Shown here: piece after piece, positions 1 through 64,000 of the stretch | Layout of the letters: each line of letters begins with the position of its first letter | How positions within the stretch are numbered: position 1 is the first letter of the stretch | DNA from: a virus | Taxonomy: Duplodnaviria; Heunggongvirae; Uroviricota; Caudoviricetes | Virus record (IMG/VR): IMGVR_UViG_3300030000_000409 | Span: 10,284-74,283 of that record | Reading direction: 5' to 3' (one strand) | Length of the DNA: 64,000 nucleotides | The notes under the pieces: generated by a model | Databases searched by the model: none | Told to the model about the DNA's origin: nothing | Seen by the model: only the letters and a program-made list of their open reading frames with translations | Made by a program: the position numbers and the translations under genes

Positions 1-1
1 A

Positions 2-478
2 TGGTATCAAGGTAAATCTGAAAGTGGTAATAGAGCTTTAGGCAATCGTAGTATTTTAGCCGATCCACGTAATCCCAATATTAAAAACATTATCAACACC
101 AGAATTAAACTACGTGAAGATTTTAGACCATTTGCTCCAAGCGTGTTAGAAGAACACTACAAAGAATTCTTTTTAACCAATCAGCCTAGTCCATTTATGT
201 CTCGTATTATGCCTGTTATTTCTAATAAAATTCCAGGAGTCACACATGTTGACAGAACAGCTAGAATACAAACAGTTTCAGTAGGAGACAATGAAAAATT
301 CCATAAACTTATATCTGAATTTTACAAAATAACTGGTATTCCGATGGTTTTAAATACTAGTTTCAATTGTCGAGAACCCATTGTTGAAACTCCCCGTGAT
401 GCAGTAAACACGTTCATTAAATGTGGTCTTGATATTTTAATTATCGACAACTATTTAATTGAGAAATATAATGATTGA
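2..478 (+). CDS. O-carbamoyltransferase (NodU/CmcH family), C-terminal part; 5' end lies outside the window
   Basis: Frame-2 translation from nt 2 gives ...GNRALGNRSILADPRNP...REDFRPFAPSV...TSFNCREPIVETPRDA. These are hallmark motifs of the NodU/CmcH/TobZ carbamoyltransferase C-terminal domain. The ORF track picks it up only from an internal Met at 143. Confidence 0.6.
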   Translation, partial: WYQGKSESGNRALGNRSILADPRNPNIKNIINTRIKLREDFRPFAPSVLEEHYKEFFLTNQPSPFMSRIMPVISNKIPGVTHVDRTARIQTVSVGDNEKFHKLISEFYKITGIPMVLNTSFNCREPIVETPRDAVNTFIKCGLDILIIDNYLIEKYND

Positions 479-1097
479 TTTTAAAAATGGTACAGTGTCA
501 TTAGAATTTTTTAGAAGAGTGCTAAAAGAAATAAAACACAAACCAGATAGACGACATACTCTTTTAGATTCGCTAAGTGACAATCAGTTTTCATCTAAAA
601 AGAGAATAGTTGAACTTATTGATAAACTGAATCTTAGCAAAGAAACAGAAGTAGTTATCTTTGGGTGTTGGTATGGTAGTGTATTAATACCGTTGCTATG
701 TAATGACTTCAAAAGAATTACGGGAATAGATAAAGATGATGATTCGATTAAGACATCCAAATCTAATCTTTTCAATGGGTTTCCACATATAGATTTTATA
801 ACAGATGATGTGTTCACGAGATACTTAGAAAGATATAAACGTACAAGTCTGATTATAAACTGTTCATGTGAAAATATGAGGCCAATGAAAGATTGGCCAT
901 GGTGGGGTGAACTGAAAACTAACAGTTATTTTGCACTTCAATCTACAAACATTGATATAACCGAAGATCAACGAAATTGTGTCTATTCAATGGACGAATT
1001 TAAGAATCAATTGCCAAAATCGTTTAAGATTTTGTATGAGGATGAACTTACTGATGATAGAGGGATAAGATATTCTCTAGTTGGACGAATCAATTAA
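459..1097 (+). CDS. class I SAM-dependent methyltransferase
   Basis: Motif I-like VVIFGCWYGSVLIPLL and motif II-like ITGIDKDDDSI. The start overlaps the carbamoyltransferase stop, so the two genes are likely co-transcribed. Confidence 0.5.
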   Translation: MRNIMIDFKNGTVSLEFFRRVLKEIKHKPDRRHTLLDSLSDNQFSSKKRIVELIDKLNLSKETEVVIFGCWYGSVLIPLLCNDFKRITGIDKDDDSIKTSKSNLFNGFPHIDFITDDVFTRYLERYKRTSLIINCSCENMRPMKDWPWWGELKTNSYFALQSTNIDITEDQRNCVYSMDEFKNQLPKSFKILYEDELTDDRGIRYSLVGRIN

Positions 1098-1122
1098 AGA
1101 AAGGTTTATAATCAGATTCTTT

Positions 1123-1130
1123 ATAAATAG
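1123..1130 (+). promoter_or_regulatory. T4-type late promoter TATAAATA
   Basis: Exact TATAAATA 29 nt upstream of the ORF at 1159. Confidence 0.35.
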
Positions 1131-1648
1131 ATTTCTAAGGTAACATCGAGGTTTATTTATGTCAACACGGTTTTTAATTGAGATGTCACACCCTAGAATA
1201 GTAAATCATGAAATGTTAGTTGCTACATTTATTCGAGATTGGAATAAGGATCAATGTTTTTATTATCCTGTCTACCAAATAGATAATAAAGCACTGATGA
1301 CTCATGTTTTATTGAAATTTTCTGGTGATGAATCCGTAACAGTTTTTGCACGAGCAAACATAAATTCAGATACTAAAGATTTTGAAAAATTACAATTGAA
1401 AAATTGGGATTTCATTCAAATCTGATAGTTAAAATGTTATAATACGTTATGTCTATTTAATAGGGTAAAAATGCAAACTTCTAAAATGTCGTTGAGTCAA
1501 TTTCTTATCGAGTCGGAAAGACAATGTAAGATTAAACGTGGACAAAATCCAGATATTGGTAGAAAAATTTGTTGGTTACTTCAACCACGAAAAAGCAATA
1601 ACCTGTCAAAAGCTAATAAATAAACAATATTTATTATAGGAGTCAAAG

Positions 1649-2158
1649 ATGAAAGTTCATGAATTATTTGAAGCTGCCCAAGGTTCACCTGGTCAAGATA
1701 AAAAACTTAAGGGTGGTGCATACTACAAACCACAATACAAAAGCGACATTAGTCAGATTCGTGGTTCAGTGCTAGATTGGATGGATGAATTAGGTTTCAC
1801 TCCTGAACATATTGCTGTTGCTGTTAAGGAAATTAAAGCATCAACACTGTTTAAAAAGTTGGAAGATGCTGGTTTGAAATATGATTCTGGAGCAAAACAG
1901 GAAAAATTGGGGACACTATCATTCAATGCTAAACGTGTCTGGGGAGGACGTGGTGGTTACATCGTTTATGCAAATGGTCAGTTACGTTCTAAAACTGGAT
2001 CATCTTGGTCTGATGCGGAAAACACAACACCGTTGAAAACACCAAAACCAAGGGTTCGTGCTGGTGACCCAATCAAATCTCTCAATATGATTTACACTGC
2101 AGCTTTGACAGAAATGCTCAACAAGTGGGAAAAATATAAAAAGGCTAATGCAAAATGA
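1649..2158 (+). CDS. putative capsid-targeted internal protein (CTS-like N-terminus MKVHELFE)
   Basis: The N-terminus MKVHELFEAA resembles the T4 capsid-targeting sequence MKTYQEFIAE, which carries L/I-x-E prohead-protease sites. The same N-terminal motif recurs in six other proteins in this window. Confidence 0.4.
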   Translation: MKVHELFEAAQGSPGQDKKLKGGAYYKPQYKSDISQIRGSVLDWMDELGFTPEHIAVAVKEIKASTLFKKLEDAGLKYDSGAKQEKLGTLSFNAKRVWGGRGGYIVYANGQLRSKTGSSWSDAENTTPLKTPKPRVRAGDPIKSLNMIYTAALTEMLNKWEKYKKANAK

Positions 2159-2299
2159 TTTCACTAATCATCCTGTGTATTGTTATTTTTATAGGTCTTT
2201 GGATCTCTTCTAAAAATCACCCATATGAGGATGAAATGGGAATCAAAATTGATCAAGAAGCCCCATACAAATTAGAACCTCCTGAAAATTGGAGTAATT

Positions 2300-2326
2300 A
2301 AAAAGGAGTCCTAGGACTCCTTTTTT
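2300..2326. terminator. bidirectional rho-independent terminator
   Basis: AAAAA-GGAGTCC-TA-GGACTCC-TTTTTT: a perfect palindrome flanked by an A-tract and a T-tract, between convergent genes 1649..2158 (+) and 2325..3059 (-). Confidence 0.7.
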
Positions 2327-3059
2327 AGTTTAGCTTCTTGTCTACCAACATTGAAGATTGCGGTATAAGATTTAATTTTGGTAATTGTGTTCTTAGTGAA
2401 GAAAATGTGTTATAATAACCTGATAAAGTAGATACTTTCAATCCACTAACATTAGGAATAACAACAGTATAAACTTCTTTTGTTGTAGGTGAAACAATTA
2501 CCTTAAACAATTTGTCAGGAATAAGAGTACCATCAGACATTTTCTTTTCTGGTTGAGATGTAAAAATTGGACCAGTAATTATAAAAGTTGTTTTCTTATT
2601 AAGTGTTAAGATTTGAGTTCTATGTTCTAATGATTTCCAAATTCCTCTATTATTGTTAAGTGGTTGAGGAACAATATTTGTTAAAAAGAAACTTTCATCT
2701 GCAGCAACTATGTCATCCGCAAAATCATCAAATGGTGCAAGATGCCCTTTATCGTAATCAGTTCCAACAAAGGTTGCATTACTTGCTTGGAGTGATGATG
2801 CAACATTTGGATCTGATCTAAAATGATCTCTTCGTTTAACGTTTTGGTTTTTAATATTGTCTTCTGTTAATTTTTCAGATGTCCAAAGAGGAGTTTTTCT
2901 AACTTTTGAATATCCAACAACATAACGTTTATGACAGATAATTGTAACAGGTTCAACAGATACTGGAAAAACTCCATTATAAACCAAATCATTACAAGTC
3001 TGCGCATGAACAGAAATACTTAAGAGTCCAATAAATAATATCAGTATATAATTTTTCAT
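2325..3059 (-). CDS. secreted DNA/RNA non-specific endonuclease (beta-beta-alpha-Me, Serratia NucA/EndA-like)
   Basis: N-terminal signal peptide MKNYILILFIGLLSISVHA|Q. Active-site-like DYDKGHLAP (the DRGH motif family) and downstream NN..RG.W residues. Confidence 0.6.
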   Translation of the reverse strand: MKNYILILFIGLLSISVHAQTCNDLVYNGVFPVSVEPVTIICHKRYVVGYSKVRKTPLWTSEKLTEDNIKNQNVKRRDHFRSDPNVASSLQASNATFVGTDYDKGHLAPFDDFADDIVAADESFFLTNIVPQPLNNNRGIWKSLEHRTQILTLNKKTTFIITGPIFTSQPEKKMSDGTLIPDKLFKVIVSPTTKEVYTVVIPNVSGLKVSTLSGYYNTFSSLRTQLPKLNLIPQSSMLVDKKLN

Positions 3060-3275
3060 TTAAAATTCCTATATTAAACGTATATTTATAACAACTCACA
3101 AAAGGAATACTGATTATGGAAATCTCAACAAGCCTGATAAACGGACTAGCAGTTGGTGTTGAATATGTTCAAGGATTTGAAGAAAATGATGATGATTTTG
3201 AACATATGTTGTTGATAAGCTTTTTTCTTATTTCGTTTATATTTGAATGGTCACCTTTTGATCCGGAGGAAATTG

Positions 3276-3764
3276 ATGAATGATAAATCTGAATCCCAGT
3301 TGTTGAAATACATTAGGTCAAATGAACGAGCTCAGTATGCTAATGCAATTATTTCAATAGTTGCATCATTTATTTGTGTTTATTGTGTGTTCGGTTTTGG
3401 TATTTCCCAATTTGTAATGGGTACTATTTTCACATACATGATGAGCAAAGTGATGAACTTTTTTACTTCTATGTATTTCAAAATTTTACTCATTGGTGGG
3501 TATTATGGAGATGGAACACCGGAACCAACTGAAAATCCAAGAGGCCTCCAAGAGGCAACATTCAATGTTGTTAAGACACCAGAATCAGCACTTGGTAAAT
3601 TTATGGATGTAGAATTCTTTGATTGGATTGATCTCAAAGATCAAGATGGAAAGATACAGAGATGGAAATTTATTGGTACTACAAACACCAACAATCCACA
3701 AGCACGATTGGGATCAAATACAATGATTATGCAGCCTGGATTACTTTATCAGGTTGAACAATAA
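3276..3764 (+). CDS. small membrane protein (2 TM), unknown function
   Basis: ATG at 3276 is preceded by GGAGG. Hydrophobic segments IISIVASFICVYCVFGFGISQFVMGTIFTYMM. Confidence 0.4.
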   Translation: MNDKSESQLLKYIRSNERAQYANAIISIVASFICVYCVFGFGISQFVMGTIFTYMMSKVMNFFTSMYFKILLIGGYYGDGTPEPTENPRGLQEATFNVVKTPESALGKFMDVEFFDWIDLKDQDGKIQRWKFIGTTNTNNPQARLGSNTMIMQPGLLYQVEQ

Positions 3765-3770
3765 ACCAAG

Positions 3771-3799
3771 TTTACAATAAATATTTCCTAGGTTATAAT
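3771..3799 (+). promoter_or_regulatory. sigma70-type promoter (TTTACA-17-TATAAT)
   Basis: -35 TTTACA at 3771-3776, exact 17-nt spacer, -10 TATAAT at 3794-3799. The predicted TSS is ~3806, immediately before the 5' strand of the long stem. Confidence 0.55.
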
Positions 3800-3807
3800 T
3801 TCTTTAT

Positions 3808-4159
3808 GAAAACGCAATAATCAATTTTCACAACAGTTAGAGTTGATTAACTAAATCTAGTAAAACCCCTGTTAGCTATTAGGTACGTGAGTTGAAAGAT
3901 AAGCAACCGAAATAGATACTTGCAATTTAAATTAAAATTGATATTTGTCAGTTAAGAATAAACTGATAGGAATTTCTGATCCTTCGTAACAAGATAACAA
4001 GAAATATTGTAGGAAGAAACCTAATAGGAAATACTGGGTAAGCCGAAACTTCCCGGTGTAGGTAGATTAAATCAAAATGATGGATTAAAATTTATCATTG
4101 TTAATAGACCGAAAATTCTCGACTTTGCTTTTTGTTGGGAAATTGATTATTGCGTTTTC
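3808..4159 (+). ncRNA. candidate structured ncRNA (~350 nt) closed by a 20-22 bp terminal stem; possible Y-RNA-like partner of the downstream Ro60
   Basis: 3808-3827 (GAAAACGCAATAATCAATTT) is the perfect reverse complement of 4140-4159 (AAATTGATTATTGCGTTTTC). Pairing extends by a U-G and a C-G (3828-3829 with 4138-4139). The interval has no convincing ORF and lies between a consensus promoter and the Ro60 start at 4202. Confidence 0.4.
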
Positions 4160-4201
4160 TCTTTGCTGTAATGTTGCAGCCGCTTTTAAAGGAAATCAAA
4201 A

Positions 4202-5812
4202 ATGTCAAACTTTTACGTTGATACCGTTGCGCCAAAAATCTCCAAGCAAGTAACTCCTCAAACTGAAAAAATTCCAGGTCGCGAATCAGAAATGGTTGCG
4301 AACAATGCTGGTGGTCAAGTTTTTGCTCTTGACATGTGGAGCTACTTGGATCGATTCTTGATTCTCGGAAGTGATAAACCTTCCTACTATGCAACTGCAC
4401 AGAAGTTGACAAAAGATGCAGCTAAAAATGTCTCAGTTTGTATCAGTGCAGACGGTGTGAAAACTGTTAATCGCATTGTTGAAATCTCTCAAGGTGGTCG
4501 TGCTCCTAAGAATGATTCAGCAGTATTTGCTCTTGCAATGTGTGCAGTTTCCGGTGATGCCGAAACTGTTGCTGCTGCTTATGATGCACTATCAAAGGTT
4601 GCACGAATCGGTACCCACTTGTTCCAATTCGTTGATGCAATAAATTCAATGGGTAAATGGAATGCTGCTGCTAAACGCGGTGTTGCTGCTTGGTATACTA
4701 AGCGTGATGAAACTCGTTTGGCTGTTCAACTCTTGAAATATCAATCACGTAATGGTTGGTCTCACCGTGATGTCTTGCGTCTTGCTCACATCAAGCCAAC
4801 AAACGAATCACAGTCAGCATTGTTCCGTTATGTAACCAAGGGTGCTGAAGGTGTCGAACAAGGAACCATTGTTCCACAACTTTTGATTGATTTCGAGACT
4901 TTGAAGCGTGGTGTAGATTCTAAGAAGGTGATCAGCATCATCGAATCTAACAAGGATATTTCATGGGAAATGATTCCTACTGAATTCCAAAAAGACGTAA
5001 ATGTTATGGCAACACTTATCCCTGGTATGGGTGTTACTGCACTGATTCGTAAGTTGGGTCAACTAACTTCTTTGGGTTTGGCTAAACCTCTTTCCACTGA
5101 ATTGAAAGCAATCGTTGATAAGTTGACTGATGTTGCTGCAATTAAGTCAGGACGTGTTCACCCAATCACTATCTTGAATGCATTTAACCAATACAAACAA
5201 GGTCATGGTGATAAAGGTTCATTGACTTGGACTCCATCTCAACATATTCTTGATGCATTGGATGCTGCATTTTACGATGCATTTCAGTTCATTGAATCAA
5301 CTGGTCAGGGTCACCTTATCGGTGTTGATTGTTCTGGTTCTATGTTTAGCTACCAATGTATCGGTGCTAGCAATATCACTGCCGCAGAAGCAGCTGCTGT
5401 AATGGCTTTGGCTGTTGCGAAACGTGAATCCAATTACTGGATCGGTGGATTCAACACTCGTATGGGTGAATTGAAGATTTCTCCATCTATGCGTCTTGAT
5501 GCAGTTCTGAATGTTATGCGTAAGTTCTCTTGGGGTGGAACTGATTGTTCTCTTCCAATGGAACATGCTATCCAACAGAAAATGAGCAACGTTAACAAGT
5601 TCATCGTCTTTACTGACAATGAAACTTATGCAGGTAAGCGTCAGCCTGTGCAAGCTTTGGCTGATTACCGTAAGCGCTATGTTCATGATGCTAAGTTGAT
5701 CGTATGTGGAACTTCGGTTACCAACTTTACGATTGCTGATCCTAAGGATCCAGGCATGTTGGATATTGCAGGATTTGATTCTGCTGTACCTCAGTTGATT
5801 CAGAGTTTTTGA
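4202..5812 (+). CDS. rsr: Ro60-like TROVE-domain protein with C-terminal vWA (MIDAS) domain
   Basis: LDRFLILGSDKPSYYATAQKL and DSAVFALAMCAV match conserved Ro60/Rsr TROVE segments (LxRFLxxGSExGTYY, PMLFALAIC). The C-terminal GVDCSGSM is a vWA DxSxS MIDAS motif. GCT/GGT/CGT/GTT-rich codon usage resembles highly expressed phage genes. Confidence 0.75.
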   Translation: MSNFYVDTVAPKISKQVTPQTEKIPGRESEMVANNAGGQVFALDMWSYLDRFLILGSDKPSYYATAQKLTKDAAKNVSVCISADGVKTVNRIVEISQGGRAPKNDSAVFALAMCAVSGDAETVAAAYDALSKVARIGTHLFQFVDAINSMGKWNAAAKRGVAAWYTKRDETRLAVQLLKYQSRNGWSHRDVLRLAHIKPTNESQSALFRYVTKGAEGVEQGTIVPQLLIDFETLKRGVDSKKVISIIESNKDISWEMIPTEFQKDVNVMATLIPGMGVTALIRKLGQLTSLGLAKPLSTELKAIVDKLTDVAAIKSGRVHPITILNAFNQYKQGHGDKGSLTWTPSQHILDALDAAFYDAFQFIESTGQGHLIGVDCSGSMFSYQCIGASNITAAEAAAVMALAVAKRESNYWIGGFNTRMGELKISPSMRLDAVLNVMRKFSWGGTDCSLPMEHAIQQKMSNVNKFIVFTDNETYAGKRQPVQALADYRKRYVHDAKLIVCGTSVTNFTIADPKDPGMLDIAGFDSAVPQLIQSF

Positions 5813-5853
5813 GGTTACTGACGATACCATTTAGGTGGTAGTTAACTTCTCAT

Positions 5854-5887
5854 ATGGGATATAGTGTAATGCTTTATCCCATTTTTT
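5854..5887 (+). terminator. rho-independent terminator after the Ro60 gene
   Basis: ATGGGATA-(13 nt loop)-TATCCCAT followed by TTTTTT. Confidence 0.6.
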
Positions 5888-6335
5888 ATAACTAGGAAAT
5901 AAAATGCTAGAACGTTTGTGTCTTTACATAAAGAACTTATTTGAATCTTGTGCAGAAATGTCAATTCACACTCAGATGTGGACTGATGGATATTCTGATT
6001 ATGAGATTGAACTTGCAATTAAAAATTATCGCAATGAAGAAAATGAATCCTAAAACGAAAAGTCCAAAAGAGAGATTGGTATTACCAACAACCCCTGAAA
6101 AACGTGCACTCACATTGCTTATTCAATTGTGGAGAGTTTATGATGCGGGTGGTATTTCAGTCGGAAGATGTTTTGAGTCAGTACTTCTTGAAGCAGCAAT
6201 AGATTTATTAGGTGAACCAGATCATGATGACATTGATAGAGCAGATTCAAAGGGTGCAGAGTTAGTCAATGAAACACGTGATTATTTGTCAGCTATCCGA
6301 TTGAAAGAATACAATGAAAAATGGGGGCTAGAAGC

Positions 6336-6860
6336 ATGAAAGATTTCAGTATTATCTGCGCAGTGTCTTTAGATGGAATCATTGGTGATTCTGAAACAAA
6401 TACAATTCCTTGGTATCTTCCAAGCGACCTAAAACATTTCAAAGCGTTAACTTTAGAAAAAACTGTTGTTATGGGATCACGTACCTTCAGAAGTATTGGT
6501 AGGCCACTGCCAAATAGAGACAATATTGTTATAAGTAGGACTCCATTTATCCAAGAAGGTGTTAAAGCAATCTATAGAAGTTTTGAAGATGTTCATCGCT
6601 ATGAACATGATGGATTTGTTGTGATTGGTGGTGAACATATTTACGGTGAAGCACTCAAACATTCACCATCTACAATGTTTATAACGGTTGTCAATTCTTT
6701 ACCAGATGGTGATGTAAGGTTTCCAATTGCGGGCAGGCGATTCCTTCAAGATTCCGTTTTGACTTCAACTAATATCAAATACACTTGTTCTGATAGGTCA
6801 GAATGGCTAAATGAAAATGGGATAGAATTCCAATATACAGAATTTAAAAGGGCACAATGA
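6336..6860 (+). CDS. frd: dihydrofolate reductase
   Basis: MKDFSIICAVSLDGIIG...IPWYLPSDLKHFKALTLEKTVVMGSRTFRSIGRPLPNRDNIV matches the DHFR signature. Start taken at the second ATG, which is preceded by GGGGG. Confidence 0.85.
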   Translation: MKDFSIICAVSLDGIIGDSETNTIPWYLPSDLKHFKALTLEKTVVMGSRTFRSIGRPLPNRDNIVISRTPFIQEGVKAIYRSFEDVHRYEHDGFVVIGGEHIYGEALKHSPSTMFITVVNSLPDGDVRFPIAGRRFLQDSVLTSTNIKYTCSDRSEWLNENGIEFQYTEFKRAQ

Positions 6861-7411
6861 AAATTTTTATTGACACAGAATTTACAGATTTCATAAATCA
6901 AGACTTAATTTCAATTGGTGCAGTTGCTGAAAACGGTGAAACATTTTATGGTGAAAATGCTGAGTTTAAGAGAGCTTGGTCTTCTCAATTTGTAAAAGAT
7001 AATATCTATCCACTACTTAACATGGATAAATTTGGTATGCGACGAGTCGAACTTGCATCTAGATTGTGGGCATGGATGGAAGAGTTTGATTGTGATATCA
7101 CCATTGTCGTTGATTATCTGGGTGATAGTGAATTACTTAATCATCTATTTCAAGATGACCATCCGAAAATACAAGAACATCATCTTATCAAGATGGTTAT
7201 TTGGAACAAATGTGCCAACTATTTTCTTCCCGAAAATGAAGAAAAGTTTAAATTAGTTTTTAACAAAATGACAAATGCATTTAAAACTCATCTAAATGAA
7301 TATTTTCTCGTTACCGGTGAGCACCCACATCATTCATTATCAGATGCTAAAGCAAATAGGGAAGCATATTTGAGAGTGTTTAAAGATTTTCAAAATAAAG
7401 TGTACTTCTAA
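6857..7411 (+). CDS. dexA: DEDDh-family 3'-5' exonuclease (T4 DexA-like)
   Basis: Exo I motif IFIDTEFTD, with downstream D and H-x4-D motifs (VVDYLGD, HHSLSD). Confidence 0.55.
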   Translation: MKIFIDTEFTDFINQDLISIGAVAENGETFYGENAEFKRAWSSQFVKDNIYPLLNMDKFGMRRVELASRLWAWMEEFDCDITIVVDYLGDSELLNHLFQDDHPKIQEHHLIKMVIWNKCANYFLPENEEKFKLVFNKMTNAFKTHLNEYFLVTGEHPHHSLSDAKANREAYLRVFKDFQNKVYF

Positions 7412-7445
7412 TATAAATCAGGTTATAATCTATCATGATCAATAA

Positions 7446-7823
7446 ATGGAGTTTGATGTGAAACGTTTTCTATTCTGTTTAGCAATGTTTTCTTCTTCTG
7501 TGTTTGCACAGAATGTGAATAACTATCTTCCTGGTGCAGGTGAACGTATTCCAGAATCAGCATCTGGTCCGGGTATCGTCTATACCCAACAAGTTGTTGG
7601 TAAGGTTATCAGTGTTGGAAGTCCAGTTTACAAGAATGTTCCAGTTGTTCAACAATGCGCAAATGGTTCAGTATGTGGGGTTGCATTTGATAACCAATTG
7701 ATTGGCTACAGTTTTGTTGTTGCCTACAAACATCTTCAAATGCAAGGGTTCATGACTCGACTTCCTCAAATTGGTGAAGACAGTATCATCATTGTTCGTA
7801 GTATTTATTATCCTACAAATTGA
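7446..7823 (+). CDS. secreted protein with signal peptide, unknown function
   Basis: MEFDVKRFLFCLAMFSSSVFA|QN signal peptide. Confidence 0.4.
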   Translation: MEFDVKRFLFCLAMFSSSVFAQNVNNYLPGAGERIPESASGPGIVYTQQVVGKVISVGSPVYKNVPVVQQCANGSVCGVAFDNQLIGYSFVVAYKHLQMQGFMTRLPQIGEDSIIIVRSIYYPTN

Positions 7824-7843
7824 TTGATTTTAAATGCCGGTGT

Positions 7844-8413
7844 TTATGAATCACTGGGCAGTGAGAATCCCACTCTAATAGATATAACTGCACCGTCTGA
7901 GTTCCTTCTTATATATAACGTACCTTCAACGTAACCACCCGCATAGTCACCGTATGATGTTCCTACAACATTAAGTGTAGAAGTAATTGGTACATAACCT
8001 GAATCATACCCATTACCAACACCCACATTAAAAACTACCCATCCACCCATACTCACTGTTGTGACAAATCGTGCTGAGTATGCTGATCCGACTCCTGCTA
8101 TTGGTGGTGTTATGTAATTAACTGAGCATGATAGTGTCCCATTAGTATAGATTGAAAGGGAACCGGATGATGTGCCATTTGTACCAGAATTAAAAGTTCC
8201 ACCTGCATCCACATATGAAAGGTTTGGATTAAAGCCGAAGGTTCCACTAGCAGAACTTTTACCCCATCCATCACTCATAGAAATTATTCCACTTGGTTTT
8301 CCGAATAGAGTTCTCACTGCAGTATCATTTAATGATATAGGAGTAGTTGAGCCTGCCCCCAGTTCTGTGTTGACTTGTGATAGTGATATAAGGCCAGAAG
8401 CAGGAAGTGTCAT
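7844..8413 (-). CDS. tail-fibre tip/adhesin paralog 3 (conserved N-terminus MTLPASGLISLSQVN, G/S/T/N/Y-rich variable C-terminus)
   Basis: Shares ~50-aa N-terminus with the two upstream genes and a divergent glycine-rich C-terminus. Lies directly downstream of the tail-fibre gene. Confidence 0.5.
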   Translation of the reverse strand: MTLPASGLISLSQVNTELGAGSTTPISLNDTAVRTLFGKPSGIISMSDGWGKSSASGTFGFNPNLSYVDAGGTFNSGTNGTSSGSLSIYTNGTLSCSVNYITPPIAGVGSAYSARFVTTVSMGGWVVFNVGVGNGYDSGYVPITSTLNVVGTSYGDYAGGYVEGTLYIRRNSDGAVISIRVGFSLPSDS

Positions 8414-8425
8414 AATTTATCTATT

Positions 8426-8956
8426 TTAAGCAATTGATACTTGATATGTACCACCAGCACCAAATCCAAACAATGAGTTGGTCCAAGTCCAAATACTATA
8501 GTTGTAAGCTGGATATGCTTCAAAAGTCGCACTTGATGTAAGTAATGTTTTATTATTAGCAGAAACAGATTTAACAAATGTTGAACTAACAACACCTATA
8601 AGCATTAAGAAACATACATTTGCTGTATAATACGCACCATCAGAAGTTTGATCAGCAAACCACACTATTTCAACTCCATTGAAATAGTGATTAGATAGTG
8701 AACCCATATTACCCCACGCATAAGGACTATATCCAACTCCAAGTCCACTGGACATGTTACCACCAGCAACCATAGTGTACCCGGTTCCAATGGCTGTACT
8801 TTTACCCCATCCATCACTAAGTGATATAATCCCACTAGGTTTACCAAATAATGTTCTTACCGAAGAATCATTTAATGAGCATGGCGAAGTAGCTGAATTA
8901 CCTAATTCAACGTTGACCTGTGAAATGGAAATTGTTCCTGAAGCTGGTAATGTCAT
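8426..8956 (-). CDS. tail-fibre tip/adhesin paralog 2
   Basis: N-terminus MTLPASGTISISQVNVELG..SLNDSSVRTLFGKPSGIISLSDGWGKS is conserved with paralogs 1 and 3; the C-terminus is variable. Confidence 0.5.
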   Translation of the reverse strand: MTLPASGTISISQVNVELGNSATSPCSLNDSSVRTLFGKPSGIISLSDGWGKSTAIGTGYTMVAGGNMSSGLGVGYSPYAWGNMGSLSNHYFNGVEIVWFADQTSDGAYYTANVCFLMLIGVVSSTFVKSVSANNKTLLTSSATFEAYPAYNYSIWTWTNSLFGFGAGGTYQVSIA

Positions 8957-8971
8957 AATTTATCCACTGTT

Positions 8972-9487
8972 TTAAGAAATTGATATTTGATAAGATGAAC
9001 CATTATTAAAAAGTGGTATTTGAGAAGTAGTCCAGCTCCACACGGTTAGTGACTCATATTGATAGTAAGTAGAAGAAGAAGAATATACCGTTGTACCAGC
9101 ATATAAAATTGAAGTAAAAAAATTCTGTGCAACTAAACCCAAAATTGTAAATTCAAGATAGTAGAGATTAGTCCCATTACCCATTGCACTAGTGTATAGG
9201 TCTACAACTGTTAAACCTTTGAATGTATCCGGTGATAAGCTACCTATAAGACCAAATGGTGGGTAAACATAACCTGTTCCATATCCATTAGTGCCTGCTA
9301 CTAAAGTGTGAGTTGACCCAGTTGAATTGCTTTTACCATATAGATTGAATAAACTTATGGCACCACTTTGTATACCTGCTAAATTTCTAACAACTGAATC
9401 ATTCAATGAAATTGTGGTGGTCGCCGCTTTACCAAGCTCAACATTCACTTGAGATAGTGAAATTAATCCAGATGCTGGTAACGTCAT
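8972..9487 (-). CDS. tail-fibre tip/adhesin paralog 1
   Basis: Conserved N-terminus MTLPASGLISLSQVNVELG; starts 2 nt after the tail-fibre stop. Confidence 0.5.
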   Translation of the reverse strand: MTLPASGLISLSQVNVELGKAATTTISLNDSVVRNLAGIQSGAISLFNLYGKSNSTGSTHTLVAGTNGYGTGYVYPPFGLIGSLSPDTFKGLTVVDLYTSAMGNGTNLYYLEFTILGLVAQNFFTSILYAGTTVYSSSSTYYQYESLTVWSWTTSQIPLFNNGSSYQISIS

Positions 9488-9488
9488 T

Positions 9489-12400
9489 TTATTTGTTCTT
9501 CAAAAGATCAATTTCAGCTTTGAGCTCTTTGATAGCTTCAATTAACAATGGCACTATCTTACTGTAATCAACAGTTTTAAATTTTTCACCGTCTAACTCA
9601 ATAGACTCAGTAACAATTTCTGGCATAATACTATTTACTTGATCTGCATTAATACCGTAATCATGTTTACCTGCTTTCATTTCAGTATGTTGGAAACCAT
9701 GCTTCCATGTAAATGTACCACCATCCAACTTAGAAATCATTTCAAGAGGATTTTGAATACGTGTGAAGTTTTCTTTTAATCTTGGATCAGAATATGCAGA
9801 TACGTTACCAGCAGCAACCGTATTTCCAGATGGGTCAGTGTACCATGACCAAGCTGCACGAGACCAACCACCAATACCAAAGTATCCATCTGCACGAACA
9901 CCCATCTTGATAGCATATGTATCATTGTAAAATGATAAACCAGCTAAATTAGTATCGCCAGCTCCAGATGCTCTACACACAAAAGAACCTGGTGATGTAT
10001 CATTGACAGCCATTCCAACACCACTTGTTCTACCAGTTATCAAGCTCGTCTGAGCAGTAGCGCTTAAGTATGTAGCAGTACCTGCATTTCCAGAAATGTT
10101 GGTTTGATCACCGGTATTAACACCAGATAGAGTAGTTATACCTAATTTAGTTTTAATCGTGGCGGCAGTTTCATCACCAGTATTGCTACCAGAAACTGCA
10201 TCAAGTTTAATTTTATCAGCAGCTGACATGAAACCGTTAATAGCGGTAGTTACTACAGCATGAGCAGCACCATTGGAACCAACGTGGGCCAATGGTGCAC
10301 TTGCAGCAATTGCGGCAGCTTGTGCACCATTAATGGCTGACGCTTGAGCTGTTGATACTGGCTTATTAACATCTGATATATTATCTACGTTACCTAATCC
10401 AACATCAGCCTTAACCAATGTTACTACACCTGTCTTACCAGCAACAGAATCAACTGCGCCAGAAGTAATGTAAACATAACTACTACCAGACCATCTGTAA
10501 GTCTTGTTGGTATCTAAAGCAACATAAATCTTACCTGATTCACCAGTTGCTGGGAATGCTGCTAAGTTGGCAGCTTCGATAACATCATCAACATAACTTG
10601 GCAACTGAGTTGTTGGAACTTTTCCAGTATTATCAAGTGTTGCAACTCCATTTAATGCGCCCAAAAGAGAACTTGCAACCCTACTAGTAGAATCAATAGC
10701 ATTAATTATTATGTCTGCTGAACCGTTAAAAGAAACCCCGTTGATAGTACGGGCTGTTTGCAACGTTGTTGCTGTTGCAGCGTTACCTGAAATAGTAGTC
10801 TGTATTTGGTGAACGTGATCTGCTCTAGCAGCAGTAGTACTAGTTCCAACAGCAGCAGTTCCATTATTTAATGGGGTTGTTGAAGAAAGACCGGTAATAG
10901 AATTAAATGATGTTCCAGTGATAGCTCCGGTAACTGCGAGTGAGCCAAGAGTTCCAAGAGATGTTATGTTAGGTTGTGCGGCAGTTTGAAGTGTACCAGC
11001 AAATCCAATAGCAGATAATATTCCAGTGCTAGGAATAAAAGAAAGTTTTGAATTTGAAACGTTCAATGTTTGATCGCCTGAAATATCACTCACCCATACT
11101 GGATAAACAGCAGTAGATGGAAGAACATCATTCGTTACATTAGATGCTGCAGATGAAGATGCAGAGACAGTTGATGTTGAGATACCAGTTACCAAACCCT
11201 TAGCATTAACTGTCACAATTGGAATTAATGTAGCAGAACCAAATGTTCCAACATTGGAATTTACTGTAGCCAATGTAGCATTTATTGTAGCATTTGCACT
11301 ACCATTAAATGATGCTGAACCAGATATATCAGCAGCTAATGTGATAGTTCTTGATGTTGCAAGTGCATTTGCAGTAGAAGCATTTCCAATTAAGCTAGCA
11401 GTTATTGTTCCAGCTGAAAAATTACCAGATGTATCTCTTGAAACTATAGTGGATGCAGTATTTACAGATGTTGCATTAGAGTCTATGATTATATTTCCAT
11501 TGACGCCATCAGGATTCGTTATGGATAATCCTACACCAGTAACAGCGACAGAACGAGAAGCACTAGCACCACTAGCTATTTTAACAATTAAACCATTTGA
11601 TGATAATCCAGTGACAGATGTAAGCAATGTGTTTAATGGTTGTGCATCAGTAATTCCATAACCTGTTAATGTGGTTGGAGTATTGACAATCGTTGACCAC
11701 GGTTGAGTTGAAGATGCAGAAATAACTCTACCGTAAATATCAACTGTTACATTTGAATAAAGTCCAGCAGATACACCAGTAGCTGCCAAATCAATAGTGT
11801 CAACATCAACGGTAATTCTTGAAGATGATGCAGTACCGACACTGAATGTATTACCAGATTTTGTTAAACCAGCACCAGCAACTAATTCACCAGGTCTACT
11901 GAACACTGAGAATGCTAATGGTGAAGTACCTAAAACTATGGTGCCATACGTTACTAAGATCCAAGAACTGTTTCCATTTAATGTTCCAGTTTCAACATAT
12001 ACAAGGTCACCAGCAGCAACTTCATTGGTTGGAGATCCATCAAAGTCAGTAGCTCTTGCCCATGCACCAGAAGAAACAACATAAACACCGTTTTCAGCAG
12101 CATTCGTTTGATCTTTTACCAATACACGTGTTCCAGAACCAGCAATAACACCATCTAAAGTTTGGATACCAGATAATGCAATATTTGCAGTTGTTGAAGT
12201 TAACACTGCTAAATGTGGTGACACACCAGCAGCAATATTATCAACGTAATCTTTTGTTGTTAAATGAGAACCAGATACTGGTGAAGCTCCAGTTACAGGA
12301 GAAGAGAATGTCCAGGAACCGGTAACTGTTTCATTTCCAGCAACTCTCGTAAGAACATTTGCATCTGCGATCTGTGATTCATTTATTGAAAGAGCTGCTT

Positions 12401-13064
12401 GGTGTTGTGTTACATTGTTAGAAGAGATTCTAGAATTATTAAATGTACCAGAAACTATAGCAGATGTATCAATGCTCGGTGAATTATTTGATGCTGAAGA
12501 AATTCTACCCTTTGAATCAACAGTGAATGATGGAATAGAAGAATTGGATCCATAAGTCCCTGCACTTACTCCACTAGCTGATAATGTGAGTGTTATAGAT
12601 GTTGAACCTGATCCAACACCATCACCTGAAATACTAATATTCTGGTTAGCTGAAAGATATGAATTTGTGTCTAGAGTCCAAGTATTGACTGCAATTTTCT
12701 TTAATGTACCAAAACTTCCAGAGAGTGCAGCAATGGAAGTAAGATCACCATCAAGTGATTGTGCATCTGTTATTCCATAACCAGCTAACGTTGTTGGTTT
12801 AGAACCACCTACAACTAGTCCCTTACTATTTACATTTACCAATGAATATGTACCAGCAGAAATCACGGCGGGCAACAACAATGTTAAATCAGAAGAAGCA
12901 CTCAATTGAGGAACCCATGATGCACCATTGTTAACAAAAAGTTGATCCAAATCTGACTTATAAAAAAGTTCTCCTATTTGTCCAATAGGTAAAACCGTAC
13001 CAGAAGAAACTGCTAAATTTGAAACCTCTGATCCATCTACCATTTTGATACTGTCGAATAACAT
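9489..13064 (-). CDS. tail fibre protein (1191 aa) with C-terminal intramolecular chaperone / peptidase S74 autoproteolytic domain
   Basis: Repeated fibre motifs (TLAGYGITDAQ twice) in a Gly/Ser/Thr-rich beta-rich sequence. The C-terminal ~100 aa, YSDPRLKENF...GGTFTWKHG...VDYSKIVPLLIEAIKELKAEIDLL, matches the S74 intramolecular chaperone consensus (SD.RLK.NI...F.WK...LL.EAIKEL). The cleavage Ser codon is near 9789-9791. Confidence 0.75.
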   Translation of the reverse strand: MLFDSIKMVDGSEVSNLAVSSGTVLPIGQIGELFYKSDLDQLFVNNGASWVPQLSASSDLTLLLPAVISAGTYSLVNVNSKGLVVGGSKPTTLAGYGITDAQSLDGDLTSIAALSGSFGTLKKIAVNTWTLDTNSYLSANQNISISGDGVGSGSTSITLTLSASGVSAGTYGSNSSIPSFTVDSKGRISSASNNSPSIDTSAIVSGTFNNSRISSNNVTQHQAALSINESQIADANVLTRVAGNETVTGSWTFSSPVTGASPVSGSHLTTKDYVDNIAAGVSPHLAVLTSTTANIALSGIQTLDGVIAGSGTRVLVKDQTNAAENGVYVVSSGAWARATDFDGSPTNEVAAGDLVYVETGTLNGNSSWILVTYGTIVLGTSPLAFSVFSRPGELVAGAGLTKSGNTFSVGTASSSRITVDVDTIDLAATGVSAGLYSNVTVDIYGRVISASSTQPWSTIVNTPTTLTGYGITDAQPLNTLLTSVTGLSSNGLIVKIASGASASRSVAVTGVGLSITNPDGVNGNIIIDSNATSVNTASTIVSRDTSGNFSAGTITASLIGNASTANALATSRTITLAADISGSASFNGSANATINATLATVNSNVGTFGSATLIPIVTVNAKGLVTGISTSTVSASSSAASNVTNDVLPSTAVYPVWVSDISGDQTLNVSNSKLSFIPSTGILSAIGFAGTLQTAAQPNITSLGTLGSLAVTGAITGTSFNSITGLSSTTPLNNGTAAVGTSTTAARADHVHQIQTTISGNAATATTLQTARTINGVSFNGSADIIINAIDSTSRVASSLLGALNGVATLDNTGKVPTTQLPSYVDDVIEAANLAAFPATGESGKIYVALDTNKTYRWSGSSYVYITSGAVDSVAGKTGVVTLVKADVGLGNVDNISDVNKPVSTAQASAINGAQAAAIAASAPLAHVGSNGAAHAVVTTAINGFMSAADKIKLDAVSGSNTGDETAATIKTKLGITTLSGVNTGDQTNISGNAGTATYLSATAQTSLITGRTSGVGMAVNDTSPGSFVCRASGAGDTNLAGLSFYNDTYAIKMGVRADGYFGIGGWSRAAWSWYTDPSGNTVAAGNVSAYSDPRLKENFTRIQNPLEMISKLDGGTFTWKHGFQHTEMKAGKHDYGINADQVNSIMPEIVTESIELDGEKFKTVDYSKIVPLLIEAIKELKAEIDLLKNK

Positions 13065-13118
13065 GCAAGACTCCTAGTTATATTAATTACTTGTATTTAT
13101 TGAATGATGCTAATTCTG

Positions 13119-13126
13119 TATAAATA
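13119..13126 (+). promoter_or_regulatory. T4-type late promoter TATAAATA
   Basis: Exact TATAAATA ~30 nt upstream of the 13153/13156 start. It heads the cluster of CTS-bearing genes. Confidence 0.45.
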
Positions 13127-13155
13127 CTACGTTATTACTATTCGGAAATCATGTG

Positions 13156-14037
13156 ATGCTTTCATTTAAATCTTTTCTTTTTGAGGGTGGGAATGCTGTT
13201 CAAAAATACAACGTATCAAGAGCAAATCCTGCTGATGTGAAGGCCTGTTTAGAATTTGTATCCAAGCATTTGGGTATACCATATGATGAAATTAAAAATG
13301 ACTTATTAGGTTCAACAGAACTAACATTTCTTGGTAAGAAAAAAGATAGCGGTGATGTTGATATTGCCTTTTCATTAGAACATGTTGATGTGAATGATGT
13401 TAACAAAAAGATGTTAGCTGCTGTAAATGGAGAAGGTACCTATAATGCAGGTACAAAAGTTGGATCTTATGCTGTCCCAGTAAATGGGAAGAAGATTCAG
13501 GTCGATTTAATGTTTGTGTCAAATAAAATTTGGGCTAAATGGATGTACCATTCTTCACAAGGTAATGGATCTGCTTATCCTGGTGTAGTTAGAAACATTT
13601 TACTTTTTACAACACTAGCACATACACAGACCCCTGGTAAAGATTTCGTGTTAAGAGACACTGAAGGTAAACCCGTCATACGTGCATCAAAGTCAATTAA
13701 TATGGATGCTGGTATGAAGAGACTTTTTAAGATGTCAAAAGTAAATTCAAAAACCGGTAAATACAATAAGTCAATTGACACAGTCGAACCATCTGAGATT
13801 GAATCACATTTGAAATCTATAGGAAAAAATATCCCATTTTCAAAGGATAGAGATTTCACTGACAAACCTGATGATGTTGCTAAATTTATTTTTGGAGATT
13901 CTGTTAAAGGAACAGATTTAATGACGGCAGAAAATGTCATTTCTCAGATTAAGAAACTGAAAAATGCAACTGAAATAATAAATGCATCAAAGAAAGAACT
14001 AACACGTCTCAATTTACCAATACCTAAAGAACTATGA
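13156..14037 (+). CDS. Pol-beta-superfamily nucleotidyltransferase-fold protein with CTS-like N-terminus (candidate packaged/injected enzyme)
   Basis: LGSTELTFLGKKKDSGDVDIAFS is the minimal NTase signature hG[GS]x9-13Dh[DE]h. N-terminus MLSFKSFLFE|GG has an L-x-E site. A GTG at 13153 is the alternative start. Confidence 0.45.
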   Translation: MLSFKSFLFEGGNAVQKYNVSRANPADVKACLEFVSKHLGIPYDEIKNDLLGSTELTFLGKKKDSGDVDIAFSLEHVDVNDVNKKMLAAVNGEGTYNAGTKVGSYAVPVNGKKIQVDLMFVSNKIWAKWMYHSSQGNGSAYPGVVRNILLFTTLAHTQTPGKDFVLRDTEGKPVIRASKSINMDAGMKRLFKMSKVNSKTGKYNKSIDTVEPSEIESHLKSIGKNIPFSKDRDFTDKPDDVAKFIFGDSVKGTDLMTAENVISQIKKLKNATEIINASKKELTRLNLPIPKEL

Positions 14038-14951
14038 AACTACATGAACTATTTGAAGGCATCAAAAAAGATGACCAATTCAAAAAAGATTTAGCACTAT
14101 TCATTAACAATTTGAACGCAATGATAAAAGCTAAGAAGCTACTTTTCAGGGGTTTAGATAACATGGGCATCAATATGAAATCCACATCTGTGGAAAATGG
14201 GGATGATTTAATTTGGAAAATTATAAAAGGTCGAGTAGATTCTATTAAGTCAGGAAATCGTGGTCCTAGAGAATCACTAACAGGAATAAATTTAATTTTG
14301 AATGTGACTACAAATTTCCCTTCATGGAGTAAAATACCTAAAAGAAAGTTTAGTACTAGTTGCACCAGTTCTGGATATGATGCTAGTTTTTTCGGTGATG
14401 TATTTGTTATTGTTCCCGCTGACAATGTTAAAAAATTCGCAATGTCAACAGGAGACTTTAATGAGTTGAGGATTAATAGTTCACCAATAATATCTTTAAC
14501 ACCAGCACTAAGTAATATTACTAAAACTTATATCGAAATAAATAATTTAAATATAAAGGAATTAGTTTCCTATGATCAATTTAAGGCTTTTTACAAGTGG
14601 GCTGATGCTAATTTATTAACACCTCCAACAAAACCATCTATTGGAAAAATAAATAAGTCGCATTATTCACTTACTACTGGTGCAGATGCAATATCATTTT
14701 TGAAAAACATGAAATGTTCTTCATTTGAAGAATTCTTTGAAGATAGGTTGTCACCATCAAAATTGGGAATATTAGAGTTTGATTCAATTGATGAACTTTT
14801 AAATAATCCAAAATCATCTAAGTCAAATGAGGTTTGGTTTGAGGGTGATTATTTACTCATCACTTCTGATTTCTTTGATAATTATTCTGGCATGAATCAA
14901 TCTGGTTTAACCACACAATTTTCAAAAATGATAAAACGGGTAATAGGGTAA
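14034..14951 (+). CDS. MKLHELFE-family paralog A (CTS-like N-terminus; possible Alt/Mod-like ADP-ribosyltransferase)
   Basis: N-terminus MKLHELFE, then LLFRGL (aromatic-Arg), PRESLTGINL and FSTSCTSSG (STS-like). Paralogous to the genes at 14955 and 15868. Confidence 0.4.
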   Translation: MKLHELFEGIKKDDQFKKDLALFINNLNAMIKAKKLLFRGLDNMGINMKSTSVENGDDLIWKIIKGRVDSIKSGNRGPRESLTGINLILNVTTNFPSWSKIPKRKFSTSCTSSGYDASFFGDVFVIVPADNVKKFAMSTGDFNELRINSSPIISLTPALSNITKTYIEINNLNIKELVSYDQFKAFYKWADANLLTPPTKPSIGKINKSHYSLTTGADAISFLKNMKCSSFEEFFEDRLSPSKLGILEFDSIDELLNNPKSSKSNEVWFEGDYLLITSDFFDNYSGMNQSGLTTQFSKMIKRVIG

Positions 14952-14954
14952 AAA

Positions 14955-15866
14955 ATGAAACTACATGAATTGTTTGAAGATCAGAATGGTGATCAAGATT
15001 TAATCGACATCTTAAGAAAGCACTGTCCCAATAACTTAAAAGCTATGGCTTCAGGAAGGGCCCCAATGTTGTGGAGGGGTATGAATTGGGATGCTAGTAT
15101 TGAAACTCCTAAATACAAGTGTGACACGGTTAGTACACAGAAAACAAAACGCGAATCGAAAACTGGATCAAATCTGATAATGAGTTTCTTTTCAACAAAC
15201 AAAGACTGGGTTGAATCAACTGTTAATAGATCACTTTCTACTTCCACTTCCTGTTCGTACGATTACGCTTCACAGTTTTCTGGTCCAACATGGTTGGTTA
15301 TTCCATTTGATAATGTCAAACGTTTCAGTTATACATATACGGATTTAAATTTAGTTGATGTAAATGATACCTCGCTTATTGATTTGAATCACCAAATGAA
15401 GGATATTTCTAATGCAATAGAAGGTTTTCGTCATTGGAATTATGATAAGCTAGATAAAGATATTGCTAGAATAGCGCATGCTGATATTTTTGATTATGAT
15501 ATTGGGTCTCACCATTATTCAACTGAAGAAATAAAAGAATTTTCAAATCAGCTTGAAAAAATATTTGTATTGTTAAAGAATACAAAGAAAAGAAAAACAC
15601 TAGCAGTAACAGATGCAGCAACTTTCAAAGATATGGAAGAAGAAATGAATGACTCCTCCATGTATCGTTGGATGTTAAATGAACTCTCTCCATCTGCATT
15701 AGGTATAAAGACATTTAATTCTATAACTCAAATTCCTAATCATGTTAAAAAAGCTGAAGTATGGTTTGATGGGGATTATTTTATTTTTAGCCCAGTAGCA
15801 TCTCAGTTAACAGCATCACAACCTTTTAATATAGAATGGTTCAAAGAAATAATTGCAAAGGTATAA
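14955..15866 (+). CDS. MKLHELFE-family paralog B
   Basis: MKLHELFE...MLWRGM...KRESKTGSNL...LSTSTSCSY, the same motif order as paralog A. Confidence 0.4.
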   Translation: MKLHELFEDQNGDQDLIDILRKHCPNNLKAMASGRAPMLWRGMNWDASIETPKYKCDTVSTQKTKRESKTGSNLIMSFFSTNKDWVESTVNRSLSTSTSCSYDYASQFSGPTWLVIPFDNVKRFSYTYTDLNLVDVNDTSLIDLNHQMKDISNAIEGFRHWNYDKLDKDIARIAHADIFDYDIGSHHYSTEEIKEFSNQLEKIFVLLKNTKKRKTLAVTDAATFKDMEEEMNDSSMYRWMLNELSPSALGIKTFNSITQIPNHVKKAEVWFDGDYFIFSPVASQLTASQPFNIEWFKEIIAKV

Positions 15867-15867
15867 T

Positions 15868-16800
15868 ATGAAGTTGTTTGAACTATTTGAACAGAAGAAT
15901 GATTTAGCATCAGCAATAAAACAACACAGTCCCGATAATTTTAGAGCATTGATATCAGGCAGTGCACCAGCATTATATCGCGGAGTACATAGTAGAGTAT
16001 TAGAAGAAGGAAATTTCAACTACGATATAGTTAAAGAAAGAACTCAACCCAGAGAATCAATGACAAGATCAAATTTATTTTTAGATTTTACATCTGAAAG
16101 TAAAAGTTGGAAATCATTGGGGGTTGACAGAGCATTTTCTACATTCGTTACGGTGAATGTAGAAAATGCTGAAATATTTGGTGATCCATTTTTAATCATT
16201 CCATTTGACAATGTTTCAACTTTTGCATCAACACGTGCAGATTTCAATTTAGTAACATTTGGTAAAAATAAAAATTCTATATCACAGATTTCTAGAACAA
16301 TAGGATTTGTTTGTACTACGGTTATTCAGTTTGGGCAAAAATCAGGTTTCTTCAATAAGGTTTTACCAAAGGATTTTATCAACGTTATTAAAAATGGATT
16401 TATAACAAAATTTAGGAACATTAAACATTTTACACAGGATGACATTAAAAAATTATCTGATTCACTTGGTGCACTTAAATCACTGCCATTTGATTTAGAG
16501 ATTGAAAAGTTAAAATCTAGTGGATCACAAGAGTTAGCCATTATTCATTTAGAAGATCTTCAGAGCCAATTATTTACTTTAGATAAGATGCTATCAGGTA
16601 AATCGTTAAATGATTGGTTACAATTTAACATGTCACCTAAAGCTGTAGGCGTAAAAGTTTTTGAACATTATCAGGATATTATCGTTTCAAAAAATGCTGA
16701 ACTTTGGTTTAGAGGACAGTATATAATGATAAATCATGAATCAATTAAAATTGAAAAGTTATATTCTTCTAAAGAATTTGAAAATCTGATGCAAGTTTAA
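15868..16800 (+). CDS. MKLHELFE-family paralog C
   Basis: MKLFELFE...ALYRGV...PRESMTRSNL...FSTFVTV. ATG at 15868 is preceded by AAGG. Confidence 0.4.
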   Translation: MKLFELFEQKNDLASAIKQHSPDNFRALISGSAPALYRGVHSRVLEEGNFNYDIVKERTQPRESMTRSNLFLDFTSESKSWKSLGVDRAFSTFVTVNVENAEIFGDPFLIIPFDNVSTFASTRADFNLVTFGKNKNSISQISRTIGFVCTTVIQFGQKSGFFNKVLPKDFINVIKNGFITKFRNIKHFTQDDIKKLSDSLGALKSLPFDLEIEKLKSSGSQELAIIHLEDLQSQLFTLDKMLSGKSLNDWLQFNMSPKAVGVKVFEHYQDIIVSKNAELWFRGQYIMINHESIKIEKLYSSKEFENLMQV

Positions 16801-16851
16801 CAGATATCAACTTCATAGTATAATGATCCAATAATAATTATTGGAGCGTCT

Positions 16852-17595
16852 ATGCTTGGTTTATCTCTAAGAACACACAATGTTCGAAATCTCTTTATTT
16901 CCATCCTTGAACAAAAACTCTTTACTTCTGTAAATCGAGAAGGGTCAATGACTGACCTGGTTGGTAATACAACAATCGAAATTGTTAATGCATCGTTCAT
17001 TGCAGATGAACCTTCAATCTTCGGTGAAGTCAATTTAGATTATGTCAGACGTGAAGAAGAATGGTATAATTCAATGTCACTTAACGTGAATGATATTCCA
17101 GGTGGAGCTCCAGCAGTCTGGAAAGCAGTGGCTGATGAAAATGGTTTTATCAATTCCAATTACGGTTGGGCTATCTATTCTCCAGATAATGGTTTTGATG
17201 AACTACCTCTCAACGAGAATAATGAATTAAACTCTCAGTACGGTTCCGTAGTAAAAGAACTCCGTAAAAATCCTGAATCACGTCGAGCAATGATGATCTA
17301 CACTCGACCTTCAATGTGGTTAGATTACAACAAGAATGGTCGTTCTGACTTCATGTGTACGAATGCAGTCCAATATCTGATACGTGGTGGCAAAATCCAT
17401 TCAATAGTTCAGATGCGCAGCAATGATGCAGTGTTCGGTTACAAAAATGATTGGGCATGGCAAAAACACGTACTTGACAAATTAGCAAATGATTTAAGTA
17501 TTCCATCTGGGAATATTTTCTGGAATGTTGGAAGTCTTCATGTATATTCAAGACATTACCACCTTGTTGATCCAATTAACTACAGTAGGAAATAA
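16852..17595 (+). CDS. 42: deoxycytidylate (pyrimidine dNMP) hydroxymethylase, T4 gp42-like
   Basis: Near-collinear similarity to T4 gp42 as recalled: TIEIVNASFIADEPSIFG, INSNYGWAIYS, RRAMMIYTRPSM, DFMCTNAVQYLIR, MRSNDAVFGYKNDWAWQKHVLDKL, IFWNVGSLHVYSRHY. Confidence 0.75.
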   Translation: MLGLSLRTHNVRNLFISILEQKLFTSVNREGSMTDLVGNTTIEIVNASFIADEPSIFGEVNLDYVRREEEWYNSMSLNVNDIPGGAPAVWKAVADENGFINSNYGWAIYSPDNGFDELPLNENNELNSQYGSVVKELRKNPESRRAMMIYTRPSMWLDYNKNGRSDFMCTNAVQYLIRGGKIHSIVQMRSNDAVFGYKNDWAWQKHVLDKLANDLSIPSGNIFWNVGSLHVYSRHYHLVDPINYSRK

Positions 17596-18623
17596 AAATG
17601 TGTGATTGTGGAACTTGCAACGACATCAAACGTTGGAAAGATGTCATTAAGAATGGTACCGTAGACGAACGTTTTGAAGTGTTCAATGAAATGTTTGGTC
17701 GCATTGAACTAGCAGAAACTGATCTTCTGTATTATCAATCCATTTTAAATGGATCATGGCCAAATGCTCAAAGCATTTTAGAAAGAAAATTGGCATTCAT
17801 AAAGGAGAAAAATGCACAGAATCTACCTCTCACGGACTAATCTCCTTGCTCTCCTTGCTAAGTTGGATAGTCAGAATGGTGAATTTGAACCAAATGCGAC
17901 ATCAATTATCAAGCATGATAAACAGGATCCAAGATTTGATCAGACACTTCCGATAGTTTGTGTTACTGCTATCGAAGATGAAATTTATTACGGTAAAAAA
18001 TCATGATAACTGCACCTCAACACGTCTATTTATCTCGGTGAAATCTCTTAACCTTGCTTTCAAAACTTGATAGGCACGCAAGTGGTGAAGATACATTGTG
18101 CACCATTATTAAATACGATGATACACATGCAAAGTATCCTCAGTCGTGCCCAGCAATTGTTGTCACCGCTATTGACGATGAAGAATATTATTCTACTCGA
18201 TCATTGGGTATACCCGGTGATGTTCACCCTTTAGATGATCCTGACACAAAATGAACCAACCAGACCCAAAACTCCACAAACTCATAAGTCTCTGTAAAAG
18301 TGCATTACGCATTTTAGCAGGGGCGGCATTACTGTCTCAAAGTTTTTATGCTTCTGGGTTACTGTTTATAATAGCAGAAATACTAGGTATCATTGAGGAA
18401 TTAGTATGAGTGAACAATTCAATTATGTGATAGCAGCTCCTTGGCCAAAAGGGGTGGGTGGTCTATGCACATTTAGTTCTTTCGGTGAAGTTCATTTCGG
18501 TGATTCAGATGATGCTCAAAATTCACTCGACTATGCAATACAACAAATCGAGAAAGATGTTGAACGTTATGATCATCAGCCTAAAGCACAAGATTTTAAA
18601 ATTTACAAAGTAGTATCGATTTA

Positions 18624-20363
18624 ATGAAATATCAAAAAGAAATTTTCCTAGCATTTGAACGGCTAGGGTTTAATCCACGAAAAGGACAAGCAGAAGCAGT
18701 CAACAAGGTTCTTGAAGCCTTCTTGGATGAGAACATGAAGAACGTTGTAATGTCTGCCCCAACTGGTACTGGTAAAAGTATCATTGGGGCAGCGACAGCA
18801 GAAGCATTGTCTATTGTTAGAGGTGTTGAACATAATGCTCCCAAGTCAAGCATCATGTTATGTTCAACAAATACTCTATCGAAACAGTATGATGAAACCT
18901 TTTCTGAACTAGCTAAGCACAACAAGTACATAATGATCAAGGGTGCAAATAATTATCCTTGTTCAGCACTTTCTCAGAATGGTGAAGAAGAAAATGCAGA
19001 AAGCTGTGCTTGGTATTCAATGGTCAAATCATCTGAATTTGCTGACACGATTTGCAATCATTGCGATAGGTGTGAATTCCTTAATGTCAAGAAACGAAAA
19101 AACACTATTCGACATCTAACAACAAACTATTCATATTTCTTTGTTGATAGGATGTACACTGGAAAGTTTGAAGAACGCGATTTGGTTGTATGGGATGAAG
19201 CTCACTTGATCAACGATTTGTTCAGTGAACACAATGCGATTTACTTCTCTCAAAAGAGAATGTTGGCAATTGCTAAAGAGCTTTCTGAAACACTTTCATT
19301 AGTCGAAACAGATATTGCGAAAACAGTAATGGCAATCGCAAATGACTGCACCAAAAAAGACAAAATTAATGAAACAAACTATCGTGCATATCTATTAGGA
19401 TTGCAGAAGGTTTACGAGTATGCAAAGACTAGAGGTGAAGCTGAAGCTGAAAAAGCATTGAGAGCTAACTCAATGAAACGATATACTAGCATGAACAAGT
19501 TTGTGCGAAAGTATGAAGGTTTGAGCTGTAAAATTTCTGATTTCTTTACATATGAATACGATCATGTATTTGAAAATAAAGAAGATGAAGAATCCTGTAG
19601 CGTAAAGCCAGTGTTTGTTGGAGCTATGATGGAAACCCTTCAATGTTCTAATCACAATCTGTTTATGTCTGCTACTATTTCTAAAAACTTTCTAGAACGT
19701 ACGCTTCAGTTAGTACCAGATAAAACCAAATTTATCAAATTGGAACCAACATTTCCTAGAGAAAATAAAGAGGTAGTGTTCTTTGATCCACTATCATTGA
19801 ATTTTACTTCTCTAAAAAATCCAGATACTGTGAAAGCACTGAGGAAAAATGTTTTCAAAATTGTAAATAAGCATGTCAATGAAGGTGATAGAGGTATCAT
19901 TTTGACACCATCATTCAAGCTTCAAAATGAGTTGGTTGATGAGATTAAATCATTAGCTACATCTGGTAAAATGAAGCTATTTGAACATGTTCAAGGAACC
20001 AAACTTGAAATAACACTAGCATCCTTTAAGTCCTATACTGGTGATTTACCAGCAGTTCTTATTTCTCCATCCATATTTGAAGGTATCGACTTACCTGGTA
20101 AGTTATCCAAATTTCAAATTTTAGTTAAGGCTCCCTTCCCATCTTTGGGTGACAAACGTATGAAGTATATTCTGGATAGATACCCAGATATCTATCAACA
20201 GATTATGATTATGAAAGCAGTTCAAGGCGCAGGCCGATCTGTTCGATCTGAAACTGATAGTGCTGTCACTTATTGCACAGATCAAAATTTGTCAAGAGCA
20301 TGGGGATCAAATGCTAACATTTGGCAAGATGAATTCAATACACGGTTTACGCGTTTTATTTAA
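18624..20363 (+). CDS. DinG/XPD (Rad3)-family SF2 helicase with FeS-cluster cysteines
   Basis: Walker A APTGTGKS, DEAH-type VVWDEAHL, and a four-Cys cluster (C..SC...CNHCDRC) between motifs I and II as in XPD/DinG. Confidence 0.6.
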   Translation: MKYQKEIFLAFERLGFNPRKGQAEAVNKVLEAFLDENMKNVVMSAPTGTGKSIIGAATAEALSIVRGVEHNAPKSSIMLCSTNTLSKQYDETFSELAKHNKYIMIKGANNYPCSALSQNGEEENAESCAWYSMVKSSEFADTICNHCDRCEFLNVKKRKNTIRHLTTNYSYFFVDRMYTGKFEERDLVVWDEAHLINDLFSEHNAIYFSQKRMLAIAKELSETLSLVETDIAKTVMAIANDCTKKDKINETNYRAYLLGLQKVYEYAKTRGEAEAEKALRANSMKRYTSMNKFVRKYEGLSCKISDFFTYEYDHVFENKEDEESCSVKPVFVGAMMETLQCSNHNLFMSATISKNFLERTLQLVPDKTKFIKLEPTFPRENKEVVFFDPLSLNFTSLKNPDTVKALRKNVFKIVNKHVNEGDRGIILTPSFKLQNELVDEIKSLATSGKMKLFEHVQGTKLEITLASFKSYTGDLPAVLISPSIFEGIDLPGKLSKFQILVKAPFPSLGDKRMKYILDRYPDIYQQIMIMKAVQGAGRSVRSETDSAVTYCTDQNLSRAWGSNANIWQDEFNTRFTRFI

Positions 20364-20374
20364 TAGGAGAGATT

Positions 20375-20695
20375 ATGAAAAAGAGTTTGATTAGTTTGGC
20401 AATGTTTATGTTTTGTGGTGCTGCATTTTCTGTGCAGTGGATGCCCATTGTCACTTTGGATGATGGAACAAAAGTATCAATTGATGTTACGAGCGTGACA
20501 AAACCCGCGGCTCGCCAACGTCAAGGAACGATTCGTTGGGATTCAACAGGTGATTCATCTACCATCGTTGTCAACTGTACCAATCACACTTTTCATGTAC
20601 CACCTGAACAATGGACAAAGATTCATTATCCATCTATTGCTGGTGGATTTGAAAACACAACCTGTGGTGTTCCAGATAGTAAGTTTGGATACTGA
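20375..20695 (+). CDS. small secreted protein (signal peptide), unknown
   Basis: MKKSLISLAMFMFCGAAFSVQW signal peptide. Confidence 0.4.
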   Translation: MKKSLISLAMFMFCGAAFSVQWMPIVTLDDGTKVSIDVTSVTKPAARQRQGTIRWDSTGDSSTIVVNCTNHTFHVPPEQWTKIHYPSIAGGFENTTCGVPDSKFGY

Positions 20696-21199
20696 TTCCA
20701 GATTTCTTTTATACGTGTATGACATATAATAATTTTTTAGGAGAATAATAATGCAAAAATTGAAATATAAACCATCAAAGGGACAGTATCGTCTTTATCT
20801 AACCAATGTTGAAGCTGAACTACTTGCTTTTTTACTACAACACGTTCGTCTCGGTAAAGGCGATGAATACAAAGAAGCAGCCCTGGACCTATGTCAAGCA
20901 TTTCGTGAAACAGATGAATTTGAATTCTCTGAGCTAGAGCATTACATGTCATTGAGCGTGAGTGATACTGAAAGTGAAGGACCAGGAATTACGGTAAGTG
21001 AACTACATCAGAATGAAAATGATCACGGCGATACATGTTGTGGTAAATGTTCAGGTGCTTGCAGTGATCAACATATCAGTATCTCAACACCAGGTGATAT
21101 TGAGTTTGTTACTGGATCACTTTTGACATCATCAGATATCATTGAAGAGATTAGGCGTCGCAAGCGTTTGTTGGAAGAAACTTCACGTCAACAGAATCT

Positions 21200-21781
21200 A
21201 TGATTACAAATTTTTTAATTGAGGGACTAGATAGATTAGGAAAGGATACCCTTATCGATGGATTATTAAATCGATATGGGTATGCTGAAGTCCATCATCG
21301 TAAGAAACCATTATCGCTTTCCTTTTACAACAATTTTGCTACTCCAAATCGTTCAGGTTTACAGCTTTATCAATCTTCGTGTTTCAAACATGACATGCAA
21401 TTATTGAAAGTTTCTGAATTATGTGGTATTAAAAATATCTTCAATCGTGCATGGTTGGGTGAAGCTGTTTATTCAAATCTCTACCGAGGATATGACGGCA
21501 ATTACGTCTTTGAATTGGAAAATGAATGTGATCTTCACAAATTACAATCAACTCGACTGATTCTTTTAATTGAAGATTTTAATACTTCCAAACACTTTGT
21601 TGATGATGGTGACTCATTTGACATTTCTAAACGTGTTGAGGAACAGGACATGTTCGTTAGAGCGTTTGATAAATCATTGATCAAAGATAAACGAATTGTA
21701 TGTGTCACTGATTTTAGGACCGGTCAATTCAAAAGCAAAGAACAAATACTTGAAGAAGTAACAATGGAGATTACCACTTGA
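21200..21781 (+). CDS. 1: deoxynucleoside monophosphate kinase, T4 gp1-like (hm-dCMP/dNMP kinase)
   Basis: IEGLDRLGKDTLIDGL parallels the T4 gp1 P-loop LSGVKRSGKDTTADFI. Start and stop overlap the neighbouring genes, consistent with one operon. Confidence 0.5.
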   Translation: MITNFLIEGLDRLGKDTLIDGLLNRYGYAEVHHRKKPLSLSFYNNFATPNRSGLQLYQSSCFKHDMQLLKVSELCGIKNIFNRAWLGEAVYSNLYRGYDGNYVFELENECDLHKLQSTRLILLIEDFNTSKHFVDDGDSFDISKRVEEQDMFVRAFDKSLIKDKRIVCVTDFRTGQFKSKEQILEEVTMEITT

Positions 21782-22992
21782 AAGTAGCAGTAATTAAATT
21801 GGGGTCCCGCATTTCTTTTAATGCCAATGATACATCCGGGGCAAACGGTGAAGCTCGAAGTATCTGTAAAATGTTGAAGCTTGGTGGAGCCGAAGTTCAT
21901 ATTTACACAAAAATATTGAAGAAAGATAATCTTATCGAAGATTATCATTGGCATTCTTTAAACACTGTAGAAGCATCTAAAGTAAGTGATATTGAAGAAC
22001 GTATTTTTGTTGATAAATATTCAAGCACTTATATTGAACACCGTAAAATTCAATTAGTTGGTGACCTATCTAATATGGATGCATTGGTTGTACTAAATGG
22101 AACAGTTCAATTTTATGGTGGTGAGGAAGATCCAGAACAATTGTTGAATTATTTTATCATCAACAACTTCAAGGGTAAAGTGTTCTACATTTACTGTGAT
22201 CCAGAACTTACATTGAAGCAGGTATGGCCTTCAGTTTCAAAGAAGCCTTGGGCTAGTAACTGGTCACAATCTGATCTTGAGATAACCCGTACAGATATCG
22301 TTTATTTAAGTCAACCACATAATGTTAACCACATTTTAGATGACCTTAAAAAGAACGAAGTTATTCCTCGAGAAATTATTCACTACCCTTTTGAACAGTT
22401 TCCGTGTTTGAATGAACAACTCCCATTCAATCCATCTCCTGAAGTTGATCTATCTTATGGTGGAACAATGCGTGGTGGTAAACGTGAAAAGAAGATGGCA
22501 AGATTTTACTTTGGACATACTTCAGAACTTTCTGTTGAAATGTTCGGTAAGATTAAAGAGGAAGATTTCAACCCTAAAAATATCTTCGGTTTAACAACAC
22601 CAACATTTTCTGGTCCAGTCAAGTACGATGACATGCTTCCTAAAATGAATAAGTCGATGGCACATTGTGTTATCGGTGATCCATATTATGAAAAGATTGA
22701 AGATATGGCACAACGTTGCTATGAATCTATCTGGTCAAATGTTGTGACTTTCATTGACAGTGACATGGATAAGTTACGACGAGTGTATGGTAAAGATAGA
22801 GTTTTGTCTGATTTTCTTTATGTCACAGATCGTCAAGAGCTAGCAGAAAAGATTCTTCTACTCAAGGAAGATAATGATCTAAGAAAACAAATTCTTCAAG
22901 ATCAACTAAAGGCGGTGAACTTCAATCCTGAAAAATACTGTACAGATTTTGTTAACCTTATTAAACTTTTTGCATCACTAAAATATGATTAA
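21778..22992 (+). CDS. bgt: DNA beta-glucosyltransferase (hmC-DNA beta-glucosyltransferase)
   Basis: Collinear with T4 beta-gt as recalled: MKVAVIKLGSRISFN vs MKIAIINMGNNVINF; KVFYIYCDPELTLKQVWPSVSKKPWA vs KIYYLFTDIRLPFSQSWPNVKNRPWA; DLSYGGTMRGGKREKKM vs DVIYGGSFRSGQRESKM; CVIGDPYYE vs LIIGDKNYN. TTG start with GGAG 9 nt upstream. Confidence 0.75.
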   Translation: MKVAVIKLGSRISFNANDTSGANGEARSICKMLKLGGAEVHIYTKILKKDNLIEDYHWHSLNTVEASKVSDIEERIFVDKYSSTYIEHRKIQLVGDLSNMDALVVLNGTVQFYGGEEDPEQLLNYFIINNFKGKVFYIYCDPELTLKQVWPSVSKKPWASNWSQSDLEITRTDIVYLSQPHNVNHILDDLKKNEVIPREIIHYPFEQFPCLNEQLPFNPSPEVDLSYGGTMRGGKREKKMARFYFGHTSELSVEMFGKIKEEDFNPKNIFGLTTPTFSGPVKYDDMLPKMNKSMAHCVIGDPYYEKIEDMAQRCYESIWSNVVTFIDSDMDKLRRVYGKDRVLSDFLYVTDRQELAEKILLLKEDNDLRKQILQDQLKAVNFNPEKYCTDFVNLIKLFASLKYD

Positions 22993-23452
22993 ACTTACAA
23001 TTGGTACTAGAGTTCAAACCTCATTCACTCCTATTGACATGTATGAACTTGTTGTCACAGGTATGAGCGGTGATGGTGATCACTATGAAAAAACTTCTGA
23101 TTATGGTGATCAAGAACAGATAGCTGAATGGATTAATATTCTTAATGCCGTCTCTGGTTTAGGATGGAATGCACGATGTTGTGATGATGACGCGGTTTTT
23201 GCTGCTATTTCAAAGCGTGCTGAAGAATTGGAAACTGACCCCGAAGAAGCGGTAGATTGGTATTCTGATATGGTTGGTAGTGATATCACCTCAAATGACG
23301 GATTACATGCAATGTTTACTGGTGCAGAAGTATTCTGGTATGATCCAGATGGTGAAAAATTTAATGTGAACGTTGAAGGGTTAATCACCCCCGCCTGATT
23401 GAATTTCCCGTAAATACAACGTGCCCGGATTTCGGGAGATAAGGAGAAAAAT

Positions 23453-25312
23453 ATGAAGATAGTTATTTGTTCAGGTGGTACAGGTTCAATTGCATTACAA
23501 ACAGGATTGTACAAAACGTTCCAAGATATTGATGGGGTCGATATCAAAATTTTGATTAATGCATATGACAATGGTAAGTCAACGGGTGATGTTAGACGGG
23601 TTGCTGGAGGTAAAATTCTTGGACCTTCAGATATGCGCAAAAATCAAACCACGCGTTTATCTTTAGAAAATATCAAGTCACCATGGTTAAGCTATCTTGA
23701 TATTCGTTTTACTGAAGAGTCAACTAAAGCTAAACAGTACTGCGAAGAACAGACTGACATTCTTAGAAGTCAAATTACTGATGACATTTCAGAAGTGTAT
23801 GAAGCTATTGACATTTATTTCAAGAAACATTCTGCAGAAAAAATTAACTATACGGATTTTGCTCTAGCTAATATCGTTTATGCAGGCTTATCTATTAAGC
23901 ACAATAATTCACTTCGTATGGCAGGAAGTGTCATGGCTAGATTGATGGGAATTAGTGACAACGTTATTCTCAATGACGACACATCATTGTTTTTAGGAGC
24001 AATCTCTAAGTCAGGTGAACACGTTTCTGATGAAGGTGATATTGTTGCTTGGGGTAAAAAAGATGACCCATTTGTGAATGTCTATTTTACTGATACTGAA
24101 GGATATAGTTTCAAACCAATTTTGTGTGATGAAGCACGAGATGCTTTGATTGATGCTGATCTAATTATTCTTTCTTCTGGAACATTTTGGGCTTCATTGA
24201 TGCCTACTTATGTCAGTATTGGTTTTAAAGAAGCCATGGCACAGACAAAGGCAAAGGTGCTAATGGTTATGAATCGTTTCCCTGATACAGATAGTCCAGG
24301 TCAAACGGGTACGGAAATTATCAATGCACTGGTGCCAAGCATCTTTAAAGAAAAGCAGATTACGATTGTTGCAGACTCGTCTGGTTCTCCACAGATGAAT
24401 GCATTTGAGAAAGATATTTTTAATCTCATTGATAGGTTGTATGTTGACAATTTAATGATGACTGGAGAAACTTCGCCATCTGACATGAAGAAACATAATC
24501 CTATTAAGCTAGCACGACTTGTTGGTGTTGCTTATTTCGGTGATGCTTTAACATCATCTCATTTTATGTTTGATTATGATGACACGTTAGTTGGTAGAGG
24601 TAATAAATTGCCTAAATCATCTAGAGTCAATATTGTTGAACTTAACAGATTGAATTCAAAATTAAAGAACAGTTTATCAATATGCACTGGGAACAGTATC
24701 AAGGCAATCGATTTAAATATTGGTGAATGGCATGTTGATCTTATTAGAAGTATAAATATTTTTGCAGATGGTGGAGTAAATAATTACACTTATCTAGAAG
24801 ATACATCAAGCACCGATGACAATAATAGAAAGATAACATTTAATGGATGTGTAAACGATTCATACATTATTCCAGAAGAAGTTATTAATCAATTGGTTTG
24901 GCGTTTAAGAGATGCTGGAATTCAATTCTACAAAATTGAAATCCGCGGCGGTGTTATGATTTCTATTAAGCCTATTGAACAGGAATATAGAAAACCAATT
25001 CTGACATTAGTCAAGATGATCTTAGCAGAATTTGTGAACATCGAATTGGTAGCTAAATTATCTGGTAGGACCACTATTGAAATAGCTCATAAAGATATTT
25101 CAAAAGCTGATGCACTTAGAAGCATTCTTCAACAACCCAATGTTACAAGTATCACATATGTGGGAGATGAATTGCTAAGTGGTAATGATTCACCCATCGC
25201 AATGTTAGCTCAACAGGATAGTAGAATTAAAACTCTAAATGTATCATCTCCTTCTCAGACAGCATTTTTCCTAAAAACGCTGTCACGTGGAAAGTCATCA
25301 TACTCTTTATAA
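23453..25312 (+). CDS. CofD/YvcK(UPF0052)-family transferase fused to a C-terminal HAD-superfamily phosphatase domain
   Basis: N-terminal MKIVICSGGTGSIALQTGL...INAYDNGKSTGDVRR...GPSDMRKN matches CofD/YvcK motifs (SGGTGT.KLL.GL; DDGGSSG.LR; PGD.RN). C-terminal FMFDYDDTLV (HAD motif I, DxDxT) and YVGDELLSGND (motif IV). Strong AAGGAG RBS. Confidence 0.6.
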   Translation: MKIVICSGGTGSIALQTGLYKTFQDIDGVDIKILINAYDNGKSTGDVRRVAGGKILGPSDMRKNQTTRLSLENIKSPWLSYLDIRFTEESTKAKQYCEEQTDILRSQITDDISEVYEAIDIYFKKHSAEKINYTDFALANIVYAGLSIKHNNSLRMAGSVMARLMGISDNVILNDDTSLFLGAISKSGEHVSDEGDIVAWGKKDDPFVNVYFTDTEGYSFKPILCDEARDALIDADLIILSSGTFWASLMPTYVSIGFKEAMAQTKAKVLMVMNRFPDTDSPGQTGTEIINALVPSIFKEKQITIVADSSGSPQMNAFEKDIFNLIDRLYVDNLMMTGETSPSDMKKHNPIKLARLVGVAYFGDALTSSHFMFDYDDTLVGRGNKLPKSSRVNIVELNRLNSKLKNSLSICTGNSIKAIDLNIGEWHVDLIRSINIFADGGVNNYTYLEDTSSTDDNNRKITFNGCVNDSYIIPEEVINQLVWRLRDAGIQFYKIEIRGGVMISIKPIEQEYRKPILTLVKMILAEFVNIELVAKLSGRTTIEIAHKDISKADALRSILQQPNVTSITYVGDELLSGNDSPIAMLAQQDSRIKTLNVSSPSQTAFFLKTLSRGKSSYSL

Positions 25313-25324
25313 GGATAATCAAAA

Positions 25325-26107
25325 ATGGCAACTGATATAACAGCCGATCTTTACATTATTGCAGCAGGTAAAGGAACACGCATGGGTAATAAGTTGCCAA
25401 AAGCACTTATCCCATTCAATGGAGAACCATGTTTAACACACACACTTAAAAACATAGGACAACATTTCAGAAATGTTTTTGTTGTTATAAATGAAGATAT
25501 TCAAGATGTGTGGGATAGATACAAGTCAGAAATTTCACTTAGTAGTCACCCATTCTCAATGAATGTTCAGTTTATTCCTATCAAATCTGGTTTGGGAGAT
25601 GGACATGCTACCTTAATGGCTCTTGAAAAAGCGCCCGCTATAGCAACATTATCTCCAGAAATAGTAGTATGTTGGGGTGATGTTTATTTTCATCAACCAG
25701 AAATAATTACTGAACTTCTTAGCATGAAGATGTCTTCTAATGGAATAGTTCCAGCTCTACTTGAACAAAATCCGTATGTTACTTTGTTGGTTGATGATAC
25801 TCTAAACTGTATGTCAGCGGATTTCTCAAAATACGGTGAGCAACACCCAAGTGGTTTTCATGATCAATCAGTCTTCAGACTGAAGTATGATGTGACTGTT
25901 GCTGCTCTTTCAAGACTTCATAAAGCATTTTGGAAAAATGGAAGATATGCAACCCCTGGTGGCGAGCTTTCACTGTTGTATATTTTCCATTACTTGTACA
26001 ATCTAGAATGCCCAGTAACAGTATATGAAACTAGTCACTCGACAAAATCTTTTAACACTGACACAGAAGTCAAATTAATACGCGAGGAAATTTTAAATGA
26101 CAAATAG
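25325..26107 (+). CDS. sugar-phosphate/NDP-X nucleotidyltransferase (GlmU/MobA/IspD/CofC-like NTP_transferase fold)
   Basis: LYIIAAGKGTRMGNKLPKALIPF is the canonical NTP-transferase N-terminal motif (h.AAG.GTRM....PK.L). Confidence 0.6.
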   Translation: MATDITADLYIIAAGKGTRMGNKLPKALIPFNGEPCLTHTLKNIGQHFRNVFVVINEDIQDVWDRYKSEISLSSHPFSMNVQFIPIKSGLGDGHATLMALEKAPAIATLSPEIVVCWGDVYFHQPEIITELLSMKMSSNGIVPALLEQNPYVTLLVDDTLNCMSADFSKYGEQHPSGFHDQSVFRLKYDVTVAALSRLHKAFWKNGRYATPGGELSLLYIFHYLYNLECPVTVYETSHSTKSFNTDTEVKLIREEILNDK

Positions 26108-26759
26108 ACAACAGCCCATTCTAATCACATTGACAGCCCCATCTTGTGGAGGTAAAAGTTATCTTCTTAACTACATACGTGACATTGCAAAAATGCCATG
26201 TTTGATCTCAACCACTACAAGACCTCCTCGAGCAAATGAAGTTGAAGGAGTTGATTATTATTTCATCACCGAAGAACAGTCTATTCAGTTAGCAGTTATG
26301 GATCAATTTGCTGAATTAGCAATCTATAACGGTGTTCGATATGGGGTGACACGTAAAGAACTTAAAGAAAAACTTTCATCTGGTTATGCATTCCTGATTA
26401 TCGAACCAGGTGGTCTCGAAGGGTACGTTCAATCTGCTATTGATATGGGTGCGAAGCATCTTAAGTACTACATCCATACTGATCCAGAAACACGCATTGA
26501 AAGATTCTATGATCGCGTGAACAAAGACGTTACAAAATTATTCGGAAAAACTCTTGATCGTGAATATACGAAACTCGATTTAGAAAGTGATACTAAGGAA
26601 ATAATTCATGCATCACTGACAAGGTTCAGAAATATGCTAACAACGGAAATGACATGGGGCAGTGATTACCAATGGGACAGAATACTATTTGGTACAACAT
26701 TTCCAGAAGAAAATTTACAAATCATTCAAAATGATATTAGGGAATTGATTAAAAGCTGA
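26097..26759 (+). CDS. guanylate-kinase-like P-loop kinase
   Basis: P-loop LTAPSCGGKSYLLNYI and STTTRPPRANEVEGVDYYFITEEQ match GMP-kinase motifs (GPSG.GKSTL; TTR.PR.GE..G.DY.FV), plus IYNGVRYGVT. Start overlaps the upstream stop. Confidence 0.6.
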   Translation: MTNRQQPILITLTAPSCGGKSYLLNYIRDIAKMPCLISTTTRPPRANEVEGVDYYFITEEQSIQLAVMDQFAELAIYNGVRYGVTRKELKEKLSSGYAFLIIEPGGLEGYVQSAIDMGAKHLKYYIHTDPETRIERFYDRVNKDVTKLFGKTLDREYTKLDLESDTKEIIHASLTRFRNMLTTEMTWGSDYQWDRILFGTTFPEENLQIIQNDIRELIKS

Positions 26760-26807
26760 CAGTCTATTAAATAAATAAATCATCAAATAACACATAAAGG
26801 ATAACAC

Positions 26808-27236
26808 ATGACAAATACTACTCCCTCTTTCTGGCCAGCTGATATTGAAGATATGCACACTAAATTCGGTGTGAATAAAGTTGTTGCTACTCTCGATAAA
26901 GAACAACTCAAAACATATTTGAAGTTTCGTCTTGACATGGTCCAAGAAGAAGTAACTGAAGCAATGAGTGCATTCGCATCTGGAGATGCAGATGGTGTCG
27001 TTGATGCTTTGATTGACAATATCGTTTTTGCTATTGGTACATTGGATGTTTTCGGAATTGATCCATATGCTGCTTGGAATGAAGTCCATTCAAAGAATAT
27101 GGAAAAATCACCAGGTGTAAAAGCTGGTCGTCCAAATCCATACGGATTCCCTGACCTTATTAAGCCACCGTCATGGCAGGCGCCGGTTCATTTAGATAAT
27201 CTAGGGTTGTTATCTAAAGTATTCCCACAGGAGTAA
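26808..27236 (+). CDS. MazG/HisE-like all-alpha NTP pyrophosphohydrolase (possible dCTPase, a gp56 functional analogue)
   Basis: LKFRLDMVQEEVTEAMSA...DADGVVDALIDNIVFAIGT...WNEVHSKNMEK fits the EE..E/D..DA.D/EVH.SNM.K pattern of phage MazG-like dNTP pyrophosphatases. Confidence 0.5.
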   Translation: MTNTTPSFWPADIEDMHTKFGVNKVVATLDKEQLKTYLKFRLDMVQEEVTEAMSAFASGDADGVVDALIDNIVFAIGTLDVFGIDPYAAWNEVHSKNMEKSPGVKAGRPNPYGFPDLIKPPSWQAPVHLDNLGLLSKVFPQE

Positions 27237-27399
27237 TCATGAATAACCAGGGAGCATCTGCTAAAAAATTCTTATAATGGGACTCCCTGTGTCTGGTAAA
27301 TGCAAATGAAGTATTAAGCGGTAGTTGCTGCCATTTATTGAGTTGAATAGATAATCCAATAAATAAATTATCTATCAATTATCGAGAGCTATTCACATT

Positions 27400-29367
27400 A
27401 TGAAACTACTAGCATTTGCAAATGCACAACATGAACTGAAAGAAGCTTCAGTCAAATCTGAGAATGTCCATCTTGCAATGGACAAAATGATTAAATTCAT
27501 TCAAAAGAAACTTGATGTGAAATTATTAAAGGTACCAGGTGTAGAACATTTTAACAATTCCAGCGACCACGGTTATGGAGTACGTTACATTTTCTCTGGT
27601 TCAACAAAATGTTTAAGATTTAATTGGGCATCTGATGGTCAAGCTGGAAAGTCAAATGAAATTGTGTCAGTTGATATTTTCAATGGAAAAACTTCACACC
27701 CAAATTTCAATGTACATTGTAAAGGAATTTCCTTTGTAAGAGCCCTGCCTGTTATTATTGACATAATTGGTTCACCTTCTTTAGGAAAAGTAACTGCTTT
27801 CCCTGTTAATCCAACTGAAGCAATTTCAGAATCTTTTCTGATTGAAGTCGCACGTGATGCTTTTACTGCTGAACGTGCACTAACTGACTTCCTAAAAAGA
27901 TTAGGAGCAGGTAACGCATTGACGAGATCAGATTTTATCGGATCATATCACATTGTTAATGTTGGTATTTTCGATACCATCATGCGCGATTTCAAAGATT
28001 CTTTTAGTATCTCAGGCAAACGCGTATCAATAAAAGTAGGTTCAAATTTGGGTGATCTGAAAGAATCAATCCTTTCAAAGTCGGGATCTGTAATTGTAAC
28101 CGCTGGTGGTACAGATGAAAATTATTTGAAGACTCCTCAAGAAGATGAACTTGCTGAGGAAGAAGGAAGTGACCACGTTCCATATAGTGATGCATTAGAA
28201 CATCTTGAAGGTCTAGTTACTGGTACTATCAAGGGAGCATTCAATGCTTTGTTTGTTGCTGGTAAAGGTGGATGTTTTTCAGGTGACACAAAGATCAACA
28301 TTGTTGTGAATGATTTAGTTCATACTGTTACGTTTTTTGAAATTGAACAAAGGGTAAAACAGTCATATGGTTTAGCTAGCCTTTTGTTGAATGAGTTTTA
28401 TAAGATGGATGACGTAAAAGTTGAGACTCCAACCGGTTATTTGGACGTTTTGAGCTTTGTTAAGAAATCTGGTACAAAAGCTGTTGTGACTTTTCAATCT
28501 GGAATAGTTCATGAATGTCTTTCCAACCATCTTTATATCAATACCTCCGGTCATGCTGTTGCTGTCTATAATTTATATCCTGGTTCTCCAATAAGAATGA
28601 GGGATGGTACGTTAGATTTTATTAAATCAGTTGCGTTGACTGATGAACCAATGTTAGCATTCGATTTATCTGTTAGCGGTATCGATAGCATTTATGTTAC
28701 GACTGATGGTATTCAATCTCACAACACTGGTAAAACAACCATTGTTGAAAAGGTTTTACATTCACATGGATTGACAGATGGAAACGGTTATTACAAAAAT
28801 ACTGGTTCAGCGTCCGCAATCGGGATTTATCAATCTCTTTACAAAAATAGAAACAGCATTATTCTATTCGATGATTGTGATGGAGCACTATCTGATACAG
28901 ATGCACGCAATCTTATTAAAGCAGCAACTGACACAAAGAAGAATAGAAAAATCGTATGGAATAAAAGAACATCTGGTAGCTATGACCCAAATGACATGAA
29001 TGCTGCTTTGTATGCTGAAGATCCAGATAGATTTCCTACACACTTTGAATTTACTGGTCGTGTTATTTTTATTTCTAACTTACCACTTTCAAAATTGGAT
29101 CCAGATGGTGCTATTAGAACACGTGCCTTCGTGATTAACATCAACCCAACTGATGATGAAATGTACGAACACATGGAAAAAATTCTTCATAACATCCGTC
29201 TTGAAGAAGGTCTTTCTCTATCAAAAGACGAAAGAGAAAACGTGTTTAAGGTTGTCAAAACATCCAAGCGTAAGGGTGATGTATCAATTAGAAAATTGGT
29301 TAGAGCTTTAAATCTAGCAGCAACACACGCACCAGGTTGGGAAAAACTTGTGGACCTGTACGCCTGA
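27400..29367 (+). CDS. SF3/AAA-like P-loop NTPase (655 aa precursor) interrupted by a mini-intein in its Walker A loop
   Basis: After intein removal the Walker A reads VAGKGG|TGKTTIVEKV (GxxGxGKT). Walker B RNSIILFDDCDGAL and motif C-like VIFISNLP. Paralogous to 36796..37764. Confidence 0.65.
   Translation: MKLLAFANAQHELKEASVKSENVHLAMDKMIKFIQKKLDVKLLKVPGVEHFNNSSDHGYGVRYIFSGSTKCLRFNWASDGQAGKSNEIVSVDIFNGKTSHPNFNVHCKGISFVRALPVIIDIIGSPSLGKVTAFPVNPTEAISESFLIEVARDAFTAERALTDFLKRLGAGNALTRSDFIGSYHIVNVGIFDTIMRDFKDSFSISGKRVSIKVGSNLGDLKESILSKSGSVIVTAGGTDENYLKTPQEDELAEEEGSDHVPYSDALEHLEGLVTGTIKGAFNALFVAGKGGCFSGDTKINIVVNDLVHTVTFFEIEQRVKQSYGLASLLLNEFYKMDDVKVETPTGYLDVLSFVKKSGTKAVVTFQSGIVHECLSNHLYINTSGHAVAVYNLYPGSPIRMRDGTLDFIKSVALTDEPMLAFDLSVSGIDSIYVTTDGIQSHNTGKTTIVEKVLHSHGLTDGNGYYKNTGSASAIGIYQSLYKNRNSIILFDDCDGALSDTDARNLIKAATDTKKNRKIVWNKRTSGSYDPNDMNAALYAEDPDRFPTHFEFTGRVIFISNLPLSKLDPDGAIRTRAFVININPTDDEMYEHMEKILHNIRLEEGLSLSKDERENVFKVVKTSKRKGDVSIRKLVRALNLAATHAPGWEKLVDLYA
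28273..28725 (+). mobile_element. mini-intein (151 aa, no endonuclease domain) inserted in the P-loop
   Basis: Begins CFSGDTKI (block A C-x-x-D-T-x-I) and ends ...TDGIQSHN, followed by the +1 Thr. Excising it restores a perfect Walker A, GKGGTGKTT. The intein-free paralog reads GEGGLGKTF at the same position. Confidence 0.7.
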
Positions 29368-29388
29368 TGGAATAAATCAGCACTTTCT

Positions 29389-29396
29389 TATAAATA
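29389..29396 (+). promoter_or_regulatory. T4-type late promoter TATAAATA
   Basis: Exact TATAAATA ~29 nt upstream of the Seg-like endonuclease ATG. Confidence 0.4.
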
Positions 29397-29424
29397 CTCC
29401 TATCTAAATAATAGGAGTATTTTT

Positions 29425-30279
29425 ATGTCTGAAAATAGAAGAGCATCCCAAAGAACATATCACATTATCTATAGAACTACATGTGATATTACGGGTAAAT
29501 GGTATATTGGGATGCACAGCACTGATAAACTTGATGATGGATATTTAGGTTCCGGAATGCACTTATGGAGATCAATTGATAAGTATGGTAAAGATCACCA
29601 TAGAGTTGAAATAATAGAATATCTTTCTGATAGAAAATCTTTATCAGAAAGAGAAAGAGAACTTCTAAAAGAAGCAAAAAAAGATCCACTATGTATGAAT
29701 ATTGCTTGGGGAGGTGAAGGATATTATGATCGTCCTCCTACAACCGAAGAAACTGCTGCTAAACTTTCTAAAGCATCTAAGAATTATGTTCGTACAAAAG
29801 AATGGTATGAAAAAGCTGTTGCTACTAGAATGGCAAATGACGGTTATAATGTTACAAGTGAGACAAAAGAAAAGATTAGAACTGCTCTTACTGGAAAAAC
29901 TCTTACAGAAGAACATAAGCAAAAAATTTCTATTGGTGGTACTGGACAAAAGAGAACAGAAGAAACTTGTAAGAATATTTCCAAAGCTCTTAAGGGAAAA
30001 AAGTTCAAATCTGGATTGGATAGAAAACCAGTATCTAAAGAAACACGAGAAAACACAAGTAAAATTCGTATGGGGCAAAAGCTAACAGAAGAGCAACGTC
30101 AACAGCGGGCATTGAATAAATTGAAACGTATTGAGCTCGGTATTCAAAAAGCAAATGTGCGTCCAACTAAAAAGTGTACGGTTGATGGTATCAAAATTTA
30201 TGCATCTGTTAGAGAGATGGTGAAGGAACTTGGCTCAGGTAAAAATGGAACACATTCTCCTTCATTTAGATTTATTTAG
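29425..30279 (+). CDS. GIY-YIG homing endonuclease (Seg-like) with NUMOD3-type DNA-binding repeats
   Basis: YHIIYRTTCDITGKWYIGMHST...GYLGSG is a GIY-YIG core. Downstream are repeated ..TEE.K.KIS.ALKGK.. modules (NUMOD3-like). Confidence 0.7.
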   Translation: MSENRRASQRTYHIIYRTTCDITGKWYIGMHSTDKLDDGYLGSGMHLWRSIDKYGKDHHRVEIIEYLSDRKSLSERERELLKEAKKDPLCMNIAWGGEGYYDRPPTTEETAAKLSKASKNYVRTKEWYEKAVATRMANDGYNVTSETKEKIRTALTGKTLTEEHKQKISIGGTGQKRTEETCKNISKALKGKKFKSGLDRKPVSKETRENTSKIRMGQKLTEEQRQQRALNKLKRIELGIQKANVRPTKKCTVDGIKIYASVREMVKELGSGKNGTHSPSFRFI

Positions 30280-30299
30280 TTTATGATAAATTTGTGTCG

Positions 30300-30308
30300 T
30301 GATATAAT
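30300..30308 (+). promoter_or_regulatory. early promoter, extended -10 (TGaTATAAT)
   Basis: tgaTATAAT, 7 nt upstream of the ORF at 30315. Confidence 0.45.
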
Positions 30309-31103
30309 TATTTCATGAAATTTTTCACTTCACTAATTAATAAAATGTTTGTTAAAAAAGATGCAGAACGCGAATTTGTTCTAGACCCGGTGACGTCTAG
30401 TGATAGAGCTTTTATTTCCAAGCATATACCCCAAAATAATGCAGATATAACTTGGTCTGGAATGCAAGATGAGAAATACGTTCTACCAACTAATGTCACT
30501 GCATATTATGGAAAAGGTCGAATAAACTTTTTCAAACATAAAGGGCAATTAACTGCTGATGTTGGTTTTTATAACTCAAGTTATGATGCACAACATCCTC
30601 ATATATCTCCAATCACAATCTTTGAAGAGAAAATTTCTACTGATGAAGATATGATTAAACTTAAGGAGATGATAGCATGAGTGAAATAGACACAACGTGG
30701 CATGGTAGCAAACAAGATTTGAATTGGTATGAGCTTTACAAAAGCAATTCAGTAAAAGTAAAAACTAAAAATCATTCTGGTATTGGTGGTCAACCACGTG
30801 GAACATACACCATTAGAAGTATGAAGAAGGTAAGTCCATCTAAAGCAGATTTCACAATTAATTTTGATGGTGGACAGGTAACAGCATCAGTTGATTTAGA
30901 CAATCCCCAAATGGTAGTTGATAAAAAATATGACACTGTGCTTGCGTTCAAATTCTACAGTGGAGATATGCCAATCACAGCGCGTCAAGCATTCAATCTT
31001 TTTCAGATTAGATCAACAAAAGATTTGATTAAGCATAATGTCAGTGTATAATCACTCTATCTTAAATTATTAAGATTTTTATTTTGAAAAGGAGTTAGAA
31101 TTA

Positions 31104-31385
31104 ATGTTTCTTTTAGTAATCTTGGAAGTGTTTCTGGTTATCGGTGTCGTTCTGATACTGTTAACTCAGATCATTATGCCAATGCTATTTGGCACACGAT
31201 TGTTTCCATTGTTCAGGAATTCTGAACTGAAAAAGAAGGTCGAGGAAACACGACATCAAGTTGAAGACTTGAAAGACCAAAATGAACAACTTGATGTTCT
31301 CTCTGGTCTACTTGCAGAGCGCAAGGCTCTCGAGGAACAAATTGCAAAAATCGAAAATCAATCAACTGAAAATGGAGTTAAATAA
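31104..31385 (+). CDS. small membrane protein with coiled-coil tail
   Basis: N-terminal TM MFLLVILEVFLVIGVVLILL followed by an acidic coiled-coil; precedes the SPFH gene. Confidence 0.35.
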   Translation: MFLLVILEVFLVIGVVLILLTQIIMPMLFGTRLFPLFRNSELKKKVEETRHQVEDLKDQNEQLDVLSGLLAERKALEEQIAKIENQSTENGVK

Positions 31386-32623
31386 TGATCGCAAATAAGA
31401 AGTTTGTTTTGGGTGCTATTGCTGCCGCTGCTACTGTTGTCACCTTGGTGCTTTCACCGATGCTTGTTGAAAACGTTGATGCCGGTAACATCACTGTTAT
31501 TCAATCCCCGGTTTCTGGTGACTTGACTGTTTACTTTGATGGTGGTTGGAAGTGGCAAGGTTTTGGTAAGGTAACGACTTATCCTCGTCGTGATATTTTT
31601 GATTTCAGCATCAAGAAAGCCGAGGGTGCCGATAAAGCTGTTCCAGGTGATGAATCTGACAAGTCTATCCCAACTCGTTTTAATGATGGTGGTAATGGTA
31701 GCATCTCTGGTACCATGAACTGGCAAATGCCTTTGAAGGCTGATAGTGTTATTGCTTTGCACAAGGATTTCGGTTCTGTAGCAGCAATTGAACAGCAATT
31801 GATTCGTACTGCTATGCAGAAAGTTGTTTACAACGTTGGTCCAACAATGTCGTCTACCGAATCTTCTGCTGAAAAACGTCCAGAAATTCCAAAGTATGTT
31901 GATGACCAATTGATTCATGGTCCCTACTTGACGAAGACTGTTCAAATGATTCAACAAGACCCCGTGACTGGAAAAGATAAGCAAGTTGCAGTAGTGCAAA
32001 TTGCTATGAGTGACAATGGTCAACCACTCCGTGAATCCAAATCTCAGATTACTGAGTATGGCATCATGCTTCAACCAGTGTCTATCAATCAAATCCGATA
32101 CAACAAGATTGTTGAAGATCAAATTGCTCAACGCCAAATTGCAACAACCCAAGTTCAAATTTCTATTGCGAATGCTCGAAAAGCTGAACAAGAAGCAATC
32201 ACTACTGAGCAACAAGGTAAGGCAAATGCTGCAAAAGCTAAGTGGGAACAAGAAGTTGAAAATGCTAAGACCATCGCTGATGCACAAGCAAAGATCATTA
32301 TTGCTGATGCTAACGTAAAGGAAGCCGAAGCATTCAAGAAGTCTGAAACTCTCCGCGGTGAAGGTGAAGCTGCTCGTAAGCGGTTGGTTATGGAAGCCGA
32401 CGGTCAATTGGACAAGAAGCTTGAAGCTATTGTGAAGATCAACTCGCTTTATGCTGATGCAATCAAGTCTGCTCAACCCGGCGCATGGAGTCCTTCTGTT
32501 GTTATGGGTGGTTCTTCTGGTACAAATGGTGGTCAAAATGCTTCAACTTTGGTTGATCTCATGACTGCTAAAACTGCCAAGGAAATTGGATTGGATCTTT
32601 CTGTCCGCACAGGTAAGAAGTAA
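31385..32623 (+). CDS. SPFH/band-7 (prohibitin/HflK-stomatin-like) membrane protein
   Basis: N-terminal TM helix, then an SPFH-like core (NITVIQSP...LTVYFDGGW...) and a long Ala/Glu/Lys/Gln-rich coiled-coil (KAEQEAITTEQQGKANAAKAKWEQEVENAK...). Confidence 0.5.
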   Translation: MIANKKFVLGAIAAAATVVTLVLSPMLVENVDAGNITVIQSPVSGDLTVYFDGGWKWQGFGKVTTYPRRDIFDFSIKKAEGADKAVPGDESDKSIPTRFNDGGNGSISGTMNWQMPLKADSVIALHKDFGSVAAIEQQLIRTAMQKVVYNVGPTMSSTESSAEKRPEIPKYVDDQLIHGPYLTKTVQMIQQDPVTGKDKQVAVVQIAMSDNGQPLRESKSQITEYGIMLQPVSINQIRYNKIVEDQIAQRQIATTQVQISIANARKAEQEAITTEQQGKANAAKAKWEQEVENAKTIADAQAKIIIADANVKEAEAFKKSETLRGEGEAARKRLVMEADGQLDKKLEAIVKINSLYADAIKSAQPGAWSPSVVMGGSSGTNGGQNASTLVDLMTAKTAKEIGLDLSVRTGKK

Positions 32624-32642
32624 TTCTTAACTAACTAAAAAG

Positions 32643-32672
32643 AGAGGAGTACAATTTTGTACTCCTCTTGTT
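32643..32672 (+). terminator. hairpin terminator after the SPFH gene
   Basis: AGAGGAGTACA-ATTT-TGTACTCCTCT, an 11-bp stem. Confidence 0.45.
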
Positions 32673-32688
32673 GCATAAGGAGATAATT

Positions 32689-33675
32689 ATGGGTGGTTGG
32701 TCAAACGTCATAACACAAAGTTCAAAAATCCTACCAAGTGATATTCCTTTGGTCGTGGATGTACTTAAGACATTTGAAAATGAGTTCAATGAATTTATTG
32801 ATAGGGATCATCATCAACCTATCAAGTTTGGAAATGTTGTAGGTTCAACAGCGTATTTTGAGAGGGATTTAATAGAAAATCCAACAAAGGAATACGGCGA
32901 CATTGATGTCATTTTTGTTATTCCTAGAATGTGGCAAATGACTGAGAGTGCAAACACCACATTATATAGGCAGCTAATTGAAAACTTTATTCATACCACC
33001 ACCCCAATTTATTTGTTAGCAGATGATACAGTAAATGGTGCAAATATAATTTTCATCATTAACGGGAAATTTATCCAAATAGATTTCATCACTACATTTC
33101 CAGAATATGAGAAATGGGCGACCTTTAGGATGACTCCAGAATACGGTCTTAAAGGTATATTCATGGGATTCCTTTTTGCGTCTTTGGCTGAAGTTCTCTA
33201 TTTGAGTATTGGAACATCAGGGATCCAAGCTAAATTTGCTGAAGGAAAATTGATTCCATTTAAGAAGAGAAAATTTGATACCACAGAACATGTCACCAGT
33301 TCTATTGAATATTTTGCTGTTGATATTGTTACTTTTTTCTCTTATCTCAAAAATATAAACCCAAATGTGTGCACAGAGTTATTGGATAATCCCAACATGC
33401 ACGAAATATCTTTTAAGAATTTGGTATCTATGATCATTGGTATTGGAAAATCCTTAGAGCTAAATGGTTTATTTGGTGTTGGTAATCTAAGCCATATTAA
33501 AAACCATGATGACTACATCACACAAATTGTTTCTGTGTTTAATAGAAAGGCTGATGAATCTGCAAATGCTTCTAAGTTCAACAAAGCATCAACAGAAGAA
33601 GCAATCAACAAAGCAAATGCAACTAAGAAACTAATTACTGAGAAATCAAAAGAATTAGTGAAATTACTGGCATAA
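32689..33675 (+). CDS. Pol-beta-superfamily nucleotidyltransferase-fold protein, unknown specificity
   Basis: GNVVGSTAYFERDLIENPTKEYGDIDVIFVIP (GS...h[DE]h[DE]h). ATG at 32689 with AAGGAG RBS; the ORF track's upstream TTG is less likely. Confidence 0.4.
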   Translation: MGGWSNVITQSSKILPSDIPLVVDVLKTFENEFNEFIDRDHHQPIKFGNVVGSTAYFERDLIENPTKEYGDIDVIFVIPRMWQMTESANTTLYRQLIENFIHTTTPIYLLADDTVNGANIIFIINGKFIQIDFITTFPEYEKWATFRMTPEYGLKGIFMGFLFASLAEVLYLSIGTSGIQAKFAEGKLIPFKKRKFDTTEHVTSSIEYFAVDIVTFFSYLKNINPNVCTELLDNPNMHEISFKNLVSMIIGIGKSLELNGLFGVGNLSHIKNHDDYITQIVSVFNRKADESANASKFNKASTEEAINKANATKKLITEKSKELVKLLA

Positions 33676-33687
33676 TCATAGATTCTA

Positions 33688-33696
33688 TGATATAAT
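33688..33696 (+). promoter_or_regulatory. early promoter, extended -10
   Basis: tgaTATAAT upstream of a 52-aa basic ORF (33731..33889). Confidence 0.4.
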
Positions 33697-33920
33697 TACT
33701 TTATCGATTAATCAACCTGGAGTATTTAAAATGGCATCAGCATTTGTTTCCCGTTCACCAGCCCCTCAATCCAAAGAACAAAAGAAGATTTCTTCTTTGG
33801 CTCAACGCCCAAGCAAAGCAGCAAATGAACGTGCTAAATCCGGTAAATGTGTTGTTCTTTATCGCAAACCAGATATGGTTCCTGCATAATGAAAATAACC
33901 TGGTAAATTAATGAGATTCA

Positions 33921-33929
33921 TGATATAAT
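33921..33929 (+). promoter_or_regulatory. early promoter, extended -10
   Basis: tgaTATAAT 5 nt before the ATG at 33935, so this would be a leaderless or very short-leader transcript. Confidence 0.4.
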
Positions 33930-33934
33930 ACATC

Positions 33935-34264
33935 ATGAATCAAATTATCAAAAAACGCAAACGTCGCTCAGATAGGCTTCATATTTTATATATGCTGCAA
34001 AATCTGGTGACGTTAGAGTCGTATGTTGGTGTTGCAGTATGCATAGACCGATCTGGTAAAGAGACTTTAGCTGCTAGATGGTCAAGGCATGTAGGACGAG
34101 CATTTAACCAAGACAAGAGCTGGAAACTTTGTGAGTCTATAAGGAACTACGGGCCAGAAGTATTTCACAAAGAGATCATTACTTTTGTCAGAGGAAAAGA
34201 AGCTGCATTTGCTCTTGAGACAGAAATTCGCAAACTTGATAAACCGGAACTGAACACACTATGA
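33935..34264 (+). CDS. small GIY-YIG-domain protein
   Basis: RLHILYMLQNLVTLESYVGVA...RWSRHVGRAFN...E follows the GIY-x10-YIG ... R..H ... N pattern. Confidence 0.45.
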   Translation: MNQIIKKRKRRSDRLHILYMLQNLVTLESYVGVAVCIDRSGKETLAARWSRHVGRAFNQDKSWKLCESIRNYGPEVFHKEIITFVRGKEAAFALETEIRKLDKPELNTL

Positions 34265-34465
34265 ATGATCTAAACCACATCCCAGTAAAAATGCATCAAG
34301 ATGTTATTGCTGTTTATTGGCAGATGCTTCGTGAATGTGAAAATAAAGCCCATGATGGAAATGATCCAATTCTTAAACACATGGTTGAATGCTGGTATCA
34401 TCAGTGGAATGAATTTGCACAAGACAACAAAAAGCCAGTTTGGGTTGAAAAATATCTGTAACCTG

Positions 34466-34474
34466 TGATATAAT
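34466..34474 (+). promoter_or_regulatory. early promoter, extended -10
   Basis: tgtgaTATAAT upstream of 34504. Confidence 0.45.
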
Positions 34475-34503
34475 ATCTTCTATCAAATGATAGAAAGATT
34501 GTT

Positions 34504-35144
34504 ATGAAACCAAGAGCCATTTTGAAACAAGACGTTCTTCCCGGTTTTACTCTTTTTACCCCAACTAAAGGGTATGAGAGAATCAAAACGATGTCTGTTG
34601 AAGAAGGTATCTATTTCATTAAACATTATGACAGTACCAAATTAGTGTCTCTTGAAGGACCAGATGGTAAACCTCTATTGATTAAAGATTTGATGGACCC
34701 ACAGGCCGGTCGAATTAAATTATTCAAACGTGGTAAAACAACCTGCATTGGTTGTGGAATCCAAGGGAATCATTTTATGTTGAGCGACACATAAATGATA
34801 AGCGTGACGTTTTCACTTTGAATCTGTATGGAATTAATTCATATGGTAAAGAAGTATTGATGACATGGGATCACATCATTCCAAAATCGCTTAATGGAAG
34901 CAACTCAGCTGAAAATGCGCAATGTATGTGTGCATCATGTAATTCAAGAAAAGGAAACGTTCTTGAACTGTCTGAGATTTTGAAGATTGTTGCTAACCCT
35001 AAAATATTGAAGATGTATTCTTGGAATGCAAATCCAATTGCTAGTCAGACTAGTATTTTGGATACAGTTACGAAAATGAAAAAGACCGTTGAAATTATCT
35101 CAACTCAAATTAGGAACAATGACAGATGCTTAATAAATCATTAA
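34504..35144 (+). pseudogene. HNH homing endonuclease split by an apparent frameshift (Cys-x2-Cys N-terminal part in frame 1, HNH core in frame 3)
   Basis: Frame 1 ends ...KTTCIGCGIQGNHFMLSDT* at 34796. Frame 3 (open from 34737, TTG at 34752) encodes WDHIIPKSLNGSNSAENAQCMCASCNSRKGN, an HNH motif. There is no canonical slippery heptamer at the junction. Confidence 0.5.
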
Positions 35145-36379
35145 AATGTTTTTCACAACTTTTTGTTGGTAGGAGATCATCTGGATCAGATGATGTTTTG
35201 GCTTTCGCTACACCATACGAAACCAATGCCCAAGGGTTGAAGCGACAAGAAACCGTAAAATCGTGGATGCGATGCTACGATGAAAACAGTGAACAATACA
35301 AGAAACGCGTTTCTATTGTTGACAATGTTCCACGTACTGGATTCAAGGTCACCGATGACATTAAAAGGGTCTATTGGGGCAGTGGCAATGTCGTGTTTCG
35401 GGTGATGGATCCAGATGGTTGGGAAATCGAAATTCAATCAAACAATCTCATGACATTGATAAGTGAAGTTGGTATCAATAAAGGTGGTGAAATTCCTGGT
35501 AAATGTATTTGGGTTAGAGATGGCGCATTGAATATTCTCCTTCACGAAAATAGTGAAGAGTTTAAAAACTTGATGATGAATGCTGAATCAATTTCAAATA
35601 TCAAGAAATCCGATAGGGTCATTGGCTCAACATATCGTCTTAAAAATGGGTATGTGGGACAATATTTGGGTGAATGTTGGGTACAGGCATTGAGTAATGA
35701 AGGTAGTGAAAAAGGTAATTACACTACCATTTTGCTTAATGGAAAAGAAAATGTGGCACTTAAGGAAGACCATCATTTTGTTCAGCAGAAATATGAAGCT
35801 ATTTTCTTCGCTGATGAAAATGCTATCAGGTTTTATAAAACAGCCAACGTTATTGAACGCCTAGATGAAAAGGTAATTGATAAAGAAGATGCAATTTCAT
35901 TCATCAATAGCATCTACACTAAAAAATATGCTGTTACTAATTACAATCACACGATCTTACGTGCTGTTCAATGTAAGATTGATAATCCTGTTATTTCATT
36001 ATGTGATGTTACAGATGACGATGTTAAACAACTTAGCAAGAAAGTAACTGAATCATTTAAATTCCGCAAATCATTGTTTTATTTTCTACGAGGTGCTGAT
36101 GTAGTTAAAGTACATGATAATGGAGAATATAGTTGGGGCGCACAATATGGACATCAGAATTTACTGTGTAATACCCCAGCTATCATCACTGAAAAACATA
36201 TCACTTCAATGCACATCGATGAATGGTATTCAGCACGCAGCTCTGGAATTAAGGATAATCAACGTCATAATGCTACTATCATTGAGAGTTATGAAAATGT
36301 CAAACAGGCTCAAGAAGCATTCTTAGAATTGGTCATCAACAAAAAGCTGAAAATAATTAAAGTGGTGGAGAAACAATGA
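35126..36379 (+). CDS. hypothetical protein (417 aa), no recognisable motifs
   Basis: Long ORF; its stop overlaps the start of the downstream AbrB-like gene (ATGA). Confidence 0.4.
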   Translation: MLNKSLKCFSQLFVGRRSSGSDDVLAFATPYETNAQGLKRQETVKSWMRCYDENSEQYKKRVSIVDNVPRTGFKVTDDIKRVYWGSGNVVFRVMDPDGWEIEIQSNNLMTLISEVGINKGGEIPGKCIWVRDGALNILLHENSEEFKNLMMNAESISNIKKSDRVIGSTYRLKNGYVGQYLGECWVQALSNEGSEKGNYTTILLNGKENVALKEDHHFVQQKYEAIFFADENAIRFYKTANVIERLDEKVIDKEDAISFINSIYTKKYAVTNYNHTILRAVQCKIDNPVISLCDVTDDDVKQLSKKVTESFKFRKSLFYFLRGADVVKVHDNGEYSWGAQYGHQNLLCNTPAIITEKHITSMHIDEWYSARSSGIKDNQRHNATIIESYENVKQAQEAFLELVINKKLKIIKVVEKQ

Positions 36380-36738
36380 GTACCTTTACTGTCGAATTAG
36401 AAGTTAATGACAATGGCGATTTCATATTGCCTATTCCACAAGAGATTATCGAGAAACTAAACCTTAAGGTTGGTGATTCCATTTATTGGGAACACACTGA
36501 TAATGGAATTGCTCTTAACAAATGTAAAGGCAAATCCAAGGAATATCAATGTGTCTATCTTGACTCCAGGTACACCCTCTGGCATGATGAACATGAACCT
36601 ATTCTGTTCGAGACTGATGATCTCTCAGAGGCAATCGGTTATGTCTATGAACGATTTATGAAAGAACATAAAAGTATAGCAGTCTGGCAGCCATCGGCAA
36701 AACACTACAGAGAACATTATTTTACTGAAATACCCTGA
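36376..36738 (+). CDS. AbrB/MazE/SpoVT-type swapped-hairpin domain protein with C-terminal extension
   Basis: FILPIPQEIIEKLNLKVGDSIYWEHTDNGIAL matches the ..IPKEIREKLGIKEGD.L....E.G.I.L pattern of AbrB/MazE-family DNA-binding domains. Confidence 0.45.
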   Translation: MSTFTVELEVNDNGDFILPIPQEIIEKLNLKVGDSIYWEHTDNGIALNKCKGKSKEYQCVYLDSRYTLWHDEHEPILFETDDLSEAIGYVYERFMKEHKSIAVWQPSAKHYREHYFTEIP

Positions 36739-36753
36739 TTACTCGAAAAGCTG

Positions 36754-36762
36754 TGATATAAT
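36754..36762 (+). promoter_or_regulatory. early promoter, extended -10
   Basis: tgtgaTATAAT upstream of 36796. Confidence 0.45.
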
Positions 36763-36795
36763 AAACACTTATCAAATTTACTCTTAAGTTAAAAA

Positions 36796-37764
36796 ATGTC
36801 AAATACAGCACTTCTTTCCCTTGATAGTCGCACAAACAAATGGACAGCAATTTATGCTGGTCAAGTGGTAGCAGCATCTTTCAGTAAGGACTATGTTGTT
36901 AACGGTATTAAAGAAGGTCGATGCGGTAAAGCCAAAAAGCTGAATGTGACAAACGTTCGAGAATTTGGAACCCCCGTTTTTGAACTTGATGCACCAACCA
37001 TTGAATCCTCTGAACGTTTTAACATCAATGAACGTTTTGATTTTCTTTCTGATTTTGTCAGAATGGTTGCTACTGGAACTTCACCTTCTCTCATTGTTAC
37101 GGGTGAAGGTGGTCTGGGTAAAACATTCACAGTCAACAAAACGTTGGTTAAATGTGGAATGAAGAAGATCGATTCTGTCACTTCTGATGGAACCCCTACT
37201 GAAGTATGTGCTCACGGTGGAGATTCAAAATCCTACGTTGTCATTAAAGGCTTCTCTACAGCTAAAGGTCTCTACCGAATCCTTTATGAAAACCGCAAGC
37301 GAATCATTATTTTTGATGATTGCGATGATGTTCTGAAGAACCCAACTGCACTGCTTATTCTTAAAGGTGCATTGGATAGTTATGAAGAACGTGTTGTTGA
37401 TTGGCGGTCTGAAGGTTTCATGGATGATGGTCTCCCTCGGTCCTTCATGTTTGAAGGTGGAGTTATCTTCATCAGCAATCTTCCTATCTATAAAGTTGAT
37501 CAAGCAATCCGCTCTCGTGCAATCTGTGTTGATGTGTCAATGACTGTTGATCAGAAAATCGAACGTATGGGTAACATCATCAAGTCTGGTGATTTTCTCC
37601 CAGATCACAGCGATGAGACTAAAGAAGCTGCTCTCGCATTCCTCACTCGGATGCGGAATGAAGCGAAGGAACTTTCTCTTCGTACTTTGATCTCTGTCAC
37701 GAAGGTTGCAAGTCTCGGAGATAACTGGGAACGTCGAGCAGAATACCTGTTGACTTCTGTCTAA
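36796..37764 (+). CDS. SF3/AAA-like P-loop NTPase, intein-free paralog of 27400..29367
   Basis: Walker A TGEGGLGKTFTV, Walker B KRIIIFDDCDDV, motif C-like GGVIFISNLP, plus RSRA. Collinear with the C-terminal half of the intein-containing ATPase. Confidence 0.6.
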   Translation: MSNTALLSLDSRTNKWTAIYAGQVVAASFSKDYVVNGIKEGRCGKAKKLNVTNVREFGTPVFELDAPTIESSERFNINERFDFLSDFVRMVATGTSPSLIVTGEGGLGKTFTVNKTLVKCGMKKIDSVTSDGTPTEVCAHGGDSKSYVVIKGFSTAKGLYRILYENRKRIIIFDDCDDVLKNPTALLILKGALDSYEERVVDWRSEGFMDDGLPRSFMFEGGVIFISNLPIYKVDQAIRSRAICVDVSMTVDQKIERMGNIIKSGDFLPDHSDETKEAALAFLTRMRNEAKELSLRTLISVTKVASLGDNWERRAEYLLTSV

Positions 37765-37804
37765 AAATAAAAATCACATAACCCAACACTAAACTTGGGT
37801 TATG

Positions 37805-37813
37805 TGATATAAT
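37805..37813 (+). promoter_or_regulatory. early promoter, extended -10, overlapping a hairpin
   Basis: tgtgaTATAAT. An 11-bp hairpin CACATAACCCA..TGGGTTATGTG overlaps the TG/-10 region. The conserved leader ..TTGAAAGTTCAAAATG follows. Confidence 0.5.
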
Positions 37814-38797
37814 AAATCATCTCAATAAATTTTGAAAGTTCAAAATGTTTGCTAATCAATTTGTTCGTGTCACGAATGGTTTTACTGATCGTCAACGGCA
37901 GGCTGCCGAACTTCTTATTGCAGGAGTTGCCTTTCAAGAAGATGGTAAAACTTGGCATGTTATTAGCCATGATGGTGATGAAATTGGTAAGATGAGCACG
38001 TTCATTGTGAGTGAAACAACTCACATGTTGAAAAAGGCTGGATTGAAACTGAATAACTCGGAGTTCTACAGAGGCCCACATGCCCACCCCTGCCCGCCCT
38101 TTCCTGGTGCACAAGTTGTTACTTTTGCACATAATGGATTTCCACGAGATGAGATGGAAACAATGATGAATCGTCGGTTCAAACGACCACTGACACTTAT
38201 GTAAAAGGAATTTTTATGACAGAAGTATATGCTCCATTTATTGCGGCCATGAAGAAGTTCGCCGAGGCACAGGAATTGATGTCTCGGGGTCCAGGTGATT
38301 TCTATGTTAAGCAAATGGTGGGGGCTTACATTTATTTGATGGAGAATTTTGCTCCATTCAAAGCAGGTGACAAAGTGGTTCTAGTTAAACTACTGTCTCC
38401 ATTTCCTAGCGGTTGGGCACATTGTAAACACTTTATCAAAATTGGGGCAAAGTGTGAGGTACGTCATATCATCTGCGATGAAAATGGATTTATCGTAGAA
38501 GTAATGTTTGACGATGAAAGTTGGGTTGACAGCGCAGGTGGAATAAATCCAGTCGAAGAATTCAATAAACATACTTTCACTTTTAGAAGTGATTCGTTTT
38601 GTGAAGATTTCTAAAGGTGACTCAGATGAATGATATATGTGCATGCTTAGGTCCCAGAGATGATGAACCGTATTGTATGTGTGAAATGATTAGACGCGGT
38701 TTAAAGACCTCGAAAGATTATGAATGGTCTCAAGAAGAAAAGGACCGTCTTACACTAGCACTGAACGGAATTTTTAATAAAAGAGAACAGAAAAAGA

Positions 38798-39580
38798 ATG
38801 AAATTTCTAATCCAACATAACCTCATGAATGAGCAGCAACTTCACCAATCTGAAGTTGCAGTTAAACCTTATCCCCACGAATTTGTTGGGGTGATTCCGT
38901 TTTCGCGAGAGATAACATCCAATGAACCACTTGTAGGAAAGGAATTTATTCCTTATGGTTCAACTTTGCTAATCACCCTCGGTGCACAATTCGGATGGCG
39001 AGGACTGCATTTTGATTTGACACAGATGAATTATCGGAATTTTTTGAAACATCATCCTGATATGTTGAATGACAATGTGATGACCGTTGAGAATGCTGTT
39101 GAGTGGTTGAAACATGTTCGACCAGAGACAGAAATTTTTACCCGCCCTAGTGAAGATTTGAAACAGTACTCTGGTCAAGTCATGACTGCCGGAGAAATTC
39201 TCCCTTGGTTCCAATCAATGATGGATGCAGTTGGTGGTGGATCGTATTACATGGCCCCAGAGACTGAAGTAGTTCTATCTTCACCGAAGAATGTTGATGC
39301 TGAATGGCGCTGGTTTATTGTTGGTGGAAAAATCATTGATGGTTCAATGTATCGTGCTCACAATCAGCTTCGTAAACTCCATGAAGATGACCAGACAGTT
39401 ATAGATGAGGCTCAGGCCTTAGCAGATAAATGGGTGCCTGATCAATGTGTAGTTATGGACACAGCTTTGGTCGAGGACACCGTGAAGGTCATCGAATTTA
39501 ACTGCATCAACTCGAGTGGCATGTACGACAATGACGTAAACAAAATCTTTAAGGCACTCTGGGAATATCATGAGAAATAA
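38798..39580 (+). CDS. ATP-grasp-fold protein (putative ligase)
   Basis: C-terminal DTVKVIEFNCINSSGMY resembles the ATP-grasp (.VIEVNSSPG.) motif. The rest of the fold cannot be verified by eye. Confidence 0.35.
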   Translation: MKFLIQHNLMNEQQLHQSEVAVKPYPHEFVGVIPFSREITSNEPLVGKEFIPYGSTLLITLGAQFGWRGLHFDLTQMNYRNFLKHHPDMLNDNVMTVENAVEWLKHVRPETEIFTRPSEDLKQYSGQVMTAGEILPWFQSMMDAVGGGSYYMAPETEVVLSSPKNVDAEWRWFIVGGKIIDGSMYRAHNQLRKLHEDDQTVIDEAQALADKWVPDQCVVMDTALVEDTVKVIEFNCINSSGMYDNDVNKIFKALWEYHEK

Positions 39581-39867
39581 ATATCAAGCACGGTGTTTCG
39601 TTTGTCAACGTCTTGTTCACGTGGGTGAGGGTGAGACAAACATGTTCAATGGGCAATGGCTTACTCGACATGCTGATGATCCCAACTGTGTCCGCGTAGC
39701 CCAGCGACCACAAGAAACCCAACAACACATGTATTACAAATCAGTTGAAGAAGAATTGAGTGATGCGGAATTGATGGAAATGTGTTCGGCTTCCGATTTC
39801 GAAGACCTTATGGGTATCGGTTGGGAAAGATAATCAAAAATAACCCAAGTTTACTTGGGAAGTAGTG

Positions 39868-39873
39868 TATAAT
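39868..39873 (+). promoter_or_regulatory. early promoter -10 with upstream hairpin and conserved leader
   Basis: gtgTATAAT. The hairpin CCCAAGT-TTA-ACTTGGG lies upstream, and the leader ..TTGAAAGTTAAAAATG resembles those at 37845 and 45906. Confidence 0.45.
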
Positions 39874-40328
39874 ATATCATCTTAACAAATCTTGAAAGTT
39901 AAAAATGACCGATTATTTTGTTATTTTCCACAAAGAAACAACACACAAACTGAAATGCACAAAAGCAAGTAAATCGTCCTATTCGACGGTTGGTGCAGCT
40001 CGAGCTGCCTTGACTCGGGCAAAACGTGCTGGCCAAGCTGATGACAACTATGTTGTTGATACTGTTGCTAATTTCTCGAAACTGGAAAAAACTCATCAAG
40101 TTCGCAATTTGATGACAGGGCAACTTGTTAGCCAATCAGTGAATACTCCACGTTGTTGTGATGTAAGTTCTGAATTGTATTGGAGTATGTAATGAAATCT
40201 CTTGAGATTTTTCTGTGGAATTTTGGATATGAATGTCTTCAAATTCTTTCAGTTTTCCTTCTCATGACGATTATCTACGTCATCAAAGAGAATGTGTGTA
40301 AAACCCTAATCAAGGAATTGGTTAATAA

Positions 40329-40577
40329 ATGAAGAAACTTTTGCTATGTGTTCCGTTCTTGTTGGTCGGGTGTGGTGTTCATACACCTTCTCAACCAGAA
40401 GTCAAAATTGTTCAAGATCAATGTATCCGTGAAAGGGTTTTCCTGTCTTGTTTGACGATCATGAACCAAAATAAACAAAAGGTTGATGTACCAAATGAGG
40501 TGGTCAAAGAATGTTCAACTCAAGCATACTACATCAGTCAGCGGACTGAAACTGTTGTTGATAAGTTGTGTAAATAA
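40329..40577 (+). CDS. small lipoprotein (lipobox LLVGC)
   Basis: MKKLLLCVPFLLVGC|GV is a signal peptidase II lipobox. Confidence 0.5.
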   Translation: MKKLLLCVPFLLVGCGVHTPSQPEVKIVQDQCIRERVFLSCLTIMNQNKQKVDVPNEVVKECSTQAYYISQRTETVVDKLCK

Positions 40578-42429
40578 TTTTTAGAAAGAAAATATCATGT
40601 TGGAAAAAATTGCTGCTATCGCTGGTCTACGTTTCAATGAAGCTGATACATTCAATATGGCAAAACTTCAGCGAATTGCTGATTTGGTTCCTAAAGAGTT
40701 TCCTGTTGGAAGTGAAGGTTTTCCCCATGTGGTAGAAACTGCAGTGAAATGGGAAGACAACATGGGTGTCTACATGTTTCAAGAAATGGCAAATGCTTTG
40801 ATGGCAGAACCTGCAGAACGTGTATTACTCATCAAATCTTCTCCTAAGGGAGAACGTATTAAGGTAGCAGCAGCTAATGGAATTCGATATTCCTTCGGTC
40901 CTATTTGGAATGATTCCATCAAGAAGGGTAAAGGTATTGCTTTTGTTGAAGCAAATCGTGCAAAATTGAATCATCAAGCTGGTATGTTGGGTATCTTGAC
41001 TCCAGAACAATTGGATATTGCAGTACTTGCTACTCAAATGGTTCCTCTATTGGGATAATATCATGTATTTATACACCCCAAATAAGCAGCTATTAGCAGT
41101 TTATTTAGAAACAAAAAAGATTCCATATACAGGTACGTATATGCTTGTTTCTTCTTGGTTGCATTCATCTGATCATTCATATGTTGCAACGTTTGATAGG
41201 TATTGGACAAAAACTAAATTCTTCAGTGAGCAAAAAGTGAGCATGATTCCTGTAAATGGAACTCTTTATCCTGTTGAATGTTTTGAAGAGACAGAAGTAT
41301 GACACCGGAACATGAACGATATGCTTGGCTTCGAGATGGTAAATCACATTGGAGTGGTTGGGGTGGATCTGCTCCATTCGTTATGAGTCCAAATCGTTCA
41401 AGGCTATATGCAATTGCTGTAGTTCGGGCTGCAGCCCTCGATGCTGAAATTGATGCAGATATTATCAACACGACAGTTGAAAATCTACATGCTGAAAACG
41501 CAATTATTGAACGAGAACTTATGCCACCACCCATCGACCGGTACAGTGATGAATACTCAGATGCGCTTTATAAGTTGGCTCAGTCTGAATTGGGGTGGAC
41601 AGATGAAAGAACTTTGATTGCAATGAACTTTGGAAAAAGGAGCGAATGATGGATGATACATTTTGCAAACAGCTAACAGCTAATGATGCCCGCTCATTGA
41701 GTCTGAATTCAGTACAAACACAAGAACGGTATATTGATGTGCGTAATTACATCAATGAGGGTATTTACAATGTTGCCTTTGGTAAGGGTGGTGAACTAGG
41801 TGGTGAAAGAGAGTACACATGTGATAAGGATGTTTCTAAAATGTTTGCTAAACATTTGTCAGAGCATTTTACGTCACTTGGATTCAACACTACTATTTAC
41901 CAAAAGTGCGGGCCAAATGTGAATACTATTCGAGTTTCTTGGTAAGCTATGAACACTGTAGACAAAATTATTCTGGAAGCTTCTTCATTACCTCCAAAAA
42001 CCAAGGGGGAAAAGGGGTTTCGACAAGTATGGTTTACTCGACCAGAAATGAAAGCTGCTATTTTAGCAACTGTTAACAAACTATTGGAACAAAAAGGTTC
42101 TGAACAGTTTACTGTTGAAGATCAACGTAAACTATTCTTTAAGGAGAATTGAAATGATGAATGCAAACACTGCACGGGCAATGACGATGGAAGGCCAACG
42201 TCAACAACGAATCAAGGATCAAGAGACACTTGATAAGATTGAAAATGCTATTAAAGTAGCTGCACTTAAGGGTGATACTAAAGTAACGTACAATATCAAT
42301 TTCTCTCGAGTAAGTGAGATAGCTGAGATTTTAGAAAACGAGGGATACACTACCTCAATTTTTAATTCTGGGCGCAATGAGCAATCATTTAACATTTCCT
42401 GGGAATCAATTCCAGCTAGGGAGTTTTAA

Positions 42430-42828
42430 ATGCTAAAAAATGCAGTATGTCTGTTACAACCATTCGGTGATAAGTATCTTTCTATTTCTCGTAGACACAA
42501 TCCTTTTAAAATGGGTCTTGTTGGAGGAAAAGTGGATGGAGATGAGACCTTAGAGGAGGCTTTAGTTAGAGAAACATTAGAGGAAACAGGAATGATTCTT
42601 GATCCTACTAAGCTCACTAAGCTTTATACTGGAATCTGCGATGGAGAACAAGTTTTCTTGGTTACTACATTTCTTGGTGTTTACAAAGACACTAAAGACA
42701 TCAGTAGACTGACACCTGAAGAAGGAATGATCATCAGTTTACTTACTGAAGAACAACTCTGCGATCCTAGCATTTCTCCATTCGCAGAATACAATGTACT
42801 TGTTTTCGAACAGTTGAAAAATATTTGA
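42430..42828 (+). CDS. NUDIX hydrolase
   Basis: Nudix box GGKVDGDETLEEALVRETLEETG (G.5E.7REUXEEXGU). Confidence 0.7.
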   Translation: MLKNAVCLLQPFGDKYLSISRRHNPFKMGLVGGKVDGDETLEEALVRETLEETGMILDPTKLTKLYTGICDGEQVFLVTTFLGVYKDTKDISRLTPEEGMIISLLTEEQLCDPSISPFAEYNVLVFEQLKNI

Positions 42829-42876
42829 AAATAATTGCATTTATTTACCGGAAACTGTGTACTTTTGAGAAAACTA

Positions 42877-42885
42877 TGGTATAAT
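42877..42885 (+). promoter_or_regulatory. early promoter, extended -10
   Basis: tggTATAAT upstream of 42961. Confidence 0.45.
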
Positions 42886-42960
42886 TACTACATCAACCAA
42901 TAAAAAACAAATTGTTGGTTGATAAAAAACTTTTTTATAACCTTTGATGAAAGAAATACG

Positions 42961-43359
42961 ATGTCTAAATCTCTTACTGTTGCTCAATTGGTCTCTTACG
43001 CTCTGACCGTTAACACTTCTTTGACTTCTGATGAAGCTCTGAAGATGATCCGGACCCAAAAGCTGCGTTCCTACACCCGTGTTGCTGAAGCTGTTAAGGC
43101 TGCAATGGTTCCTGTTGCTGTTAAGACTGCAAAGTCCAAAACCGGTCCTCGCGGCTTCACCTTCGGTCCAGTGTTCAAGGCTGCTGTTGCTACCGCTTCT
43201 GGTGTTGCTGTTAAGCCTTCTAATCGTGCAAAGCTTGTTCAACTGGCTGCAAAGTTCAATGTTGAAATCGACGATTCCTTCAATGAAGTTGAAATCGCTA
43301 CCAAGATCGCAGCTTCTGCAGAATTCTCCAACGAATTCGCAACTGCTCTCAATGCCTAA
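42961..43359 (+). CDS. small Ala/Lys/Val-rich protein with high-expression codon usage (possible nucleic-acid-binding protein)
   Basis: MSKSLTVAQL...AVKTAKSKTGPRGFTFGPVFKAAVATASGVAVK. GCT/GTT/AAG/CGT codon bias is distinct from its neighbours. It sits between a strong promoter and a terminator. Confidence 0.4.
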   Translation: MSKSLTVAQLVSYALTVNTSLTSDEALKMIRTQKLRSYTRVAEAVKAAMVPVAVKTAKSKTGPRGFTFGPVFKAAVATASGVAVKPSNRAKLVQLAAKFNVEIDDSFNEVEIATKIAASAEFSNEFATALNA

Positions 43360-43387
43360 ATTCTGACCTTAAAGAGGTCATAAATAA

Positions 43388-43417
43388 AGGGTATCATTTG
43401 ATACCCTTTATTGTTTC
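43388..43417 (+). terminator. rho-independent terminator
   Basis: AGGGTATCA-TT-TGATACCCT followed by TTATTGTTT. A second hairpin, TGACCT..AGGTCA, lies at 43364-43380. Confidence 0.6.
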
Positions 43418-43429
43418 TGGAGATATTTT

Positions 43430-43996
43430 ATGTCAGTATTTTTTACATCCGATTTGCATCTGTACCATAAGAACGTAATTACGTTCTGTAATAGACCATG
43501 GAAAAATGAAGTGGATATGAATCAAGGTCTATTACAGAACTGGAACTCAAAGGTTGGGCAAGATGACACTATCTATATTTTGGGGGATGTGTTCTTTTGT
43601 GGGATGACTGAAGCCATCAATTTCATCCAGCGACTAAATGGACAAAAATTACTGGTATATGGAAATCATGATAAGGTAATTCGTAATAATGTTCGTCTTC
43701 AACAAGAGTTTGAAATTCTCCCTGAGCTTCATCAAACTTATATAGAAGGTGTGCATGTGAGTATGAGTCATTATCCTCTTCTGTCTTGGAATAAAGCGCA
43801 TCACGGTGCTTTCATGTTGCATGGACATGTTCATAGCTCAAAAACTACTGATGGTCGTGTTCGTAGATATGACGTTGGTGTAGATGCAAATAACTATGCA
43901 CCTGTTGCATGGGAAGAAATTAAGAGGGTCCTTGAAAAGATTGAACCCAGAGATGGTGATCCTACTCGTTCAGCACGAGGTGCTAAAGCAGATTAA
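43430..43996 (+). CDS. calcineurin-like metallophosphoesterase
   Basis: FTSDLHLYH ... YILGDVFF ... VYGNHD ... GHVH: metallophosphoesterase motifs I-IV. Confidence 0.65.
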   Translation: MSVFFTSDLHLYHKNVITFCNRPWKNEVDMNQGLLQNWNSKVGQDDTIYILGDVFFCGMTEAINFIQRLNGQKLLVYGNHDKVIRNNVRLQQEFEILPELHQTYIEGVHVSMSHYPLLSWNKAHHGAFMLHGHVHSSKTTDGRVRRYDVGVDANNYAPVAWEEIKRVLEKIEPRDGDPTRSARGAKAD

Positions 43997-44417
43997 TAAA
44001 CTGCTTAATTCCTGGGTGTAATGGTTTTGGCCATTCACCCTTTTTTATCCACCGGAAATCGACATTCTCCCAATTCAATTCTGGCTCAAATTCTTCTGGA
44101 ACAGTTCCTACGAAATTGTGATAAATGAAATCTATTTTACTGTCATCGAAAGTAAATATTGGTTTCAGGTTTATCTGACCATCATACCCGGCTTCCTCGA
44201 ATAGTTCTCTTTTAGCTGCTTGTTCGGGAGTCTCTCTTTCATCTATTTCACCTCCAAATCCTGCCCAGGTCAATGGAGAAGAAACATGTCTACAACGTAG
44301 GGTGAATAGATATCGTTCTGTCTTTTCACAATATGGTATAACACCAGCTCCTCTAAACTGTATGACTATCTCCGATAGTTCTTCTATTTCTCTTATTAAG
44401 AAGTCTTTAAAATTCAT
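43983..44417 (-). CDS. NUDIX hydrolase
   Basis: Nudix box GGEIDERETPEQAAKRELFEEAG. Confidence 0.7.
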   Translation of the reverse strand: MNFKDFLIREIEELSEIVIQFRGAGVIPYCEKTERYLFTLRCRHVSSPLTWAGFGGEIDERETPEQAAKRELFEEAGYDGQINLKPIFTFDDSKIDFIYHNFVGTVPEEFEPELNWENVDFRWIKKGEWPKPLHPGIKQFINLL

Positions 44418-45099
44418 GATTTATTTCTAATAGTTTAAAAAGATCGTTTACGAAAGTAGTGCCATTATCAATTCTGACCCCAATATAACTATCACCTGTC
44501 AACAGAATATCTTCGTATCCAATTTTAAGGACATGAGTTAACCCCTTAGCATCATCAATATTTTGTGGGTTTAAACCACCAATCTCTTTAGCAAGAAAAT
44601 CAATCTTTTCTTCATGAGTGGTAGATTCATCACGAATTATTCTGTATCCACTTAATGCGCTAATTTCATGGAAAGAATAACCTGTTGTAACTCTAGTAAA
44701 TACTGTTACATCCCATCCATCTTTTGGGAATATCACATATACATTACCCCAATCATCAGCCAAATCTATATTCGTAGTACAGAAAATAGCATTCTTTCTA
44801 GTAGCTCTCAATCCTAGTTTTAAAAAAGCATCATGAAGAATCTCATGAAATTCAGGTTTCATTTCAACTGGGCGTCTATCAGGTCTTATTCCTGTGATGA
44901 TAACCTTTTTGCTTTCTCCTCTAAGACCACGATACAAAAAATCTCTAGCCTGTTTATAAGCTTCCACCGCGTCTTTACAGTTATGCTTAATTGTTTCAGC
45001 TAATTTTTCAATATCATTTATCTTTGTGATACCTGAATCTTCATCAGGGTTAGCAAGATCATGAACTTTATATCTATCTAAAATTTCGTATACTTTCAT
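44407..45099 (-). CDS. MKVYEILD-family paralog (member of the MK[LV][HY]E[LI][FL][ED] family)
   Basis: MKVYEILDRY...FLYRGL...IRPDRRPVEM...NAIFCTTN. Paralogous to the adjacent upstream gene and, more distantly, to the 14034/14955/15868 genes. Confidence 0.4.
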   Translation of the reverse strand: MKVYEILDRYKVHDLANPDEDSGITKINDIEKLAETIKHNCKDAVEAYKQARDFLYRGLRGESKKVIITGIRPDRRPVEMKPEFHEILHDAFLKLGLRATRKNAIFCTTNIDLADDWGNVYVIFPKDGWDVTVFTRVTTGYSFHEISALSGYRIIRDESTTHEEKIDFLAKEIGGLNPQNIDDAKGLTHVLKIGYEDILLTGDSYIGVRIDNGTTFVNDLFKLLEINHEF

Positions 45100-45770
45100 T
45101 TTATTCCTAATATTTTTAACGTTTCACGTGAGAAAGGAGATGAATATCTTAAACCTAAATATTTTGAACCTGTTATTAAAATGTCAACATAATTCGAATT
45201 GATAATATTTGATAAATGACTTGAAGATGAAAATTGTAATGGTGTCTTTTTGAGTAATTGTTCTTTGATGTATTCTACTTGTTTAGTTTCATCTTCTTCA
45301 AATTCCATTATTGCATCATCAACGACCCTCATAGCATAATTGAAAACATAATCAGTTCTAATGTCTTTAAAAATTGTTCCAGACCAACCATCCTTAACAA
45401 AGATTATATATGGCTCACCCCAACTATTAGCAACATATTTATCACTAGAGCAAAAGATAGAATTGGTTCTATTTGCTTTTAAGCCTATCAAATCAAAAGC
45501 TTTTGTTAATAATTTTTGATTGTTCGGCCCCATGTAAAGTGGTTTTCTATCCGGTCTTATGTGGGCACCTATAATATCAGCATCTTTTTCCTCTTTGATA
45601 CCTCTAAATAATCTTCCGTGACTATTGCTGTATGCATCAACAAATGTTTTATATTCTCTTTTTAAGAGCTCAGCTGCCTGTTCAGGACTATGAATTGCCA
45701 TAATTGAAGAGTCAGTTGGGTTCTTAAGATTGTGTGCAAGATATGGATCTAAAATTTCGTATACTTTCAT
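45096..45770 (-). CDS. MKVYEILD-family paralog
   Basis: MKVYEILDPY...RLFRGI...IRPDRKPLYM...NSIFCSSD. Confidence 0.4.
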   Translation of the reverse strand: MKVYEILDPYLAHNLKNPTDSSIMAIHSPEQAAELLKREYKTFVDAYSNSHGRLFRGIKEEKDADIIGAHIRPDRKPLYMGPNNQKLLTKAFDLIGLKANRTNSIFCSSDKYVANSWGEPYIIFVKDGWSGTIFKDIRTDYVFNYAMRVVDDAIMEFEEDETKQVEYIKEQLLKKTPLQFSSSSHLSNIINSNYVDILITGSKYLGLRYSSPFSRETLKILGIK

Positions 45771-45867
45771 GTGCTCTCCATTTGATAGATTATTTATTCA
45801 AAATAGTTATTTTTCAAACTGATTCGTGTTAAAAGAAAATAAATTGTACATTTAACTTGAATCAGTG

Positions 45868-45873
45868 TATAAT
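45868..45873 (+). promoter_or_regulatory. early promoter -10 with conserved leader
   Basis: gtgTATAAT and the leader ..CAGAAAGTTCAAAATG. Confidence 0.4.
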
Positions 45874-45905
45874 TACTTATCTTCAAATTATTCAGAAAGT
45901 TCAAA

Positions 45906-46076
45906 ATGACTACAGTTGCAGAAATCACCAAAGAATCTCGTGACATCTATTCCAAAATGACCAAGTCTCAACTGTATAAAGAGTTGATGGATTACGGTGT
46001 TAACCCCACTGGTATGACTGAATCCGAAGCAATCACGACTTTGGTTGATTTGGATGTCAAAGCTTTCACCCACTAA
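45906..46076 (+). CDS. small protein (56 aa) missed by the ORF track
   Basis: ATG preceded by the conserved early leader GAAAGTTCAAAATG. Complete ORF MTTVAEITKESRDIYSKMTKSQLYKELMDYGVNPTGMTESEAITTLVDLDVKAFTH. The 95-aa minus-strand ORF listed here is probably spurious. Confidence 0.4.
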   Translation: MTTVAEITKESRDIYSKMTKSQLYKELMDYGVNPTGMTESEAITTLVDLDVKAFTH

Positions 46077-48182
46077 ATCATGATTCATAGTTACGGTCAA
46101 ATTTCTGAAGAAGAAAGGATTGCCTTTGAAGCTATTGTCAACGAGACAACAGTAGCTTTCAAAGCAGAATTTCAAGCACTTCTGAAAAAGTATAAATGTG
46201 AAATGGGAGTAGCTACTTCTTCACGTGCATATGAAACGTGTGTTGATGGTGTGGAGTTCACCTTCGACGGAATTTATGAAGAGGGCAAAGTTATTCGACC
46301 GTACTTTGACATTAATGTTGGTACTTTTGCAAACGGTGATTGCGTTTAAACTTTTAGGATGAAATGATGAACGAACGTATCAAAGCCTTAATTAAGCAGT
46401 GTTCAGATTATGATCATCACTCTGGTAAAACAGATTTTGATAAGGAACGGTTCGCAGAACTGATCGTTCACGAGTGCATTCTACTGTCTCAGCAAAATGC
46501 AGATATGTTACAGCTTACTATGCCAGATGCTGCATATGGTATTCTTAGCAACAATCAAAGTCTCCGCGAACATTTTGGAGTGAAATGATGAAAATCACAT
46601 ATGAAACTACAACAACATTAAATCAAGAACAGTTGTTTTCTATTATGAAGGAATATCTTGAAAAGAAGACTGACAAACGATTAGCCAACTTTTCTTGGAA
46701 AGATACTGATGCTGGCATGACTTGTACATTAGAGTTTTGCTCTGAGACCAAGGAGTTGAATGATGAATGAGGATCTGATTGAGTCGCTTGCTAAACAAGC
46801 TGTTGCTTATGCTGATTCTATCCACACTGAAAAATATACAGTGTATATGGAAAACTACAACACTAAGTTCGCAGAACTTATAGCCAACGCCACATGCAAC
46901 ATCATTCTTCATTACACTGATGTGGATGAAGGTGTTGGTGTTGCGAAGAAACATTTTGGGATTGAATGATGAAAACATATGATGAAATTATCACCTTTAT
47001 GGTGAATGATGCTGAAGGAGCAAAACAACTTCGTTATTCGGAGTGGGCTGCTATTTTGGTAATTTCAGAAATTTATGGTAAACCATATTCTCACATCAAA
47101 AATGATATTGATGAAATTCTAAAGAAGAATGAAGTAGACCGCAAGACAGGCAGAAAAGCACAGGTAAAGTTGGAAAATTATCAACGTCACCTTGCTAATT
47201 TATCAAAAGGCAATAGTATTTCAGGGTAAAAAACATGAATGAACTTTTTGTTGAACTAGCAAAACAGGTTTATGTTTCTGGTGAACCTCAAAAGAACAAA
47301 GGTGAACAAGAATATCTTTGGTACGATTTCCGTGAGGATAATCTGAAAAGGTTCACAGAACTTCTTATTAGGGAAGCAGCAAAAGCGCTGTGGACTGAAG
47401 AATGTCTTACTAGTGATCTTGCATTGGAAGAATTCAGTCGCAACGTACAGAAAATTAACAAACATTTTGGAATTATTTAAAAGGAAATATGATGAAAGAA
47501 CTTAATCTCAATAAGAACAGTTTGCATTTTAAAATTGCAGCGATGGTTGGATATATTCCACGTACCAAACATGTTGACCGCAGTGGTGACGAGGATTATT
47601 GTGGTAACAATCCAGATATCTGTACTTACATCAATTTTGTTTTTCGTGGTATCATTGTTCTCTTGTTGTGTGGAATTGTGATAGCTTTCTTTGGTCATAT
47701 TTTGGCTCATATGTTTTTAGGAATCATTTACAGTTTCATTATGGGTGAATGGTTTTTCACCGACATGGGTGAAGCAGCAATTATTATTTTTGGTAGTATT
47801 AGTGCTGGTGTTTGTATCTTTTTCGGAACCAAAAAATATACTGAGTGGAGTTATAACCGTAGGATTGAAAAACGTAAAGCAGATAAAGACGTAGAAGAAG
47901 TTAAGGATTCATTTATCAAACATGCTTATCTGAGTTGGAAAGGGAAATATTGTGTGAACATTAAATTCACAGAGTAAAATAGATGTGATCTGAAATGCAT
48001 CATCAAATACTTTCTGAACGTATACTTGATAGTAGAGAAACACAGATGGTCTACAATGAAATCTGTGTTTTTAATTTACATCATTTTGCAGTGTATCATT
48101 CTCAAGAATTTTCCGAGTACTACTTTAATCACAAAGGTAAACAATATCGTTTAATTTATGACCACTCAGGTGACCGTTTTTG

Positions 48183-48191
48183 TGATATAAT
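48183..48191 (+). promoter_or_regulatory. early promoter, extended -10, inside the coding sequence
   Basis: tgtgaTATAAT within ORF 47995..48255, 45 nt upstream of the 48236 ORF. Confidence 0.35.
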
Positions 48192-49608
48192 ATATGAAGG
48201 TGAATATTACAAAAAACCCAATGTTCAATTAGAAAGTGAAAACTATGTCATGTAATGTATTGATTATCGGATATGTAATCTCCGTGATTACTTGTTTGAG
48301 TATGTTGTTAAGTCTCAAAAAATGTGCACGTGAAGATGTGAACTTAGAACAACTCATTTGGATTACCTTCATGTCAATTTGTCCAATTGTTAATTCGACG
48401 ATTGTTGCATCTATTACTGTTGGATCATTGTTGTATGCTGTAGGATTTGTGATGGAAACGTGTTTCCAAAATACAAATCATTAAATTGTGGGACTCGTAT
48501 TGTATTCAAATGGAGCGACAAAGAATGAAAAAGAAACCAATCCAATTTTCTGAAAAAGTCAATAGAATCAGATTTACATTGCCTGATGGAAATGTTATCA
48601 TGAACAGAAATGTCGAGGATTGGGTTATTGAACAACATTCATTTGATCCAGAATTTATTCCATACACCCTTCGTATGGATGCTAATATAAAGGGGGTCAA
48701 ATTGGTCAGTTTTACGGTTGATAGCAAGGCGTATCTTGTCGATGCCAAAGTTGAATGGCGTTAAGTTTTTAAAAGGATGTGAATTATGATTAAACGTTTT
48801 ATTATTTCTGTTGCAATTATGTGTGCAACAGTTTCGTCAATGGCTACTACATTGGATGTTTCAAATTTGTCAAAAGAACAAATTGATCAAGTGACAGCTC
48901 AAGTTAAAGCTCTCAAAGATACCTCAGCACCAAATGTATCAGCACAAATCCGACAAGAAGCAACTGCTTGGGGTGAACTAGGTGGAAATATCGGTAAAGC
49001 GATGGTCGGTGCAGCAAAAGAAATTGGTGTTGCAGCAAATGAATTTTCTCAAACCGATTTGGGTAAAGTAGTCACCGTTATTGTTGTCTACAAATTGATC
49101 GGTTTGACGTTGACGAAACTTGTCATTGGTTGTTGCGTTATGTTGTTCGGCTGCCCATTCTCGATTTGGATACTACGCACGACTTTTGGTACACGTAAGA
49201 CCTACGAATATAAACCATATCTTTTTGGTATGTGGAATCGAAAGATTGTAACTTCTTCAAATGAAGACAGTGACTTCACTGTATTTCGAGTGATTATTGG
49301 TTGTGTTGCAATGATTCTGACGTTCATTGTCGGTTTAAATGTCATTTTTTGATTAGGTGATTTAAATGTTGCTACTTTATATTCATTTAGTCACCGTCAT
49401 AATTTCATTGATATATTACATTGCTTCTGAGTGGTATAATGGGAATGATATATCAATTGAAACATTGATTGAAATGACTATCATATCGTGTGTACCAGTT
49501 CTAAACATTGTGACAATATTCACCTTAGATGGTCGGATTAAACACTTTTTTACAAACTTATTAAATCCTAAAAAGATTATTATTAAGGGTCGTAAAAATG
49601 AAAATTCA

Positions 49609-49617
49609 TGATATAAT
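49609..49617 (+). promoter_or_regulatory. early promoter, extended -10
   Basis: tgaTATAAT upstream of 49629. Confidence 0.4.
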
Positions 49618-49918
49618 ATCAACATAAAATGTTTTCTTTTTTAAAACGCAAACCTAAAGTCGATTATACACATTGGGATATCCATGCTTTGGCTAGGGTC
49701 TTAGATCCTAAAGCGTGGGAACAATTTGATTCTCTCCCAATCGATATTAGAACCGGAAAGAAACCATATTATAGCAGTTTTGCACCAGTTCAATGTTCTT
49801 TTGCTATGGCAATTAATGCATTGAAATCTGGTGTAAAGGCAACTAAGCATCATTTGTGGAACAATGAAGAACTAATTGCACACATCAACAACACCAAATG
49901 TAAAAACTGAAGGAACAC

Positions 49919-50374
49919 ATGATGAAAAAAGGCGAAATGCTTTCCCGGATGATTGTTATTGCAACAAATGCCCACGCTGGACAATTTGATAAAGCGGGCA
50001 AGCCATACATTCTACACCCACTACGGGTGATGTCATTCATCAAAGAAGATGATGAAGAACTCCAATGTATTGCTGTTGGTCATGATTTGTTTGAAGACAC
50101 CAAAGTCACGAAACAAGACCTCCGTGATGAAGGTATCTCAGAACGTGTTATCAATGGTATTTGGTGCATGACAAAGCTTCCTGGAGAAACACTAGAAGAA
50201 TACAAAGCTCGTGTGTTTTCGAATGAAGATTCAATGAAAGCCAAGAAGGCAGACCTACGTCACAACAGTGATATTCGTCGGCTAAAGGGTGTCACTGCAA
50301 AGGACTTTGAACGTACTGCAAAGTATATGCAGTTCTACGCAGAAATTGAAGAAAAACTGAAGGAAATGCAATGA
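49919..50374 (+). CDS. small alarmone hydrolase (RelA/SpoT-type HD domain, Mesh1-like)
   Basis: ATNAHAGQFDKAGKPYILHPLRV and AVGHDLFEDT match the SpoT/Mesh1 hydrolase motifs (H.GQ.R.SG.PYI.HPL.V; HD..ED). Confidence 0.6.
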   Translation: MMKKGEMLSRMIVIATNAHAGQFDKAGKPYILHPLRVMSFIKEDDEELQCIAVGHDLFEDTKVTKQDLRDEGISERVINGIWCMTKLPGETLEEYKARVFSNEDSMKAKKADLRHNSDIRRLKGVTAKDFERTAKYMQFYAEIEEKLKEMQ

Positions 50375-50588
50375 TACATTTCTTCAAAGATTTCACTTTC
50401 AAAAGCATCAAAGCAGAATTCACACGACTTTCTTTTAAAGGAAAGTGCATAGTTCCTATTCGTGTTGTGGTACTTTTTCCACTCGTGTTTATAATTTTCC
50501 TTTCAAATTTTATCAATGATTGTCTAAATGACATCTTCAACTTTGTTGATACTTTTCTTGACACGAATCAGTAAAATAATCAGAATTG

Positions 50589-50597
50589 TGATATAAT
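50589..50597 (+). promoter_or_regulatory. early promoter, extended -10
   Basis: tgtgaTATAAT upstream of 50629. Confidence 0.45.
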
Positions 50598-52476
50598 AAT
50601 ATCATTCCAGAACTTAGAAAGTTATCAAATGAAAACCCCATATCTGATTCAACGTGCAAAAATTAATACCCCACTTGCACCTAAAGATACTCGGCTTTCT
50701 AAAGCTGTATCTTTTGACTATATGGGGTCTTCTGAATTTGAATTTGGTGCTTTACCTGCATCATTCCGTCAAATCGAGATAGTTGCTGATTCTTGGACAT
50801 GTCGAATTGTTCCGGATATTACTGATGGTGAAATCCCGTTGCGTGTTTGGTCTTCTCTATCTGATAGCGATTTTGAGACGTACGTTGGTTACCTAAAATT
50901 GTTTAGAGCTGGGGGTCTTAAGATGCCCTACACGAAAGAAGGTGTACATTTTGAAATCGATCGTGCATATTCACGATATGACTACACAGATTTTTGGTGG
51001 GATATTGATAATCACGTGATGTTTGGCTTTAAGAAGGAATTTATGAAGCGAGTTGGTGATTATGTTGCTTCTAGCATTCAATACATGAATGAGAAAAAGA
51101 ATGGATAAATGTCTAATAAATATGGTTCAACAGTCGGGTGGTTATCTCGAGTTGACACCAGGGCGAGTCGATAACGATTTGGCATTCAACGAACGTGTTG
51201 TTTTCCCAAATGCAAAATCGATGCACATGTTTATGGAATCGATCTCATCTGCTATCGCAGAAGTGTGCGATTATGAAGCAGATAAATATTTGACTCTTCG
51301 AAAAAATGAAATGGATTTCAGTGAGAAGAATATTTATGCTGAGGGAGAGGCTGCTTGCAAAACAATTAAGCGTAAAGTAAATTTGCTTTTTAAGGACTAA
51401 TGATGGAAAAGAAACCAGAAGGTTATATCGTTTATTGGACATCAATGTTTGCTGGAACAAAGAAGGGTTGGACCACCCCTAAATTCAAAGCGAACATGAA
51501 GACCATTAAGACTGAGGAATCAGCAATCGCATTGTGTAATACTCTGCATGATGCTAAGGATAATGGGACACCCTATATGTCTCGATCAGTGTTTCATGTG
51601 GGTGGTTATTTTAAATTGGGAGAAAAACATGGCGTATGAAGATGTAATCAACATGCTTAAAGAAAAAGCAAGAACGGAATGTTTCTACGACGATGAAGAT
51701 GAAGATGTCACTGTTGATGATTATGCTGGTGGCAATGTTGATGATGCATTTAGTACGGGTGAAAATGCTGGAGAAGTAACTTTGGCCCGCACTGTACTCA
51801 CACATCTTGGAATTGATTGGAAGAACTAACATGACCATAGTGAAGCAAATCCCCATTGATAAAGATGGTAAGGTAGTTAAAACGTTTTATTACCCTAATG
51901 ATTGGCAATATTCTTATGTTGATACTCAGAAAGCTGTTGGGTGGAAAGATAATGTTCCCGTTAATCTCATCTTGACATATAAACATATCACCTCTGGTGG
52001 CGGGTATGCTTTCAAGTTTGCATTTGCAGATAATAATGGCGAAACTTGGGAAGTGACTGGTAATGATTTTGAAGAGTTTGTGCCTCTTATGGTCAATGGA
52101 GTTATCTCTTCAACTTTCATTGTTACTAAAATTCGAGATTACTATCACTTGAAGCTTTTTGATCCAAAGAAGGACAAGAAAATGATTGATAATCCACATA
52201 AATTGAAATATCAGAATCAAATGGAAAAGATTAACTTTAAACATAATGAAAATAACTAACACTACCCGTCAATTCAGCAACGAAACATTCCGACTAGAAC
52301 TCAAAGCAGAGCTTACTATCGGTCTTGAAGAAATTCAAGATAGTATGGTGATGCTATCTGCCGATGAATATGCATTGATTCTCGGTAAAGAATTACTAAA
52401 GCAATTAAATGAGGGATTCCCGATCTTTAAAAAGTCTCTATCAAGCTAAATAAAATTTCATATCAGGTTAAAAGCA

Positions 52477-52485
52477 TGATATAAT
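52477..52485 (+). promoter_or_regulatory. early promoter, extended -10
   Basis: tgaTATAAT upstream of topo II gene 39. Confidence 0.45.
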
Positions 52486-52491
52486 ATAGAC

Positions 52492-54483
52492 ATGCTTAAT
52501 CTAAAGGACGAACAAATGGTAAAAACAAAAACAGTAGAAGAAAAGTTCCGTAAGCTTAATGAAGTGGAACACGTTCTTCTACGTCCAGGTCGGTATATTG
52601 GAGCTATCACTCCTCATACCGAAGATACTTTCGTATTTGATATTGCTACAAAGGCAATGGTCAAACGTTCAGTCACCTACAACCCTGGTTTCTTGAAACT
52701 CTTCGATGAAGTCATCTCCAATTCTGTTGACTTCTCTAAAACTCCTGAAGGAAAACATGTTGACACTATCCGTGTTGATGTTGATCAAGCTAAGGGTGAA
52801 ATTTCTATCTATGACAATGGTGGTATTCCAGTTCTGAAACACAAGGAATACGATCAATGGGTTCCAGAAATGATTTTCGAATTGCGGGCTGGTTCAAACT
52901 TTGATGACACTGATGAATCAATGTTGACTGGTCAAAACGGTGAAGGTGCTGCTCTCACCAACATTTTCTCTACCAAATTCTTGGTTGAAACCTGTGATGG
53001 TAAGAATAAATTCAAAATGGCTTTTGAAGACAATTCTCAAACCCGTCGTACAGCAAAAGTTGTACCGGCTGAAGGTGCTAAGGGTCATACTCGAATCACC
53101 TACAATCCAGACTTTGAAAAGTTAACCTGCACATTCACCGATGACAACATGTTGATGCTTTTGAAACGTGTTGTTGATGTTGCCGGGGTGAACAATCATC
53201 TGAAGGTATATTGGAATGGTGAACGCATCATGACTCGTACTTTCAAGGACTACGTAGAACTCTATACGGGTGCTGAAGGTGAATATGCTTATGACGAAAC
53301 TGAAAACTGGAAAGTCGCAGTTTCAGCTTCAGAAGATGGATTCCAACAAATCTCTTTTGTGAACGGTACTAATACCAAAGAAGGTGGTACTCACATTCTC
53401 TATGCAGGTATGCAAATTTGGGAACGTATCCGTGAATACATCAAGAAGAAACACAAAATTGATGTGAAGCCTTCTGAATTGCGTCAGCATATGACTCTAT
53501 TCATTGATTGTTCTATTGTGAATCCTCGTTACTCCAGTCAAACAAAAGAAAATTTGATGACTGAAGTTAAGGACTACAAGACTTCTTGGGATGTTCCAGA
53601 TAAGATGATCAACAAAATCATCAAGTCATCCATCATTCAAGACATTATTGATTGGGCTGAAACTAAAGCAAAACAGGAAGAATTGAAAGAGCTTCGCAAA
53701 CTCAACAAGGACACTAACAAAGCGGATCCTCGTCGAGTTGAAAAATTCTGTGATGCACATGAAAAACATCATCGTGAAAAGTGCATCTTGTTCTTGGCTG
53801 AAGGTGATTCTGCTGCTAAGTCTCTGTTTGCTGCTCGAGGAAAAACTCCATACATTGGTACTTATCCTCTGCGTGGTAAGCTGTTGAATATTCGTGAGAA
53901 GGAAATCAGTAGGGTTCTCGGTCTCGATAAGAAAAAGGATGGTAAGGTTGCTCCTAACGAAATTCAAAAAATCTTGACAATTATCGGTCTTCGTATCGGT
54001 GAACCAGTTAAGTCGTTGAAAGAATTACGTTTCGGTAAGGTCGCATTTGCTACTGATGCTGACGTTGATGGTTCCCACATTGCTGGTTTGTTAATGAATC
54101 TGTTTGAAGTCTTCTGGCCTGAACTGTTTGATCTCGGATTTATCCATATCTTGCGTACCCCAGTTGTCAAGGTTGTCTTGAAAAACAAAGAGGTAATGGA
54201 ATTCTTTACTGAACGAGAATTCAAGGAATGGGTACACAAGACTGGTGAAAAGACAAAAGGTTGGTCACACCGTTATTACAAGGGGTTGGGAACAACTAAG
54301 ACTGTTGACTTTGTCCCGTACATGGAAAATTTGAATGAGTACCTATTCCAAATTACCATGGACAGTGATGAAGACAAAGCATCAATCGATCTCGCCTTTA
54401 ATGGTGAACGTGCAGATGATCGTAAGGTTTGGCTTGAAACCCAAGCTGGTAATTTTGAAGACCATATTGTTGGAGCAATTTAA
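52492..54483 (+). CDS. 39: DNA topoisomerase II large subunit (GyrB-like; gp39 with gp60 region fused)
   Basis: N-terminal GHKL ATPase (LLRPGRYIGA, NSVDF, IYDNGGIPV, LTGQNGEGAALTNIFS) and TOPRIM (LFLAEGDSAAKS, FATDADVDGSHI). At 663 aa it exceeds T4 gp39, consistent with an unsplit 39/60. Confidence 0.8.
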   Translation: MLNLKDEQMVKTKTVEEKFRKLNEVEHVLLRPGRYIGAITPHTEDTFVFDIATKAMVKRSVTYNPGFLKLFDEVISNSVDFSKTPEGKHVDTIRVDVDQAKGEISIYDNGGIPVLKHKEYDQWVPEMIFELRAGSNFDDTDESMLTGQNGEGAALTNIFSTKFLVETCDGKNKFKMAFEDNSQTRRTAKVVPAEGAKGHTRITYNPDFEKLTCTFTDDNMLMLLKRVVDVAGVNNHLKVYWNGERIMTRTFKDYVELYTGAEGEYAYDETENWKVAVSASEDGFQQISFVNGTNTKEGGTHILYAGMQIWERIREYIKKKHKIDVKPSELRQHMTLFIDCSIVNPRYSSQTKENLMTEVKDYKTSWDVPDKMINKIIKSSIIQDIIDWAETKAKQEELKELRKLNKDTNKADPRRVEKFCDAHEKHHREKCILFLAEGDSAAKSLFAARGKTPYIGTYPLRGKLLNIREKEISRVLGLDKKKDGKVAPNEIQKILTIIGLRIGEPVKSLKELRFGKVAFATDADVDGSHIAGLLMNLFEVFWPELFDLGFIHILRTPVVKVVLKNKEVMEFFTEREFKEWVHKTGEKTKGWSHRYYKGLGTTKTVDFVPYMENLNEYLFQITMDSDEDKASIDLAFNGERADDRKVWLETQAGNFEDHIVGAI

Positions 54484-54691
54484 TGGATACACGTACGCCT
54501 TTCCCCATTAATTCTGATTACACGACCCAAGTTCGGATTATTGCTCTTCATTATGCTGTGAGAGTAACTGCTGATTTTGAACAGCCCCGAAATGGCAGTC
54601 ATTATCGACCGGGTTCTACTTGTGAGAGTAAAGAAGTTATTTCTCTAGCAAAAGATTTTGAAAAATATATCAACGGTACTAAATAACAGGG

Positions 54692-54697
54692 TATAAT
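54692..54697 (+). promoter_or_regulatory. promoter -10 (TATAAT)
   Basis: gggTATAATAAT 6 nt upstream of gene 52. Confidence 0.35.
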
Positions 54698-54702
54698 AAT
54701 AC

Positions 54703-56076
54703 ATGATCGCAAAAACACAACCCAAACAGTCTGATGTCGGTAATCTTCGTACTCGTCGAATGCCAGCCCGACATTTTTTCAATTCTGCTTTTAAAGAGTT
54801 CTCTCTTTATGACAATGTTCGTTCTATTCCTAAGTTGACTGATGGTCTAAAACCATCTCAACGAAAGGCTATTTACGGTACTTTTCTCCGAGGAGAAAAT
54901 GCTGGTCTTCTGTCTGTTGAACGACTTTCTGCAGCTTGTGCAGCTTCAACCGATTATCACCATGGTATCGGTTCAATGCAATCAACCATTGTTGGTTTAG
55001 CAGTTGACTATCCTGGTGCAAACAACATGAATATCTTTTTGCCAGAAGGGCAATTTGGTTCTCGATTGACTTCAGAAGCTGCTGCACCACGTTACATTGA
55101 AACGAAATTCTCTCCAAATTTCCGTGCACTGTTTCCAAAAGCAGATGATGGTATTTTGGTTCACAATGAAACCGATGGAGAAAAAATTGAACCAAAAACG
55201 TATCTTCCTATTCTGCCAATCTCGTTGATCAATGGTGCAGAAGGTACCGGTACAGGACATGCATGTTTGATTAAGGCCTACAATCCAAAAGACGTTGCTG
55301 CTGCTTGTGTCAATGTACTTCTTGGTAAGAAGCTAAAACCTGGAACGTTGACTCCTTGGTATCGAGGATTCAGTGGAAAGATTGAACGTGTTCAAGAAAC
55401 TGGTCAAGTTGTGATTACCGGTAAACTCGAAGTTGTCAACACCACAACTATCAAAATTACCGAACTACCAATTGGTATGTATCTTGACCAATATTTGGAA
55501 CATTTGTCCAAGTTGGAAGAAGCAGAAGTCATCAAGGATTTTGAAAATAAATCTGTTGAAGAAGGTTTTGAATTTATCGTTACTGCACCACGTAGTACTA
55601 CAGCTCTACCACTTGATGAGCTTTACAAAAAGTTCAAATTGATTTCGCGTGACACAGAAAACTTTACACTTTGGACTCCTGAGGGAACTCTGAAACGTTA
55701 TGAGTCAGCAGAAGCAATCATTGAAACTTTTGTTGAATGGCGGGCAGGTCTCTATGAAGTTCGGCGATTGAAGCTTATCGATGAAAGTGAAGAATCAATC
55801 CGTTGGTTGTCTGAAAAACTCCGATTCATCATGTTCTATCTTGCAAACAGTGATCAGTTCAAGAACAAAAAGAAAGATGATTTGATTGCACTCTTGTTGA
55901 AAAACGAGTTTGTGGATTATGATCGTTTGCTTCAAATGCAAATTTGGACATTGACCCGAGATAAGATTGAGGATCTGAAGAACCAAATCACGGAAGAAAA
56001 GAAGAATCTGTCTACTCTCAAGGCTGATACTGCAGCTGCAATGTATACGCGGGAATTGAAAGAATTCAAAGGTTGA
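54703..56076 (+). CDS. 52: DNA topoisomerase II medium subunit (GyrA-like; gp52)
   Basis: LKPSQRKAIYG (the GyrA-like DGLKPVQR region), HHG, and LPEGQFGSRL..AAPRYIETKFS follow the GyrA/gp52 breakage-reunion motifs. Confidence 0.75.
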   Translation: MIAKTQPKQSDVGNLRTRRMPARHFFNSAFKEFSLYDNVRSIPKLTDGLKPSQRKAIYGTFLRGENAGLLSVERLSAACAASTDYHHGIGSMQSTIVGLAVDYPGANNMNIFLPEGQFGSRLTSEAAAPRYIETKFSPNFRALFPKADDGILVHNETDGEKIEPKTYLPILPISLINGAEGTGTGHACLIKAYNPKDVAAACVNVLLGKKLKPGTLTPWYRGFSGKIERVQETGQVVITGKLEVVNTTTIKITELPIGMYLDQYLEHLSKLEEAEVIKDFENKSVEEGFEFIVTAPRSTTALPLDELYKKFKLISRDTENFTLWTPEGTLKRYESAEAIIETFVEWRAGLYEVRRLKLIDESEESIRWLSEKLRFIMFYLANSDQFKNKKKDDLIALLLKNEFVDYDRLLQMQIWTLTRDKIEDLKNQITEEKKNLSTLKADTAAAMYTRELKEFKG

Positions 56077-56506
56077 CCGAGTTCGGAATTTTTAAAAAGG
56101 ATTAAATAAATGAAAAGCTTTTTTACTCTAGTATGTAGTTATTTACTGACACCATTTCTATTAGCCATGTATTGGTACACGAATCATTTCGGTTTCATTT
56201 TCGTGTATGACATGTTGCTTTTTGTTCTCTCCGTTTTGATGTTCTTTATAAGCGGTATTCTGTTTTTGGTGAGAGATCAAATATCGGCATTGAATAACAG
56301 CTCACAGTTGGCTTTAGACCAACTGAAAAAGATTAATGAACAGCCTTGGTGGAAAACATATATCACTTACGTTTACTGGATTGTTCCTTTTATGTATTTG
56401 GTTTATCTTGAATTTTATGGAAGTACTGTTCTTCTCTTGATGTATGTCTGTGGTGCACTCATTTTAAAAGCTGTTATCAAAATGGTTGTTGTCAAAATTA
56501 CTGAAA

Positions 56507-57199
56507 ATGAATCAAGTAAGAGCTAGGAAAGTCCTGGGAGTGAAAGCCGGTGATCCATATGAGATTATTAAATCAAGATATCGATCACTTGCTATGCAAC
56601 ATCATCCAGATCGAAAAGGTGGGGATGGTGAGAAATTCAAAGAGGTAAATAAGGCGTATGAGATTTTAGCTACCTCTTTGGATGATCCTAATATCAGACC
56701 TAATAATCTGATTGTAAAGGTTTCACTTAATGAAGCATTTACCGGCGGTTCAACTAGTGTAGTTCTTGATGGTGTGGTACGCACTGTTGATTATCCAATC
56801 CTTGAAAAACCATATACAGTTTTAGAGTATACATTCAATGAGGTAAAATACACTCTAGCATTTATTGTTGAAGCTAGTTCTATTACATGGGATTCAGGTG
56901 AATTCCGAGAACGAACTAAAGGTGACATATCAACAACAGTAGATGTATCACCATTCACATTGATAATGGGTGGGTGGTTTAAATATACTGGGTTTGATTT
57001 GAGTGAATCCAAACTGTACATCCCTGCAGGGTGTGCATCTGGTAGTATCCTTACTGTTAAAAATAAGGGCTATTGGAAAAACGTTGATGAGAATACTAGA
57101 GGAGATTGTTTTCTCCGTATAGTACCGATGATAAAAAAATTAGAAGAATATTCATCGGAAGAAATCAATGCATTCAAAGAAAGACTTAATTCAGTTTGA
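56507..57199 (+). CDS. J-domain (DnaJ-like) protein
   Basis: DPYEIIKSRYRSLAMQHHPDRKGGDGEKFKEVNKAYEIL is a J domain with the HPD tripeptide. Confidence 0.6.
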   Translation: MNQVRARKVLGVKAGDPYEIIKSRYRSLAMQHHPDRKGGDGEKFKEVNKAYEILATSLDDPNIRPNNLIVKVSLNEAFTGGSTSVVLDGVVRTVDYPILEKPYTVLEYTFNEVKYTLAFIVEASSITWDSGEFRERTKGDISTTVDVSPFTLIMGGWFKYTGFDLSESKLYIPAGCASGSILTVKNKGYWKNVDENTRGDCFLRIVPMIKKLEEYSSEEINAFKERLNSV

Positions 57200-57701
57200 T
57201 TATTATGGACTAAGAAAAGTAATTAGTGGCGGTCAATGCGGCTCTGATAGGGGCGGCATTGAAGCTGCTAAAAATTTCGGAATAGAAACTGGTGGTACTG
57301 CACCAGCAGGTTGGAGAACTTGGTATGGACCAGCTCCAGAACTGAAAGAGTTCGGACTAACAGAACATCGATCTTCAGAATATCCCCCAAGAACAGAATC
57401 AAACGTCCGTCAATCTGATGGTACATTGATTGTTGCTTCTAATTTAAATTCTCCGGGTATAACACTTACCAGAAACTTATGCAATAAGTTTAGTCGACCA
57501 TTTTTCAGTGTTCGACCGGCAGATGGTTTCTCACCAAATGACGTAGTGTCTTTTTTGGTATCTCACAATATTTCTGTGTTGAATGTTGCTGGGAATAGAG
57601 ACAAAAATCCAAGCATTACTACGCATTTGGATTTCACACAGAAATTATTGACACAGGTTTTTGAAATTATGGCTGATAACAAGCTGATTATCAAACCATA
57701 A
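57168..57701 (+). CDS. SLOG/YpsA-like Rossmann-fold protein (LOG/DprA-like superfamily)
   Basis: ISGGQCGSDRGGIEAAKNFGIETGGTAPAGW matches GGQ.G.DR.A..AA...G....G..P.G of the YpsA/molybdenum-cofactor-carrier-like SLOG proteins. Confidence 0.45.
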   Translation: MHSKKDLIQFDYYGLRKVISGGQCGSDRGGIEAAKNFGIETGGTAPAGWRTWYGPAPELKEFGLTEHRSSEYPPRTESNVRQSDGTLIVASNLNSPGITLTRNLCNKFSRPFFSVRPADGFSPNDVVSFLVSHNISVLNVAGNRDKNPSITTHLDFTQKLLTQVFEIMADNKLIIKP

Positions 57702-57733
57702 ATATCGAATATTATACATAAAGGATAAAAAAT

Positions 57734-58654
57734 ATGGAAGAACAGTATCTAGCTTTACTAAAAGATGTAAATGAAAACGGAGAAGATAGGAATGATAGAA
57801 CTGGAGTAGGTACACGTTCTTTATTCGGTCGTCAGATTAGGGGAGACATCTCTAAATATTTCCCACTCATGACATCAAAATTTACTGCATTTCGCCCCAT
57901 CCTCGGTGAAGCACTTTGGTTTATCGAAGGAAGCAGTGATGAACGTCGTCTTGCAGAAATTACATACGGAACACGAGATGAATCTCGTACAACGATTTGG
58001 ACACCAAATGCAAATGCACCATATTGGAAACCTAAAGCAAGGTACAATGGTCACTTAGGTGATGTCTACGGTGTGCAGTGGCGACATTGGAAACATACCA
58101 CATTTATCAGTGCTTCTGATTCGCTATCACATGAAGGTGGTGGGATGACATACTTTGGTGCAAAGGTACTAATCGAAGAACACGATCAGATTAAAAAGAT
58201 CATTGAAACGATTAAGACAAATCCAACAGATCGCCGAATGGTTCTAACAGCATTCAATGTTGGTGAATTGGACAATATGGCACTTCCACCTTGCCATATG
58301 TTTGCGAACTTTAATGTGAGTTCGAAGGGAAAATTAAACTGTTTGGTTTATATGAGGTCAGTGGACACGGCACTTGGATTGCCATTCAACATTGCATCGT
58401 ATTCACTAATAACGCACATGATTGCACAAGTAACAAATTTAGAAGTTGGTGAATTAATTATGTCATTGGGGGATACTCACATTTACAAAAATCATCTTGA
58501 TGGTGTAAATGAGATGCTTACTAGAACTCCATTTGAACCACCAGTATTAAAAATTAATCCTGAGGTAACTGATATTGATGATTTCAAAATGAGTGATTTT
58601 GAAATCGTTGGATATAAATACCATCCAAAAATTAAATTTGATATGGCAGTCTGA
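57734..58654 (+). CDS. td: thymidylate synthase
   Basis: RTGVGTRSLFG, PLMTSKF, ALPPCHMFANFNV (catalytic Cys), YMRSVDTALGLPFNIASYSL, SLGDTHIYKNH. The ORF is continuous, so no intron. Confidence 0.9.
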   Translation: MEEQYLALLKDVNENGEDRNDRTGVGTRSLFGRQIRGDISKYFPLMTSKFTAFRPILGEALWFIEGSSDERRLAEITYGTRDESRTTIWTPNANAPYWKPKARYNGHLGDVYGVQWRHWKHTTFISASDSLSHEGGGMTYFGAKVLIEEHDQIKKIIETIKTNPTDRRMVLTAFNVGELDNMALPPCHMFANFNVSSKGKLNCLVYMRSVDTALGLPFNIASYSLITHMIAQVTNLEVGELIMSLGDTHIYKNHLDGVNEMLTRTPFEPPVLKINPEVTDIDDFKMSDFEIVGYKYHPKIKFDMAV

Positions 58655-58674
58655 TTTACCACCGTGTCATCTCC

Positions 58675-58682
58675 TATAAATA
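58675..58682 (+). promoter_or_regulatory. T4-type late promoter TATAAATA
   Basis: TATAAATA then AAAGGAG RBS, then the ATG at 58703. Confidence 0.45.
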
Positions 58683-58702
58683 AACTTAAAGGAGATGACA
58701 AT

Positions 58703-59500
58703 ATGCTAATTTATAAAATCACAAACTTGATCAATAATAAAATTTATATAGGGAAACATAACAGAAATGATTTAGGATATTATTTTGGATCTGGAACTCT
58801 ATTAAAACGTGCAATTAAAAAGTATGGTAAAGAAAATTTTAAAATAGAAATATTAGAGAAAAATATACTTACTGAAGATGAATGTAGCATTGCAGAAAAA
58901 CATTATATCAGTGAATTAAATTCTTTAGATAAGACTGTCGGTTATAATATTGCTATTGGTGGAGAAGGAGGAGATACTTTTTCTAATAATCCAAACAAAG
59001 AAAGTATAAGAAAGAAAATAAGTGATAAAGGAAAATTAATACAACCTTTAATTCAATCTTCTGATATAGTGAGGGACAAAAAACGACAAACCTCTTACGC
59101 TAACAACATAAATGTTGGAAGGACTCATGATCATGAAACTAGAAAAAGATGTGCTTCAAATTCTAATCCATCAGAACAGACTAAAAATAAAATTAGAGAA
59201 AGTAATAAACGTGGTAATGGGATAAGTTTAACAGGTAAAGTAGTAAGAAATAAATGTAAAACTGTTTCAATTCCAAAAAGACATATTACAGATGAACATA
59301 GAAACAATTTATCAAAAAGTCTTAAAAATTTCTGGGATAAAAATGTTCCAACAAATGCAGTTAAAGTTAGTATTGAAGGTAAAGAATATGATTCTTTACA
59401 GGAAGCATCTTTGACACTTAATATAAATCTAAGTACACTTAGAAATAGACTTAAATCAAAAAACCCGCTTTTTCTATCTTGGTTTAGAAAAAGCACATAA
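58703..59500 (+). CDS. free-standing GIY-YIG homing endonuclease immediately downstream of td
   Basis: MLIYKITNLINNKIYIGKHN...GYYFGSG (GIY-YIG), ..GYNIAIGGEGG, and C-terminal NUMOD-like repeats. Start set at the ATG with RBS; the ORF track's GTG at 58664 is upstream of it. Confidence 0.7.
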   Translation: MLIYKITNLINNKIYIGKHNRNDLGYYFGSGTLLKRAIKKYGKENFKIEILEKNILTEDECSIAEKHYISELNSLDKTVGYNIAIGGEGGDTFSNNPNKESIRKKISDKGKLIQPLIQSSDIVRDKKRQTSYANNINVGRTHDHETRKRCASNSNPSEQTKNKIRESNKRGNGISLTGKVVRNKCKTVSIPKRHITDEHRNNLSKSLKNFWDKNVPTNAVKVSIEGKEYDSLQEASLTLNINLSTLRNRLKSKNPLFLSWFRKST

Positions 59501-60298
59501 TTAAAGGAGATATGGCAGTATGACACACACAGATATTTTTTACCCCAAAGATGCTTTCTCAGAAGAAATGCTCCAATCCATACCTAAAAAGGTATGTGCT
59601 TGGTTGCTAAATATTGGATATGAATTAGATGAACCCGGCGAATATTCTAATTTGTCTTGGTCTTTTGGAATAGACAATGGATATATCACATTTGAAGATG
59701 AAGAAAGAAATATCCAAATATCATGGAATAACAACGATGAAGGTGAATTAGATGCAATCTATTCTAATAGTGAAAAATTGGAAATGGTTGCTAGTGAACT
59801 TGATTTCTTTGCTAGATTAGAAGAAGACATTTATGCCATTCTTGAACTTTGTGAAGATGATGAAGACCGATAATGAAATCTTTAGGCACTTTAGACCGGT
59901 ATATTATGATAAATCTAAGCACGTAATTCTTCCTGAGACGTGTGGCGGTGTATCATTTCTGTTATCACCAATCGAACAGAGCAAATATGAATATTGGGTT
60001 TATATTTGCCCTCTTAAAATATCATTTTCGTCTAAGCAAGCAATTTCTACACTCCGAAAAGTTAAAGAAGATATTGATCCATGGGGATCAATAATAATGG
60101 ACGGTAGAAAAATCATCGATCTACTATTGGAAGATTGTAGGTTTAGAGAATTTTTGTTTCCAACCAGCATAAATAATCTGATTGAAGATATTTCAGACTC
60201 GGCACTTCGTGCACAGACACTATTTGAATCACGTGTAAATCAAGTAAGAGACGCAAGCAAATACTATAAATAATCCATATTAGCATTATGGGTATAGT

Positions 60299-61996
60299 AT
60301 GAAATTCTTACAAATTCTGAATGAAGCAAGTACACTTCAAGTAAGCGATCTAAAAAAGGTTATCACAAAAGACAAAAAAGTGTCTATGATTCTGTCAAAG
60401 GATGTTAAGCTAGAAGACATCACCGATAAAGAAGGGTTTCTTTCTACCTTAAAGTTCTACATATTCAATAATGAAAATGTAAGAATGTTTGTTAAGTCTC
60501 GTCATGATATTAAAGACGTCAATAAATTTGAATTTGATGATTTAAAAAAGAAACGAGCTTCAGATCTCACTCAGAGTGATTTAGATATTATAGGAGACTT
60601 CCTTAGAGTTTTATTTAAGGAACACACATCTGTATCTAAAAATACTTTATCTCCTGACGCTAAGAGAGAACTTAGGGATTGGGTCAATGGCGATAATCGT
60701 TATCATGCTTTATCTGGATGGGCAATAAAAGAATTGCAATCTGTTCCAGGGTTAAAACCTTCTAAGAGAATTTTGGTTTATAGAGGGTTGTTGTTTTCTG
60801 AATCAAGTCTAAAAATATCAAAATCTTATGATGGTACTTTGGAAGTTGGTCAAGGTCAGAAGTTCCTAAAATCAATCAAAGATGGTAGTCGTGAAGTAGA
60901 TTTGTCTTGGGAAAGACCATCAAGTTGGACAACAAGTAAAGAAATTGCTGAACGGTTTGCACAATACGGACCAGCATCATCTCAAAACGGTGCAATGATG
61001 CAATGGCTTGGAAGAATGTCTAGTAAGAAAGCTATTGATGGTGCTTTGGGATATGTCATATCTACATTTGTTAATCCAGAAGATGTGATAATCGATTTTT
61101 CTAAAATTGCATTATCAGGTGCTAAGCATGGAGATGAAGGTGAAGTGATTATAAAAGCTGGCACTATTAAGGCACGAATTGTTAAAAAATACACAGTTGA
61201 AGGTGAAGTTGATCCAGACGAAAAGGCAGCTGACACATCAAAAGTTACAGAGACATTTGATGCTCTAACAAAATTTGTATCTGAGAATGGTTTACCGTCT
61301 GACTTGGCAGCTATTAAATCTACTATGTCAAAGACTAGAGATATTTATGGATCAAATGCTAGTGCACTTTGTTCTTATCCGGATTTGATTGTTCCGTTGA
61401 TGAAAAATTCTACTACAACAACTGTGATTCATTTGATGGATAAGTATATCGATTTCTTCAATAGTACTTTTAAAAATGTCACCAAAGACGATTTAAAAAT
61501 TGATAAATATATGAGTACTGATGAAGAGTTTGTAAAGAAACTTCAAGCTTTATCAACAGTTTATTCTACCTTTACTGGTACTGTCACTCATTCAAAATTT
61601 GTCGGTGCTGACAATCAAAAGGGTAAAGGACAAATAAACAAATTATCTGCTGAAGAATTTAGAGCAACAATTTCCTCATCCGATCTTGCTGGCATGCAGA
61701 ATGAATATTTGAAATTAGGATACTTTAAAGATGAAAGTAGAGAATTTATAAGTCTGGGTAACAGTCTAAAAATAGAAATACCATCATCATTTAAAGTGAT
61801 GGGAGCAGCAAAACAAAAACCTTACATTGATGAAGTCATCAATGCATTTTTTGAAAAATATTCTATTGAGTCACCTGGTGATTCATTAGAAAAATTTAAA
61901 TCATTAATCAACTTACTAAGAAAAGCATATAGAAATTATTCGATGATAGACACTTTAAGTGACACTATTGGAGAATTAATGCAATTTCAAATTTAA
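60299..61996 (+). CDS. large MKFLQILNE-family protein; possible Alt-like ADP-ribosyltransferase (R / S-T-S / E-x-E candidates)
   Basis: N-terminus MKFLQILNE belongs to the same family as MKLHELFE. Has ILVYRG (aromatic-Arg), SWTTS, and GDEGEVIIK resembling an E-x-E-[VI]-[IL] ARTT motif. Confidence 0.3.
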   Translation: MKFLQILNEASTLQVSDLKKVITKDKKVSMILSKDVKLEDITDKEGFLSTLKFYIFNNENVRMFVKSRHDIKDVNKFEFDDLKKKRASDLTQSDLDIIGDFLRVLFKEHTSVSKNTLSPDAKRELRDWVNGDNRYHALSGWAIKELQSVPGLKPSKRILVYRGLLFSESSLKISKSYDGTLEVGQGQKFLKSIKDGSREVDLSWERPSSWTTSKEIAERFAQYGPASSQNGAMMQWLGRMSSKKAIDGALGYVISTFVNPEDVIIDFSKIALSGAKHGDEGEVIIKAGTIKARIVKKYTVEGEVDPDEKAADTSKVTETFDALTKFVSENGLPSDLAAIKSTMSKTRDIYGSNASALCSYPDLIVPLMKNSTTTTVIHLMDKYIDFFNSTFKNVTKDDLKIDKYMSTDEEFVKKLQALSTVYSTFTGTVTHSKFVGADNQKGKGQINKLSAEEFRATISSSDLAGMQNEYLKLGYFKDESREFISLGNSLKIEIPSSFKVMGAAKQKPYIDEVINAFFEKYSIESPGDSLEKFKSLINLLRKAYRNYSMIDTLSDTIGELMQFQI

Positions 61997-62009
61997 TCAG
62001 AGGTAGTAT

Positions 62010-63089
62010 ATGAATATGTCTCAGGCAGAGGTGCGCGAATTTTCCAATAAAATAGCATCCTACGTTTTCTCAAAATTTATTTTGGTTGAAATGACAAATA
62101 ATAGGGGCAAGAATTTTAAATCAACAAAAGTATATCAGTTGAGATTCAAACCTTCAACAGATCATCTTAACATTCCTATTACACGAGACAGAATTGCTGA
62201 AGCACTATATGATGTATTTGGTGCTTCAGATATTCAGATAAACTTAAACTCAATAAATTCAAGCAAATATTCTAGCGTATCATTTAGAAAGGACGGTGTT
62301 GATTTTGATATCGTCTTTGCAGCTGGTGGGAACGTTGGTGAAAAACTAGAAAAGAAATTAGTAAATGATTTGAGAAATTTAGTAAAAGGCAAGCCTTCAT
62401 CTCAAATGGCAGTTGATGCCCTTAGTGCGCTTAATGAAATTCATCATGATATAACCAGTGATACTATTGAAGAGGTAATTCCTAGAGTAGGAATTACTAA
62501 ACGCAGCAGAACAACATCACCAGAAGAAAGTGGTAAAATAATTGCAGACTTTTTTATCAAATTAAAATCTGGAAAAGTTTACAACATTTCACTTAAGGCA
62601 GCAAATGGAAAAACTGTTGCTAGTTTCGGATTAGATAATGCATTCAATTCAGATTTTACCGTCAACCAATATTCACGTCACTGGATTGATTGGGTTGAAC
62701 CATTCAACCTTGATATCGACACAATAACAAAAGGCTTAAATGATTATGGTAATGTATCTGATGATGGTGGAATAGTAACACATCTTCCTACTAACTGTAA
62801 TATGACAGCTATCAAAAACATTATCAGACAGATGTGGGGATCAAATTACACATATCTCAAACAAACTGCTAGTGGGTTTGATTGTATGACAGTTGATGAA
62901 ACATTTTTAAACAAGGTTACAGATTATCTTCGTGTATCTAGAATTGTGTATCCATCTTGTGACCGTAAATCAACGACTATCATTCTTCACAATGATTTTA
63001 TTACTATGCGTATTGAACTTAGAGATGCAAAGGGAGGAATTAAACCTACTCAGATTCAGCTTCAGGTGTCTAAAACATCCAATAAATAA
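62010..63089 (+). CDS. hypothetical protein (359 aa)
   Basis: Long ORF with plausible start context; no confident motif. Confidence 0.35.
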   Translation: MNMSQAEVREFSNKIASYVFSKFILVEMTNNRGKNFKSTKVYQLRFKPSTDHLNIPITRDRIAEALYDVFGASDIQINLNSINSSKYSSVSFRKDGVDFDIVFAAGGNVGEKLEKKLVNDLRNLVKGKPSSQMAVDALSALNEIHHDITSDTIEEVIPRVGITKRSRTTSPEESGKIIADFFIKLKSGKVYNISLKAANGKTVASFGLDNAFNSDFTVNQYSRHWIDWVEPFNLDIDTITKGLNDYGNVSDDGGIVTHLPTNCNMTAIKNIIRQMWGSNYTYLKQTASGFDCMTVDETFLNKVTDYLRVSRIVYPSCDRKSTTIILHNDFITMRIELRDAKGGIKPTQIQLQVSKTSNK

Positions 63090-64000
63090 GATTAATCAAT
63101 AAATACTTTATTCGTCAACAACCTAAGGACAGGAGAAAATGCCAAAAACAGAAGAATACTTGCATCATCAACCACGTAAAGTTGAGAAGAAGAAACGCAA
63201 ACCTCAAAACTTTAATGAAGATTCTGATTCTAGAAAAACACGTATTAATTTCAAAAGTTACATTCGTGAGATTAGAGAACAAGAATTATTGGATGATGAA
63301 CTCTTTGACGACATGGATGATTAAGGATACACTAAATGTTAATAGTTCCCGTATATAAAGACATCATCGAAACATTAGATGGTGGAAAATATAGAGTAGT
63401 TGAATATACCAACTATAAAGAAGGTGGGCCAGCAGTCTATGCTAAATCATCTACCTCTAAAGAATTGGTATTGGTATACTTTTTTGATATTGCTTCAGTG
63501 AATGGAACTAAAGTTGAATTCCAACGCGGTAGTAAAATCTTTAAGGCATTAGGTAAGATCGAAAGACCTTTTCCTTTACCACAACCAGATGATAAATTGG
63601 TGGTGTTGAATAAACATTCATCAGCTGACCAAGAAGGAAAAGAAACCTGTACGGTTGACACCCTCAAATTGAAATCTAAAAATTTAGGAATCAATAAAGG
63701 ATTGTTCATCAAGGATACAGAAGGAAAATATTACAGGTTAAATCAGATTTTGGATATCGATCCATCCTTAGGTGGATATTCATTTGATAGAACTAAATTT
63801 TTATCATACTATAAAGACTATACTGGAGTTTAAAAAATGGGCAAAATGCTTGGAAATGATATTGTTACACAAGAAGAATTTGATGCATATAATGCGGAAC
63901 ATGTAAATGCTCATGGTGATATACAGACTGCTCTTAACGAGTTGAAACAATTATCAGAAAAAACTAACAAACGAATCGATAATGCAATTACTACAGCATC

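Follow-up and report, generated by a model that had tools for sequence, protein, structure and literature searches.

Two overlapping genes at the edge of the window

The window, a 64,000-nucleotide stretch of a Caudoviricetes genome, opens inside what its sequence confirms as a genuine gene of the NodU/CmcH/TobZ carbamoyltransferase family, overlapped at its 3' end by a second gene. The features discussed are the following.

2..478, plus strand: 3' part of the carbamoyltransferase gene, coding for the last 158 of 506 residues, with the C-terminal YrdC-like carbamoyl-phosphate/ATP domain
471..478, plus strand: start/stop overlap ATGATTGA, read from the sequence, with the methyltransferase ATG at 471-473 and the carbamoyltransferase TGA at 476-478
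471..1097, plus strand: predicted class I (Rossmann-fold) SAM-dependent methyltransferase of 208 aa, from a phage-restricted family
1122..1129, plus strand: TATAAATA, the T4-type late-promoter consensus (10652-10659 of metagenome contig L002), 29 nt before the ATG (1159) of the next gene
16852-17595: dCMP hydroxymethylase of 247 aa, a gp42 homologue with 53-57% identity to T-even gp42 and an Asp at the ThyA-177 position
21778-22992: homologue of the β-glucosyltransferase β-gt (PHROG, E=2e-51)

The first-pass annotation had recognised a carbamoyltransferase from its C-terminal motifs and taken the gene to be cut by the window edge, and both statements hold. The fragment at 2-478 matches Pfam Carbam_trans_C (PF16861) with E=9.8e-61 and keeps the TobZ carbamoyl-phosphate/ATP residues. 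The start of the gene lies 1042 nt outside the window on the 5' side, at position 8488 of contig L002, which is 100% identical to the window across 1200 nt and from which the missing 5' DNA was taken. The full-length protein of 506 aa carries Carbam_trans_N and Carbam_trans_C on one polypeptide; it covers the whole of PF16861 (profile positions 1-170 of 170, E=1.6e-64, 217 bits) and, with its N-terminal Kae1/ASKHA-like domain, part of PF02543 (123-344 of 346, E=7.9e-21). The annotation had expected the upstream sequence to supply both the Kae1-like domain and the carbamoyl-phosphate/ATP site; the former is indeed there, but the YrdC-like domain that binds carbamoyl phosphate and ATP is the C-terminal part and is visible in the window itself.

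In the PDB, the protein matches GdmN, TobZ and NovN (E about 1e-49), with about 170 bits to TobZ or GdmN, and shares their two-domain architecture. In HMMER alignments, the TobZ metal ligands H114, H118, D137 and D338 (chain index minus 6) correspond to H113, H117, D136 and D283 of the phage enzyme, and the carbamoyl-phosphate/ATP residues K443, M473 and S530 to K384, a conserved Met and S468, all three encoded in the window part of the gene. An N-terminal segment, LNMHDHN...EERYSRKKH, appears to resemble the region around TobZ H14. A carbamoyl-adenylate mechanism as in TobZ, whose reaction reportedly passes through that intermediate (Parthier et al. 2012), is implied by the sequence. The phage enzyme differs in being shorter (506 aa versus 576-702) and in an N-terminal domain that aligns at the sequence level over 92 residues only, which is why its acceptor pocket is not comparable with those of TobZ, GdmN and NovN. 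Against the NCBIfam equivalog NF041651, whose cut-off is 1000, it scores 123.5 bits and hence does not count as an orthologue of NodU proper.

A class I methyltransferase downstream of the carbamoyltransferase, also proposed earlier, is borne out by structure prediction from an alignment of database homologues, which returned for the 208-aa product the seven-stranded Rossmann-like fold with a β6-β7 hairpin. At the sequence level its matches are marginal only: motif I is divergent (EVVIFGCWYGS, with the loop FGCWYGS in place of GxGxG), D87 and D113 are (near-)invariant at the positions expected after β2 and β3, and an invariant motif, NxSCEHM, is specific to the family. The search against Pfam gave neither a NodS match nor a significant match to any methyltransferase family and, at 12% identity to NodS, membership of the NodS N-methyltransferase family was rejected. 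The divergent glycine-rich loop and NxSCEHM set the phage family apart from NodS, RebM and NovP, and 20 other small-molecule methyltransferases score within 1.7 Z units. An origin of the family in bacteria was likewise discarded, three of the four "bacterial" matches, all from metagenome-assembled genomes, being phage contigs with the same gene cassette and the fourth a 718-nt fragment with the methyltransferase gene only. The pair in which the first-pass annotation heard an echo of NodU/NodS comprises neither a NodU equivalog nor a member of the NodS family.

The two genes also overlap in homologous loci with called open reading frames, by 1-10 nt, and in L018-L022 by 4-8 nt. The ATG/TGA arrangement in the window is compatible with the translational coupling that had been asserted for the pair.

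A conserved cassette and its distribution

Megablast of window positions 1-6000 against 50,697 phage records gave no match, and relatives were therefore sought at the protein level; an Rfam search of positions 1-9000 also gave no match. The carbamoyltransferase/methyltransferase pair forms the 3' end of a conserved cassette, in the order radical SAM and SPASM-like protein, DegT sugar aminotransferase, radical SAM protein, carbamoyltransferase and methyltransferase; Mosig, a Pelagibacter phage, and some 20 viral or metagenomic contigs have the same order. The last four genes, from DegT through the 270-aa radical SAM protein to the methyltransferase, keep this order in Mosig, in 12 of 13 IMG/VR loci, and in L018-L022, L027-L029 and L032, and the SPASM-like protein and a 251-aa radical SAM protein usually lie 5' of DegT. 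The PP-loop and GNAT genes that L002 carries upstream on the minus strand are missing from all other loci searched and were rejected as cassette members.

Immediately 3' of the methyltransferase, a GT8 protein (Pfam E=2e-5) is encoded in 10 of the 15 loci first examined (Mosig, L002 and 13 IMG/VR loci), with convergent tail-fibre genes beyond it, and again in L027-L029. In most relatives GT8 is accompanied by two DxD proteins, and the block adjoins tail-fibre genes. The 73 kb examined of the window's phage contain no GT8, F9 or F10 gene. No nucleotidyltransferase or 4,6-dehydratase is encoded in the cassette.

The DegT protein scores best among nucleotide-sugar aminotransferases (LegC and PseC, E about 1e-53), and its PDB matches include QdtB (3e-54), WbpE (1e-45) and perosamine synthetase (5e-42). 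However, the top PDB match is named glutamine-scyllo-inositol transaminase (E=3e-63), and a cyclitol substrate is therefore possible; BtrS-type 2-deoxy-scyllo-inosose aminotransferases match as well. In the 270-aa radical SAM protein, a CxxxCxxC motif and four C-terminal cysteines are invariant, and its fold neighbours are EpeE, MoaA, BtrN and anSME, all weak (TM 0.36-0.52, for a model of pLDDT 77). BtrN and anSME are radical SAM dehydrogenases, the former acting in 2-deoxystreptamine synthesis. In profile-against-PDB searches both radical SAM proteins match at the superfamily level only, and the 283-aa and the PP-loop-like 262-aa proteins gave insignificant matches only.

The closest named system is that of Mosig EXVC030M (MT647606), where Mosig_00089 and Mosig_00090, annotated "putative carbamoyltransferase" and "putative methyltransferase", are adjacent and overlap in the same order. 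The carbamoyltransferases are 52% identical over their full length and 70% in the C-terminal domain, the methyltransferases 46%, and the same genes lie upstream (radical SAM, DegT, radical SAM and the g283 protein). In Mosig, though, the cassette is followed by GT8, F9, a nitroreductase-like protein and F10, with tail-fibre genes on one side and VrlC/baseplate genes on the other, whereas the window's phage lacks GT8, F9 and F10 and has the PP-loop and GNAT genes upstream. The two genomes are otherwise unrelated, and Mosig is without gp42 and β-gt. By horizontal transfer, the cassette has come to be shared by a SAR11 myophage and an hmC/β-gt phage of unrelated lineage.

Carbamoyltransferases of the same PHROG (1601, E=9e-63) occur in T4-like cyanophages, where they have reportedly been called "Nol-like" (Sullivan et al. 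2010). These copies, too, are sporadic auxiliary genes of marine myophages, with 45-58% identity in the C-terminal domain, but their alignment begins only at about residue 110, with 30-38% identity. In the two cyanophages examined, the gene stands alone and its surroundings vary: uvsW and gp55 flank it in S-SSM7, and in S-CAM8 it lies close to tail fibres amid 2OG-Fe(II) oxygenase genes. No counterpart of the methyltransferase occurs in the cyanophages, and the 270-aa radical SAM protein has a single partial match of 30% there, in S-SCSM2R. About 140 phage records carry carbamoyltransferases of the NodU/CmcH/TobZ type, which gives no support to the initial view that such enzymes would be unusual for this phage type.

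Hydroxymethylcytosine genes and transcription signals

The premise of an hmC/glucosyl-DNA phage was well founded, the window encoding homologues of both the gp42-type dCMP hydroxymethylase and β-gt. Judged by these genes, the phage very probably makes 5-hydroxymethylcytosine (5hmC). A second candidate hydroxymethylase, the product of a 306-aa gene of the thymidylate-synthase family (57734-58654), was rejected, as His147, Asn177 and a ThyA-like C-terminus mark it as a true thymidylate synthase.

Besides the copy at 1122-1129, two further copies of TATAAATA lie 10-25 nt before other gene starts, at 3083-3090 of the window (minus strand) and at 17952-17959 of L002, and none lies within the cassette or ahead of it. 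Their number is not above chance (4 found, 2.7 expected) and only their positions are suggestive; the copy at 1122-1129 may in this sense mark where the transcription unit of the cassette ends. A scan for sigma-70 promoters showed no excess (51 matches, versus 45.6 in shuffled sequence), and the few terminator-like sites were of no help in placing the unit.

Possible products of the cassette

The explanation we favour, at roughly even probability, is that the pair supplies the final two tailoring enzymes of a phage operon, conserved and horizontally mobile, whose product would be a decorated amino sugar or a closely related polyol. In this pathway, the twitch/SPASM-type radical SAM enzyme would oxidise a sugar hydroxyl to a ketone, replacing an NAD-dependent dehydrogenase or dehydratase, and the DegT-family PLP aminotransferase would, by its family membership, convert the ketone to an amine. 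The C-terminal YrdC-like domain of the carbamoyltransferase would then form carbamoyl-AMP from carbamoyl phosphate and ATP, and the N-terminal Kae1-like domain, whose catalytic residues are present, would use it to carbamoylate a hydroxyl of the presumed intermediate. With SAM as donor, the methyltransferase may methylate either the new amine, in the manner of NodS, or a hydroxyl, like NovP and RebM, and the finished sugar would be handed to a glycosyltransferase. Comparable pairs of tailoring enzymes are NovN/NovP acting on noviose, NodU/NodS on the Nod factor and CmcH/CmcI on cephamycin. Most likely the sugar is destined for a glycan of the virion or of the infected cell's envelope, because GT8 and DxD proteins follow the pair and the block adjoins tail fibres in most relatives. 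In pelagimyophages, the host-recognition cluster includes LPS-type genes and radical SAM cassettes (PMC7029224), and in Xanthomonas phage XacN1 the gene of a related carbamoyltransferase comes after a glycosyltransferase gene, which also speaks for a glycan. The initial interpretation is supported in part: the enzyme pair and the hmC context stand, while the link to the DNA-modification system and the claimed rarity find no support.

That link had tied the pair to a hypermodification cluster, and we found no connection. It corresponds to an alternative in which the cassette makes a carbamoylated and methylated amino-sugar nucleotide, or modifies the sugar once transferred, and the β-gt homologue attaches it to 5hmC DNA. 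Both gp42 and β-gt homologues are encoded in the window, and the CofD-HAD fusion, nucleotidyltransferase and kinase genes that adjoin them could activate a sugar; moreover, with GT8, F9 and F10 missing from this phage, the product would have to be taken up by some other transferase. Hexose, HexNAc and heptose are documented as building blocks of phage DNA glycans (bioRxiv 10.1101/2023.12.21.572611); a search of that one DNA-glycan paper found no carbamoylated or methylated DNA sugar. The cassette, however, lies 16-21 kb from gp42/β-gt, with tail-fibre and other genes in between, and in relatives it adjoins tail fibres and GT8 rather than DNA-metabolism genes. Mosig, whose genome is ~76% complete, has the cassette without gp42, β-gt or CofD; conversely, gp42-like, β-gt and CofD-HAD genes are clustered in Ralstonia phage RsoM2USA, where the β-gt/CofD-HAD pair is conserved and the cassette is absent from the 23 kb inspected. 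We therefore regard tailoring of a DNA glycan as unlikely, and hold out a slimmer prospect for the specific form in which the β-gt homologue, possibly with help from its CofD-HAD, nucleotidyltransferase and kinase neighbours, puts on 5-hydroxymethylcytosine a carbamoylated and methylated amino sugar provided by the mobile cassette.

Carbamoylation could also fall on the base directly, turning 5hmC, in DNA or in dNTPs, into 5-carbamoyloxymethylcytosine. There is a published precedent, a phage-encoded enzyme of the NodU/TobZ family that was proven to carbamoylate 5hmC with carbamoyl phosphate and ATP (Yang et al. 2021, eLife, PMC8670742); its phages make 5hmC via a thymidylate-synthase homologue, and the window's phage, which very probably produces the substrate, has such a homologue too. 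The window contains a PRA-PH/MazG gene and genes of the thymidylate-synthase family, the families that co-occur with the enzyme in that study. Even so, our enzyme belongs to the same superfamily at a distance, with 22% identity and 46 bits to the characterised protein, whereas the latter's close relatives, in siphophages of Xanthomonas (Xp15), Acinetobacter and Bacteroides, score 262-352 bits, and matches in marine T4-like phages reach 22-26% identity. TobZ W408, G421 and R423 are W, G and R here and in the cassette relatives, as against I, C and T in the DNA enzyme; the latter residues are those of a single published sequence, and the text of PMC8670742 names no residues for the DNA clade. 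DNA-type carbamoyltransferases lie within 3 kb of a thymidylate-synthase homologue (PMC8670742), but the neighbours here are radical SAM, DegT and methyltransferase genes, with gp42 16 kb and PRA-PH 26 kb away. Furthermore, Mosig has the enzyme without a hydroxymethylase, and carbamoylation would compete with β-gt for the same hydroxyl, all of which makes direct base modification very improbable.

Release of a free small molecule during infection, such as an aminocyclitol/aminoglycoside- or nucleoside-like toxin, signal or inhibitor, appears decidedly unlikely. It is the reading to which the scyllo-inositol transaminase and BtrS-type matches of the DegT protein and the BtrN likeness of the 270-aa radical SAM protein point, the closest solved carbamoyltransferases (TobZ, GdmN and NovN) all tailor antibiotics, and the window's own cassette has no glycosyltransferase. 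Yet its enzyme matches are all at the superfamily level only, none of the loci showed an inosose synthase or any other enzyme that would form a scaffold, and glycosyltransferase-like genes lie immediately 3' of the pair in most loci. Least probable, and on sequence grounds effectively refuted, are a role in the nucleotide pool, boosting pyrimidine synthesis like aspartate carbamoyltransferase, and a TsaD/Kae1-type tRNA t6A enzyme. A cyanophage homologue is filed under nucleotide synthesis (PMC9146016), but the fold and family are those of NodU/CmcH/TobZ, unrelated to aspartate or ornithine carbamoyltransferases. The TsaD/Kae1 identity, which the first-pass annotation had named as the outcome that would overturn its view, was examined on the full-length gene, which has both carbamoyltransferase domains and the TobZ residues. 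The Pfam TsaD match is weak (E=7.6e-6, 26 bits, versus 217 for Carbam_trans_C) and is explained by the ASKHA/Kae1 fold of the N-terminal domain; TIGR03723 and TIGR00329 score 23 and 22 bits, with cut-offs of 296 and 208.

The enzyme families as such are already known in marine phages, where NodU-like carbamoyltransferases have been noted since 2010 as sporadic auxiliary genes of T4-like members and are placed by some papers in pyrimidine synthesis; our literature search found no papers on the carbamoyltransferase in pelagimyophages, or on its occurrence with radical SAM proteins in cyanophages. The present analysis sets one clade in a fixed biosynthetic context, often with glycosyltransferases beside tail fibres, which predicts testable chemistry, an amino sugar with +43 Da and +14 Da groups, for which Pelagibacter phage Mosig on HTCC1062 offers a culturable system. 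The cassette appears to confer a portable advantage, as it has moved between unrelated lineages. A product placed on virions or on the surface of the host would matter for host recognition and superinfection exclusion among the most abundant marine bacteria; placed on DNA, it would constitute a new hypermodification with a chemistry not yet described, and one sugar-tailoring cassette could be plugged either into the virion or envelope, as in pelagimyophages, or into DNA glycosylation.

As for the affiliation of the window's phage, its topoisomerase II has its nearest relatives in the large Xanthomonas phages BUDD, X1 and XacN1.

A carbamoyltransferase gene overlapping a methyltransferase gene

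Frame 2 of the window is open throughout positions 2-478, ending in EKYND and a stop codon, and contains all three motifs from which the first-pass annotation had recognised the C-terminal part of a carbamoyltransferase. In line with this, the fragment matches Pfam Carbam_trans_C (E=9.8e-61, profile positions 12-170 of 170) and PHROG 1601, 'Nol-like carbamoyltransferase' (E=9e-63). An exact-protein look-up with the adjacent methyltransferase led to three metagenome contigs, among them L002 (ENA ERZ27250048, 29.4 kb), which is 100% identical to the window across the 1200 nt compared and reaches 9.5 kb upstream of it, L002 position 9531 being window position 1. The full-length gene (L002 8488-10008) encodes a 506-aa protein in which the N-terminal domain sought upstream is present (Carbam_trans_N, E=8e-21; Carbam_trans_C, E=2e-64).

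The best solved relatives of this enzyme are the small-molecule O-carbamoyltransferases GdmN, TobZ and NovN (E about 1e-49), and a HMMER alignment shows that it keeps all the TobZ metal ligands in the Kae1-like domain (H114, H118, D137 and D338) and all the carbamoyl-phosphate/ATP-site residues (K443, M473 and S530). The possibility raised earlier that it is instead a TsaD/Kae1-like enzyme is settled in favour of an O-carbamoyltransferase, as TsaD/Kae1 models reach 22-26 bits against cut-offs of >200. NodU orthology was also rejected (123 bits against a cut-off of 1000). The domain truncated by the window had been named in reverse: the visible part binds carbamoyl phosphate and ATP, and the missing part is the acceptor-binding domain. 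In the alignment, the first residue in the window falls on TobZ W408, which, like two other residues, lies within 14 Å of the carbamoyl-phosphate/ATP pocket (Yang et al., 2021; PMC8670742).

The methyltransferase ATG at 471 overlaps the carbamoyltransferase TGA at 476-478 (ATGATTGA) and opens an ORF of 208 codons ending at 1097; throughout the homologous loci with called ORFs, this stop/start overlap measures 1-10 nt. Assignment by sequence is marginal (Pfam MTS, E=0.044), as are the matches to Erm(A) in NCBIfam (E=0.0013) and, with the family profile, to MJ0882 in the PDB (E=1e-4). Of 50,697 isolated-phage records, just one matches the methyltransferase, through Mosig_00090 of Pelagibacter phage Mosig EXVC030M (46% identity), which adjoins Mosig_00089, annotated as 'putative carbamoyltransferase'. 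In three IMG/VR loci (L008, L012 and L017), the methyltransferase is tandemly duplicated and fused as a single 520-541 aa ORF (e.g., L008 9507-11129), whose second copy has GCKH replacing GCWYG in the glycine-rich loop.

A mobile cassette and its distribution

NodU-like carbamoyltransferases are known from 136-142 phage records, chiefly of T4-like cyanophages, and those of such phages were already listed by Sullivan et al. (2010); as the pair itself is also already annotated in Mosig, the description of these enzymes as unusual for this phage type is unsupported. What goes beyond existing annotation is that the pair closes a fixed, mobile cassette of radical SAM, DegT, radical SAM, carbamoyltransferase and methyltransferase genes, that the methyltransferase family (at least 219 proteins) is phage-restricted and a radical SAM family comprises at least 1040 proteins, and that the cassette occurs in an hmC/β-glucosyltransferase phage.

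Same-strand genes of L002, in order
1: 283-aa protein, family unassigned
2: 262-aa PP-loop-like protein (SGGSDS)
3: 94-aa Cys-rich SPASM-like protein
4: 251-aa radical SAM protein
5: 357-aa DegT/DnrJ/EryC1 aminotransferase (E=1e-82)
6: 270-aa radical SAM protein
7 and 8: carbamoyltransferase, then methyltransferase

A scan of IMG/VR returned 13 loci with methyltransferase homologues, and in 12 of them the order DegT, radical SAM (270 aa), carbamoyltransferase, methyltransferase recurs (tblastn and ORF clustering), usually preceded by a SPASM-like/radical SAM pair plus the 283-aa or the PP-loop protein. The same order is found on the metagenome contigs L018-L022 and L032, and in three of the four methyltransferase matches among 185,579 species genomes; these three are MAG contigs carrying the phage cassette plus genes that flank tail fibres in Mosig, and the fourth is a 718-nt fragment with the methyltransferase gene only. 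Exceptions are L032 and another contig, L028, where a nitroreductase-like gene lies between carbamoyltransferase and methyltransferase. In the locus L009, the carbamoyltransferase is absent from the 1.4 kb available upstream of the methyltransferase.

The SPASM-like module is a separate gene upstream of its radical SAM partner on L002 (5563-6584), and is fused C-terminally in a paralogous copy (L011 4156-5226 and L013 1754-3052), the arrangement being split and permuted. Beyond the cassette, at L002 1-3814 (from 9.5 to 5.7 kb ahead of the window's start), a sodium:solute symporter (SSF) gene is present with its 3' end and is followed on the minus strand, divergently from the cassette, by genes for two PP-loop-like proteins (SGGLDS and SGKDS), a 203-aa protein and a GNAT acetyltransferase. 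No other cassette locus yielded any of these genes; finding a transporter on a phage contig is unusual and may reflect an assembly chimera.

Phage type and genomic surroundings

The first-pass annotation was right in its premise of an hmC/glucosyl-DNA phage, as the window encodes homologues of a gp42-type dCMP hydroxymethylase and a β-glucosyltransferase (β-gt).

Nucleotide and DNA-modification genes of the window
6321-6860: DHFR, pairing with the thymidylate synthase at 57734-58654
16852-17595, +: gp42-type dCMP hydroxymethylase, 247 aa, thymidylate-synthase family, catalytic Cys in 'FMCT'
21200-27236, +: gene block with a dTMP-kinase-like gene, the two genes below, a MobA/IspD-like nucleotidyltransferase, a guanylate-kinase-like gene and a MazG/PRA-PH gene
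21778-22992, +: β-gt homologue (Pfam E=1e-17, PHROG E=2e-51, 31% identity to T4 β-gt)
23453-25312, +: CofD-like plus HAD fusion, 619 aa
57734-58654: true thymidylate synthase, 306 aa, with His147 and Asn177 (PCH, GLPFNIASY), separate from the gp42-type gene

The 247-aa protein shares 53-57% identity with gp42 of RB32, Moon and other T-even phages and carries, at the equivalent of E. coli ThyA Asn177, the Asp ('GYKND') that shifts specificity to cytosine (PMC8670742). For the topoisomerase II large subunit, Xanthomonas phages BUDD and X1 provide the nearest relatives (55%), with XacN1 and Ralstonia phage RsoM2USA next. In RsoM2USA, a jumbo phage, the β-gt homologue likewise adjoins a CofD-HAD fusion (43% and 38% identity), with gp42-like and dTMP-kinase-like genes nearby. 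A CofD-type phosphotransferase beside a DNA glucosyltransferase may point to a phospho-linked or otherwise unusual DNA glycan. The window also encodes a Ro60/TROVE plus vWA homologue (4202-5812, +; PHROG 850, E=5e-69), preceded by a 437-nt ORF-free stretch (3765-4201); searching window positions 1-9000 against Rfam (E<=0.1) yielded no Y-RNA or other family, so that any TROVE partner RNA is unrecognised there.

No homologue of gp42, β-gt, CofD-HAD, ThyA, DHFR, TROVE or topoisomerase II was found in Mosig (141 kb, estimated ~76% complete). As Mosig nevertheless carries the cassette, its presence is independent of hmC chemistry, and its being common to two otherwise unrelated phage lineages indicates horizontal transfer.

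Of the first 15 loci (Mosig, L002 and the 13 IMG/VR loci), 10 continue beyond the methyltransferase with genes for a GT8 glycosyltransferase (Pfam E=2e-5) and two proteins bearing DxD-like motifs, as do contigs L027-L029. Convergent genes, long repetitive tail fibres among them, lie further on. Additional genes, for one to three GDSL/SGNH-like proteins and for nitroreductase-like proteins, vary between loci. In Mosig, the entire block sits between tail-fibre and VrlC/baseplate genes; this position is the 'host recognition cluster' in which Zaragoza-Solas et al. describe an abundance of LPS-type genes and radical SAM cassettes (PMC7029224). In the window's phage, the methyltransferase is the last cassette gene, and the 73 kb seen contain no GT8, SGNH or nitroreductase genes and no members of the families F9 and F10 found downstream of GT8 in relatives. 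A tail-fibre gene encoding an S74 domain is located 8 kb downstream, placing the cassette near host-recognition genes here too.

Tail-fibre gene and T4 late-promoter consensus (TATAAATA) copies
Window 9489-13064, -: tail-fibre or spike protein, 1191 aa, C-terminal Peptidase_S74 intramolecular chaperone domain
Window 1122-1129, +: TATAAATA, upstream of the next gene (88-aa) after the cassette
Window 3083-3090, -: TATAAATA, upstream of a DNA/RNA non-specific endonuclease (2325-3059)
L002 17952-17959, -: TATAAATA, upstream of a 189-aa gene

The TATAAATA copies stand 10-30 nt ahead of three gene starts, with none within or in front of the cassette; their positions suggest that late transcription in this phage may be of the gp55 type. 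An association of carbamoyltransferase with glycosyltransferase is seen again in XacN1, a jumbo phage that topoisomerase II links to the window's phage. There, the gene for a larger NodU-like carbamoyltransferase of 765 aa comes immediately after a glycosyltransferase gene, and a GT9 (heptosyltransferase-family) gene is close by (L034, 219791-223508).

Candidate pathway and product destination

By sequence comparison, the cassette aminotransferase is closest to nucleotide-sugar 3- and 4-aminotransferases, matching LegC and PseC (~1e-53), ArnB (2e-47), QdtB (3e-54), WbpE (1e-45) and perosamine synthetase (5e-42); the top PDB match bears the name glutamine-scyllo-inositol transaminase (3e-63). 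Such aminotransferases depend on a keto substrate; in place of an SDR dehydratase or dehydrogenase, the cassette encodes two small radical SAM proteins whose C-terminal parts contain cysteine clusters. The fold neighbours of the 270-aa protein are, weakly (TM 0.36-0.52), the twitch/SPASM enzymes EpeE, MoaA, BtrN and anSME, of which BtrN and anSME are dehydrogenases converting alcohol to carbonyl. In the first step of the pathway, a radical SAM protein would thus oxidise a sugar hydroxyl to a ketone, which the DegT enzyme would transaminate; the carbamoyltransferase would then O-carbamoylate via carbamoyl-AMP, the methyltransferase perform SAM-dependent N- or O-methylation, and a glycosyltransferase transfer the product. 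The sequence analysis shows the family memberships, the catalytic residues and the conserved gene order; every substrate and the order of steps are inferred. Similar tailoring is known for noviose (NovN/NovP), Nod factor (NodU/NodS) and cephamycin (CmcH/CmcI).

Direct carbamoylation of 5hmC has its most relevant precedent, absent from the first-pass annotation, in a phage NodU/TobZ-family enzyme that uses carbamoyl phosphate and ATP to turn 5hmC in DNA, RNA and nucleoside triphosphates into 5-carbamoyloxymethylcytosine (Yang et al., 2021; PMC8670742). The window's phage very probably makes the substrate, 5hmC, but its carbamoyltransferase is just 22% identical to that DNA enzyme (46 bits, against ~170 bits for TobZ and GdmN) and, like its cassette relatives, has W, G and R at TobZ positions 408, 421 and 423, the most discriminating ones (PMC8670742), in contrast to I, C and T in the DNA enzyme. 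Xp15 and siphophages of Acinetobacter and Bacteroides encode real homologues of the latter (32-39% identity), whereas marine T4-like phage matches reach only 22-26%. Furthermore, DNA-type enzymes lie within 3 kb of thymidylate-synthase homologue, PRA-PH and deaminase genes, while carbamoyltransferases on unmodified contigs adjoin glycosyltransferases (PMC8670742), and the present neighbourhood resembles the second type more. Because identity, discriminating residues, homologue distribution and neighbourhood all argue against it, we consider this activity highly improbable.

Judged by the relatives, with their GT8 gene and tail-fibre context, a virion or cell-envelope glycan fits best as the destination. 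For the window's phage, which is without those transferases yet has a β-gt, DNA is a live alternative, though we regard it as unlikely; a carbamoylated, methylated amino sugar on its hmC DNA specifically is slightly less likely than that, and a free aminocyclitol-like metabolite, as a third option, a little less likely again.

What the first reader, a model, noticed from the sequence alone, without database searches (positions are those of the whole stretch)
3771..5887. Self-contained unit: promoter, ~350-nt stem-closed RNA, Ro60/TROVE-vWA gene, terminator (candidate phage Ro60 RNP with a Y-RNA-like partner)
A consensus sigma70/T4-early-like promoter (TTTACA-17-TATAAT) places the TSS 1-2 nt before a perfect 20-nt inverted repeat. 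Positions 3808-3827 and 4140-4159 pair, extendable to 22 bp, enclosing ~310 nt with no credible ORF. A Ro60 orthologue with phage-adapted codon usage starts 43 nt after the 3' strand of the stem, and a strong terminator follows the gene. In bacteria, Ro60/Rsr works with Y RNAs whose 5' and 3' ends form the Ro-binding stem. The geometry here (ends paired into a long stem, RNA adjacent to rsr) fits that pattern, but the RNA is about three times longer than known Y RNAs. It could instead be a structured leader or a processed ncRNA. I know of no Ro60-Y RNA module described in a T4-like hmC phage, so this is a candidate novel RNP for RNA surveillance or host-RNA decay during infection.
Basis: partly seen in the sequence, partly recalled or inferred. 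Interest (0 to 1): 0.8.

Follow-up and report, generated by a model that had tools for sequence, protein, structure and literature searches.

The report
Oversized phage Y RNA beside Ro60
The 350-base stem-closed RNA in front of this phage's Ro60 gene is a real, conserved structured RNA that carries the hallmark Ro60-binding module of bacterial Y RNAs, but it has a large new domain where known Y RNAs have a tRNA-like one.

Summary
In detail: promoter (3771-3799), a 20-nt perfect inverted repeat that extends to 26 bp, the Ro60 ORF (4202-5812) and a terminator.

The RNA is conserved upstream of Ro60, on the same strand, in 32 distinct sequences from uncultivated T4-like and jumbo phages. Four helices are supported by covariation (P1, H1, H2, H3).

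Its inner P1 end carries the module 'stem-C|CG...N5-9...UUGGUUAYC ... pyrimidine run|G-stem'. The same module flanks every Ro60-linked RNA I examined:
- mycobacteriophage ET08 YrlA
- distant phages
- bacterial genomes (GRGC|CGAAG-N6-9-GGGUUAYC, i.e. the published GNCGAA(N)G plus YUAY motifs)

So it is a Y RNA by its Ro60-binding module.

It lacks the tRNA-like T and D arms. Rfam YrlA and tRNA models and ARAGORN found nothing, although the YrlA model did detect ET08. In their place is a ~250-nt multi-hairpin domain with its own conserved motifs, which matches no Rfam family.

Most relatives also have a short (~50-130 nt) sibling Y RNA between the promoter and the long RNA. The window lacks it.

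Phage Ro60-Y RNA modules are already known (mycobacteriophages, Thermus phage phiLo). What is new is the class of RNA, not the RNP concept. Ro60 binding, RNA processing and the job of the new domain are all inferred.

The parts
3771..3799 (+). Sigma-70 / T4-early-type promoter: TTTACA (3771-3776), 17-nt spacer, TATAAT (3794-3799). Predicted start about 3806.
   Evidence: 11 of 12 positions. The same (G)TTTAC-N17-19-TAnAAT lies upstream of the RNA unit in 12 of 32 related loci, including the four closest relatives L124-L127.
3808..3834 (+). P1 5' strand: 20-nt perfect arm 3808-3827, then U-G and C-G pairs, bulged A3830, then CAAC.
   Evidence: P1 covaries in 32 sequences: 85.5% of cells paired versus 50.6% in shuffles.
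3835..3851 (+). 5' half of the Y-RNA basal (Ro60-binding-type) module: AG (CG in four other contigs of the same phage), spacer UUAGAG, then UUGAUUAAC (family consensus UUGGUUAYC).
   Evidence: Corresponds to GNCGAA(N)G plus YUAY of Chen et al. 2014.
3852..4003 (+). Variable part of the inserted domain. Includes the motif GUUGAAAGAUAAGC (3891-3904), which recurs in at least nine relatives, and a CCGAAA at 3905-3913.
   Evidence: No covariation test was done on this part.
4004..4062 (+). Conserved core of the inserted domain: AUAUUG, hairpin H1 (4010-4023), AUAGGAAAUA (4024-4033), hairpin H2 (4034-4056) and UGUAGG (4057-4062).
   Evidence: Covariation: 91.5% paired versus 63.9% in shuffles. Model R1 hits 4002-4064 at 33.7 bits, E 3e-5, the only hit in the window.
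4061..4110 (+). Hairpin H3, closed by GG...CC and variable in length among relatives.
   Evidence: Base of H3: 79.4% paired versus 59.8% in shuffles.
4110..4133 (+). 3' junction: CGAAAAUUCUCGAC...UUUUU (family consensus YGAAR-N2-UCCGAY-N4-9-U run). It ends at the pyrimidine run that faces the CG of the 5' module.
4134..4159 (+). P1 3' strand: GUUG, GG, then the 20-nt perfect arm 4140-4159.
4162..4182 (+). Conserved hairpin HP3: UUU|GCUGUAAUGUUGCAGC|CG, 6 nt before the Shine-Dalgarno sequence (4188-4195). Reads as a circularly permuted copy of the basal module.
   Evidence: Present at the same place in about 30 of 32 loci. The function is a hypothesis.
4202..5812 (+). Ro60 / Rsr orthologue (TROVE ring plus vWA domain), 536 aa.
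5854..5887 (+). Intrinsic terminator: 8-bp stem AUGGGAUA / UAUCCCAU, 12-nt loop, U run.

Best explanation
The RNA at 3808-4159 is a phage-encoded Y RNA, meaning the non-coding partner of the Ro60 protein encoded just downstream. It belongs to a structural class that has not been described.

**Shown by sequence and comparison**
- One early-type promoter drives RNA and gene, with no terminator between them.
- The two ends of the RNA pair into a long stem (P1) that covaries.
- The inner end of P1 carries the same module found in Ro60-linked RNAs from bacteria and other phages: last pair C-G, then CG(AAG), a 5-9-nt spacer and GGUUAYC on the 5' side, and a pyrimidine run on the 3' side.
- Where YrlA has its tRNA-like T/acceptor/D module, this RNA has a ~250-nt domain of at least three covarying hairpins. 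They are joined by conserved strings (RAUAGUUG, AUAGGUUACC, GGUGUAGG, YGAAR-UCCGAY).

**Inferred**
- Ro60 binds the basal module on the outside of its ring, as in Xenopus and Deinococcus.
- The RNA is cut out of the leader, as M. smegmatis YrlA and YrlB are cut from one precursor upstream of rsr.
- The new domain acts as the effector arm. It would tether Ro60 to a host or phage factor, probably a 3'-5' exoribonuclease or another RNA-handling enzyme, early in infection.
For: **Conservation and position**
- 32 distinct sequences have the RNA upstream of Ro60: the window, 25 IMG/VR phage contigs, 2 MAG contigs and the 4 closest relatives.
- Covariance model R1 of the core hits 37 sources (36 loci plus the window). 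All hits are on the Ro60 strand. Nearly all lie 120-250 nt upstream of Ro60; L026 and L031 are exceptions at about 600-870 nt.
- All hits are in Ro60 loci of at least about 53% identity. There were no hits in about 55 other Ro60 loci, in ET08, or elsewhere in the window.

**Covariation**
- P1: 85.5% of cells paired versus 50.6 +/- 2.1 in shuffles (0/500) and 38-46% when slid. 11 of 12 pairs change on both sides.
- H1 and H2: 91.5% versus 63.9%.
- H3: 79.4% versus 59.8%.
- About 9% of paired P1 cells are G-U. This fits RNA on the + strand, not a DNA structure.

**Basal module shared with accepted Y RNAs**
- ET08 has three tandem modules of 59, 130 and 56 nt. The 130-nt one contains the Rfam YrlA hit.
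- Bacterial genomes of several phyla show GRGC|CGAAG-N6-9-GGGUUAYC ... pyrimidines|G.
- The motif is strand-specific upstream of Ro60. Plus versus minus strand counts are 62:1 (this clade), 50:2 (distant phages) and 28:3 (bacteria).
- It corresponds to GNCGAA(N)G plus YUAY of Chen et al. 2014.

**Same phage, other samples**
- In four other contigs of the same phage, the only difference in 437 nt restores the consensus C|CG at 3835.

**Arrangement matches precedent**
- A short plus a long RNA sit upstream of Ro60 in most relatives. This is like YrlA/YrlB in M. smegmatis and Yrl1/Yrl2 in phiLo.

**Protein and composition**
- The protein is a full-length canonical Ro60.
- CGAA and CCGA are enriched in the RNAs: 76 versus 49.9 +/- 6.1, and 69 versus 36.3 +/- 5.3.
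Against: - There is no direct evidence that the RNA accumulates as a discrete species or binds Ro60. All of this is comparative inference.
- No terminator or known processing site separates the RNA from the ORF. It is at least initially the mRNA leader.
- The window's own copy deviates from the module consensus: A instead of C at 3835, UUGAUUAAC instead of UUGGUUAYC, and UCUCGAC instead of UCCGAC.
- No Rfam Y_RNA, YrlA or tRNA match, and no tRNA-like arms.
- The helix alignments were anchored by hand on conserved motifs, and the sequences are related. The shuffle statistics therefore overstate significance somewhat.
- The middle third of the RNA (3852-4003) has no tested structure.
- The partner of the new domain is unknown.
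Confidence: 0.75

Rival explanations
1. It is purely a cis-acting leader. The structured 5' UTR controls translation or stability of the Ro60 mRNA, for example through Ro60 feedback binding, and never acts as a free RNA.
For: - No terminator lies between the RNA and the ORF.
- The RNA is usually immediately upstream, with P1 ending 31-153 nt from the ATG.
- The conserved hairpin HP3 abuts the ribosome-binding site.
- HP3 plus the Shine-Dalgarno region resembles a permuted Ro60-binding module.
Against: - Most relatives have two independent stem-closed units in tandem, short and long.
- In L019, L021 and L026 an ORF appears to separate the RNA pair from Ro60.
- The same basal module occurs in accepted trans-acting Y RNAs that lie up to kilobases from Ro60, or downstream of it.
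- A 250-nt conserved multi-hairpin domain is more than an operator needs.
- M. smegmatis Y RNAs in the same position are processed out and bound by Rsr.
Confidence: 0.15
2. It is a structured RNA that works with a different partner, or is itself a ribozyme or decoy (for example a mimic of a host RNA). On this view it is linked to Ro60 only by operon position.
For: - The inserted domain matches no known family and has strongly conserved single-stranded strings.
- Hairpin loops rich in UCGAA resemble T-loops in part of the clade.
Against: - The basal module is the one shared by Ro60-linked RNAs everywhere.
- The model of the new core found hits only next to Ro60. However, only Ro60 loci could be searched.
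Confidence: 0.07
3. It is a DNA-level element, such as terminal inverted repeats of a mobile element, an origin, or a recombination site.
For: A 20-nt perfect inverted repeat encloses about 310 bp without an ORF.
Against: - Arm sequences differ completely between relatives while pairing is kept. About 9% of the pairs are G-U, which would be mismatches in DNA or on the other strand.
- The internal hairpins covary as well.
- Position and strand relative to Ro60 are fixed.
- There are no other copies in the window.
Confidence: 0.02

Closest known systems
YrlA (bacterial and phage Y RNA-like RNA, Rfam RF02553; Chen et al. 2014, PMC4201824)
   Same: - Encoded next to Ro60 on the same strand.
- The 5' and 3' ends form the closing stem.
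- Same junction module: C|CG(AAG), spacer, GGUUAYC (= GNCGAA(N)G plus YUAY), with pyrimidines on the 3' side.
- A second, shorter Y RNA is often present in the same transcript.
   Different: - No T arm, acceptor-like stem or D arm. The YrlA and tRNA models give no hit, although the YrlA model detects ET08 at E 2e-5.
- Length is about 350 nt versus about 110-130 nt.
- The inserted domain has its own conserved motifs.
Short Y RNAs without a tRNA-like module (S. Typhimurium and M. smegmatis YrlB, D. radiodurans Yrn2)
   Same: The short sibling RNA of the relatives (~50-130 nt between the junction bases) is of this type: basal module plus a small hairpin. The long RNA shares their basal module.
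   Different: - The window lacks the short RNA.
- The long RNA carries about 250 nt of extra conserved structure.
Yrl1 and Yrl2 of Thermus phage phiLo (PMC12135203)
   Same: - Phage-encoded.
- Two RNAs upstream of the phage Ro60 gene, identified by a CGAA motif in a stem-bulge-stem.
- Shown to bind phage Ro60 and host PNPase.
   Different: - The phiLo protein is very distant from this one (E 3e-9 versus 1e-93 or better for canonical Ro60).
Metazoan Y RNAs (Rfam RF00019)
   Same: - Terminal stem formed by both ends.
- The Ro60 site is a helix with a bulged C, GGUCCGA on the 5' strand.
- Here ACCGR faces UUUUG. This can be drawn the same way: A-U, C-G, bulged C, G-U. The drawing uses my own recollection of the Y RNA 3' strand.
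   Different: No sequence or model similarity. Size and the internal domain are unrelated.

Membership tests
Bacterial/phage Y RNA in the broad sense (Ro60-associated RNA) | Encoded within about 4 kb of a Ro60 orthologue, on the same strand | tested here: met
   The RNA ends 42 nt before the Ro60 ATG on the same strand. The same holds in the related sequences examined.
Bacterial/phage Y RNA in the broad sense (Ro60-associated RNA) | The 5' and 3' ends pair into a long closing stem | tested here: met
   26-bp P1 in the window. Covariation in 32 sequences.
Bacterial/phage Y RNA in the broad sense (Ro60-associated RNA) | Ro60-site motif GNCGAA(N0-1)G near the 5' end, at the top of the stem | tested here: inconclusive
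   - The clade consensus is (R)CCG(R). The short siblings often have ACCGGAA or ACCGAA.
- The window reads AACAGUU; four other contigs of the same phage read AACCGUU.
- Position and flanks are the same as in ET08 and bacteria, but the full GNCGAA is not kept.
Bacterial/phage Y RNA in the broad sense (Ro60-associated RNA) | Conserved YUAY (within GGUUAYC) some 10-15 nt after the CGAA motif | tested here: met
   UUGGUUAYC in most of the 32 sequences. The window has the variant UUGAUUAAC. The same string occurs in ET08, distant phages and bacteria.
Bacterial/phage Y RNA in the broad sense (Ro60-associated RNA) | Physically bound by Ro60 | not testable with these tools
   Needs EMSA, CLIP or co-purification.
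YrlA (Rfam RF02553) | tRNA-like domain: T arm (GGUUCGAAUCC), acceptor-like stem, D arm (GUAGCUCA..GGUAGAGC) | tested here: not met
   - No YrlA or tRNA hit at E<=10 in 3000-7000, at E<=0.5 in the whole window, or at E<=1 in 15 relatives.
- ARAGORN found nothing.
- Positive control: ET08 YrlA detected at E 2e-5. Distant phage loci give YrlA or tRNA-like hits.
YrlA (Rfam RF02553) | Length about 80-130 nt | tested here: not met
   352 nt in the window (3808-4159). 222-339 nt between the junction bases in relatives.
Metazoan Y RNA (RF00019) | Match to the family model, and the conserved GGUCCGA / UUGAC bulged helix | tested here: not met
   No model hit. Only the core CCG(A) and the facing U-run-G are alike.
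Ro60 / Rsr protein (TROVE plus vWA) | TROVE HEAT-repeat ring followed by a Ro60-type vWA domain, full length | tested here: met
   Pfam PF05731 at 3.7e-30 and PF25045 at 8.7e-53. PDB matches 9nen, 1yvp and 2nvo over residues 17-536.

The most novel reading that the evidence does not exclude
The ~250-nt insert is a new Y-RNA effector module. It would recruit Ro60 to a partner other than the tRNA-type enzymes or PNPase engaged by known Y RNAs, or present several CGAA loops to several Ro60 rings. In addition, Ro60 would repress its own translation by binding a circularly permuted copy of its Y-RNA site: UUU|GCUG-loop-CAGC|CG-spacer-GGAG(N)AUC, which contains the Shine-Dalgarno sequence. That would make this a self-regulating phage RNP with a new specificity, deployed early in infection.
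Probability: 0.3. Interest if true: 0.8.

Novelty: new variant of a known kind. Interest (0 to 1): 0.6.

Why it matters
- Y RNAs are thought to be modular: a Ro60-binding stem plus an effector module that decides what Ro60 is tethered to. In all bacteria and phages studied so far, at least one Y RNA per genome has a tRNA-like effector module.
- This phage clade keeps the Ro60 module but swaps the effector for a large, well-conserved structured domain that matches no Rfam family, and it has no tRNA-like Y RNA nearby.
- That gives a natural experiment on what Y-RNA effector domains do, and on why large virulent phages carry a Ro60 RNP.
- It also defines a new RNA family with dozens of members, which could be added to Rfam and used to annotate phage metagenomes.
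- The generalised basal module (GRGC|CGAAG-N6-9-GGGUUAYC ... pyrimidines|G) is a simple, strand-specific marker. It can find Y RNAs of any architecture next to Ro60 genes.

Tried and rejected
- **DNA similarity.** blastn and megablast of the unit, and of 24 kb of the window, against 50,697 phage genomes found no match. No cultured relative is available.
- **Rfam and ARAGORN.** Rfam on the region, on the whole window and on 15 relatives gave nothing relevant. ARAGORN found no tRNA or tmRNA.
- **Metagenome scan.** I used look-ups of individual homologues instead.
- **Pattern scan.** Not used.
- **Fold tools.** RNAduplex on long flanks over-extended the interaction. I replaced it with motif-anchored ungapped helices. 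MAFFT plus RNAalifold on unanchored blocks gave no structure.
- **Retron msr/msd.** Considered and dropped: no reverse transcriptase.
- **T-box leader, or mimic of the 16S rRNA 3' end.** Some strings look alike (GGUAACC, GUAGG, GUCGUAA), but they sit in different structural contexts, there is no Rfam hit, and the strings are not conserved across the clade.
- **Transposon ends.** Dropped because of the covariation and the G-U pairs.
- **H1/H2/UA/H3 as a degenerate T/acceptor/U8-A9/D arrangement.** The order and some GUCGAAU loops fit. However, there is no model similarity and the window's own H1 loop is AAGAAA. I left this as a remark.
Full report
**1. The observation**

- **Inverted repeat.** The arms 3808-3827 and 4140-4159 are perfectly complementary. 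It is the longest perfect inverted repeat within 600 nt in the whole window.
- **Extension.** Pairing continues through U-G and C-G pairs, a bulged A3830, and CAAC/GUUG (3831-3834 with 4134-4137). The stem is therefore 26 bp.
- **Promoter.** TTTACA-17-TATAAT (3771-3799) is the best promoter match in 3000-7000, at 11 of 12 positions. It puts the start 1-2 nt before the stem.
- **Fold.** 3806-4162 folds at -98.3 kcal/mol, z = -7.8. The only ORFs of 30 aa or more that touch the region overlap its 3' end.
- **Gene.** ORF 4202-5812 is a full-length Ro60 with TROVE plus Ro60-type vWA domains. PDB matches are 9nen at 8e-106, Xenopus Ro60 at 6e-99 and Deinococcus Rsr at 1e-93.
- **Terminator.** A hairpin with a U run follows at 5854-5887.

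**2. Genomic setting**

- The window has no DNA-level relative among 50,697 deposited phage genomes.
- It encodes both T4-type topoisomerase II subunits, DHFR, a helicase, a beta-glucosyltransferase homologue and tail-fibre-like proteins. Together with the GTTTAC-type -35 element, this fits a distant T4-like phage.
- Ro60 proteins of 53-78% identity occur on uncultivated phage contigs of up to 368 kb.
- Among 185,579 species genomes, only two MAG contigs come close, at 57-61%. The clade is therefore phage-borne.
- Gene order is kept in the closest relatives: a ~150-175-aa ORF, a ~500-nt gap, then Ro60, with DHFR following in two of them.

**3. The RNA is conserved and structured**

- **Alignment.** I anchored on conserved strings and aligned 32 distinct sequences: the window, 25 IMG/VR contigs, 2 MAG contigs and 4 closest relatives.
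- **P1.** The arms have unrelated sequences in different phages but stay complementary.
  - 85.5% of cells pair, versus 50.6 +/- 2.1 in shuffles (0/500) and 38-46% when the partner is slid.
  - 11 of 12 pairs change on both sides.
  - About 9% of paired cells are G-U. These would be mismatches on the other strand or in DNA.
- **Internal helices.**
  - H1 and H2: 91.5% versus 63.9%.
  - Base of H3: 79.4% versus 59.8%.
- **Covariance model R1.** A model of H1-J-H2-UGUAGG found 37 matches in 494 kb.
  - All are on the Ro60 strand. Nearly all lie 120-250 nt upstream of the ATG; L026 and L031 lie about 600-870 nt upstream.
  - All are in loci whose Ro60 is at least about 53% identical.
  - None are in about 55 more distant phage or bacterial Ro60 loci, in ET08, or elsewhere in the window.
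- **Caveats.** The sequences are related and I chose the anchors. The statistics are strong but not formal probabilities.

**4. What kind of RNA it is**

*Negative results.*
- Rfam's YrlA and tRNA models, metazoan Y_RNA and ARAGORN find nothing in the window or in 15 relatives.
- The negative is meaningful. The same search detects the published YrlA-like RNA of mycobacteriophage ET08 at E 2e-5.
- It also finds YrlA or tRNA-like RNAs next to the more distant phage Ro60 genes.

*The decisive comparison is at the inner end of P1.* In all 32 sequences:
- P1 ends with a C-G pair.
- The 5' strand continues with CG (AG in the window), 5-9 variable bases and UUGGUUAYC.
- The 3' strand is preceded by a run of U.

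*The same architecture flanks accepted Y RNAs.*
- ET08 has three tandem units of 59, 130 and 56 nt. The 130-nt unit contains the YrlA hit.
- Distant phages and bacteria from several phyla show GRGC|CGAAG-N6-9-GGGUUAYC ... pyrimidines|G.
- Within 900 nt upstream of Ro60, the motif is almost exclusively on the Ro60 strand: 62:1, 50:2 and 28:3 in the three sets.
- This is the GNCGAA(N0-1)G motif plus the YUAY motif. Chen et al. 2014 proposed the first as the Rsr-binding site, related to the GGUCCGA bulged helix contacted by Xenopus Ro60.

So the RNA has the Ro60-binding module of bacterial Y RNAs. Where YrlA carries its tRNA-like module, this RNA carries a different domain of about 250 nt.

**5. 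Extra features seen through the relatives**

- **(a) A short sibling RNA.** Most relatives have a second, short unit with the same basal module between the promoter and the long RNA.
  - It spans about 50-130 nt between its junction bases.
  - This parallels YrlB/YrlA of M. smegmatis, both upstream of rsr and cut from one precursor, and Yrl1/Yrl2 of phage phiLo.
  - The window, L012, L020, L024 and L033 have only the long RNA. In the window and L024 the promoter then abuts P1 directly.
- **(b) A single-base difference at the key C.** Four other metagenome contigs of the same phage (identical Ro60) differ from the window at one position in the 437-nt intergenic region. Position 3835 is A in the window and C in the others, which restores the invariant C|CG.
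- **(c) The HP3 hairpin.** A hairpin UUU|GCUGN...NCAGC|CG sits between P1 and the Shine-Dalgarno sequence in about 30 of 32 loci.
  - Read as pyrimidines|G-stem-loop-stem-C|CG, it is a circular permutation of the basal module.
  - In 11 of 28 loci the following GGAG(N)AYC resembles GGUUAYC. This test is post hoc and weak.
  - This suggests, but does not show, feedback binding of Ro60 at its own ribosome-binding site.
- **(d) Motif enrichment.** CGAA and CCGA are enriched in the RNAs. They often lie in the H1 and H2 loops.

**6. Mechanism**

*Shown:*
- A single transcription unit.
- A covarying fold.
- Homology of the basal module with Ro60-linked RNAs.
- Absence of tRNA-like arms.

*Inferred:*
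- Ro60 binds the P1 junction.
- The RNA is released from the leader. P1 is long enough to be a double-strand-specific processing site, but no site is known.
- The new domain is the effector arm that brings Ro60 to a partner.

By analogy with RYPER (Ro60-Y RNA-PNPase) and with phiLo, a 3'-5' exoribonuclease is the first candidate. A DEDD-type nuclease gene lies two genes downstream, but I have no evidence for a link. The early-type promoter argues for action early in infection.

**7. Rivals**

- **Leader-only role.** Not excluded. It is disfavoured by three things: the tandem short-plus-long units, loci where an ORF appears to separate the RNAs from Ro60, and the trans-acting precedent.
- **DNA-level element.** Contradicted by the covariation with G-U pairs.
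- **RNA unrelated to Ro60.** Contradicted by the shared module.

**8. Novelty**

- Phage Ro60 with Y RNAs is known.
- I found no paper describing a large Ro60-linked RNA without a tRNA-like domain in T4-like or jumbo phages.
- The RNA matches no Rfam family.
- I rate it a new variant of a known kind: a new structural class of Y RNA.

Noticed in passing
window 3835: The window has A where four other metagenome contigs of the same phage (identical Ro60 protein; L248, L249, L251, L253) have C. It is the only difference in the 437-nt intergenic region, and it falls on the nearly invariant C of the C|CG junction. It could be a natural variant, or a sequencing or assembly error.
   Followed up: partly
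L124-L127, L007, L010, L015, L017 and others, about 100-190 nt upstream of the long RNA: Most relatives carry a short sibling RNA (GGAAC|CGGA..UUGGUUAUC..hairpin..UUUU|GUUCC, about 50-130 nt) between the promoter and the long RNA. The window lacks it.
   Followed up: partly
window 4162-4195: The conserved hairpin UUU|GCUG..CAGC|CG just before the Shine-Dalgarno sequence looks like a circularly permuted Y-RNA basal module. It may be a Ro60 autoregulatory operator.
   Followed up: partly
L049 1289-1424, L050 1186-1341, L062 1187-1315, L063 395-522, L079 766-889, L083 46-189: Distant phage Ro60 loci have 124-156-nt full-length 'tRNA' matches near and upstream of Ro60. In L062, L063, L079 and L083 the long insertion between the D and T arms contains the CGAU-N7-GGUUAUC (or GGUUACC) module. 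L049 and L050 carry a variant (CCGA..GAUAAUC). These would be tRNA-shaped Y RNAs with the Ro60 module in the anticodon/variable position, a different topology from YrlA.
   Followed up: partly
L080, L086, L101, L087 (ET08): Tandem arrays of 3-6 Y-RNA basal modules (GGGC|CGAAG-N-GGUUAUC) flank Ro60 in some phages and bacteria. ET08 has three, only one of which is the annotated YrlA type.
   Followed up: partly
window 6857-7411 (+): A 184-aa protein matches PHROG 'RNase H' (6.6e-19) and, weakly, the Rv2179c-like 3'-5' exoribonuclease family (E 0.0055, below cut-off). It lies two genes downstream of Ro60, after DHFR, and the same order is seen in L126 and L127. It is a candidate nuclease partner, but this was not examined further.
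   Followed up: no
window 2325-3059 (-): A DNA/RNA non-specific endonuclease (Endonuclease_NS, 2e-34) with an N-terminal hydrophobic, signal-like segment is encoded on the opposite strand upstream of the unit.
   Followed up: no
window 21778-22992 (+): A homologue of T4-type beta-glucosyltransferase (PHROG 7922, 1.9e-51).
   Followed up: no
window 5904-6053 (+): A 49-aa ORF directly after the Ro60 terminator is called as a gene in most other contigs of the same phage. It matches no family.
   Followed up: no
L023, L065, L088 upstream regions: The more distant members of the clade lack the GTTTAC-type promoter. They share a CTATAAAATAGC-like string upstream of the short RNA, possibly a different, phage-specific promoter.
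   Followed up: no

Follow-up and report, generated by a model that had tools for sequence, protein, structure and literature searches.

The locus described here raises the question of why a tail fibre that carries its own intramolecular chaperone should be followed by three small genes that all begin alike. In the window, the 64,000-nucleotide stretch of viral DNA that was analysed, the four genes form tightly packed minus-strand ORFs with intergenic gaps of 1, 15 and 12 nt: a fibre gene of 1191 amino acids (9489-13064); g171 (171 aa, 8972-9487), whose start codon lies 1 nt past the fibre stop codon; g176 (176 aa, 8426-8956); and g189 (189 aa, 7844-8413). An earlier sequence-only reading had described this arrangement, and the ORF analysis bears it out. 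The ORFs of the three small proteins are intact, and they are 100 % identical in six independent metagenome contigs. The region upstream of the operon (13065-13110, minus strand) contains an AGGAG ribosome-binding site (13075-13071) and, at 13101-13094, the motif AATAAATA, which agrees at 7 of 8 positions with the T4 late-promoter consensus TATAAATA and is thus a candidate late promoter; a sigma-70 scan of the same region gave nothing better than shuffled sequence.

The fibre is the counterpart of the distal subunit of long tail fibres and contains internal fibre repeats. In PHROG it matches families of tail fibres and of LTF distal subunits, among them phrog_11011 (residues 1079-1190). The Pfam family Peptidase_S74 (PF13884) is detected at residues 1092-1151 with E=1.6e-9 and a score of 38.4 bits, the cut-off being 22. 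The S74 domain (residues 1092-1191; 9489-9791, minus strand) reaches the last residues of the protein, at its extreme C-terminus. A PDB search returned 6F45_A, a 'long tail fiber distal subunit', aligning the S16 gp37 chaperone with that of the fibre at E=9e-8, and the fibre chaperone also aligns with T2-type gp37 tails. The conserved Ser-Asp...Lys cleavage motif is present as well (...NVSAYSDPRLKENF..., AYS/DPRLK, the slash marking the cleavage point), and from its position autocleavage is predicted to occur after Ser1092, within ...GNVSAYS/DPRLK.... The fibre thus ends in an S74 intramolecular chaperone, as had been proposed. The accompanying remark that such a domain is unusual beside T4-like genes does not hold, as gp37 of T2, T6 and S16 carries S74 (PMC7289586), which is therefore normal on a fibre of the T-even type. 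In these three phages, gp38 caps the fibre tip after the S74 chaperone has been cut away (PMC7289586; bioRxiv 10.64898/2026.05.12.724579); 6F45 is the co-crystal of S16 gp37 and gp38.

The sub-terminal tip segment of the fibre (9792-9980, minus strand; ...YFGIGGWSRAAWSWYTDPSGNTVAAGNVSAY) is the presumed docking platform for a partner of this kind. Ralstonia phage YL1_66 has a near-identical segment and JC1 gp59 a similar one. Among isolates, these two have the fibre tips most closely related to the present one, and in both cases the protein encoded next carries the N-terminal domain (N-domain) common to the three small proteins here. In an alignment, a junction motif is conserved among the fibres that precede N-domain genes.

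The common domain comprises residues 1-55 of g171, g176 and g189 (nt 9323-9487, 8792-8956 and 8249-8413, respectively, minus strand), with pairwise amino-acid identities of 65-78 %, in agreement with the sequence-only reading. This likeness goes far beyond chance, since each protein scores E~1e-28 against the family profile, which has no other match in the 64-kb window. The signature of the domain is M-T-L-P-x-S-G-x-I-S-L-S-Q-V-N-x-E-L-G ... S-G-x-I-S-x-S-x-x-x-G-K-S. In each of the three proteins, the N-domain region is matched by PHROG 26817 and 26746, with E=4.5e-11 to 6e-7. Both are families without functional annotation.

The N-domain family has 185 database homologs, occurs in at least 511 IMG/VR contigs and is found in myo- and podophages (N4-like, T7-like, SU10-like, Bcep22-like). 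The domain is always N-terminal, starting at residue 1, and has a mean column identity of 65 %, while the C-termini are unrelated across the family. Among 114 homologs, the fusion partner is GP38 in 30, Gly_rich_2 in 7 and Fibrinogen_C in 3, and a few further proteins carry SprB, SPRY or PKD. Judged by its sequences, the family follows a modular plan in which a conserved, putative attachment module is joined to an exchangeable specificity module. Its members are annotated as 'hypothetical' in every isolate record examined, and the literature search found no publication that mentions the N-domain motif and no experiment on any family member.

The N-domain consists of three pseudo-repeats of ~17 aa, the internal three-fold repeat reaching P=0.0015 and 0.0025. 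AF2 predicts, with high confidence, three short helices in the domain, one per pseudo-repeat. In the model of g171 (pLDDT 88) they are followed by a β-sandwich, and for g189 the pLDDT is ~93 in the N-domain and <50 in the C-domain. An IMC-like helical fold was also considered for the small proteins and is ruled against by the model, with its three short helices and β-sandwich. Two N-domain subtypes can be distinguished, LAG/L in g171 and LFG/G in g176 and g189.

All three copies are under purifying selection, with an N-domain dN/dS of ~0.15 and saturated dS among the paralogs, which, together with their intact reading frames, marks them as old and maintained. At the nucleotide level, the shared 5' ends are 61-69 % identical over 165 coding nt, synonymous sites are saturated (pS 0.71-0.79), and the longest exact matches measure 8, 8 and 21 nt. 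The suggestion that these ends serve as direct repeats for the recombinational shuffling of C-terminal modules is thereby weakened.

The C-terminal domains had been said to diverge completely. This is correct for g189, whose C-domain shows no relation to those of g171 and g176 (E=0.11 and 1.5), but not for the latter two, which are homologous (32 % identity, E=3e-12). For the g171/g176 C-domain, which occupies residues 58-170 of g171, a search of 1.84 billion representative proteins gave 35 relatives; the domain also terminates longer Ig-repeat and PT-linker proteins, a distal position. The database search with the g189 C-domain returned g189 itself as the sole match. The idea that the C-termini are glycine-rich has to be given up, as Pfam searches of g171, g176 and g189 gave no GP38, Gp38_N or Gly_rich_2 domain at E<=0.1, and the C-domains of g171 and g176 are instead predicted to be β-sandwiches.

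Gene order connects the N-domain to S74 fibres well beyond this locus. At 40 of 87 N-domain loci the adjoining upstream gene ends in S74, with a gap of -20 to +12 nt, and these genes make up 40 of only 63 S74-like ORFs among 5,681 ORFs. Viewed from the fibre side, an N-domain gene lies downstream of the S74 fibre in 21/80 cases with a narrow profile and in 30/80 with an iterated profile; the overall estimate is 25-30 of 80. The four closest metagenomic relatives of the fibre chaperone have no canonical N-domain gene, and one of them (L104) has a divergent N-domain gene fused to a weak GP38 match. Isolate pairs of S74 fibre and N-domain protein are YL1_66 and YL1_67, JC1 gp57 and gp58, and JC1 gp59 and gp60. 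With 86 loci holding a single N-domain gene and three copies found only in this lineage, the tandem arrangement was rightly singled out: one fibre with three partners is unusual, the ratio elsewhere being 1:1.

These observations suggest, with a probability that we put at roughly 0.6, that the four genes belong to a single operon for host recognition, comparable in its working to gp37-gp38 of T2 and S16, in which the small proteins are alternative fibre-tip adhesins. The 1191-aa fibre would trimerise, aided by its own C-terminal S74 chaperone, which would then cleave itself off after Ser1092 and expose a conserved trimeric tip (...GGWSRAAWSWY...GNVSAYS). Each small protein would dock on the exposed tip via its ~55-aa N-domain and, since this is a single chain of three pseudo-repeats, one monomer could sit on the three-fold axis. 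The docked protein, then presumably a component of the virion, would expose its C-terminal domain for binding to the receptor. Given a common docking domain and two types of C-domain (that of g171 and g176, and the unrelated one of g189), each fibre may be loaded with one of the three tips, and a single virion would display a mixed receptor repertoire.

Alternatively, the small proteins could be assembly factors comparable to T4 gp38, Mu Tfa, Pam3 gp25 or the 'transient chaperone caps' of A5 and V22; they would act in fibre folding or tip protection and would not be part of the infectious virion. Small genes directly 3' of fibre genes often encode chaperones (PMC7289586, PMC9608196, PMC10579305), and a weak BFVD match (E=3e-3) leads to a protein annotated as 'distal long tail fiber assembly catalyst'. 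Likewise, BcepIL02 gp60 is annotated as 'hypothetical' and not as 'virion-associated', and JC1 gp58 and gp60 are unlisted in the virion mass spectrometry, which, however, missed their fibres gp57 and gp59 too and therefore carries no information on this point (PMC9144972). T4 gp38, Tfa, gp25, A5 gp9 and V22 gp27 also come from small genes just past a fibre gene and act at the distal end, yet they serve fibres without an intramolecular S74, whereas the fibre here has its own. The Alteromonas caps A5 gp9 and V22 gp27 are helical, with the IMC-like DUF4376 (PMC10579305), a signal absent here, and in Tfa and gp25 the modularity is reversed, the conserved part being a C-terminal helical domain (PMC9608196) that the small proteins lack. 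Chaperone-family tests on the latter gave no Pfam hit and no S74-profile match. Nor would a chaperone have an obvious need for GP38, fibrinogen-C, SPRY and PKD modules, or for three copies with unrelated C-domains, and we consider an assembly function unlikely.

Slightly less probable again is a heterotrimeric head, in which g171, g176 and g189 co-assemble on one tip with one N-domain per fibre subunit. Three genes in one tightly coupled operon would suit a three-fold symmetric fibre, selection maintains all three, and the LAG/L and LFG/G subtypes indicate that the three N-domain copies are not equivalent. However, both subtypes follow S74 fibres equally often, and the single-copy loci, together with JC1, in which each of two fibres has one partner, indicate that one gene product is sufficient; the N-domain, already an internal three-fold repeat, is compatible with a single chain on each trimer, the arrangement of S16 gp38. 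The N-domain might also dock away from the cleaved tip, on the shaft, another fibre or the baseplate. In that case the small proteins would form side branches or act as short adhesins in their own right, much as in receptor-binding-protein systems with branching. At 47 of the 87 loci the N-domain gene does follow a gene without S74; in Schizotequatrovirus PVA23 it stands alone among early genes, and in an SU10-like podophage an N-domain protein with GP38 comes after proteins of 175 and 217 aa. Yet for ~10 of the 47, according to the alignment labels, the gene two places upstream is an S74 fibre, and the strong enrichment right behind S74 fibres, where stop and start codons overlap, and the positional equivalence with Gp38_N render off-tip docking improbable, a shade more so than the heterotrimer. 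That the genes are redundant or decaying duplicates, or serve a non-structural purpose such as superinfection exclusion, is suggested by the orphan C-domain of g189 but appears very improbable in view of the intact ORFs, their identity across contigs and the low dN/dS at saturated dS; moreover, no signal peptide or lipobox was seen by eye in any of the three proteins.

The interpretation of the small proteins as alternative tip adhesins invites a broader proposal, which we advance tentatively and at rather less than even odds. The N-domain may be a new and very widespread single-chain, pseudo-three-fold adaptor that caps chaperone-processed trimeric fibre tips across many unrelated phage lineages and carries interchangeable monomeric receptor-binding modules. 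Its proteins would be the 'undetected external adhesin partners' that IMC-bearing fibres have been predicted to possess; in the present phage, three such tips would be loaded combinatorially on one fibre type, giving each virion a mixed repertoire. If the small proteins are indeed tip adhesins, a large family of receptor-binding proteins from phages, so far annotated as 'hypothetical', would gain a name and a recognisable signature, and tools that predict host range could locate what truly determines specificity in many S74-bearing fibres, a blind spot explicitly flagged in a 2026 preprint. A single docking domain whose ~120-aa tips can be exchanged would also offer a compact engineering scaffold, and the three-tip arrangement a simple test case for one fibre serving several receptors. 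This would extend the gp37-gp38 paradigm and introduce no new principle.

Among known systems, gp37-gp38 of T2, T6 and S16 (PDB 6F45; Gp38_N + GP38; PMC3157838) has the same order, an S74 distal fibre and then a small gene. Here, g171 lies directly downstream of a distal fibre with a putatively cleavable intramolecular chaperone, to which the S16 gp37 chaperone is homologous. T2/S16 gp38 and, putatively, the small proteins attach by a conserved N-terminal part and owe their specificity to a variable C-terminal one; the attachment domain of S16 gp38 has been described as three short helices (PMC9608196), the number also predicted for the N-domain. Classical gp38 has Gp38_N (1-40) before GP38 (45-259), and in GP38 fusions the N-domain (1-55) takes the same place. 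In contrast to Gp38_N, the N-domain is an internal triple repeat, and homology between the two is undetectable: Pfam returns nothing at E<=0.1, a PDB search with the N-domain profile turns up no gp38, and in an hhalign comparison with six classical gp38 sequences the probability is 0.2 % and E=0.31. The small proteins also lack the glycine-rich GP38 domain, having a predicted β-sandwich in g171 and g176 and an orphan domain in g189; they are three paralogs in place of a single gp38; and their N-domain family, unlike T2/S16 gp38, spans myo- and podophages. The gp38-type likeness first proposed therefore persists in the docking and binding plan, the GP38 fusions and the linkage to S74 fibres, but does not extend to Gp38_N homology or to a GP38 domain at this locus.

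Adhesins of RB43, RB42 and RB16 have been accepted as gp38-like on their modular plan and function despite an unrelated C-terminal domain (Trojet et al. 2011), and the same logic can be applied here, with the difference that their host-range role was shown genetically and that of the present proteins is putative. In JC1, YL1, the Vibrio N4-like phages MS02 and PhiImVa-1, Alteromonas AD45-P1 and Pelagibacter HTVC008M, an S74 fibre is directly followed by an N-domain protein annotated as 'hypothetical protein'; several of these proteins have glycine-rich C-domains, unlike those here, and each fibre has one small gene (in JC1, two fibres with one partner each) where the present fibre has three. 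Phage G7C, with gp63.1/gp66, and phage CBA120, with its tailspikes, are multi-RBP systems built on branched adaptors. In T5-like DT57C, LtfA and LtfB likewise provide several receptor-binding proteins with a common N-terminal docking module and a wider host range (PMC4728585). The components of these three systems, however, are large trimeric spikes or fibres placed side by side on adaptor domains, unlike the small putative tip caps described here. What sets this locus apart among gp38-like arrangements is the combination of one S74 fibre with a probable three-gene tip repertoire.

The fibre gene and the three small genes downstream of it form a compact operon on the minus strand, embedded in a block of otherwise plus-strand early and replication genes, with DHFR, TROVE/Ro60-vWA, helicase and topoisomerase II subunit genes among its neighbours. 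The gene for the 1191-aa fibre (9489-13064, minus strand) is followed on the same strand by g171 (8972-9487), g176 (8426-8956) and g189 (7844-8413), named for the lengths of their products, and the intergenic gaps from the fibre gene to g189 measure 1, 15 and 12 nt. Upstream of the fibre gene lie an AGGAG ribosome-binding site and a AATAAATA motif, which resembles the T4 late promoter and is a candidate promoter of this type. Scans for sigma-70 promoters and terminators yielded scores no better than those of shuffled sequence.

The fibre itself ends, as the sequence-only reading had recognized, in an S74 intramolecular chaperone, to which Pfam assigns residues 1092-1151 (Peptidase_S74, E=1.6e-9). 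By its PHROG matches it is a tail fibre or the distal subunit of a long tail fibre (LTF). Furthermore, its chaperone matches (E=9e-8) that of S16 gp37 as crystallised together with gp38 (6F45_A), and the tails of T2-type gp37 proteins align with its own. The presence of such a domain alongside T4-like genes had been considered unusual, a view that does not hold, since a cleavable intramolecular chaperone is present on gp37 of S16, T2 and T6 (PMC7289586; bioRxiv 10.64898/2026.05.12.724579).

The N-terminal homology noticed among the three small proteins was likewise confirmed: residues 1-55, hereafter the N-domain, are common to all three at 65-78% identity, and a search of the 64-kb window with N-domain and S74 profiles returned no further match besides the operon genes. 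The C-domains that make up the rest of each protein had been described as glycine-rich and completely divergent. Pfam, however, detects neither a GP38 nor a glycine-rich domain in any of the three, and complete divergence applies only to g189, as the C-domains of g171 and g176 are homologous (32% identity, E=3e-12). Nucleotide identity across the shared 5' parts is 61-69%, their synonymous sites are saturated (pS 0.71-0.79, with dN/dS of about 0.15), and uninterrupted identity extends over at most 8, 8 and 21 nt in the three pairs. The genes are therefore ancient paralogs under purifying selection on the protein, and not fresh repeats. Given such low identity and short exact matches, the 5' parts are also ill suited to intragenomic homologous recombination, which argues against their proposed role as recombining direct repeats.

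A search of 1.84 billion representatives with a profile of the g171/g176 C-domain found only 35 relatives, in several of which it is the last domain of a long Ig-repeat or PT-linker protein, in some cases behind a Pro/Thr-rich linker of about 500 aa, and one protein carries three tandem copies; examples of its use elsewhere are P0122 (378 aa), P0132 (994 aa), P0136, P0142 and P0145. The tandem triplication and the terminal placement in proteins of this kind suggest that the C-domain is a distal, mobile binding module, also used outside the N-domain context. For the g189 C-domain, the database search returned no homologs and AF2 gave no usable model.

The N-domain, by contrast with its absence from annotation, is widespread. 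It was found in 185 homologs among 5.8 billion proteins and on at least 511 IMG/VR contigs, beginning at residue 1 in all cases, and tblastn located it in Schizotequatrovirus, N4-like Schitoviridae, Autographiviridae, and Pelagibacter and Pseudomonas myophages, where its gene usually adjoins one annotated as 'tail fiber'. It is absent from Pfam, its matches in PHROG (26817 and 26746) are families of unknown function, every structural neighbour in BFVD is 'uncharacterized', and a full-text literature search for its motif returned nothing. AF2 predicts three short helices, confident in both models (block-mean pLDDT 86-94), and profile self-comparison resolves three pseudo-repeats of about 17 aa (repeat 1 versus 3, P=0.0015; 1 versus 2, P=0.0025; offsets of 17 and 18, summing to 35). 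Two covarying subtypes exist, A37/L49 (g171 and its numbering) and F37/G49 (g176 and g189), and mixed forms are almost absent across the family, consistent with a packed contact between these positions inside the three-helix domain. Glycine-rich, GP38-like C-termini are commoner in the F/G subtype (23/35, against 13/72 in A/L). The subtype was also considered as a predictor of the type of upstream partner, and it did not predict it.

Linkage between the N-domain and S74 fibres is evident from both directions. In 40 of 87 loci the gene just upstream of the N-domain gene encodes a C-terminal S74-type chaperone, the two genes being separated by -20 to +12 nt; these represent 40 of the 63 S74-like ORFs among 5,681 ORFs, and in about ten further loci the S74 fibre lies two genes upstream. 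From the fibre side, the sample comprised the 80 IMG/VR chaperones closest to that of the window fibre: a canonical N-domain gene lies downstream in 21, and an iterated profile raises this number to 30, of which 25 are adjacent, while more of the downstream genes appear N-domain-related by eye. Ten S74-fibre partners were sampled, of which five carry Gly_rich_2 and one a sub-threshold GP38 match. Among isolates, the closest fibre tips are those of Ralstonia YL1 (55% identity, with the same ...GGWSRAAWSWY..GNVSAYSDPRLK sequence) and Burkholderia JC1, and in both phages every S74 fibre is paired with an N-domain protein: YL1_66 with the glycine-rich YL1_67 (E=6e-11), JC1 gp57 with gp58 (E=1e-10), and JC1 gp59 with gp60 (E=7e-12). 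The two JC1 pairs are consecutive, in a cultured broad-host-range podophage. The linkage is strong but not absolute, as some N-domain genes stand alone or follow non-S74 proteins, and many S74 fibres precede other kinds of gene. A 'GN(V/I)TAYSD' junction was rejected as a mark of N-domain-partnered fibres, being common in S74 fibres generally.

Two further arrangements were observed at these loci. A second unannotated class of S74-fibre partner, of about 110-120 aa and starting MA..Y.(E/D)L..EQG..F..., occurs in roughly 10 of the 80 fibre-side loci, just after the fibre (L109, L115, L117, L131, L133, L149, L152, L153, L156 and L177). In some N-domain loci, an ORF of 113-133 aa lies between the fibre and N-domain genes.

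As a rule, a locus carries a single N-domain gene (86 loci). Two are present in Pseudomonas phage Milchi (5447-6552), where they follow one fibre and the second is only partly annotated, and in one locus (L086) that has one divergent and one canonical copy. Among the loci compared, three occur only in the present lineage. JC1 and Milchi are tractable systems for the family.

This phage is known solely from metagenome contigs; megablast found nothing matching the operon in a set of 50,697 phage records. Six independent contigs carry g189 DNA 100% identical to the window, four of them spanning all three genes, and this identity indicates a stable population. A 29-kb contig (L008; ENA ERZ27250048 k141_1890674) is the same as the window from g189 onward, and in place of g176 its nt 1-121 are AT-rich, non-coding and not in the window. 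The junction, at window position 8426, falls exactly at the g176 stop and g189 ribosome-binding site, and the contig is either a population variant with a different set of cassettes or the product of an assembly tip, as the 121 nt fall short of k=141.

Other features surround the operon. Convergent with g189, and ending 20 nt from it, is a 125-aa ORF (7446-7823, plus strand) that matches nothing in Pfam or PHROG; its N-terminus appears signal-peptide-like by eye (MEFDVKRFLFCLAMFSSSVFAQN), and its product is possibly secreted or periplasmic. The TROVE/Ro60-like protein with a vWA domain (4202-5812, plus strand) belongs to PHROG 850, 'RNA-binding protein', and genes for a TROVE and an RNaseH-like protein likewise flank the LTF operon of Schizotequatrovirus 6E35-1a. 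Rfam and tRNA scans of the whole window found no Y-RNA-like element or other match. A second paralog array lies about 1 kb from the operon, beyond 13153-14037: three tandem paralogs of about 300 aa (14034-16800, plus strand), all starting MKL(H/F)ELFE... and one matching PHROG 12810 (unknown function), to which 13153-14037 and 16852-17595 (plus strand) possibly also belong.

Beyond gene structure and family membership, we infer the following mechanism. The fibre would trimerise with the aid of its own chaperone, which would then cleave itself after Ser1092 and bare the trimeric tip. A single pseudo-three-fold N-domain could cap this tip and display a monomeric C-terminal binding module, and alternative loading of the three paralogs would yield virions with a mixed repertoire. 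We place the probability that the small proteins are adhesins working in this gp38-like way at roughly 60%. That they are instead assembly chaperones or transient caps is unlikely, as the fibre already possesses its own chaperone, and the small proteins have the modularity and fusion partners of binding proteins. The A5/V22 'chaperone cap' proteins were considered as a match and rejected, as they belong to a different, IMC-like family with another fold and context (PMC10579305).

A tip in which g171, g176 and g189 assemble together as a heterotrimer seems less probable again, and docking of the N-domain somewhere other than the fibre tip slightly more doubtful than that. Very improbable is a set of decaying duplicates or a non-structural role. 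The literature search returned no experiment that speaks either for or against the presence of N-domain proteins in the virion. The mass spectrometry list for JC1 virions lacks gp58 and gp60, and equally their fibres gp57 and gp59 (PMC9144972). In the virions of one Schizotequatrovirus, a 187-aa protein encoded after the LTF was detected (PMC12028318 supplement); as a candidate family member it was rejected, being an unrelated TM and coiled-coil protein.

The feature is thus real and its earlier description mostly correct; what is unusual is one fibre with three putative tips, and what is new is a widespread, unannotated domain, putatively for attachment, in place of Gp38_N. When 114 N-domain homologs were scanned against Pfam, 30 carried GP38 ('phage tail fibre adhesin'), seven Gly_rich_2, three Fibrinogen_C and a few SprB, SPRY or PKD, while the C-termini of about 70 were unclassified, as in g171, g176 and g189. 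In classical gp38, Gp38_N spans residues 1-40 and GP38 residues 45-259, whereas GP38 domains fused to an N-domain start near residue 66, just past the 55-aa N-domain, which therefore occupies the attachment-domain slot. The N-domain was also considered as a divergent Gp38_N and, as far as comparison of sequences and profiles can tell, rejected, with no Pfam or PDB match and an hhalign probability of 0.2%. By these comparisons g171, g176 and g189 fall outside the Gp38_N/GP38 family. The proposed resemblance to gp38-type adhesins therefore draws its support from analogy and from linkage in the genome, and none from membership of the family; the three proteins plausibly work like the gp38 of T2- and S16-type phages, with the N-domain as a putative attachment domain at the fibre tip.

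Follow-up and report, generated by a model that had tools for sequence, protein, structure and literature searches.

The DNA considered here, a stretch of 64,000 nucleotides from a virus of the Caudoviricetes (the window), carries four plus-strand genes between positions 13119 and 16800. The run opens with a T4-type late-promoter-like box, TATAAATA (13119..13126, plus strand), which lies where the first-pass annotation had reported a late promoter, 29 nt before the ATG of a gene (13156..14037) encoding a 293-aa nucleotidyltransferase of the Pol-beta superfamily. Three tandem genes follow, for proteins of 305 aa (14034..14951, matching PHROG 12810 with E = 1.5e-15), 303 aa (14955..15866) and 310 aa (15868..16800), the first two beginning with MKLHELFE and the third with MKLFELFE. 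In relatives, AATAAATA or CATAAATA occupies the position equivalent to the 13119-13126 box. Divergently, on the minus strand, AATAAATA (13094..13101) stands 29 nt upstream of a 1191-aa tail-fibre gene (9489-13064), and the tail-fibre genes of the relatives L005 and L006 are preceded by equivalent boxes. At the other end, a sigma-70-like promoter (TTAACA-16-TATAAT, 11/12 matches; 16797..16824, plus strand) precedes a thymidylate-synthase-like gene and appears from its sequence to mark the 3′ boundary of the late unit.

What these genes share with others in the window is their first few codons. When every ATG-, GTG- or TTG-initiated ORF of at least 40 aa was scanned in all six frames, the motif MK[LVIM][HYFW]E[LIVF][FLIM][EDQ] was found at exactly six places, all of them real gene starts: 1649, 14034, 14955 and 15868 on the plus strand, 45770 and 45099 on the minus strand. 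The chance expectation for this strict motif, estimated from residue frequencies, is about 2e-4 over some 115 gene starts. Seven proteins had been proposed to begin MK(L/V)(H/Y/F)E(L/I)(F/L)(E/D). Six fit, including the two given as 44407(-) and 45096(-), which are the low-coordinate ends of the minus-strand genes starting at 45099 and 45770; the seventh, at 60299, begins MKFLQILNE, with Gln at position 5 and Glu at position 9, and is thus related to the pattern yet different from it. Nor do the seven form a single family, as had been suggested: the 169-aa protein encoded at 1649 shares only residues 1-13 with the paralogs, and neither the 565-aa protein at 60299 nor the nucleotidyltransferase is homologous to them. 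Since one family accounts for five of the six exact matches, the independent evidence lies in the leader's reappearance on proteins outside that family, and this 8-10-residue element is common to at least five protein families that have no homology to one another. The exact motif is carried by the paralog family and by the unrelated 169-aa protein, while a variant, FKxFLxE, is carried by the nucleotidyltransferase, whose N-terminus MLSFKSFLFEGG reads MLSFKSFLFE and then GG, just as first described, and by a NUDIX hydrolase. Elsewhere, outside the window, both variants are found inside the paralog family.

The other tagged genes lie at three places. The 169-aa protein (1649..2158, plus strand; leader MKVHELFE), unrelated to the paralogs past residue 13, has AATAAATA at 1615-1622, 26 nt upstream. 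Two short-form paralogs, of 224 aa (45096..45770) and 230 aa (44407..45099), are encoded on the minus strand with the leader MKVYEILD, the first preceded by AATAAATA at 45791-45798, 20 nt upstream. Their operon (45770-43983) ends with a gene overlooked in the first-pass annotation, that of the 144-aa NUDIX hydrolase (43983..44417, minus strand; Pfam NUDIX 5e-15), whose nucleotidyltransferase-type leader, MNFKDFLIRE, falls outside the domain, the Pfam match covering residues 22-142. Finally, the 565-aa protein (60299..61996, plus strand; MKFLQILNE followed by AS) has TATAAATA at 60265-60272, 26 nt upstream. [TA]ATAAATA stands 20-29 nt ahead of each of the four tagged units and of the divergent tail-fibre gene, as a consensus match only; across the window TATAAATA is not significantly enriched (9 found, 4.9 expected).

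The leader is conserved far better than the bodies of the proteins that bear it. In 141 representatives of the paralog family shorter than 400 aa, drawn from a 50%-identity representative library, it has M at position 1 (98%), K/R at 2 (84%), V/L/I at 3 (86%), E/D/Q at 5 (90%), L/I at 6 (84%) and E/D at 8 (64%), and it is kept in thousands of homologs although their bodies are only about 25% identical to the window paralog. For nucleotidyltransferase homologs, 115 of 117 leaders consist of F[KR]x[FY], two to four residues and E, usually with GG next, and the N-terminus of the 60299 family is conserved as M-x-L-[LI]-x-L-L-Q-E-[AS]-S with E9 invariant. Leader codons differ synonymously from copy to copy, which indicates selection on the peptide. 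In AlphaFold2 models, pLDDT over the first 10 residues is 41 for the nucleotidyltransferase and 52 for the second paralog, the rest of both models being above 90, so that the leader, as modelled, does not seem to be part of the protein fold.

The three tandem genes are true paralogs, as first proposed (25-30% identity; BLASTP E = 7e-21, 7e-16 and 2e-32). The two short forms are clearly paralogous to each other (E = 1e-46) and are tied to the long forms by profiles only (PHROG 12810 and 11975, and a profile search), the 230-aa protein matching PHROG 11975 at 2.9e-23 and PHROG 12810 at 4.3e-9. By profile search, the family comprises at least 3,623 clusters at 50% identity, mostly from uncultured jumbo phages. 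It had been likened to the R-S-E mono-ADP-ribosyltransferases (ARTs) because of its [LF][YFW]RG, R-x-S and S-T-S motifs. The motifs themselves are real: in a 53-sequence alignment the corresponding positions of the long forms (R41, R66, S68, S95) are invariant, as are E268, W270 and F271, and R41, S95 and E268 lie in or beside predicted strands of the second paralog (AlphaFold2 pLDDT 91.4). The short forms, however, have Asp in place of the “catalytic” Glu and their Ser is not invariant, and the paralogs have no Q/E-x-E. No sequence or profile homology to any ART family was detected: Pfam scans of 119 family members gave no match, hmmsearch of the family against the PDB was negative, and hhalign against ModA, ModB and Alt returned probabilities of at most 3%. 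The tandem paralogs bear only a weak fold resemblance to ARTs, and they belong to a fast-evolving, copy-number-variable and uncharacterised family with enzyme-like conservation.

The 565-aa protein appears to be the better ART candidate, at the motif level only. Its E-x-E-V-I element, judged plausible from the start, contains E280-x-E282, which is invariant in 35 homologs (32-51% identity) together with Y161-R162-G163 and S208-S209-W210. This R, S-x-S and E-x-E triad is that of R-S-E mono-ADP-ribosyltransferases and makes the protein a candidate Alt-like ART; by hhalign the motifs line up with those of T4 Alt, ModA and ModB, but the match is not significant.

The identification of the 13156 protein as a nucleotidyltransferase was correct. 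The GS...DVD signature lies in G52-S53-x13-D67-V-D69, and with D117, the third carboxylate, it is invariant in 35 homologs, in agreement with the hG[GS]-x9-13-Dh[DE]h motif of the Pol-beta superfamily; the model (pLDDT 91.4; residues 1-11 below 50) has the nucleotidyltransferase alpha-beta fold. The C-terminus, LP[IV]PxEL, is conserved as well, and the matches listed include at least 164 homologs at 45-72% identity. By model, the protein seems closest to the palm and thumb of family X polymerases, a resemblance that is structural only. Like the minimal Pol X of African swine fever virus (ASFV) and its family, it has GS-x13-D-V-D, with “SGD[IV]D” as in pol beta, and a third Asp on the adjacent strand; however, it is only 10-15% identical to them and differs in having an additional beta subdomain at residues 164-209 as well as a helical domain at its C-terminus. 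Pfam DNA_pol_B_palm recurs as a weak match in 6 of 35 homologs (best E 0.018, below threshold), the 13156 protein itself has no DNA_pol_B_palm or thumb match above threshold, a PDB profile search was negative, and neither an 8-kDa lyase nor a helix-hairpin-helix fingers domain was identified.

Relatives show how the locus varies. Between the nucleotidyltransferase and the thymidylate-synthase-like gene there are 0, 1, 2 and 3 paralogs in L002, L005, L006 and the window, respectively. In phage RsoM2USA the leader is borne by ORFs 254-256 and 258, a P-loop kinase among them, next to what we take, from their N-terminal sequences, to be head-completion and terminase genes. In the Agrobacterium phage Atu_ph07 the genes stand in the same order as in the window, with the nucleotidyltransferase gp65 followed by a tandem array, gp62-gp53, and its virion proteome (ESI-MS/MS, protein-level listing in Table S5) includes gp43, gp53-63 and gp65 (PMC6102473). 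All 12 leader-bearing ORFs in the first 100 kb of this genome (gp43, gp53-63) are thus in the virion list, against a background of 46 of 133 CDS. Since gp65 has no clear leader and is present all the same, either the tag is not strictly required or the start of gp65 is mis-annotated. Atu_ph07 also encodes a homolog of the T4 prohead protease gp21 (gp204), and RecA-like, SSB and ribonucleotide reductase proteins are on its virion list too (PMC6102473). The virions were purified with PEG, and such preparations can carry contaminants.

The closest known parallel is the capsid-targeting sequence of T4. There, gp21 cleaves after L/I-x-E, 10 residues of IPIII are enough to have a protein packaged (PMC9026906; PMC3012670), and Asp at the final Glu position allows targeting but blocks processing (PMC9026906). 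IPII and IPIII begin MKTYQEFIAE, followed by A, and Alt begins MELITELFDE, whose ELF[DE] core recurs in MKLHELFE. The resemblance first noted is borne out by the portability of the leader, its L/I/F-x-E end, its low model confidence and its conservation far beyond the protein bodies. As in the roughly 10-residue propeptides of IPI, IPII and IPIII, L/I-x-E is followed by a small residue (MKLHELFE by G, MKFLQILNE by A, FKSFLFE by G), and MNFKDFLIRE has the same kind of end, while the short paralogs (MKVYEILD) end in I-L-D. As with the internal proteins (IPs), too, one tag sits on otherwise unrelated and rapidly diversifying proteins, in a hypervariable locus with late-type promoters. The IPs, however, are small basic inhibitor proteins, whereas the cargo here is of 170-565 aa with enzyme-like folds or conservation, the leader comes in two interchangeable variants, and packaging and cleavage are predicted from sequence. 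With T4 Alt, the 60299 protein shares a large size, a late-type promoter and similar motifs (YRG, SSW(T/S)TS and ExE-V-I-L in its family; LYRS, VSTS and EMEVIL in Alt), but its ART-like domain lies in the middle of the protein and not at the C-terminus; the tandem paralogs are a distinct family, and neither they nor the 60299 protein resemble Alt, ModA or ModB significantly in sequence or profile comparisons. In the portion of Iyer et al. (2022; PMC9503650) drawn on here, ARTs and Nudix proteins of myoviruses are inferred often to be packaged and injected, on the basis of MuF/portal-domain fusions and gene neighbourhood and not of a short N-terminal leader. The tag is likewise found here on a NUDIX hydrolase and an ART-like protein; the paralog family and the nucleotidyltransferase match no Pfam family.

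By analogy with T4, the 13119-16800 region is thus probably a late unit of a T4-related jumbo phage for cargo packaged in the head, namely a nucleotidyltransferase and three paralogs with a capsid-targeting-like leader. The leader (MK-h-x-E-L-F-E or M-x-x-F-K-x-F-L-x-E, 8-10 residues) would act as a T4-type targeting sequence and let its protein dock on the scaffolding core while the prohead assembles, after which a gp21-type prohead protease would cut behind the Glu of L/I/F-x-E and remove it; the mature enzyme would be retained in the head and enter the host with the DNA. The presence of one tag on several unrelated enzymes makes injection their likely fate, and at least three more loci would supply such cargo: 1649, the 45770-43983 operon with its NUDIX hydrolase, and the ART-like protein at 60299. 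For the window's phage we infer targeting, cleavage, injection and all the enzymatic activities; neither a prohead protease nor a head gene was found in the window or within 10 kb past either end, so the gp21-type protease is expected here from relatedness only.

Could the paralogs be tagged and virion-associated without being enzymes? They would then be internal head, scaffold-core or DNA-associated structural proteins, comparable to the T4 IPs or the inner-body proteins of phiKZ, with their R/S/E-like residues serving folding or DNA/core binding. We consider this unlikely, though it has points in its favour: among the 119 family members nothing points to an enzyme family in Pfam, PDB sequences or BFVD, the short forms carry the Asp and variable Ser described above, many Atu_ph07 paralogs are co-detected in virions with moderate coverage, and fusion to effector-like modules, such as the zeta-toxin domain joined to the paralog domain in Atu_ph07 gp53, is what a carrier or packaging module would be expected to show. 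Against it stand about 12 polar or aromatic residues that are invariant across sequences some 25% identical (R41, R66, S68, W85, R92, D119, D130, N132, E268 and W270 among them), a pattern typical of an active or ligand-binding site. Far less probable still is that the leader has no part in packaging and that the proteins work within the host cell at a late stage of infection. It could then be an amphipathic helix through which they oligomerise or bind partners, a tag recognised by the phage-encoded Clp-type protease or chaperone, or a translation-initiation optimum. In the models residues 4-13 or 4-23 are indeed helical, ClpX and a Clp-protease-like protein are encoded by Atu_ph07, and in relatives the nucleotidyltransferase heads a conserved block of nucleotide-metabolism and replication genes, a setting that is also compatible with work inside the cell, but the virion detection of every leader-bearing protein in 100 kb of Atu_ph07, the gp21 cleavage consensus that ends the motif, its likeness to the Alt and IPIII propeptides, the synonymous codon variation (which makes an mRNA-level cause unlikely) and the low model confidence of a leader found on unrelated folds all speak for head-packaged cargo.

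Proteins that a phage injects along with its DNA are at work ahead of all phage gene expression, which makes them prime counter-defence weapons. To our knowledge, proteomics and fusions to head domains have usually been the only means of recognising them outside T4. It is possible, if on balance doubtful, that a very large clade of T4-related jumbo phages uses the leader throughout as a portable capsid-targeting tag, so that N-termini reveal the full injected-effector set of each phage, including the first virion-delivered family-X-like polymerase or nucleotidyltransferase and a new, hyper-diversifying family of enzymes locked in an arms race with the host's defences. If the tag holds good for thousands of uncultured jumbo phages, it would allow the effectors that are injected to be predicted straight from metagenomic sequence, and it could be used as it stands to load foreign proteins into large capsids. 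The unexplored cargo includes a conserved, possibly virion-borne Pol-X-like nucleotidyltransferase, which if so delivered would act on incoming genome ends, host nucleic acids or nucleotide immune signals, and a very large family of uncharacterised proteins whose conservation is enzyme-like. A small tentative ORF (1486..1623, plus strand) would also begin with a nucleotidyltransferase-type leader, MSLSQFLIES, if translated from an internal ATG.

The N-terminal leader in this phage is a short element shared by proteins that otherwise have little in common. When every start-codon-initiated ORF of the window was scanned exhaustively against MK[LVIM][HYFW]E[LIVF][FLIM][EDQ], the motif appeared at exactly six sites and nowhere else, each of them a gene start (1649, 14034, 14955, 15868, 45770(-) and 45099(-)). 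The first-pass annotation had listed seven proteins with an MK[LV][HY]E[LI][FL][ED]-type start; six fit this description, but the 565-aa protein at 60299(+), which begins MKFLQILNE, does not. The related start that it proposed for the 293-aa nucleotidyltransferase at 13156 was confirmed as MLSFKSFLFEGG. What had been described as a seven-member family is instead a common leader carried by unrelated proteins: the likeness of the 169-aa protein (1649(+)) to the paralogs is limited to the first 13 residues, the 565-aa and 13156 proteins have nothing in common with them, and hhalign of the 565-aa family with the paralog families detected no homology. The FKxFLxE variant has an extra carrier in the NUDIX hydrolase at 43983-44417(-), which starts MNFKDFLIRE and whose Pfam domain begins at residue 22, and tentatively, judging by its first residues, the small ORF at 1486 (MSLSQFLIES) may be a further one.

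This leader is preserved well beyond the window. With the five window paralogs as query, an HMM search run exhaustively on a library clustered at 50% identity (E <= 1e-3) matched at least 3,623 cluster representatives. In 141 of the best hits, all shorter than 400 aa, the N-terminus follows the consensus M(98%)-K/R(84%)-V/L/I(86%)-x-E/D/Q(90%)-L/I(84%)-F/L/I(74%)-E/D(64%), and the bodies of the homologs share about 25% identity with that of the window paralog. Some members of the family carry an FKQFLxE variant in place of the main leader. The 13156 family has F[KR]x[FY], then two to four residues and a Glu, in 115 of 117 homologs, usually with GG next, and in the 565-aa family the conserved start is M-x-L-[LI]-x-L-L-Q-E-[AS]-S, E9 being invariant. 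Over residues 1-10 the two AlphaFold models have a pLDDT of 41 and 52, vs more than 90 elsewhere. The leader is thus a conserved, separable element, and the observation is real and biologically meaningful. Conservation at the mRNA level was rejected as its basis, since synonymous codons vary among the leader copies. A signal peptide was rejected by inspection, the leader being acidic and amphipathic and without hydrophobic character.

The closest precedent is T4, in which IPII and IPIII start MKTYQEFIAE|A and Alt starts MELITELFDE. The protease gp21 cuts after L/I-x-E, IPIII needs no more than its first 10 residues for head targeting, an Asp at the cleavage position blocks processing while targeting is kept, and Alt is processed at both ends (PMC9026906). 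The T4 and window leaders are of equal length and both finish with a hydrophobic-x-E followed by G, A or S; the ELF[DE] core of Alt is also found in the window leaders. T-even internal proteins are diverse defence proteins whose only common part is the capsid-targeting sequence (PMC3012670), and Iyer et al. (2022, PMC9503650) make an independent case that head packaging of ARTs and Nudix proteins is common among myoviruses. A closer literal match to the IPII/IPIII sequence than the main leader is offered by an 87-aa ORF at 46966-47229(+), which starts MMKTYDEII and has no terminal Glu at position 10.

Relatives provide evidence from the virion itself. By tblastn, both families match Agrobacterium phage Atu_ph07, a 490 kb phage with 16 T4 core genes, including the gp21 homolog gp204 (PMC6102473). 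Its gene order is that of the window: the nucleotidyltransferase homolog gp65 is followed by tandem gp62-gp55 and the longer gp54 and gp53, and the array members all start M[KR]W[EHDQN][QD]L[TNI]E. Scanning the first 100 kb of Atu_ph07 for the motif gave 12 leader-bearing ORFs (gp43 and gp53-63), and CDS numbers were paired by position and molecular weight with Table S5 of Attai et al. 2018 (PMC6102473). In this region, the ESI-MS/MS virion proteome includes all 12 leader-bearing ORFs vs 46 of 133 CDS overall (PMC6102473). It also contains gp65, which is without a clear leader. The same list holds two NUDIX hydrolases, gp238 and gp303, as weak evidence of one peptide each, in parallel to the leader-tagged NUDIX of the window. 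UniProt/BFVD lists the 778-aa family member gp53 (39484-41820) as "Zeta toxin domain-containing protein", so that fusions of the paralog-family domain with another effector-like module are possible; five copies of the domain are found in P0132, a relative of 2,645 aa.

In Ralstonia phage RsoM2USA, four leader-bearing genes lie within ORFs 254-258 (MRLKQFLME, MKFSDYILES, MNQTFKQFLTE and MTTFKEYLLEG), including one family member and one P-loop kinase, the carrier of the last leader. The cluster adjoins what we take, from N-terminal sequences only, to be head-completion and terminase genes. The neighbouring ORF257, seen as an abundant band in virions, has a reported mass of 17.57 kDa vs 19.65 kDa predicted, a discrepancy that could be explained by cleavage behind the L-S-E at residue 21. 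For the phage studied here, reading the leader as a probable capsid-targeting sequence is well supported by comparative evidence and by published proteomic evidence from relatives. T4 already provides the principle of internal proteins tagged in this way; what is new is its extension to a very large clade of jumbo phages and to novel enzyme cargo.

Expression signals resemble those of the late type. The putative late promoter proposed ahead of 13156 was located as TATAAATA at 13119-13126, and [TA]ATAAATA lies 20-29 nt 5' of the first ATG in all four tagged units (1649, 13156, 45770 and 60299). The divergent tail-fibre gene has such a box at the same range of distances, and equivalent boxes are kept in relatives. 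The genes of 13156-16800 abut or overlap, no plus-strand terminator was found between them, and the next unit starts at 16797 with a strong sigma-70-like promoter (11/12). Relatives keep the order tail fibre(-), nucleotidyltransferase(+), thymidylate-synthase-like, helicase and glucosyltransferase; the slot behind the nucleotidyltransferase contains no paralog in the relative L002, one in L005, two in L006 and three in the window, a variable count resembling the plasticity of T4 internal-protein loci. The exact TATAAATA also stands 20-28 nt 5' of each of two (+) ORFs, at 29425-30279 and 58703-59500, which from their N-termini are presumably GIY-YIG-like. It is likewise found 23 nt 5' of an Endonuclease_NS-family nuclease at 2325-3059(-) with a signal-peptide-like N-terminus, MKNYILILFIGLLSISVHA.

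The best characterized cargo is the nucleotidyltransferase, whose suspected minimal signature (GS...DVD) was borne out by the invariant residues G52-S53-x13-D67-V-D69 and D117 and by the predicted fold (pLDDT 91.4, pTM 0.84). With invariant carboxylates and a confident model, both the nucleotidyltransferase fold and the catalytic geometry are therefore present. CdnE (8.9) and terminal uridylyltransferases (~8) are the next-ranked likenesses of the model; the sole recurrent Pfam match, DNA_pol_B_palm, is sub-threshold and confined to 6 of 35 members, and membership of the family X polymerases was not borne out. The extreme C-terminus, LP[IV]PxEL, is strongly conserved and fits L/I-x-E inexactly; by analogy with T4 Alt, whose two ends are both processed, it may serve as another motif for processing or interaction.

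The other cargo is harder to name. Searches of Pfam, NCBIfam and PHROGs left the nucleotidyltransferase, the paralogs and the 169-aa and 565-aa proteins without an assigned function, and profile searches of PDB sequences with the nucleotidyltransferase, paralog and 565-aa families gave only spurious coiled-coil/helical matches. As had been noted, the three tandem genes are indeed paralogs, 25-30% identical (BLASTP E = 7e-21 to 2e-32). The minus-strand pair are likewise paralogous to each other (E = 1e-46), and PHROG 12810/11975 and a joint profile tie the long forms to the short ones. An R-S-E ART had been proposed for them. R41, S95 and E268 are invariant in the long paralog, stand in ART order and lie in or beside predicted strands (model pLDDT 91.4), but the short forms have Asp in place of Glu, and no signal linking the family to ARTs came from Pfam, PDB or hhalign, including non-significant comparisons of the paralog families with T4 ModA, ModB and Alt, single or aligned. 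One-by-one Pfam scanning of 119 members found no recurrent family, the multidomain relatives (<=2,645 aa) contain no informative Pfam domains, and Foldseek against viral models returned uncharacterised homologs only. An ART-like activity is thus conceivable for the paralogs, if rather doubtful. The 565-aa family, judged on its motifs, may well be the better Alt analogue: YRG, SSW(T/S)TS and E-x-E-V-I-L are invariant, upholding the E-x-E-V-I element seen earlier, and hhalign places these motifs in register with ModB (R, STT), ModA (STS, ExE) and Alt (ExE), at non-significant scores. A Pfam scan of 35 members revealed no recurrent family.

The window (G+C ~36%, low) encodes T4-type topoisomerase II large and medium subunits (52492 and 54703) and a helicase of T4-type function (18624). 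INPHARED holds no near-identical phage DNA, and the 565-aa protein had zero tblastn matches in phage DNA. Xanthomonas phages BUDD and X1 (55%), XacN1, Xoo-sp13 and RsoM2USA are the cultured phages closest by topoisomerase similarity, and homologs of the flagged genes occur on contigs from metagenomes, the longest of 368 kb. T4-type functions, topoisomerase relatives and homologs on big contigs therefore identify a T4-related jumbo phage of an uncultured lineage. Neither head nor protease genes were found within 10 kb past either window end. Two thymidylate-synthase homologs, of T4-type function, are present: a canonical ThyA at 57734-58654 and a divergent one at 16852-17595 (Pfam 51.9 bits, far under the NCBIfam thymidylate-synthase cut-offs), which adjoins a T4-type beta-glucosyltransferase (21871-22992). 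This gene content suggests a hydroxymethyl- or hydroxy-pyrimidine that would subsequently be glycosylated; D169N is the signature of 5-hydroxy-dCMP synthases (PMC13326640). The gene at 4202-5812(+) encodes a Ro60-like RNA-binding protein of 536 aa, in which both a TROVE and a vWA_Ro60 domain are present. Directly 3' of the large tail-fibre gene (1191 aa, 9489-13064, minus strand), three tandem paralogs of 171-189 aa at 7844-9487(-), each starting MTLPASG[LT]ISLSQVN[VT]ELG, may represent variants of a fibre tip, an adhesin or a chaperone.
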